Assembly (NCBI GenBank): GCA_020628915.1
Contig: JAHDEI010000004.1
Span: 1-52,614 of the forward strand
Source: Minisyncoccota bacterium
Lineage (GTDB): Bacteria; Patescibacteriota; Minisyncoccia; Phycocordibacterales; GCA-2747955
DNA length: 52,614 nucleotides
Direction of reading: 5' to 3'
Below the pieces are notes generated by a model, which was given only the letters and a program-made list of their open reading frames with translations, was not told the DNA's origin and ran no database searches. Each line of letters begins with the position of its first letter. The stretch's first letter is position 1. Made by a program: the position numbers and the translations under genes. Of the stretch, positions 1-52,614 are shown in pieces.

Positions 1-149
1 GGCTGACTTTTACATTTTTATTTATTGGAGTTGTTTTGCTAGCACTCAATATGATTATTGGTATCTTAGGGAATGCGTTATCTGATGAAGATAAAATTGA
101 AAAAGAACTAGAGGACATCAAAAAAATCTTAAAAGATATGAATCAATAG
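1..149 (+). CDS. 3' end of a CDS cut by the window edge; hydrophobic C-terminus of an unidentified membrane protein
   Basis: Open frame from nt 3 (..LTFTFLFIGVVLLALNMIIGILGNALSDEDKIEKELEDIKKILKDMNQ) ends at TAG 147-149 and is followed by a GC-rich hairpin. Confidence 0.4.
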   Translation, partial: LTFTFLFIGVVLLALNMIIGILGNALSDEDKIEKELEDIKKILKDMNQ

Positions 150-167
150 TGGAAAAGATGGAGTTCT

Positions 168-196
168 AAAGGGCGCCCCGACGGGGCGCCCTTTGC
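168..196 (+). terminator. Intrinsic terminator
   Basis: Perfect hairpin GGGCGCCCC-gac-GGGGCGCCC (171-192) followed by TTT. Confidence 0.8.
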
Positions 197-202
197 TATA
201 AT
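194..202 (+). promoter_or_regulatory. Extended -10 promoter (TGcTATAAT) placed 7 nt before the ruvB ATG; leaderless candidate
   Basis: TGCTATAAT at 194-202, ATG at 210, no Shine-Dalgarno sequence between them. Confidence 0.55.
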
Positions 203-209
203 TTATCTA

Positions 210-1205
210 ATGACAGACACTCCTGAAAATAAAAACGATCAATCGAACCTCGATTCGGTTTTACGTCCTAGTTCGTGGGATGGATACATTGGACAAGAAA
301 CCATCAAGAAGAATCTACGTGTTCTTTTGGATGCTGCCTCAGGCCGCGGGCACAATCCCGAACATCTCTTGTTCTATGGTCCGCCAGGACTTGGTAAAAC
401 AACGCTGTCGTATTTGATCGCAAAAGAGATCGGCGCCCAAATTAAAATTACCTCTGGTCCCGCAATCGAAAAAGTAGGAGATCTCGCATCCATCCTGACA
501 AACCTCGGCGAAGGAGACGTTTTGTTTATTGATGAAATTCATCAGTTAAATAAAAATATCGAAGAGGTCTTGTATCCAGCCATGGAAAACGGGTCTCTGG
601 ACATTATTATCGGGAAAGGTCCTTCAGCTCGGACCGTGCAGCTTGAGCTACCTGAATTCACCCTCATCGCAGCAACAACCCAAGTATCAAAACTGTCCCC
701 ACCACTGCGATCACGATTTTCTGGTGGAACTTTTAGATTGGAATTTTATACAAACGATGAGATCGCAACTATTATTAAAAATTCAGCGCGAGTATTAGAC
801 GTAGAAATAGACACCCAAGCAGCTGATCAATTGGCGGCTCGAGCAAGGCAAACCCCACGTACTGCAAATGCACTCCTAAAACGAGCCAGAGACGTTGCGC
901 AGTTGCAAGGGACACTAATTACCAAATCCGTTGTTGAACAAGCAATGGAAATGATGCAGGTGGACGAACTGGGTCTTAATGAAATGGACCGAGTTGTCTT
1001 GCGCGATATTATCGAAAAATTTGGTGGAGGGCCAGTGGGGCTTTCAACCCTTGCGGCATCAACTTCCGAAGAAGCATCAACGATCGAAGAGGTTTACGAA
1101 CCATATCTCATTCAGTTGGGCCTCATCCAAAAAACCCCGCGAGGAAGAGTTGCAACCGAAAAAGCATACGGCCATCTCAATATTGAATTTAATGAAAAAA
1201 AATAA
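210..1205 (+). CDS. ruvB: Holliday junction branch migration helicase RuvB
   Basis: 331 aa. Walker A GPPGLGKTT, Walker B LFIDEIH, RTPRTANALLKRARD arginine-finger region and a RuvB C-terminal winged helix (EPYLIQLGLIQKTPRGR). Confidence 0.97.
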   Translation: MTDTPENKNDQSNLDSVLRPSSWDGYIGQETIKKNLRVLLDAASGRGHNPEHLLFYGPPGLGKTTLSYLIAKEIGAQIKITSGPAIEKVGDLASILTNLGEGDVLFIDEIHQLNKNIEEVLYPAMENGSLDIIIGKGPSARTVQLELPEFTLIAATTQVSKLSPPLRSRFSGGTFRLEFYTNDEIATIIKNSARVLDVEIDTQAADQLAARARQTPRTANALLKRARDVAQLQGTLITKSVVEQAMEMMQVDELGLNEMDRVVLRDIIEKFGGGPVGLSTLAASTSEEASTIEEVYEPYLIQLGLIQKTPRGRVATEKAYGHLNIEFNEKK

Positions 1206-1231
1206 ACGACCCTGTGCGGGTCGTTGTTTTT
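1205..1231. terminator. Bidirectional intrinsic terminator between ruvB and the convergent gene
   Basis: Hairpin AACGACCC-tgtgc-GGGTCGTT flanked by an A-run and a T-run. Confidence 0.75.
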
Positions 1232-1781
1232 ATTTAGGTGACAAATCACACATAAACGCAGGCGGTCCTTTGTATGAAGCAACCAAAACTTTGTCTCGAT
1301 CTTCCGGAAGAAACCCTTTTACATCACCGATTCCAAATCCGATTCTGTGCATGAATGGCAGCAAAACATCTTTAGATTTACTGTCTGGTGGTGTTTCATA
1401 AGAGCCACACTGTAATACCATTTTCCAACCAGATGTTGTGACAGTGTGTTTAAACAATTCATGTTCTTCACCATCTTGAGTAAAAAAACCAGAAAGCCAT
1501 CGTTTGTCGGGACTAAAACTATCTTTTTTGGTGAGGCAGGAATACCGCACAGGCGTTTTCGATTTTATCCCACATTTTTTCCAATAGAATTCAACTTCGT
1601 AAAGAAAGTGAGGGTCTTCGTCATTAAGATTATTTGTAGCGTACGTTTTCATGGTTGCGCCAAGTGTGGGCATAGCAACGAGCATATGGAGCTCGAGTGT
1701 TCGCAATGCCTCTACCTGAATTTCTGTTACAACCGCACTCGTATCAGTCACTAGCTTTCGCTTATTCTTTTTAAAGACCAT
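1230..1781 (-). CDS. Hypothetical protein (183 aa)
   Basis: Long ORF with AAGGAG-type RBS (aataaggagaaatgacATG) and no overlap with better ORFs. No family recognised. Confidence 0.6.
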   Translation of the reverse strand: MVFKKNKRKLVTDTSAVVTEIQVEALRTLELHMLVAMPTLGATMKTYATNNLNDEDPHFLYEVEFYWKKCGIKSKTPVRYSCLTKKDSFSPDKRWLSGFFTQDGEEHELFKHTVTTSGWKMVLQCGSYETPPDSKSKDVLLPFMHRIGFGIGDVKGFLPEDRDKVLVASYKGPPAFMCDLSPK

Positions 1782-1900
1782 GTCATTTCTCCTTATTCTT
1801 TGACGGCTGACACACCGACCACCTACTGGTGGTTTTTAAGTAGGCGACGCCTACTTTTCTGAAAATAACAATAACGTAAGAAATAATTATTGTCAAATAT

Positions 1901-1926
1901 AATAAAAAGGCGACATTGTCGCCTTT
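1901..1926 (-). terminator. Intrinsic terminator of the 1933-2412 gene
   Basis: Hairpin AAAGGCGAC-attg-TCGCCTTT with a T-run on the minus strand. Confidence 0.7.
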
Positions 1927-1932
1927 AATTCC

Positions 1933-2412
1933 TTAAAAATGATATCTCACCGCGTCTTGGTATGAGGTTCCAATGACATATTCTTCCTCTTGATGATTTT
2001 GTGACAGGTCAGTTCGAATTAAGAATTTTCCGCCGTGACCACTTTTTCTAATGTGGTAATGTTGCTTTCTATGGACACCATCGACTTTTCCGTCTTCATT
2101 TACAGCGACGATTGAACTCACAAGAGCCCCTGGTCCATTTCGCAGGGGATCATTTTTGTCATAAAGATCTGTTGTGAATTTTATTTCATACTTTAAGAAG
2201 GTATTACCCCCCTTGATGCGTTGTGCTTCTAATTTTCTTGCCGTAAATTTTACAGCATAAAATCCAGAGCTCCGGTGCTTTTTTATGCTGAGGTCCCATT
2301 CACCCAAGAATTCCTCAATTAGAAAAATTTCTAAGATATTTCTTGCAATTGATAAAGCAAGATCAGACTTTTTTCCAGCACTAGATTTAATTGTTTTAAA
2401 TTCACCAGACAT
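1933..2412 (-). CDS. Hypothetical protein (159 aa)
   Basis: The ORF track gives 1933-2484. I chose the internal ATG at 2412 (MSGEFKTIKSS..) because GGAAGGAGAG lies 4-5 nt upstream. Confidence 0.6.
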   Translation of the reverse strand: MSGEFKTIKSSAGKKSDLALSIARNILEIFLIEEFLGEWDLSIKKHRSSGFYAVKFTARKLEAQRIKGGNTFLKYEIKFTTDLYDKNDPLRNGPGALVSSIVAVNEDGKVDGVHRKQHYHIRKSGHGGKFLIRTDLSQNHQEEEYVIGTSYQDAVRYHF

Positions 2413-2626
2413 ATTTCTCTCCTTCCATGAGTAGCAGGATGCCTCCTGACCGGTCACTCCGCCGGATTTAAACATCCACACCATTGCAGATATTTTCTAA
2501 AATATATCATAGGGTATTTTTAGGTTTTGTCAAATAATATGAATTTTGTTACAAAAAGAGAATAGCATCAAATTAGAATTTTCATTGATATAATTAGTGC
2601 AGGTTATTTTATAAAAGGAGGTGACA

Positions 2627-3763
2627 ATGTCACGAGTACCAATTATTGCTTTAACGGGCGGTCCCTGTGGAGGGAAAACAACTCTATTGCAGAGACTTGC
2701 GAAACTACTACCCAAGAACGGTATTTCACCACTATTTGTTCCCGAAGCTGCTTCTGAAATTATTATTGAGGCAGGCGGACAATTACCAAAAAACCGAGAA
2801 GAGAATTTTCGTTTTCAAGAAAAGATTTTTAATCGCTCTCTTGCAAATGAACGAGCACAATTATATGAAGCGCAGCAGCTTTTACTTGAGGGGAAGAACC
2901 CTGTTGTTATTTGTGACCGTGGTGTGATGGATGGAAAAGCATATTTTGCAGACCCTTCAGACTTTGGCCACATGCTGAGGTTTCGTTCGGACGTTCAAGA
3001 AATTGCTTGCCGCGATATTCAATATGACGGAGTGATTCATCTCAGGACTGCAGCATATGGAGCCGAAGAGCACTATTCGTGTGAAGACCATGAAACTCGA
3101 TATGAAAATTCGATCGAATCAGCTCAAAAAAGAGACGATCGTATTTTACAAGCATGGATGGGAACCCCACATCTGTCAATAGTGCCAAATAGACCGGGGC
3201 AAACATTTGATGGCAAGATGGACCGAGCAGGACAAGAAGTATTACGCATTCTTGGCATGCCAGTGCCAATGGAGCACGAGCGGCGTTGGTTGGTGAAGCA
3301 GCCTGTATCTATGAATACTCTTGGCTTTTGTGAAGATGTTTTGATTACACAACGGTACCTGGCCACTTCGACTGAACGCCATGTACGACGCGTTAGATCG
3401 CGCTACCCAAAATATCGAACAGACCCAAGATATGCGCATTATTATCTTACTGAAAAAATTGGTTCATCGGGAGGATCATGCCAAGAGCCCGAAAAAGTAA
3501 TCTTTATTAATGAGCACGAACAACTCATCAAAAATGAGGGAGTTGTTGGGTCACCTGTTTCCAAGATTCGTACGTATTTTGTTTATCAAGATCAATACTT
3601 TGAATTGGACTTATTTCAGGATAAACATGAAGGACTTCAAATTTTAGAATTAGAATTATTAAGTCCTGATGAGCCAGTTGATTTGCCTGATTTTTTAGGA
3701 GAATTAATTGAGATCACAGGAGACAAGTCATATTCCAATTATGCACTCGCAACAGCTGCATAA
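2627..3763 (+). CDS. Fusion of a P-loop NTPase (AAA_28 / NadR-kinase-like) with a C-terminal CYTH (CyaB-ThTPase-like) domain
   Basis: Walker A ALTGGPCGGKTT at the N-terminus and a Walker B-like VVICDRG. The C-terminal half opens with the EHERRWLVK (ExExK/R) CYTH signature strand. ATG 2627 sits 5 nt after GGAGG. Confidence 0.7.
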   Translation: MSRVPIIALTGGPCGGKTTLLQRLAKLLPKNGISPLFVPEAASEIIIEAGGQLPKNREENFRFQEKIFNRSLANERAQLYEAQQLLLEGKNPVVICDRGVMDGKAYFADPSDFGHMLRFRSDVQEIACRDIQYDGVIHLRTAAYGAEEHYSCEDHETRYENSIESAQKRDDRILQAWMGTPHLSIVPNRPGQTFDGKMDRAGQEVLRILGMPVPMEHERRWLVKQPVSMNTLGFCEDVLITQRYLATSTERHVRRVRSRYPKYRTDPRYAHYYLTEKIGSSGGSCQEPEKVIFINEHEQLIKNEGVVGSPVSKIRTYFVYQDQYFELDLFQDKHEGLQILELELLSPDEPVDLPDFLGELIEITGDKSYSNYALATAA

Positions 3764-3769
3764 AAATAT

Positions 3770-3791
3770 AGCCGTCGCTTATGCGACGGCT
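3770..3791. terminator. Bidirectional terminator hairpin, copy 1 of a duplicated ~40 nt element
   Basis: AGCCGTCGC-ttat-GCGACGGCT followed by TTTT. The same sequence recurs at 5272-5293. Confidence 0.8.
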
Positions 3792-3796
3792 TTTAT

Positions 3797-4510
3797 TTAT
3801 AGTTTTTTCCAAAGAAGCATAAACAGCTTACGCTGGAATGTTGCAATTTTTTCGGATTCAATAATAAATGTGGTGTCCGTGTTGTGGTCCACAAACGCAA
3901 CCTTATTTTCGTAAATCATCTGCGAGACATTATCTTCGAACAAATCAAAAGAAGGAGGCACTGCTTTGACAAATCGATCGAGACGATTGGATTTTGAGGC
4001 TGCCTTTTTTGCGCCCGTTATTACTTTTCGTTCAATTTGTTTATTGACACGGTTCTTTTTGTATAGAGAAGAGATTTTAAATGAGCCTTCACCTACTTTT
4101 CTTGAACTGTAACGTACGTACGTTCCTCCTTTAGGTACGGTCGTTGCAATATCGTCAAATAGATATGTATAACCATCTCGCCCATAGTGTAGAGACGCCG
4201 TTGGCCTGTGTTCGCCAGATTTGAACTCTCGAGAAAGCTTTTCTAGTTCTTTTTCTGATGAATCGATTGTTTTTTTGATTTTGGCTGACAAGAGTTGCGG
4301 GTCCACAGCAGCGTATTTTTTTCTTTTGCCAACTGTGCTTTCTGTTACAAATTGCTCAGCCAACATTTGGGGCAGGAGAGTATAAAGTCTCGGCCGATGT
4401 ATTTTCGTCTTGGTAGATATTTCAGAAAGACCTAGAGCTCCATATTTTATAAGAGCTTTGTATATTGTTTCTTTTTCTTGTGAGAGACCTAATAGAGAGT
4501 AAAGTGTCAT
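3797..4510 (-). CDS. TrmB-like winged-helix transcriptional regulator, paralogue A
   Basis: N-terminal HTH (LGLSQEKETIYKALIKYGALGLSEISTKTKIHRPRLYTLL). Clear full-length paralogy with 5759-6481 and 43888-44631, with a shared C-terminus ..F(Q/R)xK(L/I)FxLLWKKL. Confidence 0.8.
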   Translation of the reverse strand: MTLYSLLGLSQEKETIYKALIKYGALGLSEISTKTKIHRPRLYTLLPQMLAEQFVTESTVGKRKKYAAVDPQLLSAKIKKTIDSSEKELEKLSREFKSGEHRPTASLHYGRDGYTYLFDDIATTVPKGGTYVRYSSRKVGEGSFKISSLYKKNRVNKQIERKVITGAKKAASKSNRLDRFVKAVPPSFDLFEDNVSQMIYENKVAFVDHNTDTTFIIESEKIATFQRKLFMLLWKKL

Positions 4511-4600
4511 AAACGTATTAAGTTAGTACGTTTTAATATTACCACAACAGGCCTGCTGAGGGCAGATTAACTCAAAAGTGACAAATTTTATGTTTACTTC

Positions 4601-4644
4601 TGACAAATTGTTAAAAACACACTATATTGTAGTCAGGATCTTTT
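4601..4644 (+). promoter_or_regulatory. Promoter/operator block, copy 1 (TGACAAATT..TATATT..GTCAGGATCTTT)
   Basis: CTGACA -35-like and TATATT -10-like elements are bracketed by the inverted TGAC/GTCA pair. The block is near-identical to 6577-6619. An extra TGACAAATT box lies at 4579-4587. Confidence 0.6.
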
Positions 4645-4663
4645 ATATAGAAAGGAGAAAAAG

Positions 4664-5266
4664 ATGCACAAGCGACAGAAAATTCTACTTGTTGATATGG
4701 ATGGGGTAATGGCGCGGTATGACAAACGATATCTCGAGCGAGCCACCGAGATCGGCCTCGAGAGGCTTGATCCCGAAGATGTGACAAACTTTTACACAGA
4801 AGAGATTTTTAAACCAGAAGACAGAGAACGACTATATGATCTCTCTTTGGAAAAAGGATTCTTTAGAAACCTTGAGCCATATCCAGGTTGTATCGAAGCG
4901 CTCAATGAACTGTTTGATCACCCCCAATTGCGAGTATTCATTTGTACTGCCCCCAAAATCAAATTTGATAACTGTGTGGGTGAAAAGTACGAATGGGTAC
5001 GAGAGCACCTCGGCGAACGGTTTATCAAACGCATGATGGTAACCAGAGACAAAACAATTGCGTACGGGGACTATCTTATTGATGATAAGCCACAGTTGAG
5101 CGGTGCATTGAAACGACCTGTCTGGCAGCAGATCTATCATGATCGCCCGTACAATCGGGTTGAACACGGAGGCAATCCGGAAACCCCTCGGTTTAGCTGG
5201 GAAAACTGGAGAGAAGAGCTAGGAGCAATCCTTGAGATTGATTTCAGCCAGAAAATCGCTGCATAA
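4664..5266 (+). CDS. 5'(3')-deoxyribonucleotidase (NT5C family, HAD superfamily)
   Basis: HAD motif I LLVDMDGVMA, then GFFRNLEPYPGCIEALNEL, FICTAP, and motif IV DYLIDDKP. AAAGGAG RBS. Confidence 0.85.
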   Translation: MHKRQKILLVDMDGVMARYDKRYLERATEIGLERLDPEDVTNFYTEEIFKPEDRERLYDLSLEKGFFRNLEPYPGCIEALNELFDHPQLRVFICTAPKIKFDNCVGEKYEWVREHLGERFIKRMMVTRDKTIAYGDYLIDDKPQLSGALKRPVWQQIYHDRPYNRVEHGGNPETPRFSWENWREELGAILEIDFSQKIAA

Positions 5267-5271
5267 AATAT

Positions 5272-5293
5272 AGCCGTCGCTTATGCGACGGCT
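5272..5293. terminator. Bidirectional terminator hairpin, copy 2
   Basis: Identical AGCCGTCGC-ttat-GCGACGGCT hairpin. The flanking gctgcataaaatat is also repeated. Confidence 0.8.
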
Positions 5294-5703
5294 TTTTGTT
5301 TCGGGGAAGGTGCAGTTTTTCTGCGATCAAGATGGCTAGTGCCTATCCAGTATCCTTGCATCTTGTCTCTGCTGTTATACCGATCAATTTTGATCTCGCC
5401 GGTATCCAGCTGTTGGATATTGCGGACGTCGTCACCAATGATTAGTTTGGGACTCGCATTTTTCCATGGAACCCATAACATCGTATCAGTAGATCTGACT
5501 ACGGTTGTTTCGTAAATGTATTGTTTTTCAGCGTAATGCATTACGATTTGCACTTTTGGTTTAAAATTTTTTTGATTAATCTTGCGACCAAATGTTGGAA
5601 CCTCTCCGTAGGGGATACCCAACAGTACCTCGAATGCGGCAATTGCTTTGCGTAAAACTGCAGTGTGCTCACTTCTGAGCTCAAAAAGATCTTCATTGTT
5701 CAT
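5281..5703 (-). CDS. Hypothetical protein (140 aa)
   Basis: The ORF track version (5281-5943) overlaps the TrmB-like gene. I trimmed it to ATG 5703 (MNNEDLFELR..), which is preceded by AAAGGAG. Confidence 0.55.
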   Translation of the reverse strand: MNNEDLFELRSEHTAVLRKAIAAFEVLLGIPYGEVPTFGRKINQKNFKPKVQIVMHYAEKQYIYETTVVRSTDTMLWVPWKNASPKLIIGDDVRNIQQLDTGEIKIDRYNSRDKMQGYWIGTSHLDRRKTAPSPKQKAVA

Positions 5704-5758
5704 TTCAAATTTCTCCTTTTCTAAAAAGAGAATATAATGAAATATTATATCTGTCAAG

Positions 5759-6481
5759 TTACAGTTTTTTCCAAAGGAGTTTAAATATTTTTTCTTGGAA
5801 CCGAGCAATTTTTTCTGATTCAATAATGAACGCCGCTTTTGAATCATAATCAACCATTGCAATTTTTGGCCCATAAATGAGGAACATGAGATTGTCCTCA
5901 AACAGGTCAAACGCAGGGGGGACTGCTTTGTAGAACTTTTCAAGTGTATCTTTTTTGCGAAGTTTTTTAGATGCGCTGGTTATAATTTTTTGTTCGAGAC
6001 GTTTTTTGTCTCTGATCTCTGCGTATGCCGCATATTCTTCCGGCCGCACGCTCGCGTCCGTTTTGGATGTATATCGAAAATAGGTTCCTTTGTATGGCAC
6101 AGTAGCAACTACGTCTTTGAACACATGATTAACACCTGCTCGACCCTCCAAGAATTTGATCTCTGGTTTTTCGTGGTTGTGGTTGTACTCTTCCTCTAGT
6201 TCAGAAAGTCCTTTTTGAATGAGCCCTTGTTTTTTGAGGTAGTGTCGCTCGAGATGTGTGGGGGATACCGCTTCGTATAAAACACTTTTGCCCTCCCTAA
6301 TTTCACCCAACAATCCTCTATTTACCATTTCTGGCAACTCTTTATACAGGCCGGGCCTATGTAGGCCAGTTTTTCTTGATAGTTTTGATATACGAGCTGG
6401 GCCATTTTGCAAAAGCTCCAAATATATTGCCGCTTCGTTCTCTGACAGACCAATTGTCGTTAAAAGTTCTTGATATTCCAT
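5759..6481 (-). CDS. TrmB-like winged-helix transcriptional regulator, paralogue B
   Basis: HTH IGLSENEAAIYLELLQNGPARISKLSRKTGLHRPGLYKEL. Aligns along its whole length with paralogue A. Confidence 0.8.
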   Translation of the reverse strand: MEYQELLTTIGLSENEAAIYLELLQNGPARISKLSRKTGLHRPGLYKELPEMVNRGLLGEIREGKSVLYEAVSPTHLERHYLKKQGLIQKGLSELEEEYNHNHEKPEIKFLEGRAGVNHVFKDVVATVPYKGTYFRYTSKTDASVRPEEYAAYAEIRDKKRLEQKIITSASKKLRKKDTLEKFYKAVPPAFDLFEDNLMFLIYGPKIAMVDYDSKAAFIIESEKIARFQEKIFKLLWKKL

Positions 6482-6576
6482 ATTTATGTAAACATTTTTT
6501 ACAACTTAATTATATTTAAAAATAGTATTAAAATCAACAATAACCAATATAAATTTACATATTTTGTAATACTTTG

Positions 6577-6619
6577 TGACAGATTTTTAAAACACAACTA
6601 TACTGGCGTCAGGATCTTT
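6577..6619 (+). promoter_or_regulatory. Promoter/operator block, copy 2
   Basis: GTGACAGATTTTTAAAACACAACTATACTGGCGTCAGGATCTTT, matching 4601-4644 at most positions. Confidence 0.6.
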
Positions 6620-6635
6620 AACAAAGGAGAAAATC

Positions 6636-6950
6636 ATGACCTATACGGTGATCAGACAAGACTGGACAGAATACGAAGAAGGTTGGGGTCAACGCCCAGA
6701 CGACCCTTCGCTTCACATAGATTTAGCTGCTCACAGAAAATTTATGGAAAATCGAGACAAGCGACTCAAAAAGCTGCGCGAGCAATACCCCAATATGGGA
6801 AACTCGAGCTTTGATGACACATGTGGGAGACCATATCCAATGGAAGTCTCAAAAGAGCTTTACGAAATAGTCAAAGCATCAAAAACTGGATTGTGGTTCA
6901 CGATAAATCTACGCACCGAAGAAAACAGAAGAAGAAAGGGATTGTTATGA
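6636..6950 (+). CDS. Hypothetical protein (104 aa)
   Basis: AAAGGAG RBS 7 nt upstream. First gene after promoter block 2. Confidence 0.55.
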   Translation: MTYTVIRQDWTEYEEGWGQRPDDPSLHIDLAAHRKFMENRDKRLKKLREQYPNMGNSSFDDTCGRPYPMEVSKELYEIVKASKTGLWFTINLRTEENRRRKGLL

Positions 6951-7129
6951 GTTCAGACAAGAAAACAGGGAATTATTGGGTAGAAGGCTACGATCGTTTC
7001 GAAGGAACTTACTACACATGCATTACATATGTCTCGAAAGCAGAAGCAGAAAAATATATCGCGGAGAAAGAGGCAAATCCAAATGGATGTCCAAATCTTT
7101 GCGACTTGTATTACCTCCGAAGTCATTAA
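6947..7129 (+). CDS. Hypothetical small protein (60 aa)
   Basis: ATGA start/stop overlap with the preceding gene (translational coupling). MSSDKKTGNYWVEGYDRFEGTYY.. Confidence 0.45.
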   Translation: MSSDKKTGNYWVEGYDRFEGTYYTCITYVSKAEAEKYIAEKEANPNGCPNLCDLYYLRSH

Positions 7130-7146
7130 ATAGAAAGGAAAACAAC

Positions 7147-7707
7147 ATGGCCCTCTATAGACCAGGTCAAAATACAACACTCAATCAAGTGATCTTATTT
7201 GCCACGATGGTACATGGATCTCAGGTGAGAAAGGGCAACGAACACCTTCCATACATCGTTCATCCGTTGGATGTGATGCAGGAAGTTATCTACTACTCTG
7301 GTCTCTCTGTAGAGAAGCTAGCTCTTGCTGGTCCGGTCGCGGCACTACACGACACAGTCGAGGACACTGTCGCGACCATAGAACAGATAGAAGAGCAGTT
7401 CGGAAAAGAAATTGCCCAGGGTGTAGCCGCCCTCACTAAGAACGAAGAGCTTGATTGGGAAGAGCGCAAAGCCGACTCTCTCAAGCGGCTCAAAGCCTCT
7501 CCTAATTGGGTTAAATGTGTGAAACTTGCTGACCGAGTCTCTAATCTGAAAAACTTTCCCGCCATGTGGGACAGAAAGAAGATCGAAGAGTATTTGAAAG
7601 AAGCAGAAGACCTTGCCGAAGCGCTAGGAAGCGCGTCAGTAGGATTAAAGGCCAGACTGTTATCAAGAGTGTCTGAGGCCCGCATGATTCTCTCAATCAG
7701 AGGATAG
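7147..7707 (+). CDS. Stand-alone HD-domain protein, SpoT/Mesh1-like (p)ppGpp hydrolase family
   Basis: HGSQVRKGNEHLPYIVHPLDV ... AALHDTVEDT is the RelA/SpoT-type HD hydrolase signature. There is no synthetase domain. I chose ATG 7147 (after AAAGGAA) rather than the ORF-track start at 6976. Confidence 0.75.
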   Translation: MALYRPGQNTTLNQVILFATMVHGSQVRKGNEHLPYIVHPLDVMQEVIYYSGLSVEKLALAGPVAALHDTVEDTVATIEQIEEQFGKEIAQGVAALTKNEELDWEERKADSLKRLKASPNWVKCVKLADRVSNLKNFPAMWDRKKIEEYLKEAEDLAEALGSASVGLKARLLSRVSEARMILSIRG

Positions 7708-7725
7708 TTCTTTATATAAATTTTG

Positions 7726-7750
7726 AACCGACCTTATGGGTCGGTTTTTT
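7726..7750 (+). terminator. Intrinsic terminator
   Basis: AACCGACC-ttatg-GGTCGGTT followed by TTTT. Confidence 0.8.
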
Positions 7751-7787
7751 CATGCTATACTTTTTTACAGTTGAAAGGAGTTGAACC

Positions 7788-7973
7788 ATGAAGGATTCAA
7801 TTGCAAAAGCAAATGCCAAAAAGGCAGCGCGAACAGTTAGAATACTCCCTGATAAATTGCCGGTTTTGCCGGAAGGAGACCTCGTTGTGTGTTTGCACTC
7901 TACACAGTGGAAATATGACCGGTCAAGGCCGATCACAAAAGCAGACATTAAAGGTTATAAACCGAGCACTTGA
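7788..7973 (+). CDS. Hypothetical small protein (61 aa)
   Basis: GAAAGGAG RBS. Its own terminator hairpin at 7961-7981 overlaps the stop codon. Confidence 0.5.
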   Translation: MKDSIAKANAKKAARTVRILPDKLPVLPEGDLVVCLHSTQWKYDRSRPITKADIKGYKPST

Positions 7974-8021
7974 TGCTCGGTTTTTCAATTTAAAAGGCCG
8001 CCCGGATTGGCGGCCTTAATA

Positions 8022-8468
8022 TCAGTCAAAGATTTTACGCTTTAATAATTTAGCTTTAGCTGTATGCAGAGGGTGGTGATAAATTTTTCCCTCATCAATC
8101 ATAAACTCAATTATCGCGTGAGGCTTTAGTGCATATACACTATGAGCCTTTGTGGCTTCTGGGGATTCCCACGAGCCGTATTGAAATCTTAGAGGAACTT
8201 TAACACTTCTACCGATAGAAATGGTATGTGGCTTATCACTGTTTGTCTGCCATATTCCCATCCAGTTATGTAGGAAGAACTCAAGCACTATTCCTTCGTT
8301 TCTGTAAGAGAACTTGATTTCTCTTTCGGAAATGCGCTCCGCGACGATGCCGCTCATATTACGAGGCATTTGGTTTATTCCAACTATTAGACTTGTTGTT
8401 ACAACAGCTACAACTTCGGTTTCAAGTGCTGAAAGCGTTGCGTTGTCTTTTTTCCCAAAAATCTTCAT
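8022..8468 (-). CDS. Hypothetical protein (148 aa)
   Basis: Clean ORF with a GC-rich terminator downstream (AAGGCCGCC..GGCGGCCTT, 7994-8017). No family recognised. Confidence 0.6.
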   Translation of the reverse strand: MKIFGKKDNATLSALETEVVAVVTTSLIVGINQMPRNMSGIVAERISEREIKFSYRNEGIVLEFFLHNWMGIWQTNSDKPHTISIGRSVKVPLRFQYGSWESPEATKAHSVYALKPHAIIEFMIDEGKIYHHPLHTAKAKLLKRKIFD

Positions 8469-8612
8469 TTTTTACTCCGTATTTGAAGAATGGCGTATTA
8501 GCCAACTCAACCATTTGTTGAGTATATTAATTATACTTATATATTAAATTAATGTCAAGTATTAAGTTCACATTTGTTATAATCTTTTTATTAATCATCT
8601 AACTACATAGAT

Positions 8613-9152
8613 ATGGCAGGACACAGTAAGTGGGCGAACATTAAACACAAAAAAGCGATTGTAGATGCAAAACGAGGGAAGGTTTTTACTAAAATGTCGA
8701 AACTCATTACTATTGCGGTTAAGGAATCGAATGGAGACGTAAATTCAGCAAAAGTACAGGCTGCAGTTGATCTTGCAAAAAAAGCAAACGTCCCTAAAGA
8801 TAATATTGAACGTGCAATTAAAAAGGCATCAGACAAAGACGCAGCAACCCTAGAAGAAGTGGTATATGAAGGATACGGACCAGGGGGCGTGGGACTCATG
8901 ATTGTTGCGCTGACCGATAATCGAAACAGAACGGGCCAAGAAGTAAAACACGCGTTTTCAAAAAGTGGGTTTGCGCTTGGGGCGCAAGGATCAGTTTCGT
9001 GGGGCTTCTCAAGAAATGAAGAGATGGAGTTTGTTCCAAATGCTGGGACAGAAATTTCGATTAGTGATGAAGACGCAGAAAAGCTCGGCACACTTGTTGA
9101 CGCTTTTAATGAACTAGATGATGTATCTGATGTATACGTAAATGTTCAGTAG
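8613..9152 (+). CDS. yebC: YebC/PmpR family DNA-binding regulator, short form (179 aa)
   Basis: MAGHSKWANIKHKKA..DAKRGK N-terminus is diagnostic. YEGYGPGGV and TDNRNRT motifs are present. About 60 aa shorter than typical members. Confidence 0.9.
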   Translation: MAGHSKWANIKHKKAIVDAKRGKVFTKMSKLITIAVKESNGDVNSAKVQAAVDLAKKANVPKDNIERAIKKASDKDAATLEEVVYEGYGPGGVGLMIVALTDNRNRTGQEVKHAFSKSGFALGAQGSVSWGFSRNEEMEFVPNAGTEISISDEDAEKLGTLVDAFNELDDVSDVYVNVQ

Positions 9153-9274
9153 AAACAGGGAGAAAAATAGAAGCTCCGCTTCTTTTTTTTGACCATGTTT
9201 TACTAATGTAGAAATGTGTTTTTAATAAAAAAATACATTTGCTGCCAAGGTAAATTTTTAGGCAATCCTTCTCT

Positions 9275-9283
9275 TGTTACAAT
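9275..9283 (+). promoter_or_regulatory. Extended -10 (TGtTACAAT) 7 nt upstream of the murB ATG
   Basis: TGTTACAAT at 9275-9283, ATG at 9291. Confidence 0.5.
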
Positions 9284-9290
9284 ACATTCA

Positions 9291-10322
9291 ATGAATTACT
9301 TAACTATTCAAAATAACGTCTCTTTAACAGACCAAAATACGTTTGGGCTGCCGTGGCAGAGCCGCTTTTTTTGTGTAGTAGATACTGAGAAACAGGTCGC
9401 ACTGGCGCTTGCCTTTGCTAAACAAAAGAAAACCCCTGCTCTTGTTTTGGGGGGAGGATCAAATTTGCTTCCGACAAAAAAGTATCAGGGGCTTGTTATC
9501 AAAAATGAAATCAAAGGAAAAGGTATTGTCAAAGAGACAAATAATTTTGTATGGGTTCGTGTAGGTGCCGGAGAAGACTGGCACCAGTTTGTTTTGTGGT
9601 CGATTCGCAACAACTATTTTGGATTGGAAAACATGTCGTTAATCCCTGGAACAGTAGGAGGTGCAGTAGTACAAAATATTGGCGCGTATGACGTAGATAT
9701 CCAAAGATACATAACCAAAGTAGAAGCCTACAAATTAGAAACAGGAAAGAAGAAGGTTTTTGAGCGCGCAGACTGTCAGTTTGATTATAGAAATTCAATT
9801 TTCAAAAAATCTGACGAATGGATGGTTGTTGGTGTCACCATGAAATTACCAAAAACATTTAGACCGGTTTTAACATACAAACCACTAGCGCGCCTAAAGA
9901 CAAAAAAAGGATTAACTGCCAAACAGGTCTCACAAGAGGTATGCAAAATCAGGAGATCAAAATTACCAGATTGGAAGAAGCTGGGAACTGCAGGATCTTT
10001 TTTTGGCAATCCACGAGCTGCACAGTCTGTGGTGGATCGACTAAAAAAATCTTATCCAGATATGCCAGTGTTTTATAACTATGGATCAAATAAGGCAACC
10101 ATACCTGCAGGCTGGCTGATTCAGCATTCGAGATTATCGGAAAAAGACAGGCAAGAATTTTTATATCCAAAACATAGCCTGATTGTGGTGAACAATCACA
10201 AGGGGAGCAAGAAGCAGCCAAGGAATCATGCCTTGAGGACAAAAAATTTTGTCATGCGCGTTCAAAAACAGGTACAAAAAGACTTTGGAATCACTCTTAA
10301 ACCAGAGGTCAGAATGTTTTAA
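9291..10322 (+). CDS. murB: UDP-N-acetylenolpyruvoylglucosamine reductase MurB
   Basis: FAD-binding PCMH-type N-terminal half (NTFGLP.., VLGGGSNLL, GAGEDWHQFV, GLENMSLIPGTVGGAVVQNIGAYD) and a MurB C-terminal domain (GSFFGNP). Start moved to 9291 (MNYLTIQNN). Confidence 0.9.
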   Translation: MNYLTIQNNVSLTDQNTFGLPWQSRFFCVVDTEKQVALALAFAKQKKTPALVLGGGSNLLPTKKYQGLVIKNEIKGKGIVKETNNFVWVRVGAGEDWHQFVLWSIRNNYFGLENMSLIPGTVGGAVVQNIGAYDVDIQRYITKVEAYKLETGKKKVFERADCQFDYRNSIFKKSDEWMVVGVTMKLPKTFRPVLTYKPLARLKTKKGLTAKQVSQEVCKIRRSKLPDWKKLGTAGSFFGNPRAAQSVVDRLKKSYPDMPVFYNYGSNKATIPAGWLIQHSRLSEKDRQEFLYPKHSLIVVNNHKGSKKQPRNHALRTKNFVMRVQKQVQKDFGITLKPEVRMF

Positions 10323-10518
10323 ATTAGCCCACTTTTACTAAAAAAATCAAGTTATCCACAGATTTGATTGAAAAAACGACGTAACTTAGCTATATTTAGC
10401 CATTTTACTATTTTGACAGCATGTCAAATTGCGCGTATATTTAATATATTAGCTCTTTGACTTAGACGTTATTTGAGCATTCTACATTAACAATATTTCA
10501 AGCCAAGGGAGGCATATT

Positions 10519-11406
10519 ATGAAAAATTTGTTACTGAAAACCGTGCTTCTTTTGAGTTGCACATCAGCTTTTGTTTCCACGAGTGCTTTTGCTCAAACCC
10601 AGATGGCTTCTCTCGAGTTGGCTGATATTAAGCCAACCTACGATAATCCAGAAATGGCAAAGGGAGTCATTTTCGGTACTGACAATCGTATTGAAATTGA
10701 ACAGCCATATTTTGCTGGGAAATTGAGTGCCATGAAAGGTAATGTTTGCGGGATCACTCTTGTAAATGTCTGGAAAGAGGACTGGACCAGAGGCATGTAT
10801 GCGGTTACCGCAGCACACTGTCTTGTGAAGAATGAATTCAAAGAATACAGTTCTCAAAATAAGCCAGTTTATACTCGAACCAAATTTGTTACGGCAAAGG
10901 CAGAGTTTTATCAAAATGGAAACGATATTACTCTAACGCTTGATGAGAGCGACCTTGTGTATATGAATTACGCAGTTGGCCAGAAACAAGACTATGGTTA
11001 TGACATTGCAATCTTTGATGTAACCTCCGTTTCCAATGGCCTTATGGCTATTGAGTGGGGTACCCCAGAATTTTATGAACCTATCCATCTGGTTGCTCAT
11101 ACTATTAAGTATAAGTATTCAGCAGGAGGCACTCGTTATTCTGAGAGTACGTTCACAGCCACAAGTTGTTTTGGGTATGATATGCCCGAAAAATCGGTCA
11201 CGCAAGCAAAACACACGGTGTTAAATACAGATTGTGATCTGTCACAAGGAACATCTGGAGGCTCTGCTATTGTGCTGAGGAATAACCAGCCTGTTTTCAT
11301 TGGTCCAGCTTCGCATTTTTTTGTTCAGGAAAAGAACTATGCCGAATTTAGGCCAGGGAATGACGGTGCGGTTGTTGCTTCGGTTATGTATACTGAGCTC
11401 AATTAG
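10519..11406 (+). CDS. Secreted trypsin-like (S1 family) serine protease
   Basis: Signal peptide MKNLLLKTVLLLSCTSAFVSTSAFA. His motif VTAAHCL, Asp in YDIAIFDV, Ser motif GTSGGSA. GGGAGG RBS. Confidence 0.8.
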   Translation: MKNLLLKTVLLLSCTSAFVSTSAFAQTQMASLELADIKPTYDNPEMAKGVIFGTDNRIEIEQPYFAGKLSAMKGNVCGITLVNVWKEDWTRGMYAVTAAHCLVKNEFKEYSSQNKPVYTRTKFVTAKAEFYQNGNDITLTLDESDLVYMNYAVGQKQDYGYDIAIFDVTSVSNGLMAIEWGTPEFYEPIHLVAHTIKYKYSAGGTRYSESTFTATSCFGYDMPEKSVTQAKHTVLNTDCDLSQGTSGGSAIVLRNNQPVFIGPASHFFVQEKNYAEFRPGNDGAVVASVMYTELN

Positions 11407-11419
11407 CACTCTAATGATA

Positions 11420-11448
11420 ACGCCCACCAATAATAGTGGGCGTTTTTC
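11420..11448 (+). terminator. Intrinsic terminator
   Basis: ACGCCCAC-caataata-GTGGGCGT followed by TTTTT. Confidence 0.8.
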
Positions 11449-11450
11449 TT

Positions 11451-11459
11451 TGTTATACT
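11451..11459 (+). promoter_or_regulatory. Extended -10 (TGtTATACT) 6 nt upstream of the ruvC ATG
   Basis: TGTTATACT at 11451-11459, ATG at 11466. Confidence 0.5.
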
Positions 11460-11465
11460 TTTTTT

Positions 11466-11948
11466 ATGAAAGTAATCTCAATTGATCCAGGATACGAACG
11501 CCTAGGCATCGCAGTTATTTCAAAAGATTTTAAAGGTAAAGAAGAACTTATTTTTTCTGAGACATTTAAGACTTCTCCTGCTGATGAATTCACCGAAAGG
11601 TTATTACAATTAGGAAATCGTTTGGATCAACTCATTATCAAATACAACCCAGATGCTTTTGCGATCGAGAATCTTTTTATGTCGAATAACCAAAAAACGG
11701 CAATGAATGTGTCCGAAGCGCGAGGCGCACTTTTATATGTTGCAAAAAAACACAATCTAGAAATCGCAGAGTTTACGCCTTTGCAGATCAAGACAGCAGT
11801 TGCGGGTCACGGACGTGCAGACAAAAAGGCAGTAATTGATATGACACAAAAGCTTATCAAGATTCCAAAAGGGAAGCGTCATGATGATGAATATGATGCA
11901 ATTGCTTGCGGATTGACGTTTTTTGCATATTACAAGAGGCCAGTCTAA
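11466..11948 (+). CDS. ruvC: Crossover junction endodeoxyribonuclease RuvC
   Basis: MKVISIDPGYERLGIAVI (catalytic Asp), AIENLF (Glu), and HDDEYDAIA (C-terminal acidic pair). Confidence 0.93.
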   Translation: MKVISIDPGYERLGIAVISKDFKGKEELIFSETFKTSPADEFTERLLQLGNRLDQLIIKYNPDAFAIENLFMSNNQKTAMNVSEARGALLYVAKKHNLEIAEFTPLQIKTAVAGHGRADKKAVIDMTQKLIKIPKGKRHDDEYDAIACGLTFFAYYKRPV

Positions 11949-12021
11949 GAGAGTGGATTTGTGGCAAACGTATTTTTCGCGTAAAATATTTTTATATTAG
12001 TTAAATATATATATTTAGATT

Positions 12022-12453
12022 ATGGACAATCAAAATGATGATTCAATGATGGACATGGCATCAGATGCAGCAGAAGCAGTTGTTGATGCAGCAAATACAG
12101 ACGTTGCAGACGTAGCGGCTGGAGCAGCAGATATGGCTGGCGACGCTGCTGACGCAGCTGGAGATATGGCAGCAGAAGGAGTAGAAATAGTAGCTGACGC
12201 AGCTGGAGATGCAATGGATGCTATGGGAGACGCTGCAGGGGCAGCAGCAGATATGGCTGGCGACGCAGCAGCTGGAGCAATGGACATGGCATCAGACGCA
12301 GCCGGGGCAGTTGTAGACGCAGCAAATACAGACGTTTCTGATCTTGCCGAAGGCGCAGTTGATGCGGTGGCAGGAGCAGCAGCAGGAGTTATGGGAGCTG
12401 TTGGTTCAATGCTTGGGATGGATGACAAAGAAGAGGAGCAAGACACTGAATAA
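12022..12453 (+). CDS. Highly acidic Asp/Ala/Gly/Met-rich repeat protein (143 aa), function unknown
   Basis: Low-complexity D/A/G/M repeats with an internal duplication 231 nt apart (MDMASDAA..VVDAANTDV at nt 12049 and 12280). The opposite strand is also open, so strand choice rests on the downstream terminator and the acidic coherent repeat. Confidence 0.5.
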   Translation: MDNQNDDSMMDMASDAAEAVVDAANTDVADVAAGAADMAGDAADAAGDMAAEGVEIVADAAGDAMDAMGDAAGAAADMAGDAAAGAMDMASDAAGAVVDAANTDVSDLAEGAVDAVAGAAAGVMGAVGSMLGMDDKEEEQDTE

Positions 12454-12566
12454 GCCAAAAAACAAGTTTTCATAGACTTATTATTATGAGAAACTAAGAA
12501 AAAACACCGTACGGTGTTTTTTCTTTACAGCAACGTTAATATATAGTATTATTTCGCACATATTTT

Positions 12567-15500
12567 ATGTCTTTCTTTCAGAAAATTTTTAAAATAAAAA
12601 AACGACAGACACCTTCGTATACAGACAGGTTTCTTAAACGTGGACCAAAGGTCTACAAGCAAAAAACATTAACTAAAAAAGACTCTTCCACAAAAAGGGG
12701 GGATCTTGATCTGAGACAGAAAACAAGCACTCAACCTCAAGTTCAATCAAAACCTACACCAATTACGCCACGGCCTATTCGGACTACTTCTCGACCAACA
12801 GTAAACCTTAAGCCGATTGGTGGTGGGGCAGTTTCACTCTTAAAGACGATAGCCACAGCAATCGCCGCACTTGTTATATTGGCATGGAACGCAGCAGTGA
12901 CATTAATTGAACTATTGGCTGAAGGAGCAATTGATTTATTCTTTATACTAAGGCGCGCTCTTGGGTGGAGCCTTGCTTTTGCAGCGGCGCTACTAGGGGC
13001 TGTATTTGGCGGACTCTCTTTGCCAAAATTCAAATTGCCAGAGATTAGATTACCAGACGTTCGTGTTCCTAAAATTGACGTTGACAAGAAAGATAGGAGA
13101 ACGATTCCTGAGGTTTCTTTACCAAGCTTTTTCAAAAAACGATTTTCTGATAACGAGCAAGGGAGGAGTACCATAGAGGAAGTATTCGAAACAGAAGAAA
13201 TTGAAGAAATTTCAGTGGTTGGAATGGAATCTTCTGAAAGACGAGGAATCGGAGAGAGATTTAATATTCAGTGGAGTAACAAAAGATTTTTGGGGATGAA
13301 ACTTCCACAGTGGTTAGCACGAGAGGTTGATTTAGGTCTTTTAACCACGGAAGTAAAACCTCTACAAAAAAACCATTTCCCTCCTGTTTTATTTACAGAG
13401 GTTAATACTCCTAATATTGGAATTCCAAAAACTACCTGGTTGCAAAATATTTACAAATGGTTGATGGGGCTCTTTGGAGGCATGTGGGGGCTGTTGCTAG
13501 CTGCGTTTACCGCGGCAACTTCTCTACTTTCTGGTTTGTTCTTCTGGCGCAAACAGCCTACAATGAAAGTATCTCAAACTGCTCTAGAGCAGGACGCAGA
13601 GGACGCTACTGTTCAGCGACCTGTCTCTCGACCAAAAAAGAAGAGAACTTGGTTTAGTATTATGAAAAAACTATTTATTCTTGGCTGTATTCTTGGATTC
13701 TTGGCCGTTGGGTCATTTCTCATTTGGGTATCAACACTCGAGGTTCCTGAGCTTGGCGACTTTGCTGCGCGAAACGTTTCTCAATCAACTAAAATTTTTG
13801 ATAAAACAGGACAGGTTTTGTTGTATGACGTATTTCGTGAAGAGAGGAGAACGGTCGTGCCCTTAACCGAGATTTCTGAAAATATGCAAAAGGCAATTTT
13901 AGCCACCGAAGATGATGAATTCTATAATCACCACGGAGTACGGCCGACAGCACTAATTCGATCAATTCTTACAAAAATTAGGAATCCAAATCAACGACTT
14001 GCAGGAGGATCAACAATTACTCAGCAGGTAATCAAAAACTCTATTTTGACAAACGAACGAAGAATCGAGCGTAAAGTAAAAGAATGGATTCTTGCATGGA
14101 AACTAGAAAATCAATTACCAAAAGATAAAATTCTTGAAATTTACCTTAACGAAATTGCATTTGGAGGAAGCGTCTATGGGGTGGAACAAGCTGCTCTTTC
14201 ATTTTTTGAAAAACATGCGTTTGAATTATCAATTGCAGAAGCTGCGTATCTCGCTGCTGTTCCAAAAGCGCCAACATTTTATTCTCCGTACGGAGCAAAC
14301 AGAGACCGACTAGAGGGAAGAAAAGACTATATTCTTGGGCGGATGTTCTCTCTTGGGTATATCAGTCAAAAACAATATGACGATGCGAGAGCAGAAGAGG
14401 TTGAATTCAAGATTCGCGAAGACGAGGGAATTAAAGCACCACACTTTGTTTTCTACGTGATTGAACAACTAGAAGACCAATATGGAACCGAAGTGTTGGA
14501 AAAAGGAGGGCTACGAGTGATCACTACTCTAGATTGGGATCTACAAAAAAATCTCGAAAAAGTAACATCTGACTACGCAAAAGTTTTGCCACAGTTTAGG
14601 GCAGAAAATCTCGCTGCCGTAGCAATTGAAGTAGAGACGGGAAAAATTATTGGAATGGTTGGTTCTAAAGGGTATTTTGCTGAAGACATTGACGGTAAAT
14701 TTAATGTTGCAACCGCGTTTAGACAACCAGGATCTACATTTAAACCTTTCGTGTATGCGCAAGCCTTCGAAGAGGGGTATACACCACAAACTGTTTTGTG
14801 GGATGTTAAGACAGAATTTTCTACTTCTTGTTTCCCAGACGGAACACCATTATTGCCGCAATACGCTGATCGATGTTATTCGCCGAAAAACTTTAGCAAC
14901 AACACTGTGGGTCCAGTATCAATGCAGTCTGCATTAGCACGATCATTTAACATCCCTGCGGTGAAAACTTTGTACCTGACTGGAGTGAAAGATTCTATTA
15001 ATATGGCAAAGAAATTGGGTGTTACTGGACTGAACAAATCACCAAGCTATTATGGTCTTAACCTAGTGCTCGGAGGTGGTGAAGTACGGCTGCTGGATAT
15101 GACTTCGGCGTATTCAGTATTTGCAAACGAAGGAAAGAAAAACCGACCAGTAGCAATTGCACGAGTGATGGACAAAGATGGTCGAACGCTAGAACAATAT
15201 GAAAAGAAAACGCAACAAGTCATGACAGCAAACGTTGCTCGAATGATTAATGAGATTCTTTCAAATGACGATTTAAAGAGACCCACATTTGGTTCTAGGT
15301 CGGTCTTGTATCACTCCAACGCCCAAGTTGCTGTGAAGACAGGAACAACTAACTCTTTTAAAGATACATGGACGGTAGGATACACTCCACAAGTTGCAGT
15401 TGGTGTTTGGGTTGGAAATAATGATAACCGGCCAATGGCAGAAAAACCATCCTCCACCGTTGCTGCTCCGTACTGGAGAAAAGCAATGGACGCTGCTCGA

Positions 15501-16205
15501 GCGCAATACAAATCAACTCGTTTTGCTGCTCCAACGTATCCTGACCCATCAACATTACCTCCTGTTTTACAAGGAGTTTGGAAGGGGAACCAAGGATTTT
15601 ATATTGACACAGCTACAGGAGAGCCTGCTGGTCCAGATACGCCTGAAGAGCAAAAAGAACTGAGGTATCTCATTGATTACCGTTCAATTTTGCACTGGGT
15701 TAATAAAACCTCTCCGCGTTCGGGTGGATCTTCGCAATCAGACCCTCTCTACAGCCATTGGGAGTATTCAGTTGCTCGTTGGGCACAGGCTGCAGGCCTA
15801 CAAACAGCTGAGTCTCAACAACACCAGTTGACGACGAGCACTTCAACGGAGGCTACATCAACCGAACCAGCAGCTCCAGAAGAGACTGTTACAGAACCAG
15901 TGGTTGATACATCAAAACAACCGCTAGACTTTGAATTTGTTTCGCCGGTAAATCGATCAGCGGTTGATGCTGATGAGCGTCAAACTATTGAAATTAAAGT
16001 AACATCGGGTTCAAAACGAGACATTGAACGTATTTTCTATTATGTAAATGGAACATATCTTGGTTCAGGTGGTTCTTCTCAAACAAAAACATCATTTATC
16101 CCAAGCAAAATCAAAACAATTCAAAATACTAATGTTGTAAGGGTTATTGTGAAGAAGAAAGACGACCAAAAAATCGAAAAAGAAATTCTCTTCCAAATTC
16201 AATAG
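12567..16205 (+). CDS. Class A penicillin-binding protein (GT51 transglycosylase plus transpeptidase) with long N- and C-terminal extensions
   Basis: GT51 motifs EDDEFYNHHGV, GGSTITQQ, RKVKEW. Transpeptidase motifs STFKP, SFN, KTGTT. About 385 aa precede the membrane anchor that normally starts such proteins. Confidence 0.93.
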   Translation: MSFFQKIFKIKKRQTPSYTDRFLKRGPKVYKQKTLTKKDSSTKRGDLDLRQKTSTQPQVQSKPTPITPRPIRTTSRPTVNLKPIGGGAVSLLKTIATAIAALVILAWNAAVTLIELLAEGAIDLFFILRRALGWSLAFAAALLGAVFGGLSLPKFKLPEIRLPDVRVPKIDVDKKDRRTIPEVSLPSFFKKRFSDNEQGRSTIEEVFETEEIEEISVVGMESSERRGIGERFNIQWSNKRFLGMKLPQWLAREVDLGLLTTEVKPLQKNHFPPVLFTEVNTPNIGIPKTTWLQNIYKWLMGLFGGMWGLLLAAFTAATSLLSGLFFWRKQPTMKVSQTALEQDAEDATVQRPVSRPKKKRTWFSIMKKLFILGCILGFLAVGSFLIWVSTLEVPELGDFAARNVSQSTKIFDKTGQVLLYDVFREERRTVVPLTEISENMQKAILATEDDEFYNHHGVRPTALIRSILTKIRNPNQRLAGGSTITQQVIKNSILTNERRIERKVKEWILAWKLENQLPKDKILEIYLNEIAFGGSVYGVEQAALSFFEKHAFELSIAEAAYLAAVPKAPTFYSPYGANRDRLEGRKDYILGRMFSLGYISQKQYDDARAEEVEFKIREDEGIKAPHFVFYVIEQLEDQYGTEVLEKGGLRVITTLDWDLQKNLEKVTSDYAKVLPQFRAENLAAVAIEVETGKIIGMVGSKGYFAEDIDGKFNVATAFRQPGSTFKPFVYAQAFEEGYTPQTVLWDVKTEFSTSCFPDGTPLLPQYADRCYSPKNFSNNTVGPVSMQSALARSFNIPAVKTLYLTGVKDSINMAKKLGVTGLNKSPSYYGLNLVLGGGEVRLLDMTSAYSVFANEGKKNRPVAIARVMDKDGRTLEQYEKKTQQVMTANVARMINEILSNDDLKRPTFGSRSVLYHSNAQVAVKTGTTNSFKDTWTVGYTPQVAVGVWVGNNDNRPMAEKPSSTVAAPYWRKAMDAARAQYKSTRFAAPTYPDPSTLPPVLQGVWKGNQGFYIDTATGEPAGPDTPEEQKELRYLIDYRSILHWVNKTSPRSGGSSQSDPLYSHWEYSVARWAQAAGLQTAESQQHQLTTSTSTEATSTEPAAPEETVTEPVVDTSKQPLDFEFVSPVNRSAVDADERQTIEIKVTSGSKRDIERIFYYVNGTYLGSGGSSQTKTSFIPSKIKTIQNTNVVRVIVKKKDDQKIEKEILFQIQ

Positions 16206-16265
16206 AGAGCGCTGCGGAGTATTCCACTTTTTGGCTTACTTTTTTTGTGATACGATGATAAACAT

Positions 16266-16379
16266 ATGACAGATGAAGTACAATTCCGAGCAATGACGCC
16301 AGAAGAGCGTGCAGCTGCAGAGGCAAAGCTCGAAGAAGATGAAGCAAATGCAGGGATCTGCATCAGCTGTGGGAGCTAA
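16266..16379 (+). CDS. Possible small protein (37 aa, MTDEVQFRAMTPEERAAAEAKLEEDEANAGICISCGS)
   Basis: TGaTACGAT extended -10-like at 16248-16256 lies 9 nt before the ATG. Terminator hairpin AGCGATGACC..GGTCATCGCT follows at about 16400-16423. Too short for the ORF track. Confidence 0.3.
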   Translation: MTDEVQFRAMTPEERAAAEAKLEEDEANAGICISCGS

Positions 16380-16426
16380 GTATTTAGTAGTAAGAAAAAA
16401 GCGATGACCAAGGGTCATCGCTTTTG

Positions 16427-16924
16427 TTATTTGTTGTAATATATTTGCCTGAAATCATCCAACAATTTATCAAATGTATCTTGTGGTAGGGGGCCAAGCC
16501 TTGGAAATTCATGAGGGTAATTTCTGTTCCACGGCTTTCCACTAACCATGATTGATAAAGAAGGTCCGTCAAGTGGACGGACAGAATGCCATCCGTGAGG
16601 CTCAATCATTTCGTATGCCGAGTCCGCTGCTAATTCTAGTGTTGCTGCTGCAGGAGGACCCTCATCAGTTGTGCTATATCCTATTTCCATACGGTATTTG
16701 CCAGAAAGAATTCTCATTGCAGAAGGCCATGTGTGTGGGTGCAGTAAAGATTCTCCGGGTTTACACGGATGTATTCTATGCAAACTAATTCGGTAATCTC
16801 CCCATTGTCTCCAGAGACGCTCTACAATTGGAGGGTAATAGTCAATATAGAGACTATTCCAACCTGATTCGTCTCTGAGCATTTTCGGCAATGCTTTTTC
16901 CGCAGAGGCTAAAATTTCTAACAT
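16427..16924 (-). CDS. Hypothetical protein (165 aa)
   Basis: Clean ORF. The His-rich HPHTWPS..HGWH pattern could fit a cupin-like metal site, but I do not recognise the family. Confidence 0.6.
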   Translation of the reverse strand: MLEILASAEKALPKMLRDESGWNSLYIDYYPPIVERLWRQWGDYRISLHRIHPCKPGESLLHPHTWPSAMRILSGKYRMEIGYSTTDEGPPAAATLELAADSAYEMIEPHGWHSVRPLDGPSLSIMVSGKPWNRNYPHEFPRLGPLPQDTFDKLLDDFRQIYYNK

Positions 16925-17011
16925 ATTTTGGTCCTTTCATCTGAACAAATTATACTCAAGATCCTGCATTTGTAAATTAAACGAGAGTGTTTTGATATAA
17001 TCCATCTCACT

Positions 17012-17338
17012 ATGAACAGAATGATAATAATTGTGGGAGGTATTGTGATTTTTGTGGTCTTGATAATTGTATTAGCAGGCATGTACAAATTTAATTATCT
17101 TGCCAATCAGCCGGGTTACGATGTGGATGGGAACAAGACACCAATTACTGGAGTAGACACTTCTGCGTTGATCGGGATGACCATAGAACAAGGCCAAGAA
17201 TTCGCAAAACAAAACGATACATTTTTTCGTGTAATAAAAAAAGATGGCCAACATTTGCCAGCAACTATGGATTATAGGCCTGGACGAATTAATGCAGAGA
17301 CAGAGAACGGAGTAATCACAGGTTTCACAATTGAATAA
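17012..17338 (+). CDS. Membrane-anchored peptidase-inhibitor I78-like protein
   Basis: N-terminal TM helix. The C-terminal FFRVIKKDGQHLPATMDYRPGRINAETENGVITGFTIE matches the I78 pattern (R-V-I..G...T-M-D-Y-R..R-L/I-N). Confidence 0.55.
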   Translation: MNRMIIIVGGIVIFVVLIIVLAGMYKFNYLANQPGYDVDGNKTPITGVDTSALIGMTIEQGQEFAKQNDTFFRVIKKDGQHLPATMDYRPGRINAETENGVITGFTIE

Positions 17339-17346
17339 AATAAAAA

Positions 17347-17368
17347 CAAAAACGGCACATGCCGTTTT
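17347..17368. terminator. Bidirectional terminator hairpin
   Basis: AACGGC-acat-GCCGTT flanked by an A-run and a T-run. Confidence 0.7.
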
Positions 17369-17441
17369 TGTTTTATGTCCTCCCGGTAGGGCTCGAACCT
17401 ACGACCGTCAGCTTAAAAGGCTGCTGCTCTACCAGCTGAGC
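17369..17441 (-). tRNA. tRNA-Lys (anticodon UUU), CCA not encoded
   Basis: The reverse complement folds as a cloverleaf: acceptor CCTCCTG/CGGGAGG, D arm GCTC-AGCTGGTA-GAGC, anticodon loop CTTTTAA, T arm GTAGG-TTCGAGC-CCTAC, discriminator A. Confidence 0.9.
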
Positions 17442-17587
17442 TACAGGAGGCTGGTATGGATTATAAAATTATTTATAACCCAGCTTTTGGGCAGTAACAT
17501 ACTGCACAAAAGCTGAATTACAGAAAATATGCCCGATATCATAGCATAGAATTTTGAAAAATAAAGGACATGCGCTAGGCTGTAAAC

Positions 17588-18055
17588 ATGAAAAAGATTC
17601 TTGTTTTACACAATATTAGATCAGCTCAAAATGTCGGAGCGATGTTTCGAACAGCCGACGCTATTGGTATAGATGAAATTATTTGCTCAGGCTACACTCC
17701 TCAGCCTCTTGATCGCTTTGGTAGAGTAGACAAGAAGGTGTCTAAAGCAGCCTTGGGTGCAGAACAGTCAGTCTCATGGAGACACGTTGCCGATCTTTCA
17801 AATGAAATTGCTGCCTTACAAAATACTGGTGTACAAGTGGCCGCAGTAGAACAATCAAGCACCTCCATTGACTACAAGAAATATAATCCTCAAAACGATG
17901 TTGCTCTTGTAATGGGTAATGAGGTAACAGGGGTCGAAAAAGAAATTTTAGAATTGGCTGATGTTGTTTTAGAGGTGCCGATGAGAGGACGCAAGGAATC
18001 ATTGAATGTTGCGACTACAGCAGGAATAGTGTTATTTCGTATTTTTGATAGATAG
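17588..18055 (+). CDS. SpoU/TrmH-family RNA 2'-O-methyltransferase
   Basis: 155 aa. NVGAMFRTADA, LVMGNEVTGV and LNVATTAGIVLF are the three SPOUT motifs. Confidence 0.88.
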   Translation: MKKILVLHNIRSAQNVGAMFRTADAIGIDEIICSGYTPQPLDRFGRVDKKVSKAALGAEQSVSWRHVADLSNEIAALQNTGVQVAAVEQSSTSIDYKKYNPQNDVALVMGNEVTGVEKEILELADVVLEVPMRGRKESLNVATTAGIVLFRIFDR

Positions 18056-18061
18056 TAAATG

Positions 18062-18205
18062 TTATTGTCGGTCTTCTACATCAACCCACCATGCAGGTTC
18101 ACCAGCTTGGTTACGTAATTCTCCACGTTCTGGTCCACCAGTAAAAATCCATAAAACATAAATCAACATGAACCCGGCAAATAATTGAAGGAGTACTTTA
18201 ATCAT
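18062..18205 (-). CDS. Possible small membrane protein (47 aa, MIKVLLQLFAGFMLIYVLWIFTGGPERGELRNQAGEPAWWVDVEDRQ)
   Basis: TGaTATAAT (complement of 18212-18220) lies 6 nt before the ATG, the same leaderless layout seen at other genes. One predicted TM helix. Confidence 0.35.
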   Translation of the reverse strand: MIKVLLQLFAGFMLIYVLWIFTGGPERGELRNQAGEPAWWVDVEDRQ

Positions 18206-18243
18206 GAGCACATTATATCAAAATGATATACTTGGGTGTATCT

Positions 18244-20178
18244 ATGAGAGATAAAGAGTCTTCAATTAAAAAACTACAAAAAAAGCTTTACGCAAAAAAA
18301 GATGTCTTGCGACACGAGGGGAGAAAGCACTTTACCAGAGTGCCTGACTCTACGGTAGCTGACGATTGGAAAGATGAAGAGGTTAAGACAAAAAAACAAG
18401 AAGAAGAAAAGAAGCCGAAAAAAAAGATGACAGTCTTTACTAAGATACTGATTGCGTCTGTTGGTTTTTTTCTTCTGTCGGTTCTTGCAGCATTTTATGT
18501 ATTTTCTTCGGGACAAAACACTGTGCAACATGACAGAGTAGGGGTTTCCATTCTTGGTCCAAATACAATTGGGGGCGGGGAACCACTGCTTTTTGACGTA
18601 ATAGTGACAAATGATAATCAGGTAGACATTAGACTCACCGATATTATTGTTACTTACCCAGAGGGATCGTTTGCCGCTGATGAAGACGGGGTCGGGCTAT
18701 CAAAAGAAATTCGACCGATTGATAGTATCCAAGCGGGAACGCAAACACGAGAAAAATTTGGAGCAGTACTTTTTGGACAAGAAGGTGAAGCAAAAGACAT
18801 TAAAATTACATACGAATATCGAGTCCCTGATTCAAACGCAATTTTGTATAAAGAACGTGTATACCAGGTAAAGCTCGAGTCATCTCCTCTGTCAATGAAC
18901 ATTACACACCCCAAAGAAACTCTTTCGGGAGAAAACATAGAGATGTCTATTGAGATCGTTTCAAATGCCAACAAACCAATAGAAAACCTCTTTTTACATG
19001 TAGAGTATCCGTTTGGGTTTGATTATCAAGAGGCAGATCCAGTTCCAGAACAAGACAGGACTGACTTATTTGGGTTAGGGACTCTTGCTGTAGGGGGATC
19101 AAAGACGGTTAAGATTATTGGGACCATAAATGGTCAAGATGACGAGCAAAGGGTATTCAGACATCGTATTGGGCTGTTTAATCCAACGACAAGCGAAATA
19201 GAAAATACACTGAGTACCGACCAGTCGGTGGTAGCGATTTCAAAACCACCAGTGACACTAACCTCGACCCTCAATAACAGAGATGCCCTTATCCATGTTA
19301 TCGAACCTGGTTCAAACATCCGGATTAATAACATTTTGCAAAATAATTTGGCAACACAAATTTTTGATGCCGAAGTATCAGCAATACTCGCAGGAAATGT
19401 TTTTGATGAACAACGATTGAGAACTGATGGATATTACAATTCCAACACAAACAACCTGTTGTGGCAGAAAAGTGATGTAACAGGTCTTGGGACAATCGAA
19501 TCAGGGGCATCCGTCGAGTTTTTCGCAGATGTTCTCTTACTCACGTCCGCACAAATGGCAGGGGCAGTAACTGACCCAACGATTGATGTGCAATACGTTG
19601 TGGGCGGACAAACCTTTGATTTTGAGAACAATCAGAAGTCGGTCTCAATCAAAAAAAATACTAAAATTAAAATCCCAACAGTTCTCACGCTTGAAAATAG
19701 AGTACTCCATTCCATTGGGCCATTTGAAAATAACGGACCACTAACGCCAACAGTAGGTGAAACTTCGGAATATACTATCAGTTGGAAGCTTAACAATACG
19801 ACATCTGAGCTCAAAGATGCAATTATGACAACAACATTGCCCCCGTATGTTGAGTACGTCCAGGCACAACAAATCGAGAACGGAACATTCTCATATAATC
19901 AGCAAAACAGGCAAATTACCTGGAAACTACCAGAAATCGCAGCTGGCGCAGGGTATTCAACTGCAGCCCCTACGGTATCATTCCAGGTTCGTGTAACACC
20001 ATCACTCTCTCAGGTTGATTCACCGCTTGATTTAACCCAAGATCGTTCTTTGCGAGGGTTTGATACTTTTTCAGAGACATTACGAATTATTAATGACACT
20101 GAAAAAGATACCACCCGACTATTGAGACTTGATCCGTCTTACAAAAGTGGAAACGGAAATGTTATTACAGGAGGATAG
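18244..20178 (+). CDS. Large membrane-anchored extracytoplasmic protein, function unknown
   Basis: Lys-rich N-terminus, a single TM (VFTKILIASVGFFLLSVLAAFYVF), then about 550 aa that look beta-rich. Start taken at ATG 18244. Confidence 0.7.
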   Translation: MRDKESSIKKLQKKLYAKKDVLRHEGRKHFTRVPDSTVADDWKDEEVKTKKQEEEKKPKKKMTVFTKILIASVGFFLLSVLAAFYVFSSGQNTVQHDRVGVSILGPNTIGGGEPLLFDVIVTNDNQVDIRLTDIIVTYPEGSFAADEDGVGLSKEIRPIDSIQAGTQTREKFGAVLFGQEGEAKDIKITYEYRVPDSNAILYKERVYQVKLESSPLSMNITHPKETLSGENIEMSIEIVSNANKPIENLFLHVEYPFGFDYQEADPVPEQDRTDLFGLGTLAVGGSKTVKIIGTINGQDDEQRVFRHRIGLFNPTTSEIENTLSTDQSVVAISKPPVTLTSTLNNRDALIHVIEPGSNIRINNILQNNLATQIFDAEVSAILAGNVFDEQRLRTDGYYNSNTNNLLWQKSDVTGLGTIESGASVEFFADVLLLTSAQMAGAVTDPTIDVQYVVGGQTFDFENNQKSVSIKKNTKIKIPTVLTLENRVLHSIGPFENNGPLTPTVGETSEYTISWKLNNTTSELKDAIMTTTLPPYVEYVQAQQIENGTFSYNQQNRQITWKLPEIAAGAGYSTAAPTVSFQVRVTPSLSQVDSPLDLTQDRSLRGFDTFSETLRIINDTEKDTTRLLRLDPSYKSGNGNVITGG

Positions 20179-20183
20179 GCAAC

Positions 20184-20213
20184 AAAGGCCGGGGCGTACG
20201 TCCCGGCCTTTGT
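20184..20213 (+). terminator. Intrinsic terminator
   Basis: AGGCCGGG-gcgtacgt-CCCGGCCT followed by TT. Confidence 0.8.
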
Positions 20214-20219
20214 TATAAT
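20211..20219 (+). promoter_or_regulatory. Extended -10 (TGtTATAAT) 8 nt upstream of the glyQS ATG
   Basis: TGTTATAAT at 20211-20219, ATG at 20228. Confidence 0.5.
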
Positions 20220-20227
20220 TACGCATA

Positions 20228-21607
20228 ATGAAACACGAAGATAAAAAAATGGACACTATTATTGCGTATGCAAAACGAAAAGGTTTTGTGTTCCCGTCAT
20301 CAGAAATTTATGATGGTTTTGCAGGGGCATACGACTATGGACCACATGGAGTTGAACTAGCAAACGCCATCAAAAGACATTGGTGGAGAGATGTAGTTAA
20401 TACGAAACATAACGTGTATGGCCTGGATGCTGCAATTGTGATGAATCCTAAAGTATGGGTAGCTTCTGGGCATGTTGGAGGATTTTCTGATCCACTTGCT
20501 GACTGCCGGACCTGTCAAAATAGAATCAGGGTTGATAAAGAGCTGGGTAAACTTGGCGTTGAGGCTGACGAAAAAATGTCAGAAGAAGAGATCAACACGC
20601 TTTTTGACAAACACCGAGCAGAAATCACTTGCTCAAGCTGTGGATCAAAAGATTTTACTGCAGCCCGCGCTATTAATTTACTTGTGAAATCAAACGTGGG
20701 AGACTTCTCAAATGACAACAGTAACCCTGTGTATTTACGAGGAGAGACATGCCAGGGGATTTACGTTAATTTTAAAAACGTTGTTGATTCTCTTCATCCA
20801 AAAATTCCTTTTGGTATTGCTCAGATTGGTAAAGCTTTCAGAAACGAAATTTCACCCAGACAATTTCTATTTAGGACACGAGAGTTCGAACAAATGGAAA
20901 TGCAATTTTTTACCAAACCAGGTGATGACGATCAGGCGTATCAAGATTGGAAACAAGATCGATGGGACTCTTGGAAGTCTATAGGTATTAGTGAAAATAA
21001 CATGAGATGGAATCAGCATGACAATTTAGTGTTCTATGCAGCTGACGCATGGGATATCGAATACAAATTTCCAGATTACGGATTTGATGAGGTCGAAGGT
21101 CTCCACATGAGAACAAATTATGATCTCACGCAGCATTCGGAACACTCAGGACAAGATCTCTCATTCAATGACAATGGAGACAAATTTATTCCTCATGTTG
21201 TAGAGACTTCAATTGGGGTTGGGCGTATGTTTCTTGCGGTTCTTTCTGAGGCATACGACGAAGAACAATTAGAAGGAGACGATTCAAGAGTGGTCCTAAG
21301 ATTTAATCCAGATATTGCCCCAGTACAGGTCGCTGTGCTACCCCTAATGAAAAAAGATGGATTAAGCGAGGCAGCAAAAGAAATTTTTAAAGATCTAGCA
21401 GCTACATTCCGAACTACATATGATGAGTCTGGTTCAGTTGGAAAACGATACCGTCGTCAGGACGAAATTGGAACTCCATTTTGTATTACGTATGATTACG
21501 AATCAAAAGATGATGGAATGGTTACTGTCCGCGATCGAGACTCAATGGAACAAGAGCGAATAGCGATATCTGATCTTACAGAGTATCTACAAAAACAAAT
21601 CAAATAA
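20228..21607 (+). CDS. glyQS: Glycine--tRNA ligase, homodimeric class II type
   Basis: KRKGFVFPSSEIYDG..YDYGPHGVEL, GKAFRNEISPR..FRTREFEQMEMQFF (motif 2), GVGRMFLAVL (motif 3), and an anticodon-binding domain ending in GKRYRRQDEIGTPFCITYD. Confidence 0.96.
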   Translation: MKHEDKKMDTIIAYAKRKGFVFPSSEIYDGFAGAYDYGPHGVELANAIKRHWWRDVVNTKHNVYGLDAAIVMNPKVWVASGHVGGFSDPLADCRTCQNRIRVDKELGKLGVEADEKMSEEEINTLFDKHRAEITCSSCGSKDFTAARAINLLVKSNVGDFSNDNSNPVYLRGETCQGIYVNFKNVVDSLHPKIPFGIAQIGKAFRNEISPRQFLFRTREFEQMEMQFFTKPGDDDQAYQDWKQDRWDSWKSIGISENNMRWNQHDNLVFYAADAWDIEYKFPDYGFDEVEGLHMRTNYDLTQHSEHSGQDLSFNDNGDKFIPHVVETSIGVGRMFLAVLSEAYDEEQLEGDDSRVVLRFNPDIAPVQVAVLPLMKKDGLSEAAKEIFKDLAATFRTTYDESGSVGKRYRRQDEIGTPFCITYDYESKDDGMVTVRDRDSMEQERIAISDLTEYLQKQIK

Positions 21608-21609
21608 AA

Positions 21610-21630
21610 AACCGACCTAAAAGGTCGGTT
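21610..21630. terminator. Bidirectional terminator hairpin
   Basis: AACCGACC-taaaa-GGTCGGTT. Confidence 0.8.
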
Positions 21631-21633
21631 TTG

Positions 21634-22137
21634 CTATATAACTACCCAATGACAACGAGGGTCGTTCCACGTCTCATTAATCATTTCTACTAATGATTGG
21701 GGAGTATCGACATCGGCGTACGTGCAAAATTCTCTAAACTTTTCAAAACGGCGGAATGTCATATTTACTCTGCCGCGAACAAGAGGAATGACTTTACCTG
21801 TTTTTTTATGAATGAGCTCGATTTTTTCATCCCATCCTGCAAATACGAATAGGTCCTGAGCAGTGCCGGCGGTAATTTGTGCATTATGGGCGTCAAAGAC
21901 CGAATGCCAAAGAACATGCTGTTTTTTATTTACTACTTCAACAAAACCAAGTTCGTTCTTACCTTTTAGACATTGAGGTACTCTATGATGAAAATTTTCT
22001 TCTGCGAGTATTGAAATCAGGTTCTTAAGCTGGCTTCGAGACAATGGCTTTTTCAGCCATCTCTTGATTGCTTTACGCTTTTCTCGTTCTGTCAGTTTGG
22101 GTTTAATATGTTTAACTATCTTGAAAACAACCTCCAT
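21634..22137 (-). CDS. Hypothetical protein (167 aa)
   Basis: Clean ORF with a basic N-terminus. No family recognised. Confidence 0.6.
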   Translation of the reverse strand: MEVVFKIVKHIKPKLTEREKRKAIKRWLKKPLSRSQLKNLISILAEENFHHRVPQCLKGKNELGFVEVVNKKQHVLWHSVFDAHNAQITAGTAQDLFVFAGWDEKIELIHKKTGKVIPLVRGRVNMTFRRFEKFREFCTYADVDTPQSLVEMINETWNDPRCHWVVI

Positions 22138-22290
22138 CTGCTTTGAACATCTATAATTTACTATTACATATCTTGATGTGTTTCTTTTTGTGTATATGTG
22201 TAATAAAAAATTGCATTACCCAGGCGCTTCTATATAATGGGGGTATGGCATCTTAAAAAATGCCATGTACTTTAACAAAACTTAAAACTT

Positions 22291-23136
22291 ATGAAAAAAA
22301 CATTAGCAATCGTTCTTATTGCTTTTGGATTTGGGTCACTTGCATATGCTCAAGATGTTGTTTCTACAACACCGAGCGATAGTGCAACTATCGATTACGA
22401 AAATGCACAACCTCGTGCAAATCTCGTGGACGATAATTACCGACCACAGCCGATCAAGGCAATCCGAGAAGTGAGAGCCGAAATTCTGGAAGACAGAAAA
22501 GAAGCACTTGCTGAGAAAGAAGCAATCAAAGAAGAACTTCGTGCTGAAGCAGAAGCCAAAAAAGCTGAGCTGAAAGAAGCATTCCAAGCTGCAACAACTA
22601 CTGAAGCTCGACAAGCTATCAGAGAAGAAGCAGCAGCAGAAAAAGAAGTGTTGCGAGAGAAAGCACAAGACCTACGAGAAGAATGGCGAGAAAAAGTCAA
22701 AGTTTACTTCAAGGGTCGTGTGGTTGCAGCATTTGCACGTTTTGACGCTTTTGTAGCAAAAGCAGACAGCGTAGATGCACGAGTTGAAAACGCACTTGTT
22801 AAGCTGGAAGAAAAAGGCGTAGATACTTCTGAAGTACGAGAAAATCAAAAAGAAGCACGGGCGTATATCGTCTCTGTAAAGGAAACTTTGCGAGCGGCTC
22901 GAGCAGAACTTGAATCAGCGGTCGAAACCGGGTCAAAAGAAGAAATCCGTGAAGCATTCAATAAAACAAAAGAAGAACTGAAAGGTGCAAAGAATGAGCT
23001 TAAATCAGCATACGCTGAATTACGTGAAATTATTGCAGAACTGAAAGATCTCATTTCCGAACAAAATGAAGATGAAAATAGCGAGGACGTAGATGAAGTA
23101 GAAGCAACAGACACTTCTACAGAGTCAACACAATAA
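22291..23136 (+). CDS. Secreted Glu/Ala/Lys-rich coiled-coil protein
   Basis: Signal peptide MKKTLAIVLIAFGFGSLAYA followed by long E/A/K/R heptad-like repeats and an acidic tail. Confidence 0.65.
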   Translation: MKKTLAIVLIAFGFGSLAYAQDVVSTTPSDSATIDYENAQPRANLVDDNYRPQPIKAIREVRAEILEDRKEALAEKEAIKEELRAEAEAKKAELKEAFQAATTTEARQAIREEAAAEKEVLREKAQDLREEWREKVKVYFKGRVVAAFARFDAFVAKADSVDARVENALVKLEEKGVDTSEVRENQKEARAYIVSVKETLRAARAELESAVETGSKEEIREAFNKTKEELKGAKNELKSAYAELREIIAELKDLISEQNEDENSEDVDEVEATDTSTESTQ

Positions 23137-23149
23137 ACATACAAGACAT

Positions 23150-23503
23150 ATGGAAGCAGAAAACAAAAACAACATGCAATTTGGACCAATCGTTGGGATT
23201 GGGATAATTATCATCGTGCTTGCTATTGCTGGTCTCTTCTTTTACAAGAATTTAATGAGCGGACCTATCGGAGGCGTTGACCCTGAACCAGTCCTTGTCA
23301 TTAAAGAGCAGCCAGAACAAAAGGTTGAGGTTGATGAGCCAACAGAGGTTCTACAGCCACAAGCTGAGCTGGCCCAACTTGAACGTGAATTAGAAGAGGT
23401 TACAGTCGATATTGGAGAGGATGATTTATTTGGACTCGAACAACTCGACGCTGAGTTAATTGAATTCACTGAGTTAGACGAACTACTCAATTTTGAACTA
23501 TAG
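23150..23503 (+). CDS. Single-pass membrane protein with an acidic C-terminal tail
   Basis: TM helix FGPIVGIGIIIIVLAIAGLFFY followed by an E/L/D-rich tail. Confidence 0.55.
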   Translation: MEAENKNNMQFGPIVGIGIIIIVLAIAGLFFYKNLMSGPIGGVDPEPVLVIKEQPEQKVEVDEPTEVLQPQAELAQLERELEEVTVDIGEDDLFGLEQLDAELIEFTELDELLNFEL

Positions 23504-23576
23504 ATTTGTTCAAAACAGAAAGTACGTTAAAATATGAGCCATTATTTGGCTCATATTTTATTACTACTAAATTATT

Positions 23577-24629
23577 ATGTCTGAGAAAAAAATTGATGTG
23601 AAAATGGAGAATAAAGAAGGATCTATTTTAGAGATCACTGGATCTTTGCCGTGGGAAGAACTTGTTTCATATAAAGAAAAAGCATTAACAAGAATTGCCG
23701 AACACGTAGAGATCGATGGGTTTAGAAAAGGAAACGCTCCTCTAGATCGTGTTGAACAAGAGTATGGCGCAATGCGTGTTCTATCAGAGGCAGCACAAGA
23801 CGCATTGGGCGATATTTACCCGCGAATCGTTCTCGAGAATACTCTTCGAGTAATAGGTAGCCCAGATATTGCACTAACAAAACTGGCTGAGGGGAACCCA
23901 TTAGAATACAAAATTACCACTGCTGTTTTCCCAGAGATCACACTGGGTGATTATAAAAAAATTGCTATAGACGCAAATGGAAAAACAGAAACAGTGAGTG
24001 TAGAAGACAAAGAAATAGAAGAGGCAATTGAACAAATTAGAAAAATGAACGCTTCAGTTGTTGACCCAGAACATGAACATACTGATGATTGTGATCACTC
24101 TGGAGACCTCCCTGAGCTAAATGATGACTTTGTAAAAACATTAGGGGCGTTCGAAAACGTGGCTGATTTTAAAGAAAAGTTAACTGAGAATATCAAGGCA
24201 CAAAAACAACAAGAGGTTCAAGCAAAGTCTCGTGAAGCAATGATGGAGCAGATGATCGAAAAATCTAGTTTTGATGTACCTGAGATCCTAGTTCTTTCAG
24301 AGTTGGATAAGATGATTGCTCAAATGAAAGATGATGTGATGCGCATGGGTCTTGAGTTTGATAAGTATCTTGAACATATGGGCAAGAGCGAAGAAGAACT
24401 AAAGGAAGAATGGAAAGACCAAGCAAAAAAGCGAGCACAATCAGAACTGATTCTTAAGGAGATTGCTTCGAAAGAAGAGATTAAACCAGATGAAGAAAAA
24501 GTCTCTCAGCAGCTAGAGATGATGAAGGAGCAATATGGAAATGAGGTACCTGAAGCAAATATGCGATTGTACCTAGAAAGTATCTTCTTGAATGAAGCGG
24601 TGCTCGGTTGGCTTGAAGAGCAAAAATAA
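23577..24629 (+). CDS. tig: Trigger factor lacking the PPIase domain
   Basis: Ribosome-binding signature GFRKGNAP and the C-terminal chaperone arms are recognisable. The FKBP domain position holds only an 18-aa linker. Confidence 0.85.
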   Translation: MSEKKIDVKMENKEGSILEITGSLPWEELVSYKEKALTRIAEHVEIDGFRKGNAPLDRVEQEYGAMRVLSEAAQDALGDIYPRIVLENTLRVIGSPDIALTKLAEGNPLEYKITTAVFPEITLGDYKKIAIDANGKTETVSVEDKEIEEAIEQIRKMNASVVDPEHEHTDDCDHSGDLPELNDDFVKTLGAFENVADFKEKLTENIKAQKQQEVQAKSREAMMEQMIEKSSFDVPEILVLSELDKMIAQMKDDVMRMGLEFDKYLEHMGKSEEELKEEWKDQAKKRAQSELILKEIASKEEIKPDEEKVSQQLEMMKEQYGNEVPEANMRLYLESIFLNEAVLGWLEEQK

Positions 24630-24630
24630 T

Positions 24631-24657
24631 AAAAGAGCCTATCTGGGCTCTTTTTTA
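24631..24657. terminator. Intrinsic terminator after tig
   Basis: AGAGCC-tatctg-GGCTCT followed by TTTTT. Confidence 0.75.
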
Positions 24658-24770
24658 ATTGGCTTCATTGCACTTCCGGTCTTTGGGAGTGGCGGGTAGG
24701 GTTTTCCTGTGTAAGGAGGCTTATAACCCCTTCGATACAATTTTTTATCTATCGTGGGAGAGTATTGCAT
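24639..24770 (-). CDS. Possible small Pro/Lys-rich protein (43 aa)
   Basis: AAAGGAG lies 6 nt upstream of the ATG at 24770. MQYSPTIDKKLYRRGYKPPYTGKPYPPLPKTGSAMKPIKKEPR. The 3' end runs into the tig terminator hairpin. There is no support beyond the RBS. Confidence 0.3.
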   Translation of the reverse strand: MQYSPTIDKKLYRRGYKPPYTGKPYPPLPKTGSAMKPIKKEPR

Positions 24771-24885
24771 ATTTAGCTCCTTTTTGACACTGGCACCATA
24801 ATAGCACACGTGGATAACGTTGTTTTACTTATTTTTTGTACATATTATTATAAATAATAAGATTATTAGGTAATCAAGATAATCT

Positions 24886-25101
24886 ATGGCTGATATTCAA
24901 GCACTATGCATGAGTTGTAGGGAAGAAGTGGACGGAAAGTCAAAACCTACGATGCAGACTATGCAAAACCCACAAGTAGGACGAATGAAAGATAAAGAAG
25001 GTAACGAAACTAATCGTTACTCTGCTCAAGGTACTTGCGGGACATGTAATGGAAAGATGTTCAAATTCCTTTCAAAGGATGTTGCAGAATCAATGATGTA
25101 A
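24886..25101 (+). CDS. Small four-Cys zinc-ribbon protein (DUF5679-like)
   Basis: 71 aa with a CMSC ... CGTC pair and the G-T-C-x-x-C-N-G-K-M-F-K-F pattern typical of small zinc-ribbon proteins of Actinobacteria and CPR. Confidence 0.6.
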   Translation: MADIQALCMSCREEVDGKSKPTMQTMQNPQVGRMKDKEGNETNRYSAQGTCGTCNGKMFKFLSKDVAESMM

Positions 25102-25173
25102 TCCTTCGGGACTTACATGATTACAATAATAATCATACAGACATACAAAATGCTCCCTCAGGAGTTTTTTGTT

Positions 25174-25201
25174 TTGACATAATTAAATTTGAATGTATAA
25201 T
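25174..25201 (+). promoter_or_regulatory. Near-consensus sigma-70 promoter P1
   Basis: TTGACA (25174-25179), 16 nt spacer, TATAAT (25196-25201) preceded by TG. Confidence 0.6.
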
Positions 25202-25253
25202 ATTCTCTAATTGTTTGTATAAGTATTATTCACGCATTATCCACACGACCTAG

Positions 25254-25282
25254 TTGTACATGAGATAATAAGTGTGTATAAT
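25254..25282 (+). promoter_or_regulatory. Sigma-70-type promoter P2 facing the kinase-like operon
   Basis: TTGTAC (25254-25259), 17 nt spacer, TATAAT (25277-25282) preceded by TG. It overlaps a TGTACA palindrome and a DnaA-box-like TGTGTATAA. Confidence 0.55.
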
Positions 25283-25507
25283 ACACTTACTAACACAATA
25301 TCCGCGAGTGAAGTCCCCAGGTGCATAGGGAGCCGTCACTCTTGGGTATTCTCAATACACAAGAGTGATCTTTGAAATGAGATGTACATTCATAATTTAA
25401 ACGATTTATTTGAGATACTGTAAACTTTATGGTATAAAACCTCACGTAAAGAATTATTCTTTTTGTACATTGAAATAAAAGTAAACAAATAGTTATTGGA
25501 GATTCTC

Positions 25508-26329
25508 ATGAATCAAACACAGTCAAAATTAGCAAATTACGACCTTTTAGGTCTAATTGGCGAGACTGCGGACTATCGTGTATATGCTGCATATTGTAAA
25601 AGTGATAGGCGGGAATATTTTCTCAAAATCGCTTCGACAACTGCACATAATGGCATGTTAGAACGTGAAGCATTTGTATTGCGTGATCTCCGTTCAGAAA
25701 TGGAGGAAATTAACAGGCGATACAAAAGATCATCTGGATCAAAGAAAGGTTTGGGCTATAAACGGTGTTTTCCTGAATTGATAGATACATTTATATCTAG
25801 CGAGCAAGGAAACAGACGAGTGAATATCATTGCAATTTACGGGGCAGAATCTATCAAGGATCTGGTTCCAATTGAACAATGGCGTACTCGTGAGCATAAA
25901 CGTATTGATCCCAAATCAAGTGCGTGGATGATGGGAAGACTCCTCAAGATCTTAACGTTCACCAACATCAACGGTGTTGTGAACGAGAAAATCAATGGAG
26001 GAAATATTCTCGTGAATCCCTTTGAACATCATGTTGCACTATTTGATTGGACCCAGGCCCGTTATGTAAACGGAACTGTGCCCAAAAAAATTATTAAACA
26101 TGAAATAATGCAGGCAGCGCAACAAGTCGTCCTCGCTCTTGGGGGAGATCTACAAACAGGAGCGCTACCGCAGAGCGATCAACTCGTCGATAATCGATAT
26201 GCTGATTTCTTGAAACAATTAATGGATGGAAAAATTTCAAATTCGGATCATGCTGGAGAGAAATTTTACCTTCTCTTAGAAGACATCTGGGAGAAAGAAT
26301 TTCATCCGTTTACCACACATAACATCTGA
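25508..26329 (+). CDS. Protein-kinase-fold protein with a degenerate catalytic loop (candidate pseudokinase or atypical kinase)
   Basis: Strand-3 Lys in YFLKIAS, helix-C Glu in LEREAF, GVVNEKINGGNILV aligning with G-x-x-H-R-D-L-K-P-x-N-I-L-V (HRD becomes NEK, Asn kept), and FDW in place of DFG. GGAG lies 6 nt before ATG 25508. Confidence 0.6.
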   Translation: MNQTQSKLANYDLLGLIGETADYRVYAAYCKSDRREYFLKIASTTAHNGMLEREAFVLRDLRSEMEEINRRYKRSSGSKKGLGYKRCFPELIDTFISSEQGNRRVNIIAIYGAESIKDLVPIEQWRTREHKRIDPKSSAWMMGRLLKILTFTNINGVVNEKINGGNILVNPFEHHVALFDWTQARYVNGTVPKKIIKHEIMQAAQQVVLALGGDLQTGALPQSDQLVDNRYADFLKQLMDGKISNSDHAGEKFYLLLEDIWEKEFHPFTTHNI

Positions 26330-26350
26330 CCCCATACAAGGAGAATAGAA

Positions 26351-27475
26351 ATGGGAAAACATACGTTTACACGTACGGCATATGCCGCAACAATGAGCAC
26401 TGCAAAAAAAGCAGGCTCAGCAACACACAGAGGTGAAGAACGAATACGTCGTGGCCAAGGCCTTGACCCTCTTGTTGATCCGGCCGGCAACGGTCTGATT
26501 CGCCGCTCAATGGCGAGAAAAGATCAGCGCGAGGATGGCTTGTGGGAGATGACAGTGGGCACACCCATGCTCGTCGAAACACTCTTGGATACTACAGGTT
26601 CGATGGGAAGCAATGTTCGCATAGCTCTTGATCGACTGCCGCATCTCTATGACCTACTTAAAGAAAGTGACCGAGCAGTCTTGGATCGATACGATCTACA
26701 GATGATCACCTCAATTTTTGGTGATGTGCGCGACGAGTATATTCTGAACCGATCACATGCTGAAATGGGAGACAAAATCGCCGAACAAATGACGATGATG
26801 TACCCAGAAGGAGGCGGAGCCGGCAATGGGAAAGAAGACCCACAATATGGCATATTTGCAGCCGCATACTTAACTGCTGCTGAAACAAATGCCTACGGGC
26901 TTAAGACTTATCATTTTACTATTTCTGATGAGCCTATTTACGAAGAATATGACACCAATACACTCATTCGTGTATTTGGTGACACAGTCTTTGAAAAGGT
27001 TACAGAAAACGGTCACCCAATTTCTCGTGATGAATTACCCGACGTACAACAAGTGATTAATGATTTGCTCACACGAGCAAACGCATTCTTCTTGCAAGTT
27101 GATAATCGGACACCCGTCACAGAACAGTGGTCTCGTTTATACGGTAATGAGAGAGTTATTGCTTTGCCTGATGTAAGGCTACTTCCTCAGGTACAAGCTG
27201 CGGTAATCGGCTTAACCGAAAGCGTTTTGGATCTTGAGACGCTACAGGATTTCCTTGTAGCCAACAAAGTTTCAAAAACAGCAGCAAAGCAAATCGCTCG
27301 ATCTGTTTCTGGTATTCCAATTGGAGCACAGGCCGCTTTACCCGCTTTTGACAAAATCCTCAATGCAGGAGCTTTGTTTAAAAACAAGCGTGATATCAAA
27401 CCTGTTGGTCATCGTGATGATCCAGGTATGGCTATCGACGCAAAGCAGCCTGCCGAGTCTGGCGCCTGGTTATAA
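26351..27475 (+). CDS. von Willebrand factor A (vWA) domain protein with a MIDAS motif
   Basis: LLDTTGSMG (DxTGS MIDAS), a later Thr/Asp positions and FTISDEP. A basic N-terminal extension of about 75 aa. AAGGAG RBS. Confidence 0.7.
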   Translation: MGKHTFTRTAYAATMSTAKKAGSATHRGEERIRRGQGLDPLVDPAGNGLIRRSMARKDQREDGLWEMTVGTPMLVETLLDTTGSMGSNVRIALDRLPHLYDLLKESDRAVLDRYDLQMITSIFGDVRDEYILNRSHAEMGDKIAEQMTMMYPEGGGAGNGKEDPQYGIFAAAYLTAAETNAYGLKTYHFTISDEPIYEEYDTNTLIRVFGDTVFEKVTENGHPISRDELPDVQQVINDLLTRANAFFLQVDNRTPVTEQWSRLYGNERVIALPDVRLLPQVQAAVIGLTESVLDLETLQDFLVANKVSKTAAKQIARSVSGIPIGAQAALPAFDKILNAGALFKNKRDIKPVGHRDDPGMAIDAKQPAESGAWL

Positions 27476-27492
27476 CCAAATAGGAGGTGACC

Positions 27493-28872
27493 ATGAAAAA
27501 ACTATACATGGTTACTGATCTTGGTCCTGGTGATGGAGGCAAAGGTGGGGTAGTTCACAAACTATCTCATATGTCTGGTGCCCACACTATCGTAAAGGTA
27601 GGGGGGGCACAAGGCAGCCACGGTGTTCGTACATCCGCTGGTGATGCATTTGCATTTAGTCAGTTTGGCTGTGGAACATTCGAAGGTGTTCGTACTCATA
27701 TTTCGCCACGGTTTCTTATGGATCCCGAAGGGATCTATAGTGAGGGCATGGCACTACGTTATGAGTCGGGAGTAGATAATCCGTGGGCGTTGTTGTCTAT
27801 TGATGAATCTACTCTTTGTAAAACTCCATTCGATGGAATTGTCTCGAGGATAAAGGAGCTCGCGCTCCGTGATAACCCTCGAGGCACTATCGGAACAGGA
27901 GTCGGACAAGCCTATCGTAGAAACCAGTTGCGTCCCGATCTTTCTGTTTTTGCGTGTGATTTATATTCACCAGATCTCAGAGACAAACTCGAGATCATTC
28001 GTGAATACACAATAGACCTTCTGAACCCATTCGTTGAGGGAGACTTTTTCCCAGACGACCAGCAGCAGCTCAGCAGAGATTTGTCTTTGTTGAATGATCC
28101 TGGCCTCATCGATCATGTTATTAATCGATGGAGATTTGTGGCAAAAGAATGTCAAATTGTTGATACGGATTATTTCGCAAATGATTTGTTAGCTAAAGAC
28201 GGGATTGTGGTGGTTGAGAGTTCGCACGGCATCCTTACAGATTGTTATACCGGATTCCACCCTCATACCAGTGCAATTCGCACATTGCCTCATTTCACTA
28301 AGGCGATGTTCGAGCAGGCCCGGTATGACGGAGAAATAGTAAGCATCGGTGTTCATCGTGCTTATCAAATTCGTCATGGCGCAGGTCCAATGCCAACCCA
28401 CGATCCACAGATGGGGGAACGATTGCTGCCTGGCAGCAACAAGGACTCTAATCGGTGGCAGGGTGACGTTCGTGTGGGGCCTCTTGATCTTGTTGCTATG
28501 CGTTATGCATTAGCAGCGAGCGGAGAAGGTGCATACGATGGTCTTGCAATTACCTGGTTTGACCAAGTTCAGAAAAATGGACAATGGCAGTATGCAAACA
28601 AGTACGAGGGACCTCTTGATAATCAGTATTTTACTGAGTCAGGAGATATTCGTCTGCGTGTTGGTGATGATCGGGCACAACTTGATCATCTTGCTGCCTT
28701 AACTAAAAAACTGCAGGCCGTTAGGCCTACGGTAGAAACGGTTCCGCTCAATAGCGGTGCTACTCTGGACCAGCAGTTTGATTTGGTTGCAGAGACTCTT
28801 GGTGAACACCTTGGTGTTCCCGTGCGCATGATGTCGTTTGGCCCAACCGAACAAGACAAAATGTGTAAATAA
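27493..28872 (+). CDS. Adenylosuccinate-synthetase (PurA/PurZ) superfamily ligase, highly divergent
   Basis: Collinear with PurA: GDGGKGG (GDEGKGK), GGAQGSHG (GGHNAGH), GTIGTGVGQAY (GTTGRGIGPAY), ESSHGILTD (EGAQGTLLD), AYQIRHGAGPMPT (AYSTRVGAGPFPT), and FGPTEQD (TGPDRTE). The Asp-binding TTGRRRR and guanine-binding TKLD motifs are altered. AGGAGG RBS before ATG 27493. Confidence 0.85.
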   Translation: MKKLYMVTDLGPGDGGKGGVVHKLSHMSGAHTIVKVGGAQGSHGVRTSAGDAFAFSQFGCGTFEGVRTHISPRFLMDPEGIYSEGMALRYESGVDNPWALLSIDESTLCKTPFDGIVSRIKELALRDNPRGTIGTGVGQAYRRNQLRPDLSVFACDLYSPDLRDKLEIIREYTIDLLNPFVEGDFFPDDQQQLSRDLSLLNDPGLIDHVINRWRFVAKECQIVDTDYFANDLLAKDGIVVVESSHGILTDCYTGFHPHTSAIRTLPHFTKAMFEQARYDGEIVSIGVHRAYQIRHGAGPMPTHDPQMGERLLPGSNKDSNRWQGDVRVGPLDLVAMRYALAASGEGAYDGLAITWFDQVQKNGQWQYANKYEGPLDNQYFTESGDIRLRVGDDRAQLDHLAALTKKLQAVRPTVETVPLNSGATLDQQFDLVAETLGEHLGVPVRMMSFGPTEQDKMCK

Positions 28873-28903
28873 CTTTAACTTTACAGAAGAAAGGAGAACC
28901 GTC

Positions 28904-29875
28904 ATGGAAGACGCTCTCAAGAAAAAACTAACCGGAAAAGACGTTGGCATGACAAAGGATCAAGTTAAAAAACTTGAAACTGAAGCCGGCGTTCAAACCG
29001 AAGCAGACCTGGCAATGCTTTCTGATACTGAAATTAAACAGTACTCAGGCTGTACTCCAGTCGTTGCAAAAAAGGCACAAGCATCGGTACAACCTAAAGA
29101 GCCCGCAGCTGATCCCAAGGCCGAACTTGACGATGGGGCTGCACCAAGCTCTGCTCACGTTAATGGTTTTGCCCAACAGTTGGGGATTGATCCGATGATG
29201 GCCATGATGTTCTTTAACGGAACTCTTGGGGATGATATGGATCTCTCATCAATGATGCCGATTTCAATGGTTGTTGAAGGTTACAATCCAAAAGTCCGGA
29301 ACATGTTTTTAATGGCTATGGGTCATTTTGAACGACGATTCGGAGTACCAATTGTTGTAATTGACAGCAACGGGGGTATTAATAAGGCTCTAACTGCCGA
29401 ATATATTCAATCGTTGGAAGAAGGCCATGACCCAATGGAAAGCGCAATCTATCTTGACGGAGACGGCGAGCCGTATGAGCTCATTCGTGTCGGCGTTGAT
29501 GCACAAAGTGTATACGATGCTGATCCACTCAAGCCAGAAAAAGCCTTGCCTAAAAATGATATAGGCACAGGCCGAATTAAATGGAAAGGTGTCCCGCTTG
29601 AGGTACGACAAGTTGCATACTATGCCGTTACCCAGACTAAAGAGCTTGATCCATCAAATGATGCTCATCTCACTTGGTTGCGTGATAATGTAACAAAAGA
29701 CTCTAAGCGTCTTATGTTCCATGGACAAGCGCCAAAAGCGATTGCAGCCTACAATGATGCAGCTCGCACCGGTTCTCTGCCAACACTTCGTGTCATGCTT
29801 TCTCGTGGCCCACGCCGCAAAGAAATCATGCCTAGACGTCGAAGAAGGCCAGCTGGTTTAGCCGCTGATCTTTAA
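28904..29875 (+). CDS. Hypothetical protein (323 aa) with an Arg-rich C-terminal tail
   Basis: AAGGAG RBS 7 nt before ATG 28904. Last gene of the operon. Ends in RGPRRKEIMPRRRRRPAGLAADL. No family recognised. Confidence 0.65.
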   Translation: MEDALKKKLTGKDVGMTKDQVKKLETEAGVQTEADLAMLSDTEIKQYSGCTPVVAKKAQASVQPKEPAADPKAELDDGAAPSSAHVNGFAQQLGIDPMMAMMFFNGTLGDDMDLSSMMPISMVVEGYNPKVRNMFLMAMGHFERRFGVPIVVIDSNGGINKALTAEYIQSLEEGHDPMESAIYLDGDGEPYELIRVGVDAQSVYDADPLKPEKALPKNDIGTGRIKWKGVPLEVRQVAYYAVTQTKELDPSNDAHLTWLRDNVTKDSKRLMFHGQAPKAIAAYNDAARTGSLPTLRVMLSRGPRRKEIMPRRRRRPAGLAADL

Positions 29876-29881
29876 ACATAC

Positions 29882-29911
29882 AACCAGACAAGGCAACTTG
29901 TCTGGTTTTTC
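29882..29911 (+). terminator. Intrinsic terminator of the four-gene operon
   Basis: AACCAGACA-aggcaact-TGTCTGGTT followed by TTT. Confidence 0.8.
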
Positions 29912-29944
29912 TTTGAAATAAAAACACTCCGCTGCTGGAGTATT

Positions 29945-31828
29945 TTAAACATTTGGCAAAAAGACACGCTTGAGGAAAATTTCCGATGCTAGGCGTCTAT
30001 ATTGTGGATCATAAAATGCAGCATGACCATCAATGGCGTCTCCATGTTTAGTGTCCATCGGGCTTTTGATTGGGTAGTATCGTTCAAAACCTTTGTGGAG
30101 CAGTCTATATTGAACAGCGTCTCGCTCTATTTCCTCGAGCCATCGATCCTTGGTTGGTTTTCCATCAAGTTCTGCCTCAGGCGACTGTAGATAGTTAGGA
30201 AGAAGGTCATGGTAAAGAGTTTTGATGCTTTCACGGTCACCTTTCCATGCAGAACCAAGTAAGACATGCGCCCAGCTGCTGCTGCCGTCTGAGATCGTTG
30301 GATTTTCCCAGTCGTGAACTGATAGTCCGTTCTCGTTTTGATCTAACCAGAATTGTACAGCTTTTCCATCAATTTTTTCATGAGAGAAGACATTTTTTAA
30401 AGATTCTTCTAGTCGCTCTTTTTCTTCTCTTGGTGTACCTGGTTTGATAAAAACAGCTACGTCAGCGTCAGCTTCTGAGCGACCGTACCCTTTTAGTTGG
30501 GATCCAAATACTAATGTTGCAGGGTAGACGTGCTGCCCGAGATACGGATCGTTTTTGATTTGTTCCGACATAGATTCTACTTCTGCCAAGAAAGGGGCAA
30601 TTGATTCTAGGTTTTTCGAAAAGTCACCATTGAGATTTGGAACGTTAATCCCTGCTTGGTCCAGGACTTGTTTGCTAACAATTCCTTGGCTATGTAAATG
30701 AGAATACAATTTTGACAATGCGTCGTATGTTTCTGCAGTTTTTGATAGTTCTGTTGCAGAGGTGACCCAGTCTTTGTTTTGTTCAAATAGATCTGGATTA
30801 TCTGATGTCGCGATAGTAAGTGCTTCGACACATGCGACCAGTGAATCAACATCAAGAGAAGCTGCATCAGGCAATGAAGAGCCATTGAGGAGGTTTTGGC
30901 TAACAGTTGACGCAGCCTCTAGAATCGCTTTTTCAAAAGCTTGTTTTTTCAGCCACGCGTCACGTGCCACGGTTGTTCCCGCATCCTCTCTCTGGTCAAT
31001 CTCATGAATCTTTGTAGAAAGAATTTCTAACAGTTCTATTGTTTTTACTGGATCCATGGATTCATTGCTGTCTGTTTCAAATGTTTGCGCCGTAAGCTCG
31101 TGATACGAACCATTAAGGTGTATGTCGCGGGAGTCTCGCAACAGATCGATTTCTGCTTCAGAAATATTTCCCATATCCAACATTACTTTAAATGAATCGA
31201 TGATTCCTTGTTTTACCAAAATATCATCACTCTTTTCTGCGTACTGCACGGCTTCCTGGAAACTCATGTGTCCGTGTTCTACCAGCCCTGGAATCAAATG
31301 AGTAGCTTTGACTACTCGTGGATGGTCCTCTGTACGCAATTCAGGTTCCAAAATATTTCCATCAACAAAATTTGCCCGAACGTCATACGCTGTTAGTTGT
31401 GATTCCCATGCACGCCTGTAACTCTCAGAGAATGATTGTGCCGCTTTGGCTACAAGTGGGCTTTCGACATTGGAATCCTTTGAGGGAATTAATTCAAACG
31501 GCATATAAAGAGCGAGTCGACCATAGCCTGGTTCTTTGTCCATATACTGAGCAATACGAGTGAATGTTTCAGCAAGAGCTATTTCACTTATCTCACCATC
31601 AGCAAAGGAATCCATAACGTTTTTGCCAACTGGGACCGCCTGGACCAGCTGCTTATACGACTCTATGGCTGCGCTTTGTTCCTGAACTTGTTTGAGAAAC
31701 TCAGGGTTTTGAGAAATAGAAGTAGGCCAAATTTCAGCAGCTAGTTTTGGGTTAGTGAGAGACTCAATTGCTGGTTTTTCGAATGCTTCGATAGGAGGCT
31801 GCTCTTTGTTTTTAATAGACTCGATCAT
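29945..31828 (-). CDS. Large protein (627 aa) with a C-terminal Pol-beta-type nucleotidyltransferase motif
   Basis: FGSQLKGYGRSEADADVAVF (nt 30449-30508) fits the G-S-x(n)-D-x-D NTP_transf_2 signature. About 440 aa at the N-terminus are unassigned. Start set at ATG 31828, 6 nt after a TATAAT, so it is a leaderless candidate. The ORF-track GTG at 31846 lies inside the promoter. Confidence 0.65.
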   Translation of the reverse strand: MIESIKNKEQPPIEAFEKPAIESLTNPKLAAEIWPTSISQNPEFLKQVQEQSAAIESYKQLVQAVPVGKNVMDSFADGEISEIALAETFTRIAQYMDKEPGYGRLALYMPFELIPSKDSNVESPLVAKAAQSFSESYRRAWESQLTAYDVRANFVDGNILEPELRTEDHPRVVKATHLIPGLVEHGHMSFQEAVQYAEKSDDILVKQGIIDSFKVMLDMGNISEAEIDLLRDSRDIHLNGSYHELTAQTFETDSNESMDPVKTIELLEILSTKIHEIDQREDAGTTVARDAWLKKQAFEKAILEAASTVSQNLLNGSSLPDAASLDVDSLVACVEALTIATSDNPDLFEQNKDWVTSATELSKTAETYDALSKLYSHLHSQGIVSKQVLDQAGINVPNLNGDFSKNLESIAPFLAEVESMSEQIKNDPYLGQHVYPATLVFGSQLKGYGRSEADADVAVFIKPGTPREEKERLEESLKNVFSHEKIDGKAVQFWLDQNENGLSVHDWENPTISDGSSSWAHVLLGSAWKGDRESIKTLYHDLLPNYLQSPEAELDGKPTKDRWLEEIERDAVQYRLLHKGFERYYPIKSPMDTKHGDAIDGHAAFYDPQYRRLASEIFLKRVFLPNV

Positions 31829-31867
31829 ATATGTATTATATGACACAGTCTGTCAACAAGCAAAAAC

Positions 31868-31893
31868 AAAAGCCTCCAGGAGGCTTTTGTTTT
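31868..31893. terminator. Bidirectional terminator-like hairpin
   Basis: AGCCT-ccagg-AGGCT flanked by an A-run and a T-run. Confidence 0.6.
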
Positions 31894-32025
31894 ATGTGCG
31901 GAGTAGTCGAGGAAGTATGGAACTTATTTATACAGACTCCACTGACAAATAAATATGATTGGAAAAGTATTATAAAAACCACATCAGATAAACCATATTT
32001 CTACTAGCAAGTTATAAGAAAAAAC

Positions 32026-32040
32026 TACCCTCGGGGGGTA
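32026..32040. promoter_or_regulatory. CsoR-type operator-like palindrome, distal
   Basis: TACCCTCGGGGGGTA, a GC-tract palindrome of the TACCC-N-GGGTA type. Confidence 0.5.
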
Positions 32041-32131
32041 GGTGTGGTGATAGGTGCTATTAACTATTAATGGGGTTAGCTCCTTTAAAATTTTTTGCTT
32101 GTCCTAAACTTTTATAATAAACTTTGATTTA

Positions 32132-32146
32132 TACCCCCTAGGGGTA
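32132..32146. promoter_or_regulatory. CsoR-type operator overlapping the csoR promoter
   Basis: TACCCCCTAGGGGTA is a perfect palindrome. It abuts the TATATACT -10-like sequence and lies 13 nt upstream of the csoR ATG. Confidence 0.65.
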
Positions 32147-32158
32147 TATACTATTTAC

Positions 32159-32419
32159 ATGAAAAAGAATCAGAAATCATGCATCACTCGACTTAAAAAG
32201 ATTGAGGGACAAGTACGAGGATTACAAAAAATGATTGAAGAAGATGCATATTGTGTAGATATTATTACGCAAACAAGTGCCGTTCGAAGTGCTCTTAAAT
32301 CACTCGAGAACGTAATGCTTGAAAGCCACCTGCAGTCTTGTGTTATTGGGCAGGTAAAAAGCGGACAAGAAGATAAGGCGGTATCAGAGATATTAAAAGT
32401 ATATAAACTAAAGCGATAG
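32159..32419 (+). CDS. csoR: Metal-sensing repressor of the CsoR/RcnR/FrmR family
   Basis: 86 aa. RLKKIEGQVRGLQKMIEED.YCVDIITQ..AVRSAL..V...ESHLQSCV gives the family Cys-His-Cys ligand pattern. Confidence 0.85.
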   Translation: MKKNQKSCITRLKKIEGQVRGLQKMIEEDAYCVDIITQTSAVRSALKSLENVMLESHLQSCVIGQVKSGQEDKAVSEILKVYKLKR

Positions 32420-32420
32420 T

Positions 32421-32855
32421 ATGTTTTGGCAAACGTATAACAACAAACGTGTCTTCATGTTTCCACAGTGGATTACCCGACTCCCTTTTTGCAAAAATCT
32501 TTCAGGCATGTGGTACGGGGGTATAGTCTCAATTAGACGTGATTTATATGACAAATACAAACAAGACGGAGACGTAGAGATAGAGGGGTTGATTATTCAT
32601 GAACAGGAACATCTTGAACGGGCATCAAAAATGGGACACCTAAAATACACATGGAAGTACCAAACCAATAGCAAATTCAGATACGAGGAAGAGCTTGCTT
32701 GCCATGCCCCGCAGTTTAAGCTTTATCGAGAAAAACAATATCCTTTTGATTTAGATAACCGTGCCAAAATACTATCAGGCTCACTATATCGTAACCCTGT
32801 TCCCTATGAACAAGCTTACAAAGATTTATTAGACCTATGGAATAAATATGATTAA
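32421..32855 (+). CDS. Hypothetical protein with an HExxH motif (possible metallopeptidase-like fold)
   Basis: LIIHEQEHLERA. Starts 1 nt after the csoR stop. Family not recognised. Confidence 0.5.
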   Translation: MFWQTYNNKRVFMFPQWITRLPFCKNLSGMWYGGIVSIRRDLYDKYKQDGDVEIEGLIIHEQEHLERASKMGHLKYTWKYQTNSKFRYEEELACHAPQFKLYREKQYPFDLDNRAKILSGSLYRNPVPYEQAYKDLLDLWNKYD

Positions 32856-33342
32856 AGAAAAATACACAATTAAAGATTTTCTCCCGCTCATTTCTCTTTT
32901 TGTCCTAATTACTGCTGCTTCTGTTGTTTGGGTGATGTTGAGTGAAGGAGATTTCATGAGATGGATGGAACTGTTCATGGGGCTATTCTTTATCGTCTTT
33001 GGACTATTTAAAGTACTTAACCTCAAGGGATTCAAAGATGCATATCGCATGTATGATGTTATAGCAACGAAATATCCGTCCTATGGATATGCCTATCCAT
33101 TCCTTGAATTAGGGTTGGGGGCTCTCTATCTGTTGGCTCTCTATCCATTTGCAACAAACCTAGTAACACTAGCTCTTATGTCCGTATCAGCTTGGGGTGT
33201 GTATCTCAAGCTACGTAAGAAGGAAAAAATAATGTGTGCTTGTTTAGGAGTGGTGTTCAAGGTGCCCATGACATGGGTTACGTTGGTAGAAGACTTGCTC
33301 ATGGCAGGAATGGCACTGGTGATGTTACTAATAATGTTTTAA
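32848..33342 (+). CDS. MauE/DoxX-like polytopic membrane protein
   Basis: Four to five TM helices with a C-A-C-L-G motif. Overlaps the upstream gene by 8 nt. Confidence 0.55.
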   Translation: MIKEKYTIKDFLPLISLFVLITAASVVWVMLSEGDFMRWMELFMGLFFIVFGLFKVLNLKGFKDAYRMYDVIATKYPSYGYAYPFLELGLGALYLLALYPFATNLVTLALMSVSAWGVYLKLRKKEKIMCACLGVVFKVPMTWVTLVEDLLMAGMALVMLLIMF

Positions 33343-33347
33343 GAAAT

Positions 33348-33542
33348 ATGAATACAAAATTAATCGCAGGAAGTATAGTTGTCGTGGCACTCCTTATCGG
33401 TGGAGCGTTTCTTTTTAGCCAGGGTGGTTCACAAGTACCAGAAACATTTCAATATGTAGAAGGTGTACCTTGTCACTCTATGGGAGACTACTGGATGGGT
33501 GATTGTCAGTTTGACCGTAATGGTAATCCTACTAACCTATAA
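33348..33542 (+). CDS. Small membrane-anchored protein (64 aa) with a PCHxMGxxWMGxC motif
   Basis: One TM helix followed by VPCHSMGDYWMGDCQFDRNGNP. The same motif recurs in the oxidase N-terminal region. Start trimmed to ATG 33348. Confidence 0.5.
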   Translation: MNTKLIAGSIVVVALLIGGAFLFSQGGSQVPETFQYVEGVPCHSMGDYWMGDCQFDRNGNPTNL

Positions 33543-33544
33543 TT

Positions 33545-35437
33545 ATGAAAAAGAGTCTGAAAGAAAAACTAGGTGTTGCGGGTGTTGTGGTTGGTGCGGT
33601 ACTCATGTTTACTCACATGATTCATTTACCTTTGATACTCTTGGGTACTTTTGGTTTTGGTGGTTCTTCTATGTCTAACTCAATTTGGATTCAAGCTATT
33701 GGTGCCCTACTAACTGCAATTAGTATTTTTTTGTTGGTGAAAGATAAGAGTCTTAAAGCCAAAATCGTTGGAACACTCATGGTGCTGATTGGATTCATAT
33801 TCGTTTTCCTGTCTACGCCAAATGTAAAAACCGCAGGTCCAAATCATGACCTTTCAGTAAGCATGGCAGATTTTCCATGTCACCAAATGGGAGGAGTGTG
33901 GATGGGTACTTGTCTATACGATGAAAACGGAGATGTGGTATTTGATGACAGCGGCAATCCCCTTAATGTAAGTGGAAATACATTAGAAGAGTTTACAGGA
34001 GAAACATTTAGTAACGATGTAACCGGACTACCAGAAGTAAAGCCAACGGAAGTAGTTTTTCTAAACGATGGTGACACATATAACCTATCTGCAGGATATG
34101 TAAAACAAACTATTGATGGTGTCGATATGAGGAGGCTGGCATACAACGGCATGATTCCAGGACCAACCATCAAAGCGGAGAAAGGCAGTAAAGCAACAGT
34201 TGTATTTACTAATAGTTTGGATATCCCAACAACAGTCCATGCACATGGACTACGTGGTGAGTCGCAATATGATGGTGTGCCAAAAGATATGGGCGGTGAG
34301 CAAAGTCCTGTACAACCAGGAGAATCGTTTACCTATCAATGGGAGTTTCCTGATACAGGACTGTTTTGGTACCACCCACATATGCGAACTGACTACACTA
34401 CTGATGCAGGCCTACAGGGTAACTTTTGGGTGACCGAAGAAGGATATTGGAATGATGTGAACCGAGAAGAGTTACTGGTGCTTGATGACGTAACCCCACA
34501 TGAACCATTCTTTATTGAAAAAGCAGTTAAAACACTCATGGGACGTTTTGGAACTATTATTTTAGTTAATAACGAAGAAAACTATCAGTTGGAGGTAGCT
34601 CAAGGTGAGACCATCCGATTCTTTATGACCAACACAGCTAATGTACGTCCTTTTGATGTATCTATTCAAGACACTGCTCTCAAACTAGTCGGTTCTGATA
34701 TTGGACGGGTAGAGCAAGAACAGTTAGTAGATGGCATCATTATCTCGCCATCAGAGAGATACATATTCGAAACTACGTTTGAAGACGTAGGTACGTTCAA
34801 AATCATGTCTCGTGACCGAACACTAGGATTTGTTACCGTCATACTTTCGCAAAAGAGTCCATCAGAGTCTGCTTTGAGAAACAGTACGGAAGATTTTGTT
34901 GTTATTAAAGACAATTTAGATGCATTACTTTCAAAACCTGCTGATAAAAAACTTACTATTGATATCGATATGCCTGGGATGCGAATGATGGATGGGATGA
35001 TGAGTCACGGTGCTGACCATGCACCCCATGGTGATGAGGGAATAGAATGGGAAGATGAAATGGAGATGATGAACCAAATGACTGACAGTGATAACGTAAC
35101 TTGGATTCTCCGTGATGAAGAGACTGGAAAAGAAAATCAAGATATCTTCTGGTCATTAGAAAAAGACTCTTTAACTAAAATTGAAATCTACAACGACCCA
35201 AATTCTATGCACCCTATGCAACACCCAATTCATTTTCATGGACAAAAGATGGTTGTAATTAGTCGAAATGGAGAACCAGTTGAATCACTGCAGTGGGAAG
35301 ACACTGTATTCTTGCGAACCGGTGAAAAGATTGAAGTAATTCTGCAAGCCACGAACGAAGGAGAGTGGCTCGCACATTGTCATATCAACGAGCATGCAGA
35401 GGCAGGAATGAAATTTAACTTCGAGATAATAGAATGA
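33545..35437 (+). CDS. Membrane-anchored multicopper oxidase
   Basis: Copper ligand motifs HAHGL, WYHPH, HPIHFHG, HCHINEHAEAGM. A Met/His/Asp-rich insert (MPGMRMMDGMMSHGADHAPHGD..EMEMMNQM). About 100 aa of TM helices at the N-terminus. Confidence 0.9.
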   Translation: MKKSLKEKLGVAGVVVGAVLMFTHMIHLPLILLGTFGFGGSSMSNSIWIQAIGALLTAISIFLLVKDKSLKAKIVGTLMVLIGFIFVFLSTPNVKTAGPNHDLSVSMADFPCHQMGGVWMGTCLYDENGDVVFDDSGNPLNVSGNTLEEFTGETFSNDVTGLPEVKPTEVVFLNDGDTYNLSAGYVKQTIDGVDMRRLAYNGMIPGPTIKAEKGSKATVVFTNSLDIPTTVHAHGLRGESQYDGVPKDMGGEQSPVQPGESFTYQWEFPDTGLFWYHPHMRTDYTTDAGLQGNFWVTEEGYWNDVNREELLVLDDVTPHEPFFIEKAVKTLMGRFGTIILVNNEENYQLEVAQGETIRFFMTNTANVRPFDVSIQDTALKLVGSDIGRVEQEQLVDGIIISPSERYIFETTFEDVGTFKIMSRDRTLGFVTVILSQKSPSESALRNSTEDFVVIKDNLDALLSKPADKKLTIDIDMPGMRMMDGMMSHGADHAPHGDEGIEWEDEMEMMNQMTDSDNVTWILRDEETGKENQDIFWSLEKDSLTKIEIYNDPNSMHPMQHPIHFHGQKMVVISRNGEPVESLQWEDTVFLRTGEKIEVILQATNEGEWLAHCHINEHAEAGMKFNFEIIE

Positions 35438-35538
35438 GCTTGCTTAGGTTTGTATTTATCCAACTTTATGACATGAGATTAACAAGATGATTAGTTACTT
35501 GTGCTAAGTAAAAACAAGTTTTTAGTATAATAACTATC

Positions 35539-36183
35539 GTGAGAAATCAACGTACAACAGAAGAAGAAATGATTATTCAAAGGATAAAAGAGCCTTTAAA
35601 TATGATGGGCTTTTCGAGCTTTAAAATAGACGAGTCTGTTGTAGACAGACCAGATATTGTATTTGAATCCAGCGGAAAGAGGATTGGAGTAGAGATTAGC
35701 CGTTTGGATTATGAGGCATACTGTAAATTCATTAATCATCAGGTCGAACCACCATATTTAAAAACATCAGAAATTACCATTAACTTAGAAAAATTATTGG
35801 GTAATGTGCTGGGCAAAAAGAATAAAGACCACAAGAACTTTATTAAAGAAAGAAATTTAGATGAATGTTGGCTTGTGTTACATAACGACGTCTTTGAATT
35901 TAAAGACACAAAGGAGCAAGGAGTACTGTCTAAAGATTGGTTTGAAAAATATTCTCATCTTATCCTGCAAGAGAAAGGTTGTTTGTTTGAACGCGTTTTG
36001 TTTAACTTAGAGCATCCAGGTGGCTGGTCATATTTATTTAATAAGAGTGAGCGGAAAAAACAAGAGGAATTTAATTACAAGTGGCCAGTAATGACGTGCC
36101 ACCAGGGCGTGATAAATGTTACTGAGCCAAAGTCATACAAAATAGATATTCGGAAACCGAATGAAAAGAAGAGGTTTTACTAG
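35539..36183 (+). CDS. Hypothetical protein (214 aa)
   Basis: Clean ORF, but the start is uncertain (GTG 35539 or ATG 35578). RPDIVFES..IGVEISR could be a PD-(D/E)xK-like nuclease core, but this is weak. Confidence 0.5.
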   Translation: MRNQRTTEEEMIIQRIKEPLNMMGFSSFKIDESVVDRPDIVFESSGKRIGVEISRLDYEAYCKFINHQVEPPYLKTSEITINLEKLLGNVLGKKNKDHKNFIKERNLDECWLVLHNDVFEFKDTKEQGVLSKDWFEKYSHLILQEKGCLFERVLFNLEHPGGWSYLFNKSERKKQEEFNYKWPVMTCHQGVINVTEPKSYKIDIRKPNEKKRFY

Positions 36184-36408
36184 ATTGCTAGTACGTTTGT
36201 GCTACTATTTTGTATACAGCTCCTCATACTACTGAGCACCGCCTAACCCCTCATTTGAGGATATGGCGGATAAGACCAAAAGAAGTAAAAAACCCATCGT
36301 AAGGGTTTGCTTCTTTTGGCCATGTCGGGAAACTGGCATGGAGGCTTAGGCCTCGCCTTGCGGTGGGCTTTTTGTATGAAAAATCCATTGCGTTAATAAA
36401 TAATAACT

Positions 36409-36645
36409 ATGGAAATCTATATTTTTATAATCATTGTGTCGAGTCTCGCTGGACTATTTGCTTATAAAGTAACCAAGAGGACTAATCTTGAGCCTGGAAT
36501 ACTTTCTTTCTTAAAAGTTGTCGCTGTTTGTGCTTTTGTAGGGGTTTTGGTGATGCAAGACCCCGAGCAGTATGAGAGATTTTTTACAACTTTTCTGGTT
36601 TTGCTACTGCCTGCTTTGATTGCTTTGTTTGAAAGAAAAGCATAG
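36409..36645 (+). CDS. Small membrane protein (78 aa, about 3 TM helices)
   Basis: The hydrophobic profile is the only evidence. Confidence 0.5.
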   Translation: MEIYIFIIIVSSLAGLFAYKVTKRTNLEPGILSFLKVVAVCAFVGVLVMQDPEQYERFFTTFLVLLLPALIALFERKA

Positions 36646-36672
36646 CTTGTTCAGATGGGGTAAAATTTAAGA

Positions 36673-37422
36673 ATGATTAGAAAACAAGTCGAGTCTGTTT
36701 TAATGAATCCGGTCGAGCCAGAATTATTTGCGGAGTCTCTTTTAGAAAGTGCCTCACAAAAAGCAGAATACAATAAGGTTTGGGTTTGGTCTCATATAAT
36801 CTTAAGAGAAGATTTTACAGATTTTATTAAAGATTTGTTTGGTTTAGCCAAGAATACAGAAACCGACTATCCTACATTAAAGAAGGTAATTACAACGTAT
36901 CAGGAAAGATATGCTGATAGTGAGTTCTATAAACTTTTAAGCGTTCACAAAAAGGAGTTATTTGATGATATCTTTTTGGCAATCATCGCAGGCCATGCAA
37001 GGATATGGCACGAGATTAAAACCCTATGTTTTGTGCCTATTGCATACCACGAAGGAATACATATGACCCACAACTCCGAAACGGAAGAAACTATTCTCAC
37101 CATAAAAGATTTCGTAACACCCACAGAATTGAGAGAGTTTATATTTGAGACCTGGGACCTAGCAATGGGGAATGCCAGAGGAGGCATCAACACTCCAAGA
37201 AAGATTTTAAGAAAGAAAACTAGTAAAAATCATTTAAGGAACCTTCAAATTTATAATAAGTACAGTGATTTTCGTGAAGAAGGTTTTAATGTGACGGAAT
37301 CTGAAGCTAAGACATCAACATGGGTCGAGAAGAATTTTCCAATCAAAGATAACGAGTTTGCGTTAGACACCGTTCGGAAGATTGTTAAAGAAATAGAAAA
37401 AAGAAAAAAGCTTATCAACTAG
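36673..37422 (+). CDS. Hypothetical protein (249 aa)
   Basis: Clean ORF. No family recognised. Confidence 0.55.
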   Translation: MIRKQVESVLMNPVEPELFAESLLESASQKAEYNKVWVWSHIILREDFTDFIKDLFGLAKNTETDYPTLKKVITTYQERYADSEFYKLLSVHKKELFDDIFLAIIAGHARIWHEIKTLCFVPIAYHEGIHMTHNSETEETILTIKDFVTPTELREFIFETWDLAMGNARGGINTPRKILRKKTSKNHLRNLQIYNKYSDFREEGFNVTESEAKTSTWVEKNFPIKDNEFALDTVRKIVKEIEKRKKLIN

Positions 37423-37940
37423 GCACACATAAGAGTACGCTTATACATCACAGCCCCAAGGCGGGAATTTTGAGAGAATATAGGTATGAAGATAAATTCA
37501 TGCCAACTAGAAGAATACAGAGAGATACATGAGTCCGTTTATGGATATGGTATTTCTATCGCACAAGCTTCCAGGGAGGCATCTAGTTTGGTGAATTTAG
37601 TTCAGCTTGTATTACTACAAGCAACCACAATTGAATAGGAACCTTCTATCTTGGGGCATATAAAAGAAGTAAAACTTGCTCCACACTAAATAAGCTCAGG
37701 GGTACAGGTATTTATGCAAGAACGCTGGGAAAACGAGTTTGATAGACACTCTCGCCCAGCCTCTAGATAAGTATCGGTGCTCGGGGACTACCTGGACTAT
37801 CTAGACAGTTACTTGAATGTAGCAAACAGGAACTAGAGTAGTAGCAAGGTAGTAGACACTATTCATGCATAACATATAGACAACTTCCTCTATCTATCAG
37901 GAAAAGTGTCTATCCTATTATCAAATAATCCATTATCAAT

Positions 37941-38243
37941 ATGAAATCAATTAGGAATAACTTTTATAAAGAGTTAAAAGGGAATCCAAATTTAGGCGAG
38001 TATCCAGCCTTAGCTAAAACAGTTCGTGGGAAGAATTACTCGCGGAGAACATTAAGTAAGAATATATATTTGCTTGATGATAAAGATATTGACGCCAGCA
38101 TGAAGAAGTCATTGGTTGACCATCTGTACGAGCAAACTCAAAAACTACCCGAGGAGTGCAAAAATGAGTGTGAAATTGTCTCAGATAATGCGAAAAGTAA
38201 ATATTTGAGTGTGAGTGCATGGTGTGGTGAATCCGTGTGTTAA
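37941..38243 (+). CDS. Hypothetical protein (100 aa)
   Basis: ORF downstream of a repeat-bearing 300 nt spacer. No family recognised. Confidence 0.45.
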   Translation: MKSIRNNFYKELKGNPNLGEYPALAKTVRGKNYSRRTLSKNIYLLDDKDIDASMKKSLVDHLYEQTQKLPEECKNECEIVSDNAKSKYLSVSAWCGESVC

Positions 38244-38386
38244 AATCAAAATGCCAGAACAAAGATGCAAGTCCAATTTTTATATTGGACGTAAAAACGG
38301 GATAGTTATCCGTCTTTGTTCTGGCGAACTTTGGACTTTGGTAGCTATCCCTTTTTTGCATCTAAGTATTATTAATAAAAAAATAT

Positions 38387-40000
38387 ATGAACGAACAGAA
38401 TATAAAATATTTCATCTATGCACGTAAGTCTCAAGAATCAGACGAGAGACAAGTGCAATCCATAGATGACCAAATACACATCGCAGAAAAGATTGCTCGT
38501 CAGTACGGGCTTGAAGTTGTTGATGTATTCAGAGAATCTAAGTCAGCAAAGAAACCATATAACCGTCCTGTGTTTTCTGAGATGTTACAAAGAATTAAAG
38601 CGGGAGAAGCAACAGGTATTATTACCTGGAAATTGGACAGGCTTGGACGTAATCAGCTTGAGAGCGGTATGGTTGGACAAATGTTGGAGGATAGAGAGAT
38701 TGAAGTTATTAGAACTCCAGAGAAAGAATATCGCCCAGAAGATAATGTGGTTATTTACAGCATTGAAACTGCAATGGCTACGCAGTATTCAAAAGACTTA
38801 TCGAAGAACGTGAAGCGTGGGCAATCAGGAAAGATTAAGAGAGGCTGGTATCCAGGTCGTGCCCCTATGGGTTATTTAAACTGCCCGACTACTAAGGAAA
38901 TTATTCCAGACCAAGAACGGTTTGATATGTTACGAAGAGCTTGGGATTTGATGCTCACTGGACTATATTCGCCGCCAGAAGTAATGGATATATTGAATGA
39001 AGAGTGGGGTTTTACGACAGTAAAGCGAGGAAAAACCGGAGGTGGAAAAATCAGTAAAGCAAATATTTACAAATTCTTTGGAAATGTTTTTTACACGGGA
39101 ACTCATTTTGAGTGGAATGGCATATTGCACACAAACGGGCAACACAAACCAATGGTTAGCATGGAGGAGTTTGAAGAAGTACAGAGGATTATGGGTAAGA
39201 CTGACCGTCCCCGTACTTACAAACACGAGTATGCCTACAAAGGAGTATTTCATTGTGATTGTGGTTGCTCAATTACGAGCTATGTTAAAAAAGAGAAATA
39301 CAACTACTACAAGTGCACCAAACGTAAAGTAGGTATCGTTTGTGATGCTAAACAAATTAGCGAGAGAAAACTAGAAAAAGAGATTATTAAAAAAATTGAA
39401 GATTTAGTAATCCATCCCCAGTTTTTAGAATGGTCATTCAAAGCCATTGAAGAGTGCAGCAAGGCTGAGTTAAAGACTGACCAAGACATAGTTACTAGTC
39501 GAATAAATGCAGTCATTCAAAAGCGCGACCAGATTGGTAAGTTAAATGAGATGCTCTCCAAAAGTTACATTTCTGATGAGGAATATCTTGAATCAAAAGA
39601 GAGATTGCAAAAAGAGATAGCTGAACTTGAAGCCCAGAAAGATAAAGAGATTAATTTAAGGGAAAAGAAAGAAGAGTTAAAAGACGTCTTTGTATTCATG
39701 TCACAACTTGTGCAGATTCTAGAAGGAAATAGTGGTGACTCAAAACGAAAAGCACTATTTTCAATTGGTGAAAATCACATCCTCCAAAATACTGAGCCTA
39801 TACTGAATTTACATAGTTTTCTAAGACCAGTTCGAACCTCGTATGAAAGTCTCTATTCTGACTACTATAATGTTCGAACTCGAGAAAATGGCTCTGTTAA
39901 GCTCCGAGAAGCTGATTTGGAGGCTATTAATCTCCTTTGGTGCGGGTGGGGAGAATCGAACTCCCGACTGATCCTTGGCAAGGACCTATTTTACCACTAA
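38387..40000 (+). CDS. Large serine recombinase (integrase). The true C-terminus is uncertain because the frame stays open into the antisense tRNA-Gly.
   Basis: Resolvase catalytic domain (YARKSQESDE.. Ser nucleophile, KLDRLGRN), recombinase domain, zinc ribbon CDCGCS..YYKC, and a coiled-coil region. The last ~20 codons (39938-40000) are the reverse complement of the tRNA. Confidence 0.9.
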   Translation: MNEQNIKYFIYARKSQESDERQVQSIDDQIHIAEKIARQYGLEVVDVFRESKSAKKPYNRPVFSEMLQRIKAGEATGIITWKLDRLGRNQLESGMVGQMLEDREIEVIRTPEKEYRPEDNVVIYSIETAMATQYSKDLSKNVKRGQSGKIKRGWYPGRAPMGYLNCPTTKEIIPDQERFDMLRRAWDLMLTGLYSPPEVMDILNEEWGFTTVKRGKTGGGKISKANIYKFFGNVFYTGTHFEWNGILHTNGQHKPMVSMEEFEEVQRIMGKTDRPRTYKHEYAYKGVFHCDCGCSITSYVKKEKYNYYKCTKRKVGIVCDAKQISERKLEKEIIKKIEDLVIHPQFLEWSFKAIEECSKAELKTDQDIVTSRINAVIQKRDQIGKLNEMLSKSYISDEEYLESKERLQKEIAELEAQKDKEINLREKKEELKDVFVFMSQLVQILEGNSGDSKRKALFSIGENHILQNTEPILNLHSFLRPVRTSYESLYSDYYNVRTRENGSVKLREADLEAINLLWCGWGESNSRLILGKDLFYH

Positions 40001-40011
40001 ACTACACTCGC
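39938..40011 (-). tRNA. tRNA-Gly (anticodon GCC), CCA encoded
   Basis: Sense strand GCGAGTGTAGTTTAGTGGTAAAATAGGTCCTTGCCAAGGATCAGTCGGGAGTTCGATTCTCCCCACCCGCACCA. It forms a canonical cloverleaf with anticodon loop TTGCCAA and T arm GGGAG-TTCGATT-CTCCC. There is one A:C mismatch in the acceptor stem (position 4:69). Confidence 0.9.
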
Positions 40012-40040
40012 ATTATTTTTTTACAAGCGGTTTAGATCAA

Positions 40041-40096
40041 CAGGTCCTTGCCTATCAAATCAGCCAAGGTCCAGTCTACCACTAAACTACACTCGC
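40041..40096 (-). pseudogene. Degenerate partial copy of the tRNA-Gly 5' half (no T arm, no acceptor 3' strand)
   Basis: The first 20 nt (GCGAGTGTAGTTTAGTGGTA, complement of 40077-40096) are identical to the intact gene. Similarity then decays through the anticodon arm and stops. Confidence 0.55.
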
Positions 40097-40143
40097 GATA
40101 TTTAAAGTGTGTTCGCTATTATAAATAATTTTTCCGAAAGAAA

Positions 40144-40172
40144 AAACCTCGGCATATTATGTGCTGAGGTTT
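40144..40172 (-). terminator. Intrinsic terminator overlapping the sigma-factor stop codon
   Basis: Minus strand AACCTCAGCA-cataatat-GCCGAGGTT followed by TTTTT. Confidence 0.65.
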
Positions 40173-40888
40173 GAGCTTTTCATTTGATATCGCTCACGAA
40201 GATAAGATTCCATTTTTTCAACTGCTCGTTGTTGCAATTGGCGGATTCGTTCTCGAGATATATCAAATAAGTCGGCTACTTCTTGGAGAGTGTAATCTTC
40301 AAAGAAACGAAGCTGTATGATTGTCTGCTCTCGATCGGACAGCTCTAATAGGGCTTCTTTGCTAAATCCTAAGACTTTTTCATCTCCAATTTGATCGAGA
40401 CTATTTAATGCATCACGATCTTCGATTTCAAAGTACATAGGGCCATCCTCATTATTCGCAATCGGGCTGTCTAAGTCAATTTTTGAACTTTGTCTGAGAT
40501 GCCACTCTGCACCATATCCCTTGTTGTGAACATTGTCTGGAACGCGGATTAGCGAATAGTTATCGCGAATATATTTTCCCATCTTTGTTCGGATCCACCA
40601 ATATGCATAGGTTTGAAACGTATTGTTTCTGCTAAAATCAAACTTTTTTATTGCTTCATGCAGCCCCTCGATACCAGGAAGAATTAATTCCTCAACAGTA
40701 ATCTTCTTTTGTTTTTTAGTTTGCTGGAATGCAATTTTGATGACGAGCCTCATGTTGTGTTTGACAATATGATCTCGTGCATTTAAGTCTCCTTGTCGAG
40801 ATTGTCTAGCTAAACGCACAAATTCATGACGAGGCAGGTCTGGGTGTTGGGCAAGTTGATTGATAACTTTCTGACTTTGAGCGTCCAT
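40157..40888 (-). CDS. Sigma-70 family RNA polymerase sigma factor (compact RpoD-like, no region 1.1)
   Basis: Region 2 (NMRLVIKIA, EGLHEAIKKFD, FQTYAYWWIRTKM), region 3.0 (IRVPDNVH), and region 4.2 (TLQEVADLFDISRERIRQLQQRA). ATG 40888 lies 5 nt after GAAGGAGGAG. Confidence 0.88.
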   Translation of the reverse strand: MDAQSQKVINQLAQHPDLPRHEFVRLARQSRQGDLNARDHIVKHNMRLVIKIAFQQTKKQKKITVEELILPGIEGLHEAIKKFDFSRNNTFQTYAYWWIRTKMGKYIRDNYSLIRVPDNVHNKGYGAEWHLRQSSKIDLDSPIANNEDGPMYFEIEDRDALNSLDQIGDEKVLGFSKEALLELSDREQTIIQLRFFEDYTLQEVADLFDISRERIRQLQQRAVEKMESYLRERYQMKSSNLST

Positions 40889-40972
40889 GGACTCCTCCTT
40901 CAAATTAATCTAAACATATAATTCCATTTATTTAATTTTTTGTCAATTTTTAAAATATAGTAAAATATTTAG

Positions 40973-41671
40973 ATGATATCTGTGATTATTCCTACATATA
41001 AAGAAGGAAAAACAATACAGTCCACTTTGGATGCGCTAGACGTACAACAACAAACCCAAGCCTTTGAAATAATTCTCGTTGACGCAACAGATGATGAAGA
41101 AACAAAGCGCGCAGCTCAGAATTTTCACCAAGTGCGGTACGTTGTATCCGATCAGTTTGGGCGAGGCAACCAACAAAATCACGGGGCGTCCATCGCAACA
41201 GGCGAGATATTACTCTTTTTACATGCAGATACCATGCTGCCTGATGGCTGGCAAGATTTAATTGGAGAATATCAAGAAAATTTATACGGAGCATTCCTCA
41301 AAAAATTTGATTTTAGTGAGGCAACCATTGGTCAAAAGATTCTTTTAAAATGCGTGCTAGCATTTTCTAATCTAAAGGTCCGGGCGGGCTATGAATTTTT
41401 GGGAGACAATGCAATTTTTATATCAAAAAAACTATTTGTTGAGGTGGGGGGATTCTCAGAAGGACAACTAATGGAGGACGTGGCAATTTCACGAACCCTG
41501 AGGAAGCAAAAAGGTCTTGAGCGTCGGGTTATTAAGTCTCCTGTCATTACATCACCAAGAAGATTTTTACAGCATGGTGTTGTCGCTACTGCATGGCTGA
41601 TGGCTCGTATCAGACGCAGTTATGGTCGAGGGATAACAGGAGATAACTTGAGAAGAAAATATAAAGGATAA
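40973..41671 (+). CDS. Family 2 glycosyltransferase
   Basis: ISVIIPTYKE, ILVDATDD, LFLHADT (DxD-like). Confidence 0.85.
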   Translation: MISVIIPTYKEGKTIQSTLDALDVQQQTQAFEIILVDATDDEETKRAAQNFHQVRYVVSDQFGRGNQQNHGASIATGEILLFLHADTMLPDGWQDLIGEYQENLYGAFLKKFDFSEATIGQKILLKCVLAFSNLKVRAGYEFLGDNAIFISKKLFVEVGGFSEGQLMEDVAISRTLRKQKGLERRVIKSPVITSPRRFLQHGVVATAWLMARIRRSYGRGITGDNLRRKYKG

Positions 41672-41674
41672 AAA

Positions 41675-41698
41675 ACAGGACCCAATAGTGGGTCCTGT
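41675..41698. terminator. Bidirectional terminator hairpin
   Basis: ACAGGACCCA-atag-TGGGTCCTGT. Confidence 0.8.
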
Positions 41699-41702
41699 GC
41701 TG

Positions 41703-42638
41703 TTACGCAGGGATGCTTTGTAATCGCAGGTACTCTTCGAGTATTTTCCCATGATCAGAATACATTTGATTCGTCGGTGCGTCATTTTTGGAAACAACAA
41801 GCGGTTCGGTTTTGTCCGGTTCACCACGAGGAGTTCCAGCAACAGTAGCAACGAACACTGTTGTAAAGTATTCAACACCACTTTGTTTTGTGCGAGGATC
41901 ACGACCAGGAGTGTCATATCGACCAAACGGTTTAATTGAGGTAATAGACAGGCCTGTCTCTTCTTGTGTTTCACGGATCGCAGCGGCCTGAGCACTTGTG
42001 TCTTCTGGGTCAATTTTCCCACCAATTAATGCTGCTTGGTTTGTGTCCAAACGCTTAATTAAGACCAAATCACCAGTGTCTTCATGTGTTGCGATAACGT
42101 CAACACATTCAATAATTGGATTTGGCAGCTTGCCGTAGGTGACAAGTGATTGTACGGGAGCATCACCCAAAACATGGCGACCACCTAATTCTGCAAGCTC
42201 TATAACGAATGCGAAACCAGCAACGGTCCCCCCAAGCTTTTCAACCAACTGGGAAGCGGCTCGAGCGGTACCGCCGGTTGCAAGCAAGTCATCAATTACC
42301 AAGACCGTGTCGTTGGCGTCAACTGCATGCTTCTGCATCTCAACCGTGTTTGATCCATATTCTAGATCATAGGACACCGAAACGGTTTCTCCTGGCAACT
42401 TGCCAGGCTTGCGCACCATAACCACTGGCACGTTGATTTCAATCGACAATAGTGTCGCGAATAAAAATCCACGAGCATCCAGGGCTGCAATTTTTGTGAC
42501 CTTGCCTCGCCACTTTTGTGCAAGCGAGTCAGTAATGAAACGAAGTGCGCTGGGTGTCAGTACTGATCCAATATCTTTAAATGCAATTCCTTCTTTTGGG
42601 AAGTCGTGCACCGTTGTGATTATGTTTTTGAGATTCAT
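41703..42638 (-). CDS. apt: Adenine phosphoribosyltransferase fused to a C-terminal Nudix hydrolase domain
   Basis: N-terminal 170 aa carry DFPKEGIAFKD, ALDARGF, and the VLVIDDLLATGGTA PRPP loop. The C-terminal part has the Nudix box GGKIDPEDTSAQAAAIRETQEETG (nt 41952-42023). Confidence 0.85.
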   Translation of the reverse strand: MNLKNIITTVHDFPKEGIAFKDIGSVLTPSALRFITDSLAQKWRGKVTKIAALDARGFLFATLLSIEINVPVVMVRKPGKLPGETVSVSYDLEYGSNTVEMQKHAVDANDTVLVIDDLLATGGTARAASQLVEKLGGTVAGFAFVIELAELGGRHVLGDAPVQSLVTYGKLPNPIIECVDVIATHEDTGDLVLIKRLDTNQAALIGGKIDPEDTSAQAAAIRETQEETGLSITSIKPFGRYDTPGRDPRTKQSGVEYFTTVFVATVAGTPRGEPDKTEPLVVSKNDAPTNQMYSDHGKILEEYLRLQSIPA

Positions 42639-42735
42639 TGATCTACTCCTTTGTAAATAAACATTCCTAGGAAAGTATACATAATATTTTCTATTCGTCT
42701 ATAAAAAATTAATTTTTGTAACAAATAAAGTATGA

Positions 42736-42762
42736 AAAAACTGCGACCGAGGTCGCAGTTTG
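42736..42762 (-). terminator. Intrinsic terminator after prs
   Basis: Minus strand ACTGCGACC-tcg-GTCGCAGT followed by TTTTT. Confidence 0.75.
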
Positions 42763-42767
42763 GGGCA

Positions 42768-43781
42768 CTACATATACTGACTGATGCTTCCGCCTTTCTG
42801 GCATTGTTCTTTAATTGCATCTGCAAGCAGTGCATCACAATCAACCACAGTAAGCCAGTCGCTGTGTTTCTCCATAAATTTTTTGGCACGAGGAATTGTA
42901 TTTGTTATATACACAGGAATTCCAGCCCGACCAAATTCTTCAACTGACTTTTCATCACTGAAGATACCATGGGTAGCACACATAATGACATCTTTTGCAC
43001 CAAGTCCTTTTATGCGAAGAGCAGCTTTTCTAGCTGTTCCTCCAGTATCAATCATGTCGTCATACATAATGACCGTCTTGCCTTTAACGCTTGGCCCGAT
43101 GACTTTTCCGATCTCAACGTTTTTGGAATCACGTTTTTTTTCAAAGACACAAACCGGTGCGTTAAACATGTGTTTGGAAAAGCGGTCTGCTCGTACACTG
43201 CTGCCGAAATCTGGCGCCACAATACGTAGGTCCTTTTGGTCTACGTTTAGTTTTTTCTTGAGAACATCTGCAAATAAGCGCCGAGAATTGAGGTTGTCCA
43301 GAGCCCCTTTAAAGAATCCTTGAGCCTGTTCAGTATGCAAGTCCATAGTGATGATGTGTCTTACCAAATCATATACCGCGACAAGGTTAAAAAAAGCTGA
43401 ACCCGAGATGGGACTGCGCGGCTCATCCTTTCGATCCTGTCTTTGATAGGGGATAAATGGTAGAACCAACGTTATATCTTGAACTGATGCTCGAGTAAGC
43501 ATGTCACAGGTTAGGTACATCATCATTGTTTGGATATTTGGGTTTGGCCACTGCATAGGCATGAGCAAAAATGCTTTCTGTCCTCGAATGGTATGAGGGC
43601 AGGTGGGTTTGAGCTCAAGACTTGTGAACTCTTGTTGCTTTATTTGGTACAGAGGCATATCCAGTCCGTACTGACGATTCAGTATTTTTTGTATTCGTTT
43701 GTCCATACCATGCATCCCAGGTGTCGACAGTAAAACAAAGTCTCCGTTGGGATTTCCATTTCTTTTTGCTGGTTTGGTCAT
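42768..43781 (-). CDS. prs: Ribose-phosphate pyrophosphokinase
   Basis: PYQRQDRK, DLHTEQAQGFF, and VIMYDDMIDTGGTA (PRPP binding loop). ATG 43781 lies 6 nt after GGAG. Confidence 0.92.
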   Translation of the reverse strand: MTKPAKRNGNPNGDFVLLSTPGMHGMDKRIQKILNRQYGLDMPLYQIKQQEFTSLELKPTCPHTIRGQKAFLLMPMQWPNPNIQTMMMYLTCDMLTRASVQDITLVLPFIPYQRQDRKDEPRSPISGSAFFNLVAVYDLVRHIITMDLHTEQAQGFFKGALDNLNSRRLFADVLKKKLNVDQKDLRIVAPDFGSSVRADRFSKHMFNAPVCVFEKKRDSKNVEIGKVIGPSVKGKTVIMYDDMIDTGGTARKAALRIKGLGAKDVIMCATHGIFSDEKSVEEFGRAGIPVYITNTIPRAKKFMEKHSDWLTVVDCDALLADAIKEQCQKGGSISQYM

Positions 43782-43887
43782 GTAATACTCCATCTTGTAA
43801 ATGATCAAATTCCTCGCGAAGTATAGCATGTTGACAGATCAAGTTACAATATTTGTAAATATGTAACAGAAAAGATACAATAAGCGC

Positions 43888-44631
43888 ATGAATTTCGAAG
43901 AACTTTTTAGAAGGCTTGGGTGTCCTAAACATACAGAAAAAGTATATACAGACTTGTTGACTCATCCCGTTAGTACTCCTACTGAAATTGAAACAAGAGC
44001 AAAGCTTCATAGGCCGGTGGTCTATCGAACACTCTCGAGCCTCTTAGAATTAAATCTCATATCAGAAACAAAAGAGGGGAAGAGATCGGTGTATTCAGCA
44101 CGAGGCCCTCAGAGCATCAAGCGAGCATTTTTGGATGTGTACGCAGATGTAAACACCGCAATTGAACAAAAGTTTTCAGGATATGTTTCTGAAGAAAAAG
44201 ATCAGGATGTGCTGGGAGCCGTGCAAGTATTTTCTGGCCCAGATGCGGTTACAAAAGTTTATGAAGATATTATCGCTCATACAAAAAAAGGAGAGACGTG
44301 GTATCGATATACGTCTGAGCAAGATTTGGATTTTGTAAACTCACTCTTACCAAAGGGGTATAGAAAAGATCGAGATCACAAAAAGTTAGAAAGAAAGGTT
44401 ATCTCGAACAGATCATCTGCTTCTCAGAAAAAGCCGAGACTAGAGCGATTTATTAAGATTATTGATCAAGACCACACAGGAGCTGGGTTTGATCAGAACT
44501 TTATTCAATTAGTGTATGGGTCGAAACTTGCGTTTATTGATCTTAACAAAATGCATGCGTTTGTTATTAGTAATAAGAACCTCGCAGAGTTTCAGAAAGT
44601 TATATTTCGAAAGTTGTACAAAAAACTATAA
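43888..44631 (+). CDS. TrmB-like winged-helix transcriptional regulator, paralogue C
   Basis: Collinear with paralogues A and B, ending in ..FQKVIFRKLYKKL. A TGACAGAT box lies at 43832-43839 in the divergent spacer shared with prs. Confidence 0.8.
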   Translation: MNFEELFRRLGCPKHTEKVYTDLLTHPVSTPTEIETRAKLHRPVVYRTLSSLLELNLISETKEGKRSVYSARGPQSIKRAFLDVYADVNTAIEQKFSGYVSEEKDQDVLGAVQVFSGPDAVTKVYEDIIAHTKKGETWYRYTSEQDLDFVNSLLPKGYRKDRDHKKLERKVISNRSSASQKKPRLERFIKIIDQDHTGAGFDQNFIQLVYGSKLAFIDLNKMHAFVISNKNLAEFQKVIFRKLYKKL

Positions 44632-44655
44632 GAAAAAGCGCACAATATGTACGCT

Positions 44656-45897
44656 TTATGTTTTTGGAAGTCCTGGAATAGATGTTGATTCTCCGGGTTG
44701 GTCTTTTCTCCAATGGAGGTACAAGTAATTCACTAGTGCTAATCCTAGCAGCGCGGCGATAGCGGTTTGAAATGAAATAGTAAATACTGATACGGCTAAA
44801 TACAATGCGACGAACACTACAAGTTTTGCTCCCATTGAAGAGATATTACGGTACATGGCCGCTGAAAGAGCTCCTCGTTCAGACCCCCGCAAGAACATAT
44901 TGGCATCAAGTGGCACGAGGACAAACAGTCCAAATAACCCGGTTGCGATTACTGATGCATATAAAAATAGTGGAGCATCAAAGATGAGCCTTCCGAGCCA
45001 GACGACAGCGAGGGCAAGTGCACCAATCATAATGATTTGTTCACGCCTTGTCCGTTTAATATGTCCCGCTGTGTATGAAAAGATAAGAGAGACAACGGGC
45101 ACAAGTACCGCAAGGATGGCCACAGAACCTAATTCTTCAAAAGTGAGATAAATAAAGATGGGCCAAATAATGTACTCAACTCCTTCGTGGATTTTAAAGA
45201 GACCAAAACTGAGGTGATTTTTAACCTCTCTTTTATTGTTGAAAAATTCTTTAAAAGACAGAGGTTTGTGTTCGGGCTTAGTTTTGATTTCTTTGATCTT
45301 CAGCAGTGGTATCAAAGAAAGAATGAACATAATCACTACAATGGAGACAACTAGTAAGCGACTTCCATCTGAGACGAGCAAGAGCGAGGATCCGATAATT
45401 GGTCCCAGTAGAGAAGCTGAACGAACGACCAGATGCAAAATACCAGTATTTTCACCAGTATTTTCCGGATCTTTGGTGGAGCCAATAAAGACGTATAGCG
45501 AAGCCACATAATAGAGTCCATCATATAGCGCAAACAAGAGTGCCAAAATTAGCAAATGTTCCCAGGTACTAATCTGAGAATAGACAATAAAGAATAAGAT
45601 ATTGATGATTGTTGCGATGACGATAGTTGTTTTTGCACCAAGTTTCTGTACAGAGAACCTGCCTAAGATGTTAGCCGGTATGTTGACTGCATGATAAATA
45701 ATGTAGAACAGTAAAACTTCACTGAGACTAAATCCTGTTCTCAGCATAAGAATAGGAATAAACACCGAAATCAACGAAGACGCAAACATGTGCATCCAAA
45801 TCGATGATTCAAAAAGCCAAAAATCATGAGATCGCTTGTGAGCAAATTGGTCGAGTCTATGGAAGAAATTTTGTATTAAGACGTGAGAGTCTCTCAT
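44656..45897 (-). CDS. Polytopic membrane transporter, probably MFS
   Basis: 413 aa with about 12 hydrophobic segments in two halves. No specific substrate motif recognised. Confidence 0.65.
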   Translation of the reverse strand: MRDSHVLIQNFFHRLDQFAHKRSHDFWLFESSIWMHMFASSLISVFIPILMLRTGFSLSEVLLFYIIYHAVNIPANILGRFSVQKLGAKTTIVIATIINILFFIVYSQISTWEHLLILALLFALYDGLYYVASLYVFIGSTKDPENTGENTGILHLVVRSASLLGPIIGSSLLLVSDGSRLLVVSIVVIMFILSLIPLLKIKEIKTKPEHKPLSFKEFFNNKREVKNHLSFGLFKIHEGVEYIIWPIFIYLTFEELGSVAILAVLVPVVSLIFSYTAGHIKRTRREQIIMIGALALAVVWLGRLIFDAPLFLYASVIATGLFGLFVLVPLDANMFLRGSERGALSAAMYRNISSMGAKLVVFVALYLAVSVFTISFQTAIAALLGLALVNYLYLHWRKDQPGESTSIPGLPKT

Positions 45898-45918
45898 AAG
45901 AAATATTGTAACAAAAGC

Positions 45919-45947
45919 AAAGAGCAGGGACTACGGCCCTGCTCTTT
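45919..45947 (-). terminator. Intrinsic terminator after hup
   Basis: AAAGAGCAGGG-actacgg-CCCTGCTCTTT. Confidence 0.8.
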
Positions 45948-45972
45948 GAAAATAGAATAAGAATATTGACTA

Positions 45973-46245
45973 TTATCGTACTGCTTCTTTCAAAGCTTTA
46001 CCAGCTTTAAATTTTGCAACTCGCATTGCTGGAACGTGGATAGTTTCTCCAGTTCGTGGGTTCCTGGCTTCTCGTGCTTTTCGTGCTGAAGTAGAAAATG
46101 ATCCAAATCCAGCGATAGCTACGTCACCACCTTTCTTCAGTTCTGTGAAAACTGCTTCGACAAATGAGTCAACCATTCGTCCTGCATCAGCTTTTGTACA
46201 GTCTACTGACTCAGCAATGTGGTCAATAAGTTCTTTTTTATTCAT
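45973..46245 (-). CDS. hup: Nucleoid-associated DNA-binding protein HU
   Basis: 90 aa. MNKKELI..., GFGSF, RNPRTGE..I.VPA....KFKAGK.LK. Confidence 0.93.
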   Translation of the reverse strand: MNKKELIDHIAESVDCTKADAGRMVDSFVEAVFTELKKGGDVAIAGFGSFSTSARKAREARNPRTGETIHVPAMRVAKFKAGKALKEAVR

Positions 46246-46359
46246 ATACGTATAAGTTATATTGATAATATTTAAATTGCCTCGGATAATTATATACTAA
46301 CGCTAGTATTACGCAATAGAGCCATATTTTGAAGGTTGATGTGATACAATGCATTCATC

Positions 46360-47457
46360 ATGGATAAACAAGTTCACATCAATTTCTCTACTTCGATGAT
46401 CATCAAAGCAATCGTAATTGGGATCCTTTTTTATCTCGCATTCTACTTTAGGCAACTTTTATTACTTATTTTGACTTCAGTGGTGATAGCATCAGCGGTT
46501 GAACCAGCAGTTGCTCGACTAGAGTCGTACAAAATCTCACGACCGTTCGGAACAATTTTAATTTACTGCCTGGTGATGCTGGTGGTGATTGGGGGTGTAA
46601 TCCTCATTGTTCCTATCTTTGTAAAGGAAACAGCCAATTTGGCTCAGGCAATCCCAGGCTACTTTAGTTCATTTGAGGCGTGGCTTAATTCAACACTTGC
46701 TTCGTCTGGGTTTAGCACAAACATCACAACACCTGATTCACTTAATGAATTAGCAGGAGCATCAAACGAATTACGAGGTGTGGCAAACATTTTCTTTAAT
46801 GGGGCAACAGGAGCACTCCGGTTTGTTTTTGAGTCACTCTTTAGTTTTTTACTGGTGTTTGTTCTCGCATTTTATTTTACTGTTCAAAAATATGGAATTG
46901 ATAACTTTTTAAAAGTAGTTATTCCACCAACGCACATCGATTATTCTTTGAATCTGTGGCATCGTTCACAAAAAAAGATTGGAAAGTGGATGCAAGGACA
47001 ATTGGTGCTAGCCTGCATTATTGGACTGCTGACATACCTAGGTCTTTTAATTTTGGGAATTAATTATGCGTTCTTGCTTGCAATTTTTGCGATGTTTGGG
47101 TCCCTCATCCCAATGATTGGACCAGTGATTTCAATGGTACCAACGCTGGCGGTTGCACTTGCTGATGGAGGGCTAGGGCTAGGGCTTTCAGTTTTGGTCC
47201 TGTACTTTATTATCCAACAAGTAGAATCAAATCTTATTTACCCAATGGTGGTTAAAAACGTTGTTGGGGTGCCCGCACTCGTTGTTATCCTGGGGGTGAT
47301 CATTGGAGGTTCACTGTTCGGATTCTTGGGAATTGTTCTCTCTGTGCCAGTTGCAGCGGCAGCTATGGAATACGTACGAGACATCCAAAAGCGCAATCAC
47401 GAGCACGAAAAGAAGATCGCCGAAGCAACAAGAAATCTAGAAGAACAAACTAGTTAA
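46360..47457 (+). CDS. AI-2E family (PerM/UPF0118) transporter
   Basis: About 8 TM helices, the conserved [10 protein letters not shown].. block and a [11 protein letters not shown].. tail. TGaTACAAT lies 9 nt before the ATG. Confidence 0.85.
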
Positions 47458-47461
47458 GTCT

Positions 47462-48901
47462 ATGAAAAAACCTTTTTATATTACTTCAACATTACCGTAC
47501 GTAAACGGTGAGCCACATCTCGGTTTTGCAACTGAGATTATCCGGGCGGACGTTTTAGCTCGACACAGGAGACAGAATGATCGAGAGGTATTTTTTAATA
47601 CCGGAACAGACGAACACGGACAAAAAATTTTTTTAAAAGCACAAGAACTTGGCATTACACCCCAAGAATTAGTAGATCAGGGCTCAGAAAAATTTAAAGC
47701 TCTCGCAGAAACTCTTAATCTGGGTTGGGATCGGTTTATCAGGACCACAGACACTGATCATGTTGCGGCAGCACAAAAGTTTTGGACTATTTGTGACAAC
47801 AACGGATATATTTATAAAAAAGAATACCAGACAAAATATTGTGTGGGTTGTGAGTTGGAAAAACAAGATTCAGATTTAGAAGATGGTGCGTGCCCCATTC
47901 ATCCTGACAAAGATCTCGAGATTCGAGAGGAAGAGAACTATTTTTTTAAATGGTCAGCATTCGAGGAGCAACTCAAAACGTTGTACACAGAGCAAAGCTC
48001 GTTTGTAAAGCCAAGCTTCCGTTTTAATGAAATCAAGGGATTTGTAGAGGCGGGTATTCGAGATTTTTCTATTTCCAGACTAAGGGAAAAGATGTCGTGG
48101 GGAATTCCAGTCCCAGGAGATGAAGACCACGTTATGTATGTGTGGTTTGATGCATTAGTTGATTATATTTCAACACTCGGGTGGGGATCGGATGATGAAT
48201 CTTTGTTTGATAAATTCTGGCAAGGAGGAGAGGTGGTGCAAATTTGTGGTAAAGACAACTTGCGACAACAATCAGCGATGTGGCAGGGGATGTTAATGGC
48301 TGCGGGTATAAAAAATTCAGACAAGATTTTGATTAACGGATTTATTAATGATGCTGATGGCCGCAAGATGTCTAAATCATTAGGAAATGTGATTGGTCCA
48401 GATGAATTAGTTGAAAAATACGGTGCAGATGCTTTACGTTATTACGTACTGCGACATGTGAACAATCACGAGGACTCGAGCTTTTCAAAAGAACAATTTC
48501 ACGAAGCATATATGGCAAATCTGGTGAATGGAATTGGAAATTTAACGAACCGAATTTTACAAATGTCTTCATCGTATGGAGTGAAGCTTGAGTCTGAGCC
48601 TGCAGTGCATCTAGAAGAATCTTTATTTCACTCGTACGATTTTAATGGTGAAATGGATCGTATTTGGCGCATGATTGGAGAGGCTGATCAATTTATTACT
48701 GATGAAGCACCGTTTAAAAAGATTAAGGTAGATGAAGATGCGGCAAAAGAAGACCTGAGGTACCTTTTAGAGAAGTTATTTGTCATTAATTATTATCTGG
48801 CGCCAATCATGCCTGAGACGTACGGCAAGATCAGGGTTGCGATCGAAGAGAATCAAAAACCCGAAACACCACTGTTTCCAAGAATCGAATTTGGGGGATA
48901 G
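47462..48901 (+). CDS. metG: Methionine--tRNA ligase (short form without the C-terminal dimerisation / tRNA-binding domain)
   Basis: [12 protein letters not shown] (HIGH-type), a CxxC..C zinc knuckle, and the KMSKSLGN motif. Confidence 0.95.
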
Positions 48902-48903
48902 AA

Positions 48904-48930
48904 AAAGAACGCACCATAGGTGCGCTCTTT
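48904..48930 (+). terminator. Intrinsic terminator after metG
   Basis: CGCACC-ata-GGTGCG core with flanking A/T pairing and a T-run. Confidence 0.65.
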
Positions 48931-48938
48931 GTTACAAT
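48930..48938 (+). promoter_or_regulatory. Extended -10 (TGtTACAAT) 6 nt upstream of the hydrolase ATG
   Basis: TGTTACAAT at 48930-48938, ATG at 48945. Confidence 0.5.
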
Positions 48939-48944
48939 ATTTTT

Positions 48945-49604
48945 ATGAATACAAACCCGAACGTAAAAAGAATTTTGTGTTTTGGAGATTCTAATATGCA
49001 AGGTATGCCACCGACCGGGTCGGGAAAAGAAAGATATCCTGCGAATCAAAGATGGCTAGGTGTTGCTCAAGATGCTTTGGGAAAAGAATATGAAATTTTA
49101 GAAGAGGCATTATGGGGCAGAACTACTGGTTCCGACGATATTAAGCGCGGGCTATTTTCAAATGGACTTACAATCTTACCAGTCATCCTTCATACGTATC
49201 AGCAGATAGATGTGTTTGTCTATATGCTTGGCACAAATGACGTCCACGAAAGAAAAAAAGTCACGCCTGAGCAGTCTTTTCACAACATTAAAATCTCTCT
49301 TGGTTTAGTGCATGACCTGTTGCCGAACGCAAAAATCCTTCTTATTGCACCTGTTCCAATTGATGAAGAAAAGGCAAACCGAGTAGATCAAAATCAATGG
49401 CAAGGAGGAGGGAGAGAATCTCATGAATTGGAACAAAAACTTTTTACAGAGTACTCAAAAGAGCAAGAAAATATTTATTTCTTGAGAGCATCTGATTATA
49501 TCCAAGTGAGTGAAATTGATGGAGTGCATTTTAATATAGATCAACACAGGGTATTAGGAAATATCGTTGCCAGTAAAATAAAAGAAATTTTTTATGAAAT
49601 TTAA
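48945..49604 (+). CDS. SGNH/GDSL-family hydrolase
   Basis: Block I ILCFGDSNMQG, block III LGTNDV, block V DGVHF. Start trimmed from the ORF-track 48780, which overlaps metG. Confidence 0.8.
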   Translation: MNTNPNVKRILCFGDSNMQGMPPTGSGKERYPANQRWLGVAQDALGKEYEILEEALWGRTTGSDDIKRGLFSNGLTILPVILHTYQQIDVFVYMLGTNDVHERKKVTPEQSFHNIKISLGLVHDLLPNAKILLIAPVPIDEEKANRVDQNQWQGGGRESHELEQKLFTEYSKEQENIYFLRASDYIQVSEIDGVHFNIDQHRVLGNIVASKIKEIFYEI

Positions 49605-50424
49605 CTATTTTGATATTCATTCACACCTTACAGAATCGCGATTTGATGGTATTCGAGATGATATAGCAAAACAAATGTCTCAAGAGGGGATTGGGACTAT
49701 TTCAATTGGTACAGACCAGGCAGAATCTAAAGCAGCCGTTGCGTTCGCACACAAGCACCCAAACGTGTTTGCATCTGTTGGTCAGCATCCAGTTGATAAT
49801 AGGTCCGAGTCATTTGATCCAGTTTTTTACCAAAAACTGTTAGACGAAAATAGCAACAAGATTGTATCTGTAGGCGAGTGCGGTCTCGACTATTATTGGC
49901 CCAAAAAAGATATCGAGGCTGGAAAATCATCAGAGTCTGACTTCAAGCAAGAAAAAGAACGTCAGATCGAGCTTTTTGAGTCTCAAATTGATTTTGCGGC
50001 TAAAAATAACTTACCGCTGATGTTACACGTGCGTTCTTTCAGCAATGCAGATGCACATCATGATGTATTCCAGATTCTTGAGCAAAAAGAGAAAGAGCAT
50101 GGCAAACTTCGTGCGAATTTTCACTTTTTTACAGAAGGTCCAGAGGTTGCAAAACAAATTGTTGCCCGGGGCTACTCGGTTTCTTTCCCAGGGGTTGTTA
50201 CATTCGCTGACTTAGATGAGACAATTCGCTCGGTTCCGATTGAGCAGATGTTTTCTGAAACTGACACGCCGTATGCTGCACCAAACCCATATCGAGGACA
50301 AGACGCCACACCACTGATGGTCTCAGAAATTGTAAAGAAGATTGCTCAGGTAAAAGAAATAAATGAACAAGATGTCGCAAAAACACTTGTCAAAAATGCG
50401 CAGAATTTTTTTGGTATATACTAG
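49594..50424 (+). CDS. tatD: TatD-family metal-dependent hydrolase
   Basis: FDIHSHL, VGECGLDYYW, LMLHVR, HFF, and SETDTPY motifs. Confidence 0.9.
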   Translation: MKFNYFDIHSHLTESRFDGIRDDIAKQMSQEGIGTISIGTDQAESKAAVAFAHKHPNVFASVGQHPVDNRSESFDPVFYQKLLDENSNKIVSVGECGLDYYWPKKDIEAGKSSESDFKQEKERQIELFESQIDFAAKNNLPLMLHVRSFSNADAHHDVFQILEQKEKEHGKLRANFHFFTEGPEVAKQIVARGYSVSFPGVVTFADLDETIRSVPIEQMFSETDTPYAAPNPYRGQDATPLMVSEIVKKIAQVKEINEQDVAKTLVKNAQNFFGIY

Positions 50425-50441
50425 AACAAGAAAGGACTACT

Positions 50442-50774
50442 ATGGACAAAAAAGTATCAGACGCTGGGACCTTATATTCGTTTAGTTTATTTGGTCGAAT
50501 GGTGTATATGTTTTCTTCAAACAAGGGTTCGTATCGTGGCGGCAAAAGACGCAATCAAAACAAAAAGATGATAATGCTGTTTGGCCGAGCACGATCAATC
50601 ACTCACGTGGATGACCTCACTGTTGAGGAAAAGATTGTGGGACCCGCTTTGCTCACGATCGAAAAACAGATACCTCATCTAATTGAATTTTATTCGTATT
50701 CCTGGGTTATCGAATGGTGGAAAGAACCGTATACTGAAGAAAAATTCAAGCCATTTTATGAAATGAAAAAGTAA
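50442..50774 (+). CDS. Hypothetical protein (110 aa)
   Basis: Clean ORF. No family recognised. Confidence 0.5.
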   Translation: MDKKVSDAGTLYSFSLFGRMVYMFSSNKGSYRGGKRRNQNKKMIMLFGRARSITHVDDLTVEEKIVGPALLTIEKQIPHLIEFYSYSWVIEWWKEPYTEEKFKPFYEMKK

Positions 50775-50854
50775 AATCCTCCCAAAAAGGGGATTTTTAT
50801 TTGACATTAACTAAATTTATGGTAATATTTATTACAGCATCCAAGGAGAGAAAT

Positions 50855-50983
50855 ATGTCTATGGCACAGCTGCAAGAATTCAAAGAGAGGCTAGAAGCCT
50901 TAAAAAATTTACCCCTACAATCGATCGAAAGAATACGAGGGTTAAGACAATTAGATGCGGATATTACCGCAGTATCAAAATAA
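50855..50983 (+). CDS. Possible small helical protein (42 aa)
   Basis: AAGGAGAG lies 5 nt before ATG 50855. A strong terminator follows immediately. Confidence 0.4.
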   Translation: MSMAQLQEFKERLEALKNLPLQSIERIRGLRQLDADITAVSK

Positions 50984-51016
50984 AAAAGCCGCTCTACGGA
51001 GCGGCTCAATTTTTTA
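50983..51016. terminator. Bidirectional terminator
   Basis: AGCCGCTC-tacg-GAGCGGCT flanked by an A-run and a T-run. Confidence 0.8.
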
Positions 51017-52183
51017 TTCTGACCAGACTACACCGTCATCTTGATGGTGTGTTGCCCACGAGAAGAACATTTCGTGGTATCCTGGCAACACTTTTCCAGA
51101 TGGGTTTTTTACAATAATTTTTCCGTCTTCAACTATGGCTGTGAGAGTTCCTGAGGCAGTTGATACAGTTGCCGATCCGGACTCTATTAATGCTGCACGA
51201 GCGAATGCAACCGATTGGTTGCCGGTTGGGACTACATACATTATTTCTTTCAAGGACAGCCGATTGTCTGTGACCGAAACAGGGAAGTAGAGACTGTCAT
51301 TGTCGTCATAATTTCCGTACGGATAAAAATCATATACCCTTGTATGTCCTGTGTCCCGACTGAGAACTTTTCCGTTAGGGTATTGCTCTGAAAATTCTTT
51401 AAAAGAAAGTAATTGCGAGGGGAATATTGGTAATTCTTCTCCAAGTTTATCTCCAACAACCGCGCGCCCTAATGCTTGCGACCACAGAGATTCTGTCGTC
51501 CGGTCAAACATCAGCAGATTTGATTCCCAAAGTTTTCCGCTGACGCCAAAATTTTCTTGTTTGCCGTTAATTCGTGGATCAAATACGATCCCAGTTCCAC
51601 ACAAGGGACAAAAAGTAACCAAAACAGGTGCCCCTCCAACGGTATCATTAACAATCTCATGCCAGACGAGAATGTTGTACGGATAGAATTTTGCTTCGCC
51701 ACCGCTTTCTACCAAAAGACCATTCGTATCATCGTTTTCAATTTCTTTTGCAGCATTCACGGAAATGAAAGTAGGATTATCGAGTGCGGGAATCCCATCT
51801 TTACCGGGACCACCCCCTAATATTTCAGCGAAGGGAATAGAGATTTTTGCAGTGTTTGTTTTGAGGTCATCTCGTGCAAAAGCCTGTTTTCGTTCAGGTT
51901 CTGTCTCCACAGCTGCAGGTTCTGTAGTGGGATCATCCTTTTTTTTCATGATTTCTTCTGAGGTTTCGGCAGGCTCCTCGGTTGGTTCGGCAGTATTTAC
52001 ACCTTTCCCATTTTCCATTACCTCGGTTGGGTCAGAGATCTCGACTTCCAAATTCTTAGCAGGGATTTCTGGAGCCTGGGGTTGAGCAATTTCAACAAGA
52101 GATACCTGGTTATTCTTTGGCAGCAATACAAATCCTAGTGCAGTCAAGACGGCAATGGTAATAATCGGGAGGATGACTTTCAT
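51014..52183 (-). CDS. DUF3179-domain protein with an N-terminal membrane anchor and an acidic linker
   Basis: YPYNILVWHEIVND..GGAPVLVTFCPLCGTGIVF is the DUF3179 core. Confidence 0.8.
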   Translation of the reverse strand: MKVILPIITIAVLTALGFVLLPKNNQVSLVEIAQPQAPEIPAKNLEVEISDPTEVMENGKGVNTAEPTEEPAETSEEIMKKKDDPTTEPAAVETEPERKQAFARDDLKTNTAKISIPFAEILGGGPGKDGIPALDNPTFISVNAAKEIENDDTNGLLVESGGEAKFYPYNILVWHEIVNDTVGGAPVLVTFCPLCGTGIVFDPRINGKQENFGVSGKLWESNLLMFDRTTESLWSQALGRAVVGDKLGEELPIFPSQLLSFKEFSEQYPNGKVLSRDTGHTRVYDFYPYGNYDDNDSLYFPVSVTDNRLSLKEIMYVVPTGNQSVAFARAALIESGSATVSTASGTLTAIVEDGKIIVKNPSGKVLPGYHEMFFSWATHHQDDGVVWSE

Positions 52184-52243
52184 AATAAAAAATTACTTTC
52201 TAATGTAATGTAAAGTCTACTATACATTTCTTTTTTCTACAAA

Positions 52244-52614
52244 TTAAATTATTTCTTTGGGTCTGTACTGAATCGCTTCTAGAATATGAGGATCCTCAAT
52301 TGCCTCAGACCCTGAGAGATCTGCAATGGTTCGCGAAAGCCTCAATATTTTATGATACACGCGGGGTGAAAAATCCATGCGCTCTGCTGCTTGGTTTAAT
52401 AACGCTTTTGCTGAATCTGAGAGTCGAATAATTGTGATGTCTTCATTTGAAATTTGTGAGTTCAGGGTATTTTGACCATTCCTATTTGCCTGTATTTCTC
52501 TAGCTTTGGCTACATGTTTTTGTAACAACGAACTTTCTTTGGCCTTAGTCTTTTCGAGTAGGCGTTTGTGTTCGATTTTGGGGACTTCTACCCACATGTC
52601 TATCCTATCCATGA
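52244..52614 (-). CDS. C-terminal part of a YifB/ComM-type Mg-chelatase-like ATPase (5' end lies outside the window)
   Basis: DRIDMWVEVPKIE.. and RVYHKILRLSRTIADLSGSEAIEDPHILEAIQYR are typical of the ComM/YifB C-terminus. Confidence 0.85.
   Translation of the reverse strand, partial: MDRIDMWVEVPKIEHKRLLEKTKAKESSLLQKHVAKAREIQANRNGQNTLNSQISNEDITIIRLSDSAKALLNQAAERMDFSPRVYHKILRLSRTIADLSGSEAIEDPHILEAIQYRPKEII

What the first reader, a model, noticed from the sequence alone, without database searches (positions are those of the whole stretch)
25508..29875. Candidate undescribed four-gene system: degenerate kinase-fold protein, vWA/MIDAS protein, divergent PurA-like ligase and Arg-tailed unknown protein
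Seen in the sequence: four co-directional genes are separated by only 21, 17 and 31 nt, and each has its own AGGAG-type RBS. Two strong promoters and a long structured leader precede them, and a strong terminator closes them. The block is GC-richer than its surroundings and lies in an accessory region. Established knowledge: vWA (TerY-like) proteins paired with Ser/Thr kinases are the hallmark of TerY-P-type triads (vWA, kinase, PP2C phosphatase), which have been reported as anti-phage modules. PurA-family enzymes phosphorylate the 6-oxo group of a purine nucleotide and displace the phosphate with an amine. Phages use the paralogue PurZ to make 2-aminoadenine precursors. Inference: no phosphatase is present here, and a PurA-like ligase with altered substrate-binding motifs takes that place, while the kinase-like partner has lost its HRD aspartate. 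I do not know a described system with this combination. Plausible roles are synthesis of a modified purine nucleotide, or of a nucleotide-amino-acid or nucleotide-protein conjugate, acting as a signal, toxin or depletion mechanism. In that model the vWA/pseudokinase pair would be the sensor or scaffold and the Arg-tailed protein the effector or substrate.
Basis: partly seen in the sequence, partly recalled or inferred. Interest (0 to 1): 0.85.

Follow-up and report, generated by a model that had tools for sequence, protein, structure and literature searches.

The report
NAD-regulated vWA and PurA-like ligase module
The four genes are real and belong to a conserved, undescribed module built on an obligate pair (a vWA protein plus a remodelled adenylosuccinate-synthetase-like ligase) that recurs in hundreds of phages and candidate-phyla bacteria, and in those bacteria it shares the repressor site of the NAD-salvage genes.

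Summary
Four co-directional genes have 21, 17 and 31 nt gaps, their own RBSs, a perfect sigma-70 promoter and a bidirectional terminator.

Domain calls were confirmed:
- P1 is a kinase-fold pseudokinase.
- P2 has a vWA/MIDAS fold (AF2 pLDDT 92).
- P3 is a PurA-superfamily ligase that lacks the aspartate loop.
- P4 has an HhH/SAM-like N-terminus and a body with no structural match.

Corrections to the finding:
- The conserved unit also includes the convergent 627-aa nucleotidyltransferase P5 (29945-31828, minus strand).
- P4 is a swappable slot with two body types, and is sometimes absent.
- The invariant core is vWA + PurA-like. It is adjacent in 72 of 74 viral contigs, and both genes hit 219 GenBank phage records with the same taxon breakdown.
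- The leader is not detectably structured. It carries a 21-bp NrtR-type palindrome (25269-25289) over the -10 box.

The same palindrome precedes nrtR, pncA, nadE and ADP-ribosylglycohydrolase genes beside the cluster in relatives. It lies upstream of P1 in 25-26 of 69 loci, against a background of 0.001-0.003 per 400 nt.

The TerY-P analogy fails: there is no active kinase and no phosphatase. The best reading is an NAD/ADP-ribose-responsive nucleotide-ligase module of unknown chemistry. No description was found in the literature searched.

The parts
25174..25201 (+). Promoter 1, TTGACA-16 nt-TATAAT (12/12 match)
   Evidence: TTGACAA is present upstream of P1 in 45 of 69 related loci.
25255..25282 (+). 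Promoter 2, TGTACA-16 nt-TATAAT (10/12 match)
   Evidence: Its -10 box lies inside the palindromic operator.
25269..25289 (.). Candidate NrtR operator TAAGTGTGTATAATACACTTA: a 21-bp palindrome with a GT-N7-AC core
   Evidence: It is the only match in 52.6 kb (chance expectation 0.22). The same box precedes nrtR, pncA, nadE and ARH genes and P1 in relatives. The architecture matches the NrtR boxes described in PMC2330246.
25290..25507 (+). Long 5' leader with no detectable conserved structure
   Evidence: Fold z-score -1.64. No credible Rfam match.
25508..26329 (+). P1: 273-aa kinase-fold pseudokinase (RIO/CK2-like C-lobe). It has no HRD Asp, and the VAIK Lys is not conserved.
   Evidence: PHROG 3043 'kinase' 6e-13. 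The profile hits CK2 at about 1e-9. Alignment. Homologous to Fludd gp260, E=4e-18.
26351..27475 (+). P2: 374-aa vWA/MIDAS protein with an invariant DTTGSMG motif, a conserved N-terminal Met-Gly and a C-terminal Trp-Leu
   Evidence: AF2 pLDDT 92.4. Foldseek matches integrin beta-I, vWF A3 and NorD. 809 homologues. PHROG 2971. Terminus statistics.
27493..28872 (+). P3: 459-aa PurA-superfamily P-loop ligase. GDGGKGG, His41, Asp333 and SxGP are kept. Asn38 is replaced by Gln. The aspartate-binding loop is replaced by NRWQG-DVRVG.
   Evidence: Pfam PF00709 4e-32. NCBIfam PurA scores 64 bits against a cut-off of 402, and PurZ 12 against 300. PDB PurA hits at 1e-10. Motif alignment.
28904..29875 (+). 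P4: 323-aa protein with an N-terminal HhH/SAM-like domain, a linker, a body of unknown fold, and an Arg-rich tail ending in a G(I/L)G...L-type motif
   Evidence: 170 homologues. SAM_TNK hits in relatives. AF2 pLDDT 85.7 with no PDB or BFVD match beyond the HhH domain. A second body type occupies this slot in 42 loci.
29882..29907 (.). Bidirectional intrinsic terminator between P4 and P5
29945..31828 (-). P5: 627-aa protein with an N-terminal conserved region, helical repeats, and an MNT/Pol-beta-type nucleotidyltransferase domain (GSx(10)DxD). It is convergent to the operon.
   Evidence: Pfam Polbeta and NTP_transf_2 (weak) and NCBIfam MntA. The profile hits HI0073 and MntA. It is syntenic in nearly all loci.

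Best explanation
This is the Patescibacteria (CPR) version of a conserved, previously undescribed module.

Composition. The invariant core is a vWA/MIDAS protein (P2) encoded immediately upstream of a PurA-superfamily ligase (P3). In CPR bacteria the pair has acquired a catalytically dead kinase-fold partner (P1) and a swappable fourth protein (P4). P4 has a shared HhH/SAM-like N-terminal domain and alternative bodies. A convergent MNT-type nucleotidyltransferase (P5) completes the unit.

Shown. The gene linkage, the folds and motifs, and a 21-bp NrtR-type palindrome over the -10 box. That palindrome also precedes nrtR, pncA, nadE and ADP-ribosylglycohydrolase genes next to the cluster in relatives.

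Inferred.
1. The operon is repressed by an NrtR-family regulator and is induced when ADP-ribose, the breakdown product of NAD+, accumulates. The module would then act in adenine-nucleotide and NAD homeostasis when NAD+ is being destroyed. In phages this would be a counter-measure. In CPR cells it would be a stress or conflict response.
2. P3 keeps the AdSS chemistry. GTP phosphorylates an oxo or hydroxyl group of a nucleotide acceptor, and an amine then displaces the phosphate.
3. The amine is not L-aspartate, and the acceptor is probably not a plain 5'-mononucleotide.
4. P2, with P1, is a stoichiometric partner, scaffold or substrate presenter. It may bind C-terminal carboxylate tails through its MIDAS site.
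5. P4 is an exchangeable nucleic-acid-binding or effector arm.

The exact substrate and product are unknown.
For: Linkage.
- P1-P2-P3 are in the same order in about 70 of 79 GTDB loci. P5 is convergent in nearly all of them (examples).
- The same triad, in the same order, occurs in Bixzunavirus phages and in viral contig L090.
- The vWA + PurA-like pair is adjacent in 72 of 74 IMG/VR loci, out of 362 confirmed vWA relatives.
- In GenBank phages each member of the pair hits 219 records with the same taxon breakdown.

Folds and motifs.

NAD link.
- The recurrent neighbours are NrtR-like genes (14 distinct loci plus the closest relative, L093), then PncA (8), PncB (6), ARH (4) and NadE (2-4).
- The operator occurs once in the window, over the -10 box.
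- A PWM trained only on sites away from P1 finds a site within 400 nt upstream of P1 in 25-26 of 69 loci. The background is 0.001-0.003 per 400 nt.
- The box architecture equals the published NrtR consensus type, and ADP-ribose releases NrtR from DNA in vitro (PMC2330246).
- In Rhizobium phage RHph_Y65 the pair lies 3-5 kb from a PRTase-like gene and an NMNAT/NUDIX gene.

Signs of importance in phages: an intein sits in the MIDAS-proximal strand of Fludd gp261, and an HNH gene is inserted in L090.
Against: - No biochemical datum exists. No tool result links P3 chemically to NAD or ADP-ribose.
- The operator was detected in only about 37% of loci. An NrtR-family gene lies within 7 kb in only about 20%. 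The window itself holds no nrtR gene.
- NrtR-family regulators can control non-NAD pathways, for example AraR (one search list).
- Most phage copies of the pair are not next to NAD genes. In Fludd and in some viral contigs the neighbours are RNA-repair-type genes: PNKP phosphatase, RlaP, Ro-like and Band-7.
- The swappable P4, the EAD7/EAD9 fusions of distant P4-body relatives and an RM/OLD neighbourhood in L005 fit a conflict system at least as well as a metabolic one.
Confidence: 0.45

Rival explanations
1. Protein-nucleotide conjugation. P3 uses the alpha-amine of the N-terminal glycine of its vWA partner in place of aspartate. After Met removal that terminus reads Gly, or Gly-Gly-Gly in phages. 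The product would be an N6-(peptidyl)-purine nucleotide adduct on P2. This could operate inside either the NAD-response frame or the defence frame.
For: - The N-terminal Met-Gly is kept in 46 of 53 CPR P2 sequences and 71 of 76 phage vWA sequences (mostly MGGG). This holds although the two groups are only about 22-27% identical.
- The ligase is always encoded next to the vWA gene.
- The Asp-binding loop is replaced in every vWA-linked PurA-like protein, while the catalytic P-loop Asp and His41 are kept.
- The first residues of P2 are modelled as a flexible coil.
Against: - The support is purely correlative. A conserved N-terminal Gly can be structural or can reflect start-site constraints.
- No complex model or mass-spectrometry evidence exists.
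- No precedent is known to me for a PurA-family enzyme acting on a protein amine.
Confidence: 0.17
2. Anti-phage or inter-organism conflict system. The vWA-pseudokinase pair senses an invader. The ligase, with the NTase, makes a modified nucleotide signal or toxin. P4 is the exchangeable effector.
For: - The cassette has a patchy, mobile distribution with unrelated flanks.
- P4 has a shared adaptor-like N-terminal domain and alternative bodies.
- Distant relatives of the P4 body are fused to Effector-associated domains EAD7 and EAD9.
- P5 resembles MntA/MNT-type NTases and gave weak PADLOC PDC-S09 hits.
- An RM/OLD neighbourhood occurs in L005.
Against: - P2, P3 and P4 gave no PADLOC model hit.
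- The core pair is above all a phage gene pair. That points to offence or metabolism rather than host defence.
- Sequence conservation is unusually high for a defence system, at about 50% identity across CPR classes.
- The operon shares its operator with NAD-salvage genes.
- TerY-P defining features are not met.
Confidence: 0.18
3. Nucleic-acid repair or modification module. P3 and P5 act on RNA or DNA ends or bases, and P4 (HhH domain plus basic tail) brings in the nucleic acid. The NAD link would come from NAD-dependent RNA or DNA repair chemistry.
For: - The P4 N-terminus matches the Rad51/RadA (HhH)2 domain, and its tail is Arg-rich.
- In Fludd the triad lies between a PNKP-type phosphatase and an RlaP NTase. 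The phage also has an RNA ligase and a Ro-like protein.
- Ro/TROVE-like and Band-7 genes recur near the pair in viral contigs.
- A tRNA_lig_CPD-like gene lies near L006.
Against: - No RNA-repair family recurs around the CPR loci.
- P5 is not homologous to RlaP (hhalign probability 0.1).
- Most phage copies lack P4 and P5 altogether.
- PurA-family enzymes are known only on free nucleotides.
Confidence: 0.12
4. Ordinary purine metabolism. P3 is simply a divergent adenylosuccinate synthetase of a reduced genome, and the neighbouring genes are unrelated.
For: Pfam PF00709 scores above its gathering cut-off over the full length. The window carries other nucleotide-salvage genes: NT5C, a PRTase-NUDIX fusion and Prs.
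Against: - Scores are far below every PurA equivalog cut-off (64 bits against 402).
- Asp-loop residues T300, T301, R303 and R305, together with N38 and T129, are replaced.
- P3 is strictly co-inherited with a vWA protein in phages and in CPR bacteria.
Confidence: 0.04

Closest known systems
Adenylosuccinate synthetase PurA (EC 6.3.4.4) and the phage paralogue PurZ
   Same: The match to PF00709 runs over the full length. The GDxGKG P-loop with the catalytic Asp is kept, as are His41, the guanine-specifying Asp of the (T)xxD motif and the SxGP motif. The module therefore probably works by NTP-dependent O-phosphorylation followed by amine displacement.
   Different: P3 scores 64 bits against the PurA equivalog cut-off of 402, and 12 bits against the PurZ cut-off of 300. 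The aspartate-binding loop TTGRRRR is replaced by (W)QG-x-(V/F)R. Asn38 becomes Gln and Thr129 becomes Ile, Val or Cys. P3 is always paired with a vWA protein, and no DatZ or MazZ partners are present. The RefSeq label '2-aminooxy adenylosuccinate synthetase' on the phage homologues looks like annotation transfer.
TerY-P triad (TerY-type vWA + Ser/Thr kinase + PP2C phosphatase)
   Same: A vWA/MIDAS protein is encoded next to a kinase-fold protein.
   Different: The kinase fold here lacks the HRD Asp, and its VAIK Lys is not conserved. No PP2C occurs in any of about 75 neighbourhoods. P2 hits no TerY or vWA sequence model. The ancestral core has no kinase at all.
NrtR regulon of NAD metabolism (Rodionov et al. 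2008, PMC2330246)
   Same: A 21-bp palindrome with a GT-N7-AC core lies over the promoter. The same box sits in front of nrtR, pncA, nadE and ARH genes adjacent to the cluster, and an NrtR-family gene lies directly upstream of P1 in the closest relative.
   Different: No pseudokinase, vWA or PurA-like genes are named among the NAD-pathway targets in the passages of the NrtR paper that I read. Binding and the ADP-ribose response are untested here. The window contains no nrtR gene.
Phage NAD+ reconstitution pathways NARP1, NARP2 and NARP3
   Same: These are compact, phage-borne, metabolite-centred gene sets tied to NAD+ breakdown products. The pair lies near NMNAT/NUDIX and PRTase-like genes in a Rhizobium phage.
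   Different: None of the defining enzymes is present: Adps + Namat, Nampt + Nmnat, or PnuC + NadR. No evidence shows that this module makes NAD+.
MntA/MNT-type minimal nucleotidyltransferases (HI0073 family) of type VII toxin-antitoxin systems (relevant to P5)
   Same: P5 has the GSx(10)DxD Pol-beta NTase core. The profile hits 1no5 (HI0073) and 5yep (MntA).
   Different: P5 is about 627 aa, with large conserved N- and C-terminal regions and helical repeats. No HEPN partner gene was seen. All scores are below the curated cut-offs.

Membership tests
TerY-P triad | vWA protein of the TerY type | tested here: inconclusive
   The vWA fold is confirmed by structure. No TerY or vWA sequence family matches in Pfam, NCBIfam or PDB sequences.
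TerY-P triad | Active Ser/Thr protein kinase with VAIK Lys, HRD Asp and DFG Asp | tested here: not met
   HRD is replaced by N-E-K (s-v-g in the family consensus). The VAIK position is K or Q. The DFG-like Asp is not invariant.
TerY-P triad | PP2C phosphatase in the operon | tested here: not met
   None is present in the window block. None appears among the recurrent neighbours of 74 loci.
Adenylosuccinate synthetase PurA (equivalog) | Score above the curated equivalog cut-off | tested here: not met
   NF002223 scores 64 bits against 402, and TIGR00184 scores 53 against 396. Only the superfamily model PF00709 passes.
Adenylosuccinate synthetase PurA (equivalog) | Aspartate-binding loop (T300, T301, R303, R305) and IMP contacts (N38, T129, Q224) | tested here: not met
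   The loop is replaced by NRWQG-DVRVG.
PurZ (2-aminoadenine pathway) | NF038379 score above cut-off, with DatZ/MazZ partners | tested here: not met
   12.3 bits against a cut-off of 300. No HD or MazG-type partner appears among the conserved neighbours.
NrtR regulon | 21-bp palindromic operator with a GT-N7-AC core in the promoter region, shared with NAD genes | tested here: met
   The box lies at 25269-25289 over the -10 element. It occurs upstream of P1 in 25-26 of 69 loci using a PWM trained elsewhere. The architecture follows PMC2330246.
NrtR regulon | NrtR protein binds the site and is released by ADP-ribose | not testable with these tools
   This needs EMSA or in vivo reporters. Only the adjacency of NrtR-family genes is seen.
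NARP1/2/3 NAD+ reconstitution | Adps + Namat, or Nampt + Nmnat, or PnuC + NadR | tested here: not met
   None of these families is encoded in the block.
Known defence systems (PADLOC-DB v2) | Model hits to the system's proteins | tested here: not met
   There are only weak kinase hits (PD-T4-6, E about 1e-3) and weak NTase hits (PDC-S09). P2, P3 and P4 hit nothing.
MNT/MntA nucleotidyltransferase (P5) | GSx(n)DxD NTase motif | tested here: met
   GSQLKGYGRSEADADV is present. G441, S442, D453 and D455 are invariant in 24 sequences.
MNT/MntA nucleotidyltransferase (P5) | Cognate HEPN toxin partner | not tested
   No adjacent small HEPN gene was noticed in the gene tables. No dedicated search was run.

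The most novel reading that the evidence does not exclude
The vWA + PurA-like pair is a new enzyme-substrate or enzyme-cofactor system. A remodelled adenylosuccinate-synthetase fold uses GTP to couple a purine or ADP-ribose-derived nucleotide to a non-aspartate amine. One candidate amine is the invariant N-terminal glycine of the vWA partner, which would be a new kind of protein nucleotidylation. Another is nicotinamide, which would be a single-enzyme route back to NAD+. Phages and CPR bacteria would deploy this chemistry when NAD+ is being destroyed.
Probability: 0.2. Interest if true: 0.95.

Novelty: categorically new. Interest (0 to 1): 0.8.

Why it matters
The result would matter for several reasons.
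- It would assign a first context to two large 'hypothetical' families: phrog_2971 and the vWA-linked PurA-like clade inside phrog_1211. These occur in all Bixzunavirus mycobacteriophages found here, in hundreds of uncultivated large phages, and in many Patescibacteria.
- It would show that the adenylosuccinate-synthetase fold has been recruited for chemistry other than IMP + aspartate.
- It would extend the NrtR/ADP-ribose regulon beyond classical NAD salvage.
- NAD+ depletion is a central theme of phage-bacterium conflict, and CPR bacteria depend on scavenged nucleotides. A new ADP-ribose-responsive nucleotide-ligase module would therefore be directly relevant to both fields.
- It is experimentally tractable in Mycobacterium smegmatis phages.
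- It also corrects a likely mis-annotation: the RefSeq 'PurZ' label on cluster C phages.

Tried and rejected
1. Riboswitch or structured leader. Rfam gave nothing at gathering scores, and only a meaningless miRNA hit at E=0.5. The fold z-score was -1.64. Rejected.
2. P4 fold identification. The AF2 model (pLDDT 85.7) was searched against PDB and BFVD. Only the N-terminal HhH domain matches. HHalign shows that the two P4 types share only that domain. A profile search of 1.84 billion representatives found a wider, unannotated family of about 290 aa. Two members are fused to EAD7 or EAD9, but Pfam and PHROGs give no name. The contexts were mostly too short to read.
3. P2 by sequence. The profile search against PDB sequences found nothing. 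Only the structure search worked.
4. Is Fludd gp3 (an NTase) the P5 equivalent? No. It belongs to the RlaP family, and the hhalign probability is 0.1.
5. P1, P4 and P5 HMMs against 80 viral loci gave no hits.
6. Is NARP3 or another published NAD pathway the same as this module? No.
7. Literature searches on PurA-like, vWA and kinase combinations returned only a genome announcement. The jumbo-phage survey does not mention the pair.
8. The TGTACA repeats in the leader were tested as a conserved motif. They are not conserved (9 of 69 loci).
9. Prophage or structural module. The flanks are trigger factor, a class II aaRS, a SpoU methylase, MauE and a multicopper oxidase. Rejected.
10. The P5 homologue search gave only 36 hits and no annotation.

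Full report
1. WHAT IS IN THE SEQUENCE

The four + strand ORFs are as described:
- P1: 25508-26329, 273 aa
- P2: 26351-27475, 374 aa
- P3: 27493-28872, 459 aa
- P4: 28904-29875, 323 aa

The gaps are 21, 17 and 31 nt. Each gene has a GGAG-type RBS, read directly. A perfect TTGACA-16-TATAAT promoter lies at 25174-25201, and a 10/12 promoter at 25255-25282. A bidirectional terminator lies at 29882-29907.

GC is 0.45-0.46 from 26 to 30 kb and 0.36-0.39 just upstream. P1 itself falls in a 0.36 bin, and other bins of the window reach 0.445-0.451, so the compositional argument is weak.

The flanks are chromosomal genes: a SpoU methylase, a class II aminoacyl-tRNA synthetase and trigger factor upstream, and MauE and a multicopper oxidase downstream. 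The window also holds two tRNAs and a LOOT RNA.

2. WHAT THE PROTEINS ARE

P1 is a pseudokinase.
- It matches PHROG 3043 'kinase' at 6e-13.
- A family profile hits CK2-type kinases in PDB sequences at about 1e-9.
- In the alignment the HRD triplet is N-E-K, and s-v-g in the family consensus. The VAIK lysine alternates with Gln. Even the DFG-like Asp is not invariant.

P2 is a vWA/MIDAS protein.
- It has no Pfam, NCBIfam or PDB-sequence match.
- An AF2 model built on 53 homologues reaches pLDDT 92.4.
- Foldseek finds integrin beta-I, vWF-A3 and NorD vWA domains at probability 1.00.
- DTTGSMG is invariant.

P3 is a remodelled PurA-superfamily ligase.
- It matches PF00709 over its full length at 4e-32.
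- It scores 64 bits against the PurA equivalog cut-off of 402, and 12 bits against the PurZ cut-off of 300.
- Kept: the GDxGKG P-loop Asp and Lys, His41, the Asp of the guanine-specificity motif, and SxGP.
- Changed: Asn38 to Gln, Thr129 to Ile, and Gln224 to His.
- The aspartate loop TTGRRRR is replaced by NRWQG-DVRVG.

P4 is mostly of unknown fold.
- It hits no family.
- Relatives hit SAM_TNK or HHH_5 at the N-terminus.
- The AF2 model (pLDDT 85.7) matches only Rad51/RadA-type (HhH)2 domains. The body has no PDB or BFVD neighbour.

3. THE UNIT IS LARGER, AND ITS CORE IS SMALLER, THAN FOUR GENES

P2 has 809 homologues, all 'hypothetical'. They are about 50% identical across Patescibacteria classes.

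Gene tables for three lineages show the same arrangement in unrelated flanks. It comprises genes of about 275, 385, 462 (PF00709) and 340-405 aa, followed by a convergent gene of about 570-660 aa with weak Pol-beta NTase hits.

A scan of one genome per GTDB species found 106 confirmed loci, of which 79 were fetched. Nearly all are Patescibacteria MAGs. By tblastn:
- P1-P2-P3 are adjacent and collinear in about 70 loci.
- The homologue of the window's 29945-31828 minus-strand gene (P5) is convergent downstream wherever the contig extends.

P5 has invariant G441/S442...D453xD455, and its profile hits HI0073 and MntA.

The P4 slot is variable.
- 13 loci carry the window type, with the tail RTGSLPTLRVMLSRxPRRxExMPRRR.
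- 42 loci carry a different body of 366-459 aa.
- About 8-10 loci have no gene there.
- HHalign shows that the two types share only the 64-column N-terminal domain, at probability 97.9.
- Most members of both types carry a G(I/L/V)G motif in the last 35 residues (73 of 95), and more than half end in Leu.

4. PHAGES

P3 hits 219 GenBank phage records: 201 Mycobacterium (Bixzunavirus, cluster C), 10 Rhizobium and 6 Vibrio.

In phage Fludd the order is gp260 'Ser/Thr kinase', gp261 hypothetical, gp262 'PurA-like'.
- gp260 is homologous to P1 at 4e-18.
- gp261 is homologous to P2 at 3e-9.
- The phage kinase-fold proteins also lack the HRD Asp, and they carry an N-terminal J-domain with an HPD motif.
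- gp261 is interrupted by an intein (C...SN|C) exactly at the MIDAS-proximal strand.

A profile of phage-type vWA proteins found 362 confirmed relatives in IMG/VR. In 72 of the 74 fetched loci with room, a PurA-like gene follows immediately on the same strand. No P1, P4 or P5 homologue is detectable in those loci. A coiled-coil ORF of about 126 aa precedes the vWA gene in 53 of 79 loci.

In GenBank phages the vWA query also hits 219 records with the same taxon breakdown as the ligase query.

The vWA + PurA-like pair is therefore the invariant core. All vWA-linked ligases share the replaced Asp loop and Asn38-to-Gln. The vWA proteins keep an N-terminal Met-Gly in 46 of 53 CPR sequences and 71 of 76 phage sequences, mostly MGGG in phages. 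They usually end in Leu, which is Trp-Leu in CPR.

5. THE NAD CONNECTION

I clustered all ORFs within 4 kb of the cassette in 74 loci. The recurrent neighbours are:
- NrtR-like NUDIX + winged-helix regulators: 14 distinct loci
- PncA-like nicotinamidase: 8
- PncB-like nicotinate PRTase: 6
- ADP-ribosylglycohydrolase: 4
- NadE: 2-4

In the closest relative, a 722-kb contig whose P4 is 80% identical, an NrtR-family gene sits directly upstream of P1.

K-mer enrichment in the P1 upstream regions led to a palindrome, T[TA]AGTGT-N7-ACACT[AT]A.
- In the window it occurs once, at 25269-25289, over the -10 box of the second promoter. The chance expectation is 0.22.
- The same box lies in front of nrtR, pncA, nadE and ARH genes next to the cassette.
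- A weight matrix trained only on sites outside the P1 upstream regions finds a site within 400 nt upstream of P1 in 25-26 of 69 loci. The background is 0.001-0.003 per 400 nt elsewhere (the earlier matrix gave 27 of 69).

Rodionov et al. describe NrtR boxes as 21-bp palindromes with a GT-N7-AC core. They also found that ADP-ribose releases NrtR from DNA (PMC2330246).

On the phage side there is one independent hint. In Rhizobium phage RHph_Y65 the pair lies 3-5 kb from a PRTase-like gene and an NMNAT/NUDIX gene.

Against a simple NAD reading:
- In Fludd the triad sits between a PNKP-type phosphatase and an RlaP NTase.
- Ro-like and Band-7 genes recur near the pair in some viral contigs.

6. 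HOW IT MOST LIKELY WORKS

Shown:
- an obligate vWA + PurA-like pair
- the CPR additions P1, P4 and P5
- an NrtR-type operator shared with NAD-salvage genes

Inferred:
- NrtR represses the operon, and ADP-ribose induces it.
- P3 retains GTP-dependent O-phosphorylation and amine displacement, but uses a non-aspartate amine and a changed acceptor.
- P2, with P1, is a partner, scaffold or substrate.
- P4 is an exchangeable nucleic-acid-binding or effector arm.
- P5 adds a nucleotidyl-transfer step.

I give the general model a confidence of about 0.45.

Rivals (details in their own section):
- protein N-terminal conjugation onto the vWA glycine: 0.17
- nucleic-acid repair or modification: 0.12
- ordinary PurA: 0.04

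7. COMPARISON WITH KNOWN SYSTEMS

- TerY-P is not met. There is no active kinase, no PP2C and no TerY sequence signal.
- P3 is not a PurA or PurZ equivalog.
- It is not NARP1, NARP2 or NARP3.
- PADLOC has no system-level hit.
- The literature searches and the jumbo-phage survey returned nothing on the pair.

I therefore rate the module as categorically new at the system level. Its chemistry is unknown, and an existing description outside the searchable library cannot be excluded.

Noticed in passing
L001 4200-5984 (Mycobacterium phage Fludd gp261): The phage vWA homologue is interrupted by an intein of about 270 aa (starts with Cys, ends ...ASSN|C). It is inserted in the strand that carries the MIDAS Asp. 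Other cluster C phages such as Bxz1 gp248 lack it.
   Followed up: partly
L001 3091-4164 and L090 8267-9220: The phage versions of the pseudokinase carry an N-terminal J-domain with an HPD motif (weak Pfam DnaJ hit in L090). The CPR versions lack it. This suggests Hsp70 recruitment in phages.
   Followed up: partly
L090 9217-9792: An HNH homing-endonuclease gene is inserted between the kinase-like and vWA genes of an uncultivated phage contig.
   Followed up: no
window 36240-36354 (+): A LOOT RNA (Rfam RF03000) scores 77 bits, well above its gathering score. It is unrelated to the finding.
   Followed up: no
window 4605-4625, upstream of 4664-5266: A weaker NrtR-box-like site (15 bits) lies about 40 nt upstream of an NT5C-type 5'-nucleotidase gene. 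Nearby is an AAA_28 (NadR-kinase-like) protein at 2621-3763. These are possibly further regulon members.
   Followed up: partly
window 41703-42638 (-) and 42768-43829 (-): A phosphoribosyltransferase-NUDIX fusion protein lies next to a PRPP synthetase. These are more nucleotide or NAD-salvage-type genes in the same window.
   Followed up: no
window 24886-25101 (+): A small 71-aa Cys-rich ORF (weak DUF5679 hit) occupies the position where the closest relative (L093) has the nrtR-family gene.
   Followed up: no
L099-L178 (IMG/VR loci), about 400 nt upstream of the vWA gene: A coiled-coil ORF of about 126 aa precedes the vWA + PurA-like pair in 53 of 79 viral loci. It may be a third phage-specific component.
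   Followed up: partly
P0306, P0352 (remote relatives of the P4 body): Two distant homologues of the P4 body domain are fused to Effector-associated domains EAD7 and EAD9. A family of about 290 aa with the same HhH + body layout exists outside the cassette, once in a phage-like contig (L095).
   Followed up: partly
RefSeq records of cluster C mycobacteriophages (e.g. NC_041993.1, NC_023737.1): The PurA-like gene is labelled '2-aminooxy adenylosuccinate synthetase' (PurZ) in RefSeq but 'PurA-like' in GenBank. Fludd gp262 shares the replaced Asp loop with the window's P3, which itself scores far below the PurZ model. The PurZ label therefore looks like over-annotation.
   Followed up: partly
L018 9697-9717: In one locus a second NrtR-type box lies just upstream of the P4-slot gene. 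This suggests that P4 can have its own regulated promoter.
   Followed up: no
record titles of L009, L045, L055, L056, L031, L041: A few cluster-bearing MAGs are labelled Gammaproteobacteria, Bdellovibrionales, Omnitrophota or Fimivivens. The proteins are typical of the CPR clade, so these may be mis-binned or mis-labelled contigs.
   Followed up: no

Follow-up and report, generated by a model that had tools for sequence, protein, structure and literature searches.

The window analyzed in this work, a 52,614-nucleotide (52.6-kb) stretch of DNA from a member of the Patescibacteria, carries four consecutive genes on the + strand, here named A to D, followed by a convergent gene, E. Gene A (25496..26329) encodes a protein-kinase-fold protein of 277 aa when read from the TTG at 25496; its likely true start is the ATG at 25508, which has GGAG ahead of it. 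Gene B (26351..27475) encodes a vWA-fold protein (374 aa) whose MIDAS motif is complete. Gene C, the PurA-superfamily enzyme that is the main subject of this analysis, has a longest ORF of 461 aa that begins with GTG (27487..28872, + strand). Read from the ATG at 27493 it yields 459 aa with the N-terminus MKKLYMVTDLG, and since its homologues share the beginning MKKxY.VTDLG, the start at 27493 is right. The ORF is thus real, and the coordinates given in the initial annotation (27493-28872) hold. Gene D (28904..29875), of the type that we call D2, begins at 28904 according to its homologues, which start with MEDALK, and at the TTG at 28838 in the mechanical ORF. Gene E (29945..31846, - strand) encodes an MNT nucleotidyltransferase protein of 633 aa (627 aa in the database gene call). 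A candidate operon promoter of the sigma-70 type, TTGACA-16-TATAAT (25174..25201, + strand; a 12/12 match to the consensus, and a consensus match only), lies approximately 300 nt upstream of gene A. No known riboswitch was found when the leader of ~300 nt was compared with Rfam, the best match being an unrelated sRNA (E 0.027), and the RNAs in the whole window are the LOOT RNA and two tRNAs only. The intergenic region where genes D and E converge contains a hairpin resembling a bidirectional intrinsic terminator (29882..29907), with an 11-bp stem found on both strands. In addition, a serine recombinase abuts a tRNA-Gly 6.5 kb downstream of the cassette, and a recombinase is also present at another locus (L001). 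The cassette may thus be carried on an integrated element, but the genes around it vary from locus to locus.

By sequence comparison, the homology of gene C to adenylosuccinate synthetase is far beyond chance and covers the full length: PF00709 of Pfam matches it with 111.8 bits (E 4.2e-32), aligning residues 13-455 with positions 8-414 of the 416 in the profile, and its best match in the PDB is AdSS (E 1e-10). The sources annotate it as adenylosuccinate synthase. All the motifs quoted in the initial annotation as collinear with PurA are present in the translation (GDGGKGG, GGAQGSHG, GTIGTGVGQAY, AYQIRHGAGPMPT and FGPTEQD), as are the strings that it quoted as divergent, ESSHG, DSNRWQGDVRVG, TWFD and the long stretch LYSPDLRDKL...IDHV. 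Its proposal that the protein is not a housekeeping PurA is borne out by the scores against the NCBIfam PurA equivalogs, which range from 25 to 64 bits with cut-offs of 368-700 (PRK01117, 64 and 402; TIGR00184, 53.3 and 395.55; PRK13783, 45.6 and 445; PRK13785, 44.4 and 700; the archaeal PRK04293, 25.3 and 368). It is also supported by the phylogenetic placement, which had been suggested as a check: in an NJ tree the gene C family forms a large clade apart from canonical PurA and from PurZ. Across the Patescibacteria classes, gene C shows identities of 42-69%. Among PHROGs the best match is phrog_1211 (141 bits), labelled "2-aminooxy adenylosuccinate synthetase", and RefSeq gives the same label to the mycobacteriophage homologues.

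The active-site residues were surveyed in 235 members of the gene C family, with positions numbered as in E. coli PurA (EC 6.3.4.4). In PurA, the GTP site and the catalytic pair Asp13 and His41 serve to phosphorylate a purine nucleotide at its 6-oxo group with the gamma-phosphate of GTP. Gene C shares with PurA the full-length fold, the P-loop GDxGKG, Asp13, His41, Asp333 and the Ser414-x-Gly-Pro element; in the family, Gly12, Asp13, Lys16, His41 and Asp333 are kept in 98-100% of the members, Gly416 in 95-100% and Ser414 in 87-97%. Given this shared fold, P-loop, Asp13/His41 pair and Asp333, O-phosphorylation of a lactam carbonyl at the expense of GTP is the likely first step, and since the residues of the GTP site (P-loop, Asp333 and SxGP) are kept, GTP is probably still the donor. 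A different nucleotide donor had been proposed, which is not supported, given the presence of Lys16, His41, Asp333 and Ser414-x-Gly416 in 87-100% of the members. The reading of the guanine-specificity motif TKLD as TWFD is a true substitution in the alignment to E. coli PurA, but the guanine-reading Asp, equivalent to Asp333, is still there.

In contrast with the GTP site, the pockets for the amine and the acceptor are rewired, as had been claimed. The aspartate loop TTGRRRR of PurA is lost in the alignment to the E. coli protein, and N-x-[WYF]-Q-G stands in its place: positions Thr300, Thr301, Arg303 and Arg305 are Trp, Gln, a deletion and Val in gene C, and in the family they are W/Y/F, Gln, a deletion (100%) and V/F, so that the aspartate pocket is gone in 235/235. 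Judged from the loss of this loop, the amine used by the gene C enzyme is probably not aspartate. The IMP contacts Asn38, Thr129, Arg143', Gln224 and Thr239 correspond in gene C to Gln, Ile, a deletion, His and Ser, the Thr239-type hydroxyl being the sole contact type kept. In the family, Asn38 is replaced by Gln (98-100%), Thr129 by I/V/C and Val273 by His (100%), and Arg143, which in PurA completes the IMP phosphate site, is deleted (97-100%). The contacts to the 5'-phosphate of IMP are thus partly changed (Asn38, Thr129 and Arg143), and with half of them altered the acceptor could be something other than a nucleoside monophosphate. The family retains Thr128/Ser, Thr239 and the region facing the ribose, and in its basal phage members Asn38, Thr129 and Gln224 are still found. 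The change of Gln224 to His, which the initial annotation had noticed and which the alignment confirms, is limited to a subclade formed by Patescibacteria and fusion proteins, a restriction that had been overlooked; the other members of the family have Gln. New invariant residues, namely Gln38, His273, W/Y/F300-Gln301 and Arg306, line the former substrate pockets. Gene C is longer than E. coli PurA (459 and 432 aa). Of the insertions of tens of residues that had been placed around the LYSPDL... segment, approximately 15 residues are found there, together with ~17-20 in the C-terminal domain; the segment itself is mostly homologous to the PurA helical subdomain.

Gene B is located directly upstream of gene C in every CPR locus with sequence at that place. 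The MIDAS motif of its product consists of D80-T-T82-G-S84, T175 and D193, with D80, T82, S84 and D193 invariant and T175 nearly so. The AF2 model has a pLDDT of 91.8, and a Foldseek search with it retrieved integrin beta-I, vWF A3 and NorD vWA domains, with E values as low as 5e-6; the sequence-profile search of the PDB gave no match. The N-terminus follows the pattern MG-x3-[WFY]-x4-[YH], and an invariant Trp is found two residues from the C-terminus, which ends in WL. The initial MG is present in 100 of 117 close homologues, in 46 of 49 non-CPR proteins and in almost all of the 66 viral proteins examined; a few proteins begin with MAKG, MSKG or MRTT. This N-terminal motif is common to CPR and phage proteins that are ~25% identical overall, and residues 1-7 are modelled as coil with lower pLDDT, which suggests a flexible tail. 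Proteins with vWA domains are usually Mg-dependent peptide-binding co-chaperones, so gene B might only regulate gene C, and it is equally conceivable that its conserved N-terminal residues serve as a peptide that docks to A, to C or to the MIDAS site. Gene A, which is found upstream of gene B in 79 of 86 loci, matches phrog_3043 "kinase" (E 6.4e-13) and, as a profile against the PDB, CK2 alpha (E 1.1e-10), with the HRD of the latter falling on a non-conserved column. Of the kinase residues, the ATP-binding Lys, the alpha-C Glu, Asn170 and the Asp184 of a DW(G)-type motif are present and the catalytic HRD Asp is absent; in CPR, non-CPR and phage proteins alike, HRD gives way to HGA/HGS or Gly. 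The CPR clade and Sebata retain the Asn of the catalytic loop, where most of the non-CPR proteins aligned have His. From these residues gene A appears to encode a pseudokinase or an atypical kinase.

The product of gene D is composed of a (HhH)2-like N-terminal domain of ~65 aa, a Pro/Ala linker, a Met/Gly-rich stretch, a conserved domain of ~200 aa that has no fold assignment, and a basic tail (RGPRRKEIMPRRRRR). The N-terminal domain resembles the RNA polymerase alpha-CTD (E 0.0023) and the Rad51 N-domain (E 0.0032). The D slot is occupied in 67 loci, by type D1 in 55 and by D2 in 9 plus the window; the two types are alike only in the N-terminal ~75 aa (hhalign probability 98.3%), the C-terminal domain being swappable, and the sequence-profile search of the PDB with D1 gave nothing useful. 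Gene E, which in 78 of 86 loci follows the operon in convergent orientation, encodes a novel all-alpha N-terminal domain (residues ~1-440), an MNT/Pol-beta domain and a helical C-terminal domain. Its nucleotidyltransferase motif, G448-S449...D460-x-D462, in which these four residues are invariant, fits the pattern hG[GS]x9-13Dh[DE]h, in agreement with the arrangement of beta-strands and helices at 440-510 in the AF2 model (pLDDT 91.8). The matches to PF18765/PF01909 (Polbeta/NTP_transf_2) and to NCBIfam MntA are below the curated cut-offs; the profile search of the PDB recovered the HI0073 MNT (E 0.0066), through the MNT motif alone, and the Foldseek search with the model gave no PDB fold match at E<1e-3. 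In the proteins P0151 (E 1e-62) and P0182 (E 3e-61), the PurA-like enzyme carries full-length gene E as a fusion at its C-terminus. In another fusion of 700 aa (P0176), the 220-aa C-terminal extension has no Pfam match, and its identity as the kinase-like protein was rejected (hhalign probability 0.3%).

The arrangement A-B-C-D with a convergent E was found in 80 Patescibacteria species genomes, and the neighborhoods were counted over 86 CPR loci, within ±10 kb of each contig. The flanking genes of these loci are unrelated and differ from one to another. For the module that gene C marks, the triad of kinase-like, vWA and PurA-like genes (A/B/C), the minimum counts are 154 Patescibacteria species genomes, 492 metagenome contigs and 272 viral contigs, the last mostly of 100-500 kb. 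In the clade with Gln224, 53 of 55 metagenome loci have gene B directly upstream of gene C and 37 of 42 have gene A; at the IMG/VR loci gene B is present in 77/80 and gene A in 66/80. The B and C pair is also found in phages of Mycobacterium, Rhizobium and Vibrio. Among the neighbors of the module in phages there are an RNR and an exonuclease (Vibrio phage pv27), a PRTase-like gene and a cytidyltransferase (Rhizobium phage TM30), and NADAR and Nudix genes (locus L100). An NrtR-like Nudix-wHTH regulator flanks 18 CPR, 14 metagenome and 10 viral loci, and it was present in the three loci (3/3) inspected individually. The Patescibacteria clade of gene C has just three loci in IMG/VR, one of them on a 408-kb contig, which indicates that this clade is essentially chromosomal; the idea that it is phage-borne was rejected on this count. 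With the same operon among different neighbors, and with its presence in large phages, the module has the behavior of an accessory unit that is self-contained.

The absence of purB and of other purine genes that had been noted beside gene C holds for the neighboring genes, and no gene of de novo purine synthesis was found among the 45 ORFs scanned in the window. At ~13 kb from gene C there are two salvage genes, encoding an adenine phosphoribosyltransferase-Nudix fusion (Apt) and a PRPP synthetase (Prs), which together represent AMP salvage. The behavior of the module is not that of a component of purine metabolism. The "non-metabolic context" of the initial annotation is a strictly conserved operon, which had been missed; it is the operon partners, and above all the vWA protein, that are the main clue to the substrate of gene C. 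In PADLOC-DB v2 no defence model matched C, B or D, and the matches of gene A to the PD-T4-6 kinase (E 0.0016) and of gene E to PDC-S09 (E 2e-4) are weak; a known defence system was rejected, given that C, B and D have no match. No toxin domain is recognizable in the module, and these results together with its strong conservation fit a physiological as well as a conflict role. The role of the module may be in phage-host conflict or in nucleotide/ADP-ribose-responsive regulation.

We propose that gene C is neither PurA nor PurZ, and that it may be a separate-clade enzyme of a conserved module that carries out a GTP-driven ligation to an amine other than aspartate, a reading for which we consider the case evenly balanced. 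The acceptor and the amine were deduced solely from the PurA residues that gene C keeps or has lost. In the proposed mechanism, GTP would activate the carbonyl of an acceptor resembling a purine nucleotide, forming a phosphoryl intermediate, and the activated acceptor would then be passed to the non-aspartate amine. The best candidate for this amine would be the free alpha-amino group of the N-terminal glycine of gene B, assuming that it is bared by removal of Met; from the conservation of this glycine and the adjacency of the two genes, it may be what replaces aspartate. The outcome would be a vWA protein covalently tagged with a nucleotide through the purine C6. Gene A could then act as a nucleotide-binding scaffold or regulator, gene E could add or extend the nucleotidyl group, and gene D could tether the complex to DNA. 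In its most specific form, which we regard as rather unlikely, gene C would be a protein ligase with which the amine of the vWA glycine attacks C6 of GTP-phosphorylated IMP/GMP, and the product of this N-terminal purinylation would be a base-linked nucleotide on the protein, of the N6-(protein-Gly1)-adenylate type.

Gene C could instead be an enzyme that acts on small molecules, aminating or substituting a free nucleotide while A and B are merely regulators or chaperones, a possibility that seems somewhat doubtful but deserves serious attention. The products could be AMP, a modified purine nucleotide or an alarmone made from IMP/GMP and ammonia or a small amine. Alternatively, an acceptor derived from ADP-ribose could be used in nucleotide/NAD+-related salvage or counter-defence, with the NrtR-like repressor turning the operon on as ligands of the ADP-ribose type build up. 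Patescibacteria live on salvaged nucleotides, which agrees with such an activity, as do the retention of Thr128/Ser, Thr239 and the ribose-facing region, the Asn38, Thr129 and Gln224 of the basal phage members, the recurrence of NrtR-like regulators beside the module, and the nucleotide/NAD-type genes around the copies in pv27, TM30 and L100. However, this does not account for the vWA protein, whose N-terminal glycine is invariant and which accompanies C in nearly all genomes and phages, nor for the pseudokinase, the HhH protein and the MNT nucleotidyltransferase, the last fused to C in some lineages; moreover, no lyase, kinase, phosphatase or other metabolic enzyme is conserved in the module. 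If both PurA substrate pockets are instead regarded as degraded around a fully conserved GTP site, gene C could be a switch or a remodelling partner of the vWA protein that hydrolyses GTP without any ligation, by analogy with the AAA+ ATPases MoxR/CbbQ/NorQ and their vWA co-chaperones, and pairs of an NTPase and a vWA protein do recur, such as MoxR-vWA in jumbo phages (PMC7824862); NorD is also among the fold matches of gene B. We consider this improbable, since Asp13 and His41, which are invariant, serve phosphoryl transfer to an acceptor and not plain hydrolysis, and the new invariant residues in the former pockets suggest a substrate site under selection rather than decay.

A divergent but genuine adenylosuccinate synthetase that converts salvaged IMP to AMP in Patescibacteria would account for the annotation, the full-length PF00709 match, the catalytic Asp/His and the GTP site. 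This is very improbable: the scores fall 6- to 16-fold under every PurA equivalog cut-off, the aspartate-binding residues are all absent in the 235 proteins, the window has no purB while its Apt and Prs give direct AMP salvage, and phages carry the same clade with the same vWA partner. A housekeeping PurA was accordingly rejected on the model scores, the residue pattern and the tree position. A PurZ-type enzyme, which would join dGMP and Asp to give N6-succino-2-amino-dAMP for 2-aminoadenine DNA, is suggested by the phrog_1211 match and by the RefSeq label of the mycobacteriophage homologues. The references used here were the proteins of Acinetobacter phage Bhz20, which has DatZ/MazZ/DpoZ as neighbors, and of Microbacterium phage Jera, annotated as PurA-like and encoded beside a DNA polymerase. 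Both branch separately from the gene C family, and they have Ser13 and keep Asn38, Thr129, Gln224, Thr301 and Arg305, the opposite of gene C; the family HMM gives the Bhz20 PurZ 19 bits, and no gene B lies beside it. The cassette is chromosomal in bacteria, and datZ, mazZ and dpoZ were found neither in it nor in the window. From its residue pattern, tree position and model score PurZ was also rejected, and we find it hardly credible.

PurZ/PurZ0 is, as gene C would be, an offshoot of the PurA superfamily with changed acceptor specificity; it is phage-borne and has the PHROG label in common with gene C, but its aspartate pocket, its Ser13 and its company of DatZ/MazZ/DpoZ are absent from the gene C family. 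It differs from PurA, besides its residues, in having no link to pur genes and in being paired with a vWA protein. The pairing of a vWA/MIDAS gene with an NTP-using enzyme recalls MoxR-vWA, NorQ-NorD and CbbQ-CbbO; in the MoxR-vWA type the NTPase is AAA+ whereas that of the module has the PurA fold, and across 80 loci no AAA+ gene was found in the cassette, the conserved neighbors being A, C, D and E only. In the triad formed by TerY (vWA), a kinase and PP2C, a vWA gene also lies beside a protein-kinase-fold gene. In contrast, the kinase-fold protein of the module lacks the catalytic Asp, the vWA protein carries the family-specific N-terminal Gly motif, and PP2C is not among the conserved neighbors. 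Gene E aligns best with MntA/HI0073 MNTs, which in type VII toxin-antitoxin systems (HEPN-MNT) nucleotidylate the partner protein; its MNT domain, however, is embedded in a protein of 630 aa with an all-alpha domain of 440 aa and is linked or fused to the PurA-like enzyme. No HEPN partner was detected with Pfam or NCBIfam and no Rx4-6H motif is present, the only invariant Arg/His pair after the nucleotidyltransferase domain being R581-x2-H584. The ARG-centred systems (Iyer et al. 2022, PMC9503650) include a Nudix-HTH regulator, a vWA "chaperone" and enzymes that act on nucleotide-derived moieties, which resembles our module; they are built around an ADP-ribosylglycohydrolase and phosphatases, and ARG is not conserved in the module. 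The term "adenylosuccinate" does not occur in the searched text of PMC9503650, and the searched text of two Aravind-lab surveys on vWA and NrtR-type phage systems contains no PurA-like enzyme; our literature search found no description of the A/B/C module.

In hundreds of Patescibacteria and in more than 200 phage genomes, gene C is labelled as adenylosuccinate synthetase, PurA-like or 2-aminooxy adenylosuccinate synthetase. The residue pattern speaks against every one of these activities, and metabolic reconstructions that credit IMP-to-AMP conversion from this gene are therefore probably wrong, as are probably the phage annotations that imply Z-genome chemistry. Since large phages and genome-reduced symbionts so often carry the module, it likely matters for phage-host or symbiont-host biology. 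If the proposed ligation is true, a PurA reaction in which aspartate is swapped for another amine, possibly a protein N-terminus, would represent new enzymology. If N-terminal purinylation itself occurs, it would be a previously unknown post-translational modification carried out by a widespread three-gene module; in Patescibacteria the nucleotide on the protein could be extended or further modified by the fused or adjacent MNT nucleotidyltransferase and carried to DNA by the HhH protein. A tractable model is offered by the cluster C1 mycobacteriophages of M. smegmatis, in which the relevant genes of Sebata are 260-263.

The ORF of gene C, which encodes the PurA-like enzyme, spans 27487..28872 on the forward strand; translation from the ATG at 27493, the site at which its homologues begin in the alignment, yields a protein of 459 residues (MKKLYMVTDLG), in agreement with the start given in the initial annotation, and all the motifs quoted there are found in the translation. 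Residues 13-455 match positions 8-414 of the 416-position profile PF00709 (Adenylsucc_synt) with an E-value of 4.2e-32 (111.8 bits), the NCBIfam PurA equivalog models score 25-64 bits against curated cut-offs of 368-700, and the nearest solved structures are adenylosuccinate synthetases (E 1e-10 to 1e-7). Since the match covers the whole protein at a low score and the equivalog scores are far under their cut-offs, C genuinely belongs to the PurA superfamily and is full-length but highly diverged. The insertions previously described in it are mostly the normal helical subdomain, although about 15 residues are truly extra there and about 20 in the C-terminal domain. A search of 1.84 billion representative proteins returned 4768 hits at E ≤ 1e-3, of which 1094 reached E ≤ 1e-30; the named sources of the close homologues (54-69% identity) are exclusively Patescibacteria/CPR, i.e. 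Uhrbacteria, Spechtbacteria, Pacebacteria and Saccharibacteria.

The active-site residues were surveyed in 235 family members (78 encoded in Patescibacteria genomes, 77 in metagenomes and 80 on viral contigs) by comparison with E. coli PurA, whose numbering is used here. Gly12, Asp13, Lys16, Gly17, His41 and Asp333 are retained in 98-100% of them, Gly15 in 92-100%, Ser414 in 87-97% and Gly416 in 95-100%. In PurA, Gly12, Asp13, Gly15, Lys16 and Gly17 make up the P-loop and catalytic base, His41 is the catalytic acid, and Asp333 is the aspartate of the TKLD motif that reads guanine. Throughout the family Asn38 is replaced by Gln and Val273 by His, Arg143 is deleted and Arg131 is lost; in the aspartate loop, Thr300 is replaced by Trp, Tyr or Phe, Thr301 by Gln and Arg305 by Val or Phe, and Arg303 is deleted. 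Thr129 is Ile or Val in the Patescibacteria proteins and Cys elsewhere, and the change of Gln224 to His occurs only within the Patescibacteria clade and in a few related proteins; elsewhere in the family Gln is kept. Interpreted through the roles of these residues in E. coli PurA, the pattern indicates selection to maintain the GTP site and the chemistry of phosphoryl transfer, together with complete loss of the aspartate site; the acceptor site is remodelled rather than decayed, given that the replacement residues are themselves invariant. The observation that C carries a PurA backbone with altered pockets is thus confirmed. Use of a different amine, as was proposed, is supported by the loss of the aspartate site across the alignment, and a different acceptor is supported in part, by a site that is altered and carries invariant new residues, whereas a different nucleotide donor finds no support because the GTP site is retained.

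A neighbour-joining tree of the superfamily, which is distance-based, carries no bootstraps and was used only alongside model scores and residue signatures, placed C in a group apart from PurA and PurZ, the phylogenetic position that had been left to be checked. One group comprises canonical PurA, represented by E. coli and by two PurA-like sequences of phage-collection contigs; a second consists of two PurZ-type proteins, from Acinetobacter phage Bhz20, where the gene adjoins DatZ/MazZ/DpoZ genes, and from Microbacterium phage Jera. The third, large group includes C, with Vibrio and Rhizobium phage proteins near its base, a big clade with Gln224 that contains cluster C1 mycobacteriophages, and a His224 clade that unites the Patescibacteria proteins with three fusion proteins. 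In the PurZ-type proteins position 13 is Ser and the aspartate pocket is intact, the opposite of the C family, and the Bhz20 protein scores 19 bits against the C-family HMM; residue pattern, tree and HMM score together set C apart from PurZ. Assignment to PurA was likewise rejected, though C would resemble PurA in the first half-reaction. The labels "PurA-like adenylosuccinate synthetase" and "2-aminooxy adenylosuccinate synthetase" in phage databases, and "adenylosuccinate synthetase" in the MAG, look like annotation transfer and are contradicted by the residue evidence.

C belongs to a cassette in which genes A (25496/25508-26329), B (26351-27475), C (27493-28872) and D (28904-29875) lie on the forward strand, preceded by a sigma-70-like promoter (25174-25201, +) recognised by a 12/12 match to the consensus sequence only, and E (29945-31846) lies on the reverse strand; a hairpin resembling a bidirectional terminator (29882-29907, both strands) separates D from E. 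When each GTDB species was represented by a single genome and scanned with two stringent peptide patterns, at least 154 genomes were positive, from which 80 loci representing many CPR classes were retained. The operon structure is fixed in these and in five other loci: A (~275 aa), B (~370 aa), C, D (325-420 aa) and a convergent E (~630 aa) on the opposite strand. B and C are present in 86/86 loci, A in 79/86 and E in 78/86, the absences being mostly contig ends, and the genes beyond these five are unrelated between loci. The G+C content of the cassette exceeds that of its flanks in 60 of 62 CPR loci (among L001-L090) by a median of 6.8 points, and in the window it is 0.456-0.460 (26000-30000) against ~0.37-0.42 in adjacent stretches, an offset that could reflect repeated transfer or an unusually strong amino-acid constraint. 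The remainder of the window is ordinary chromosome (RuvB, RuvC, MurB, class A PBP, GlyRS, MetRS, trigger factor). Between trigger factor and the promoter lies a 71-aa Cys-rich protein (24886-25101, +) with two CxxC and a weak DUF5679 match, which the other loci do not conserve beside the cassette. A large serine recombinase (Resolvase + Zn_ribbon_recom; 38387-40000, +) is located 6.5 kb past gene E, its 3' end overlapping a tRNA-Gly(GCC) (39938-40011, −), and L001, a related locus, has a similar recombinase ~4.3 kb past E; the cassette could be part of an integrated element.

The A-B-C triad extends beyond Patescibacteria into metagenomes and phages. In cluster C1 mycobacteriophages (201 records) the kinase, the B homologue, an 88-aa protein and the PurA-like enzyme are consecutive (Sebata gp260-263), the 88-aa ORF (gp262; 7341-7607 of locus L006) being inserted between the vWA and PurA-like genes, and in Rhizobium phage TM30 and Vibrio phage pv27 B is immediately 5' of C. 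The Gln224 clade has at least 492 confirmed relatives in metagenomes, on contigs with a G+C of 0.33-0.75; among the 80 loci retained, B directly precedes C in 53 of the 55 that extend far enough, and 37/42 have A. At least 272 viral contigs of IMG/VR, mostly of 100-500 kb, also carry this clade, with B in 77 and A in 66 of the 80 loci retained. A sixth recurrent gene, for an NrtR-like Nudix-winged-helix regulator, flanks 18 CPR, 14 metagenome and 10 viral loci and was found in all three non-CPR loci inspected individually; the window contains no such gene. The triad lies near NADAR, Nudix and nucleoside deoxyribosyltransferase-like genes in a phage contig (L100, SRR8164864_15048), and near a hydrolase, a phosphoribosyltransferase-like gene and a cytidyltransferase in TM30 (gp010-gp013, L008), a proximity that may point to a connection with NAD+ or ADP-ribose metabolism.

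By sequence, B matches nothing in Pfam or the PDB; its AlphaFold model (pLDDT 91.8) is a vWA domain, with matches to integrin beta-I, vWF A3 and NorD (E down to 5e-6), and the MIDAS motif is conserved (D80, T82, S84 and D193 invariant, T175 nearly so). Its N-terminus follows the pattern MG-x3-[W/F/Y]-[S/D]-x3-[Y/H]: 100 of 117 close homologues start with MG, most of the remainder having another small second residue, as do 46/49 non-CPR metagenome proteins and almost all of 66 viral proteins examined. Sebata (MGSGAWDSYTY), the Rhizobium phage (MGGGRFDTNAY) and the Vibrio phage (MGGATWNSADY) conform with only ~25% overall identity to the B of the window; N-terminal extensions essentially never occur, and a few proteins begin MAKG, MSKG or MRTT. 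In the model, residues 1-7 form a lower-confidence coil before the first helix. Initiator Met is removed most efficiently when the second residue is glycine, so mature B would begin with a free glycine amine. In the ancestral PurA reaction the alpha-amine of aspartate is joined to purine C6; that C lost only the aspartate pocket and is linked in the genome to a protein with an invariant exposed glycine suggests that this glycine may be the new nucleophile, although the conserved N-terminus might instead serve as a docking peptide. The tail of B is disordered (pLDDT <50 from residue 360), yet its C-terminus (27460-27475), which ends in WL, has a penultimate Trp that is invariant in the Patescibacteria clade and looks like part of a short docking motif.

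A has a protein-kinase fold (phrog_3043 "kinase"; best profile match in the PDB CK2 alpha, E 1.1e-10) and conserves the Lys that binds ATP, the Glu of helix alpha-C and the Asp of a CK2-like DW(G) motif; the CPR clade and Sebata also keep the Asn of the catalytic loop, which is His in most aligned non-CPR members. The HRD aspartate is missing from CPR, non-CPR and phage members, which have HGA, HGS or Gly instead, so A is predicted to be a pseudokinase or an enzyme with non-canonical chemistry. D begins with an (HhH)2-like domain resembling the RNA polymerase alpha-CTD and the Rad51 N-domain (E 0.002-0.003), followed by one of two unrelated C-terminal domains, D1 in 55 loci or D2 in nine loci and the window, which have only the N-terminal ~75 residues in common (hhalign probability 98.3%); outside CPR, D1 is occasional (locus L094 and three metagenome loci). 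E, restricted to the His224 clade, bears the GS...DxD motif of minimal nucleotidyltransferases (HI0073/MntA type, with sub-threshold family matches) after a 440-residue all-alpha domain, and Foldseek gave no match of its model (pLDDT 91.8) to solved folds at E<1e-3. In other lineages the PurA-like enzyme is joined end to end with a full-length E (27% identity to the E of the window; E 1e-62 and 3e-61) in the proteins P0151 (1129 aa) and P0182 (1102 aa), which points directly to a joint function of C and E. A third fusion, P0176 (700 aa), has ~220 extra C-terminal residues (~480-700) after the PurA-like domain, with no Pfam family and an hhalign probability of 0.3% against A. In Saccharibacteria of the Nanosyncoccus/rumen type (L082, L084, L085, L087, L090, L097) E has only ~394 aa and its HMM alignment skips the nucleotidyltransferase core; apparently the helical parts alone are kept in some lineages.

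We propose that C would use GTP to form a phosphorylated carbonyl intermediate on a purine-nucleotide-like acceptor, to be handed to an amine other than aspartate, most plausibly Gly1 of B, with A acting as a nucleotide-binding scaffold or regulator. In Patescibacteria, E may add or extend a nucleotidyl group and D may bring the assembly to DNA; the NrtR-like repressor, where present, would couple expression to an ADP-ribose-type ligand, a control proposed for other Nudix-HTH regulated systems (PMC9503650). The main rival is a small-molecule reaction, the amination or substitution of a free nucleotide, possibly tied to nucleotide or NAD+ salvage; it agrees with the NrtR association and with the gene neighbourhoods in phages but leaves the obligate vWA partner and the N-terminus of B unexplained.

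A mobile accessory or conflict-type module is suggested by several features: the operon is self-contained and lies in varying neighbourhoods, it occurs in large phages that are unrelated, the D domain is exchanged behind a constant adaptor, one component is an MNT-type transferase, and the G+C differs from that of the flanks. The sequences are nevertheless well conserved, the cassette has no recognisable toxin, and C, B and D match no PADLOC model. Pairing of a vWA protein with an NTPase recalls the MoxR-vWA pairs, but C is not AAA+; the kinase-fold A with the vWA B recalls the TerY kinase triad, but A lacks the catalytic base and there is no PP2C. Full-text literature searches returned no description of the A-B-C module, which is also absent from the searched portions of surveys of jumbo-phage and NAD/ADP-ribose systems that treat vWA/NrtR-type regulators. 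C is a new, widespread PurA-superfamily variant within an undescribed module; the initial reading was right in spirit, erring on the nucleotide donor and missing the conserved partners.

Elsewhere in the window, an adenine phosphoribosyltransferase (41703-42638, −; NF002636, 201.5 bits, residues 2-168) with a C-terminal NUDIX domain (residues 179-302), a fusion unusual in itself, adjoins a PRPP synthetase (42768-43829, −), which gives a direct route from adenine to AMP in an organism whose "PurA" is not PurA. A full-length LOOT RNA (RF03000; 36240-36354, +; 77.2 bits, gathering score 46.4) is intergenic between ORFs 35539-36183 and 36673-37422, neither with a Pfam match. Three TrmB-family transcriptional regulator paralogues occur in the 52 kb (3797-4510, −; 5759-6481, −; 43888-44631, +), two of them flanking a 5'(3')-deoxyribonucleotidase (NT5C, 4664-5266) near an AAA_28/thymidylate-kinase-like protein (2621-3763). 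Finally, a 243-aa stand-alone RelA/SpoT-family HD domain (6976-7707, +; TIGR00691, 67 bits) comprises the hydrolase half only and is predicted to be a small alarmone-hydrolase-like protein.
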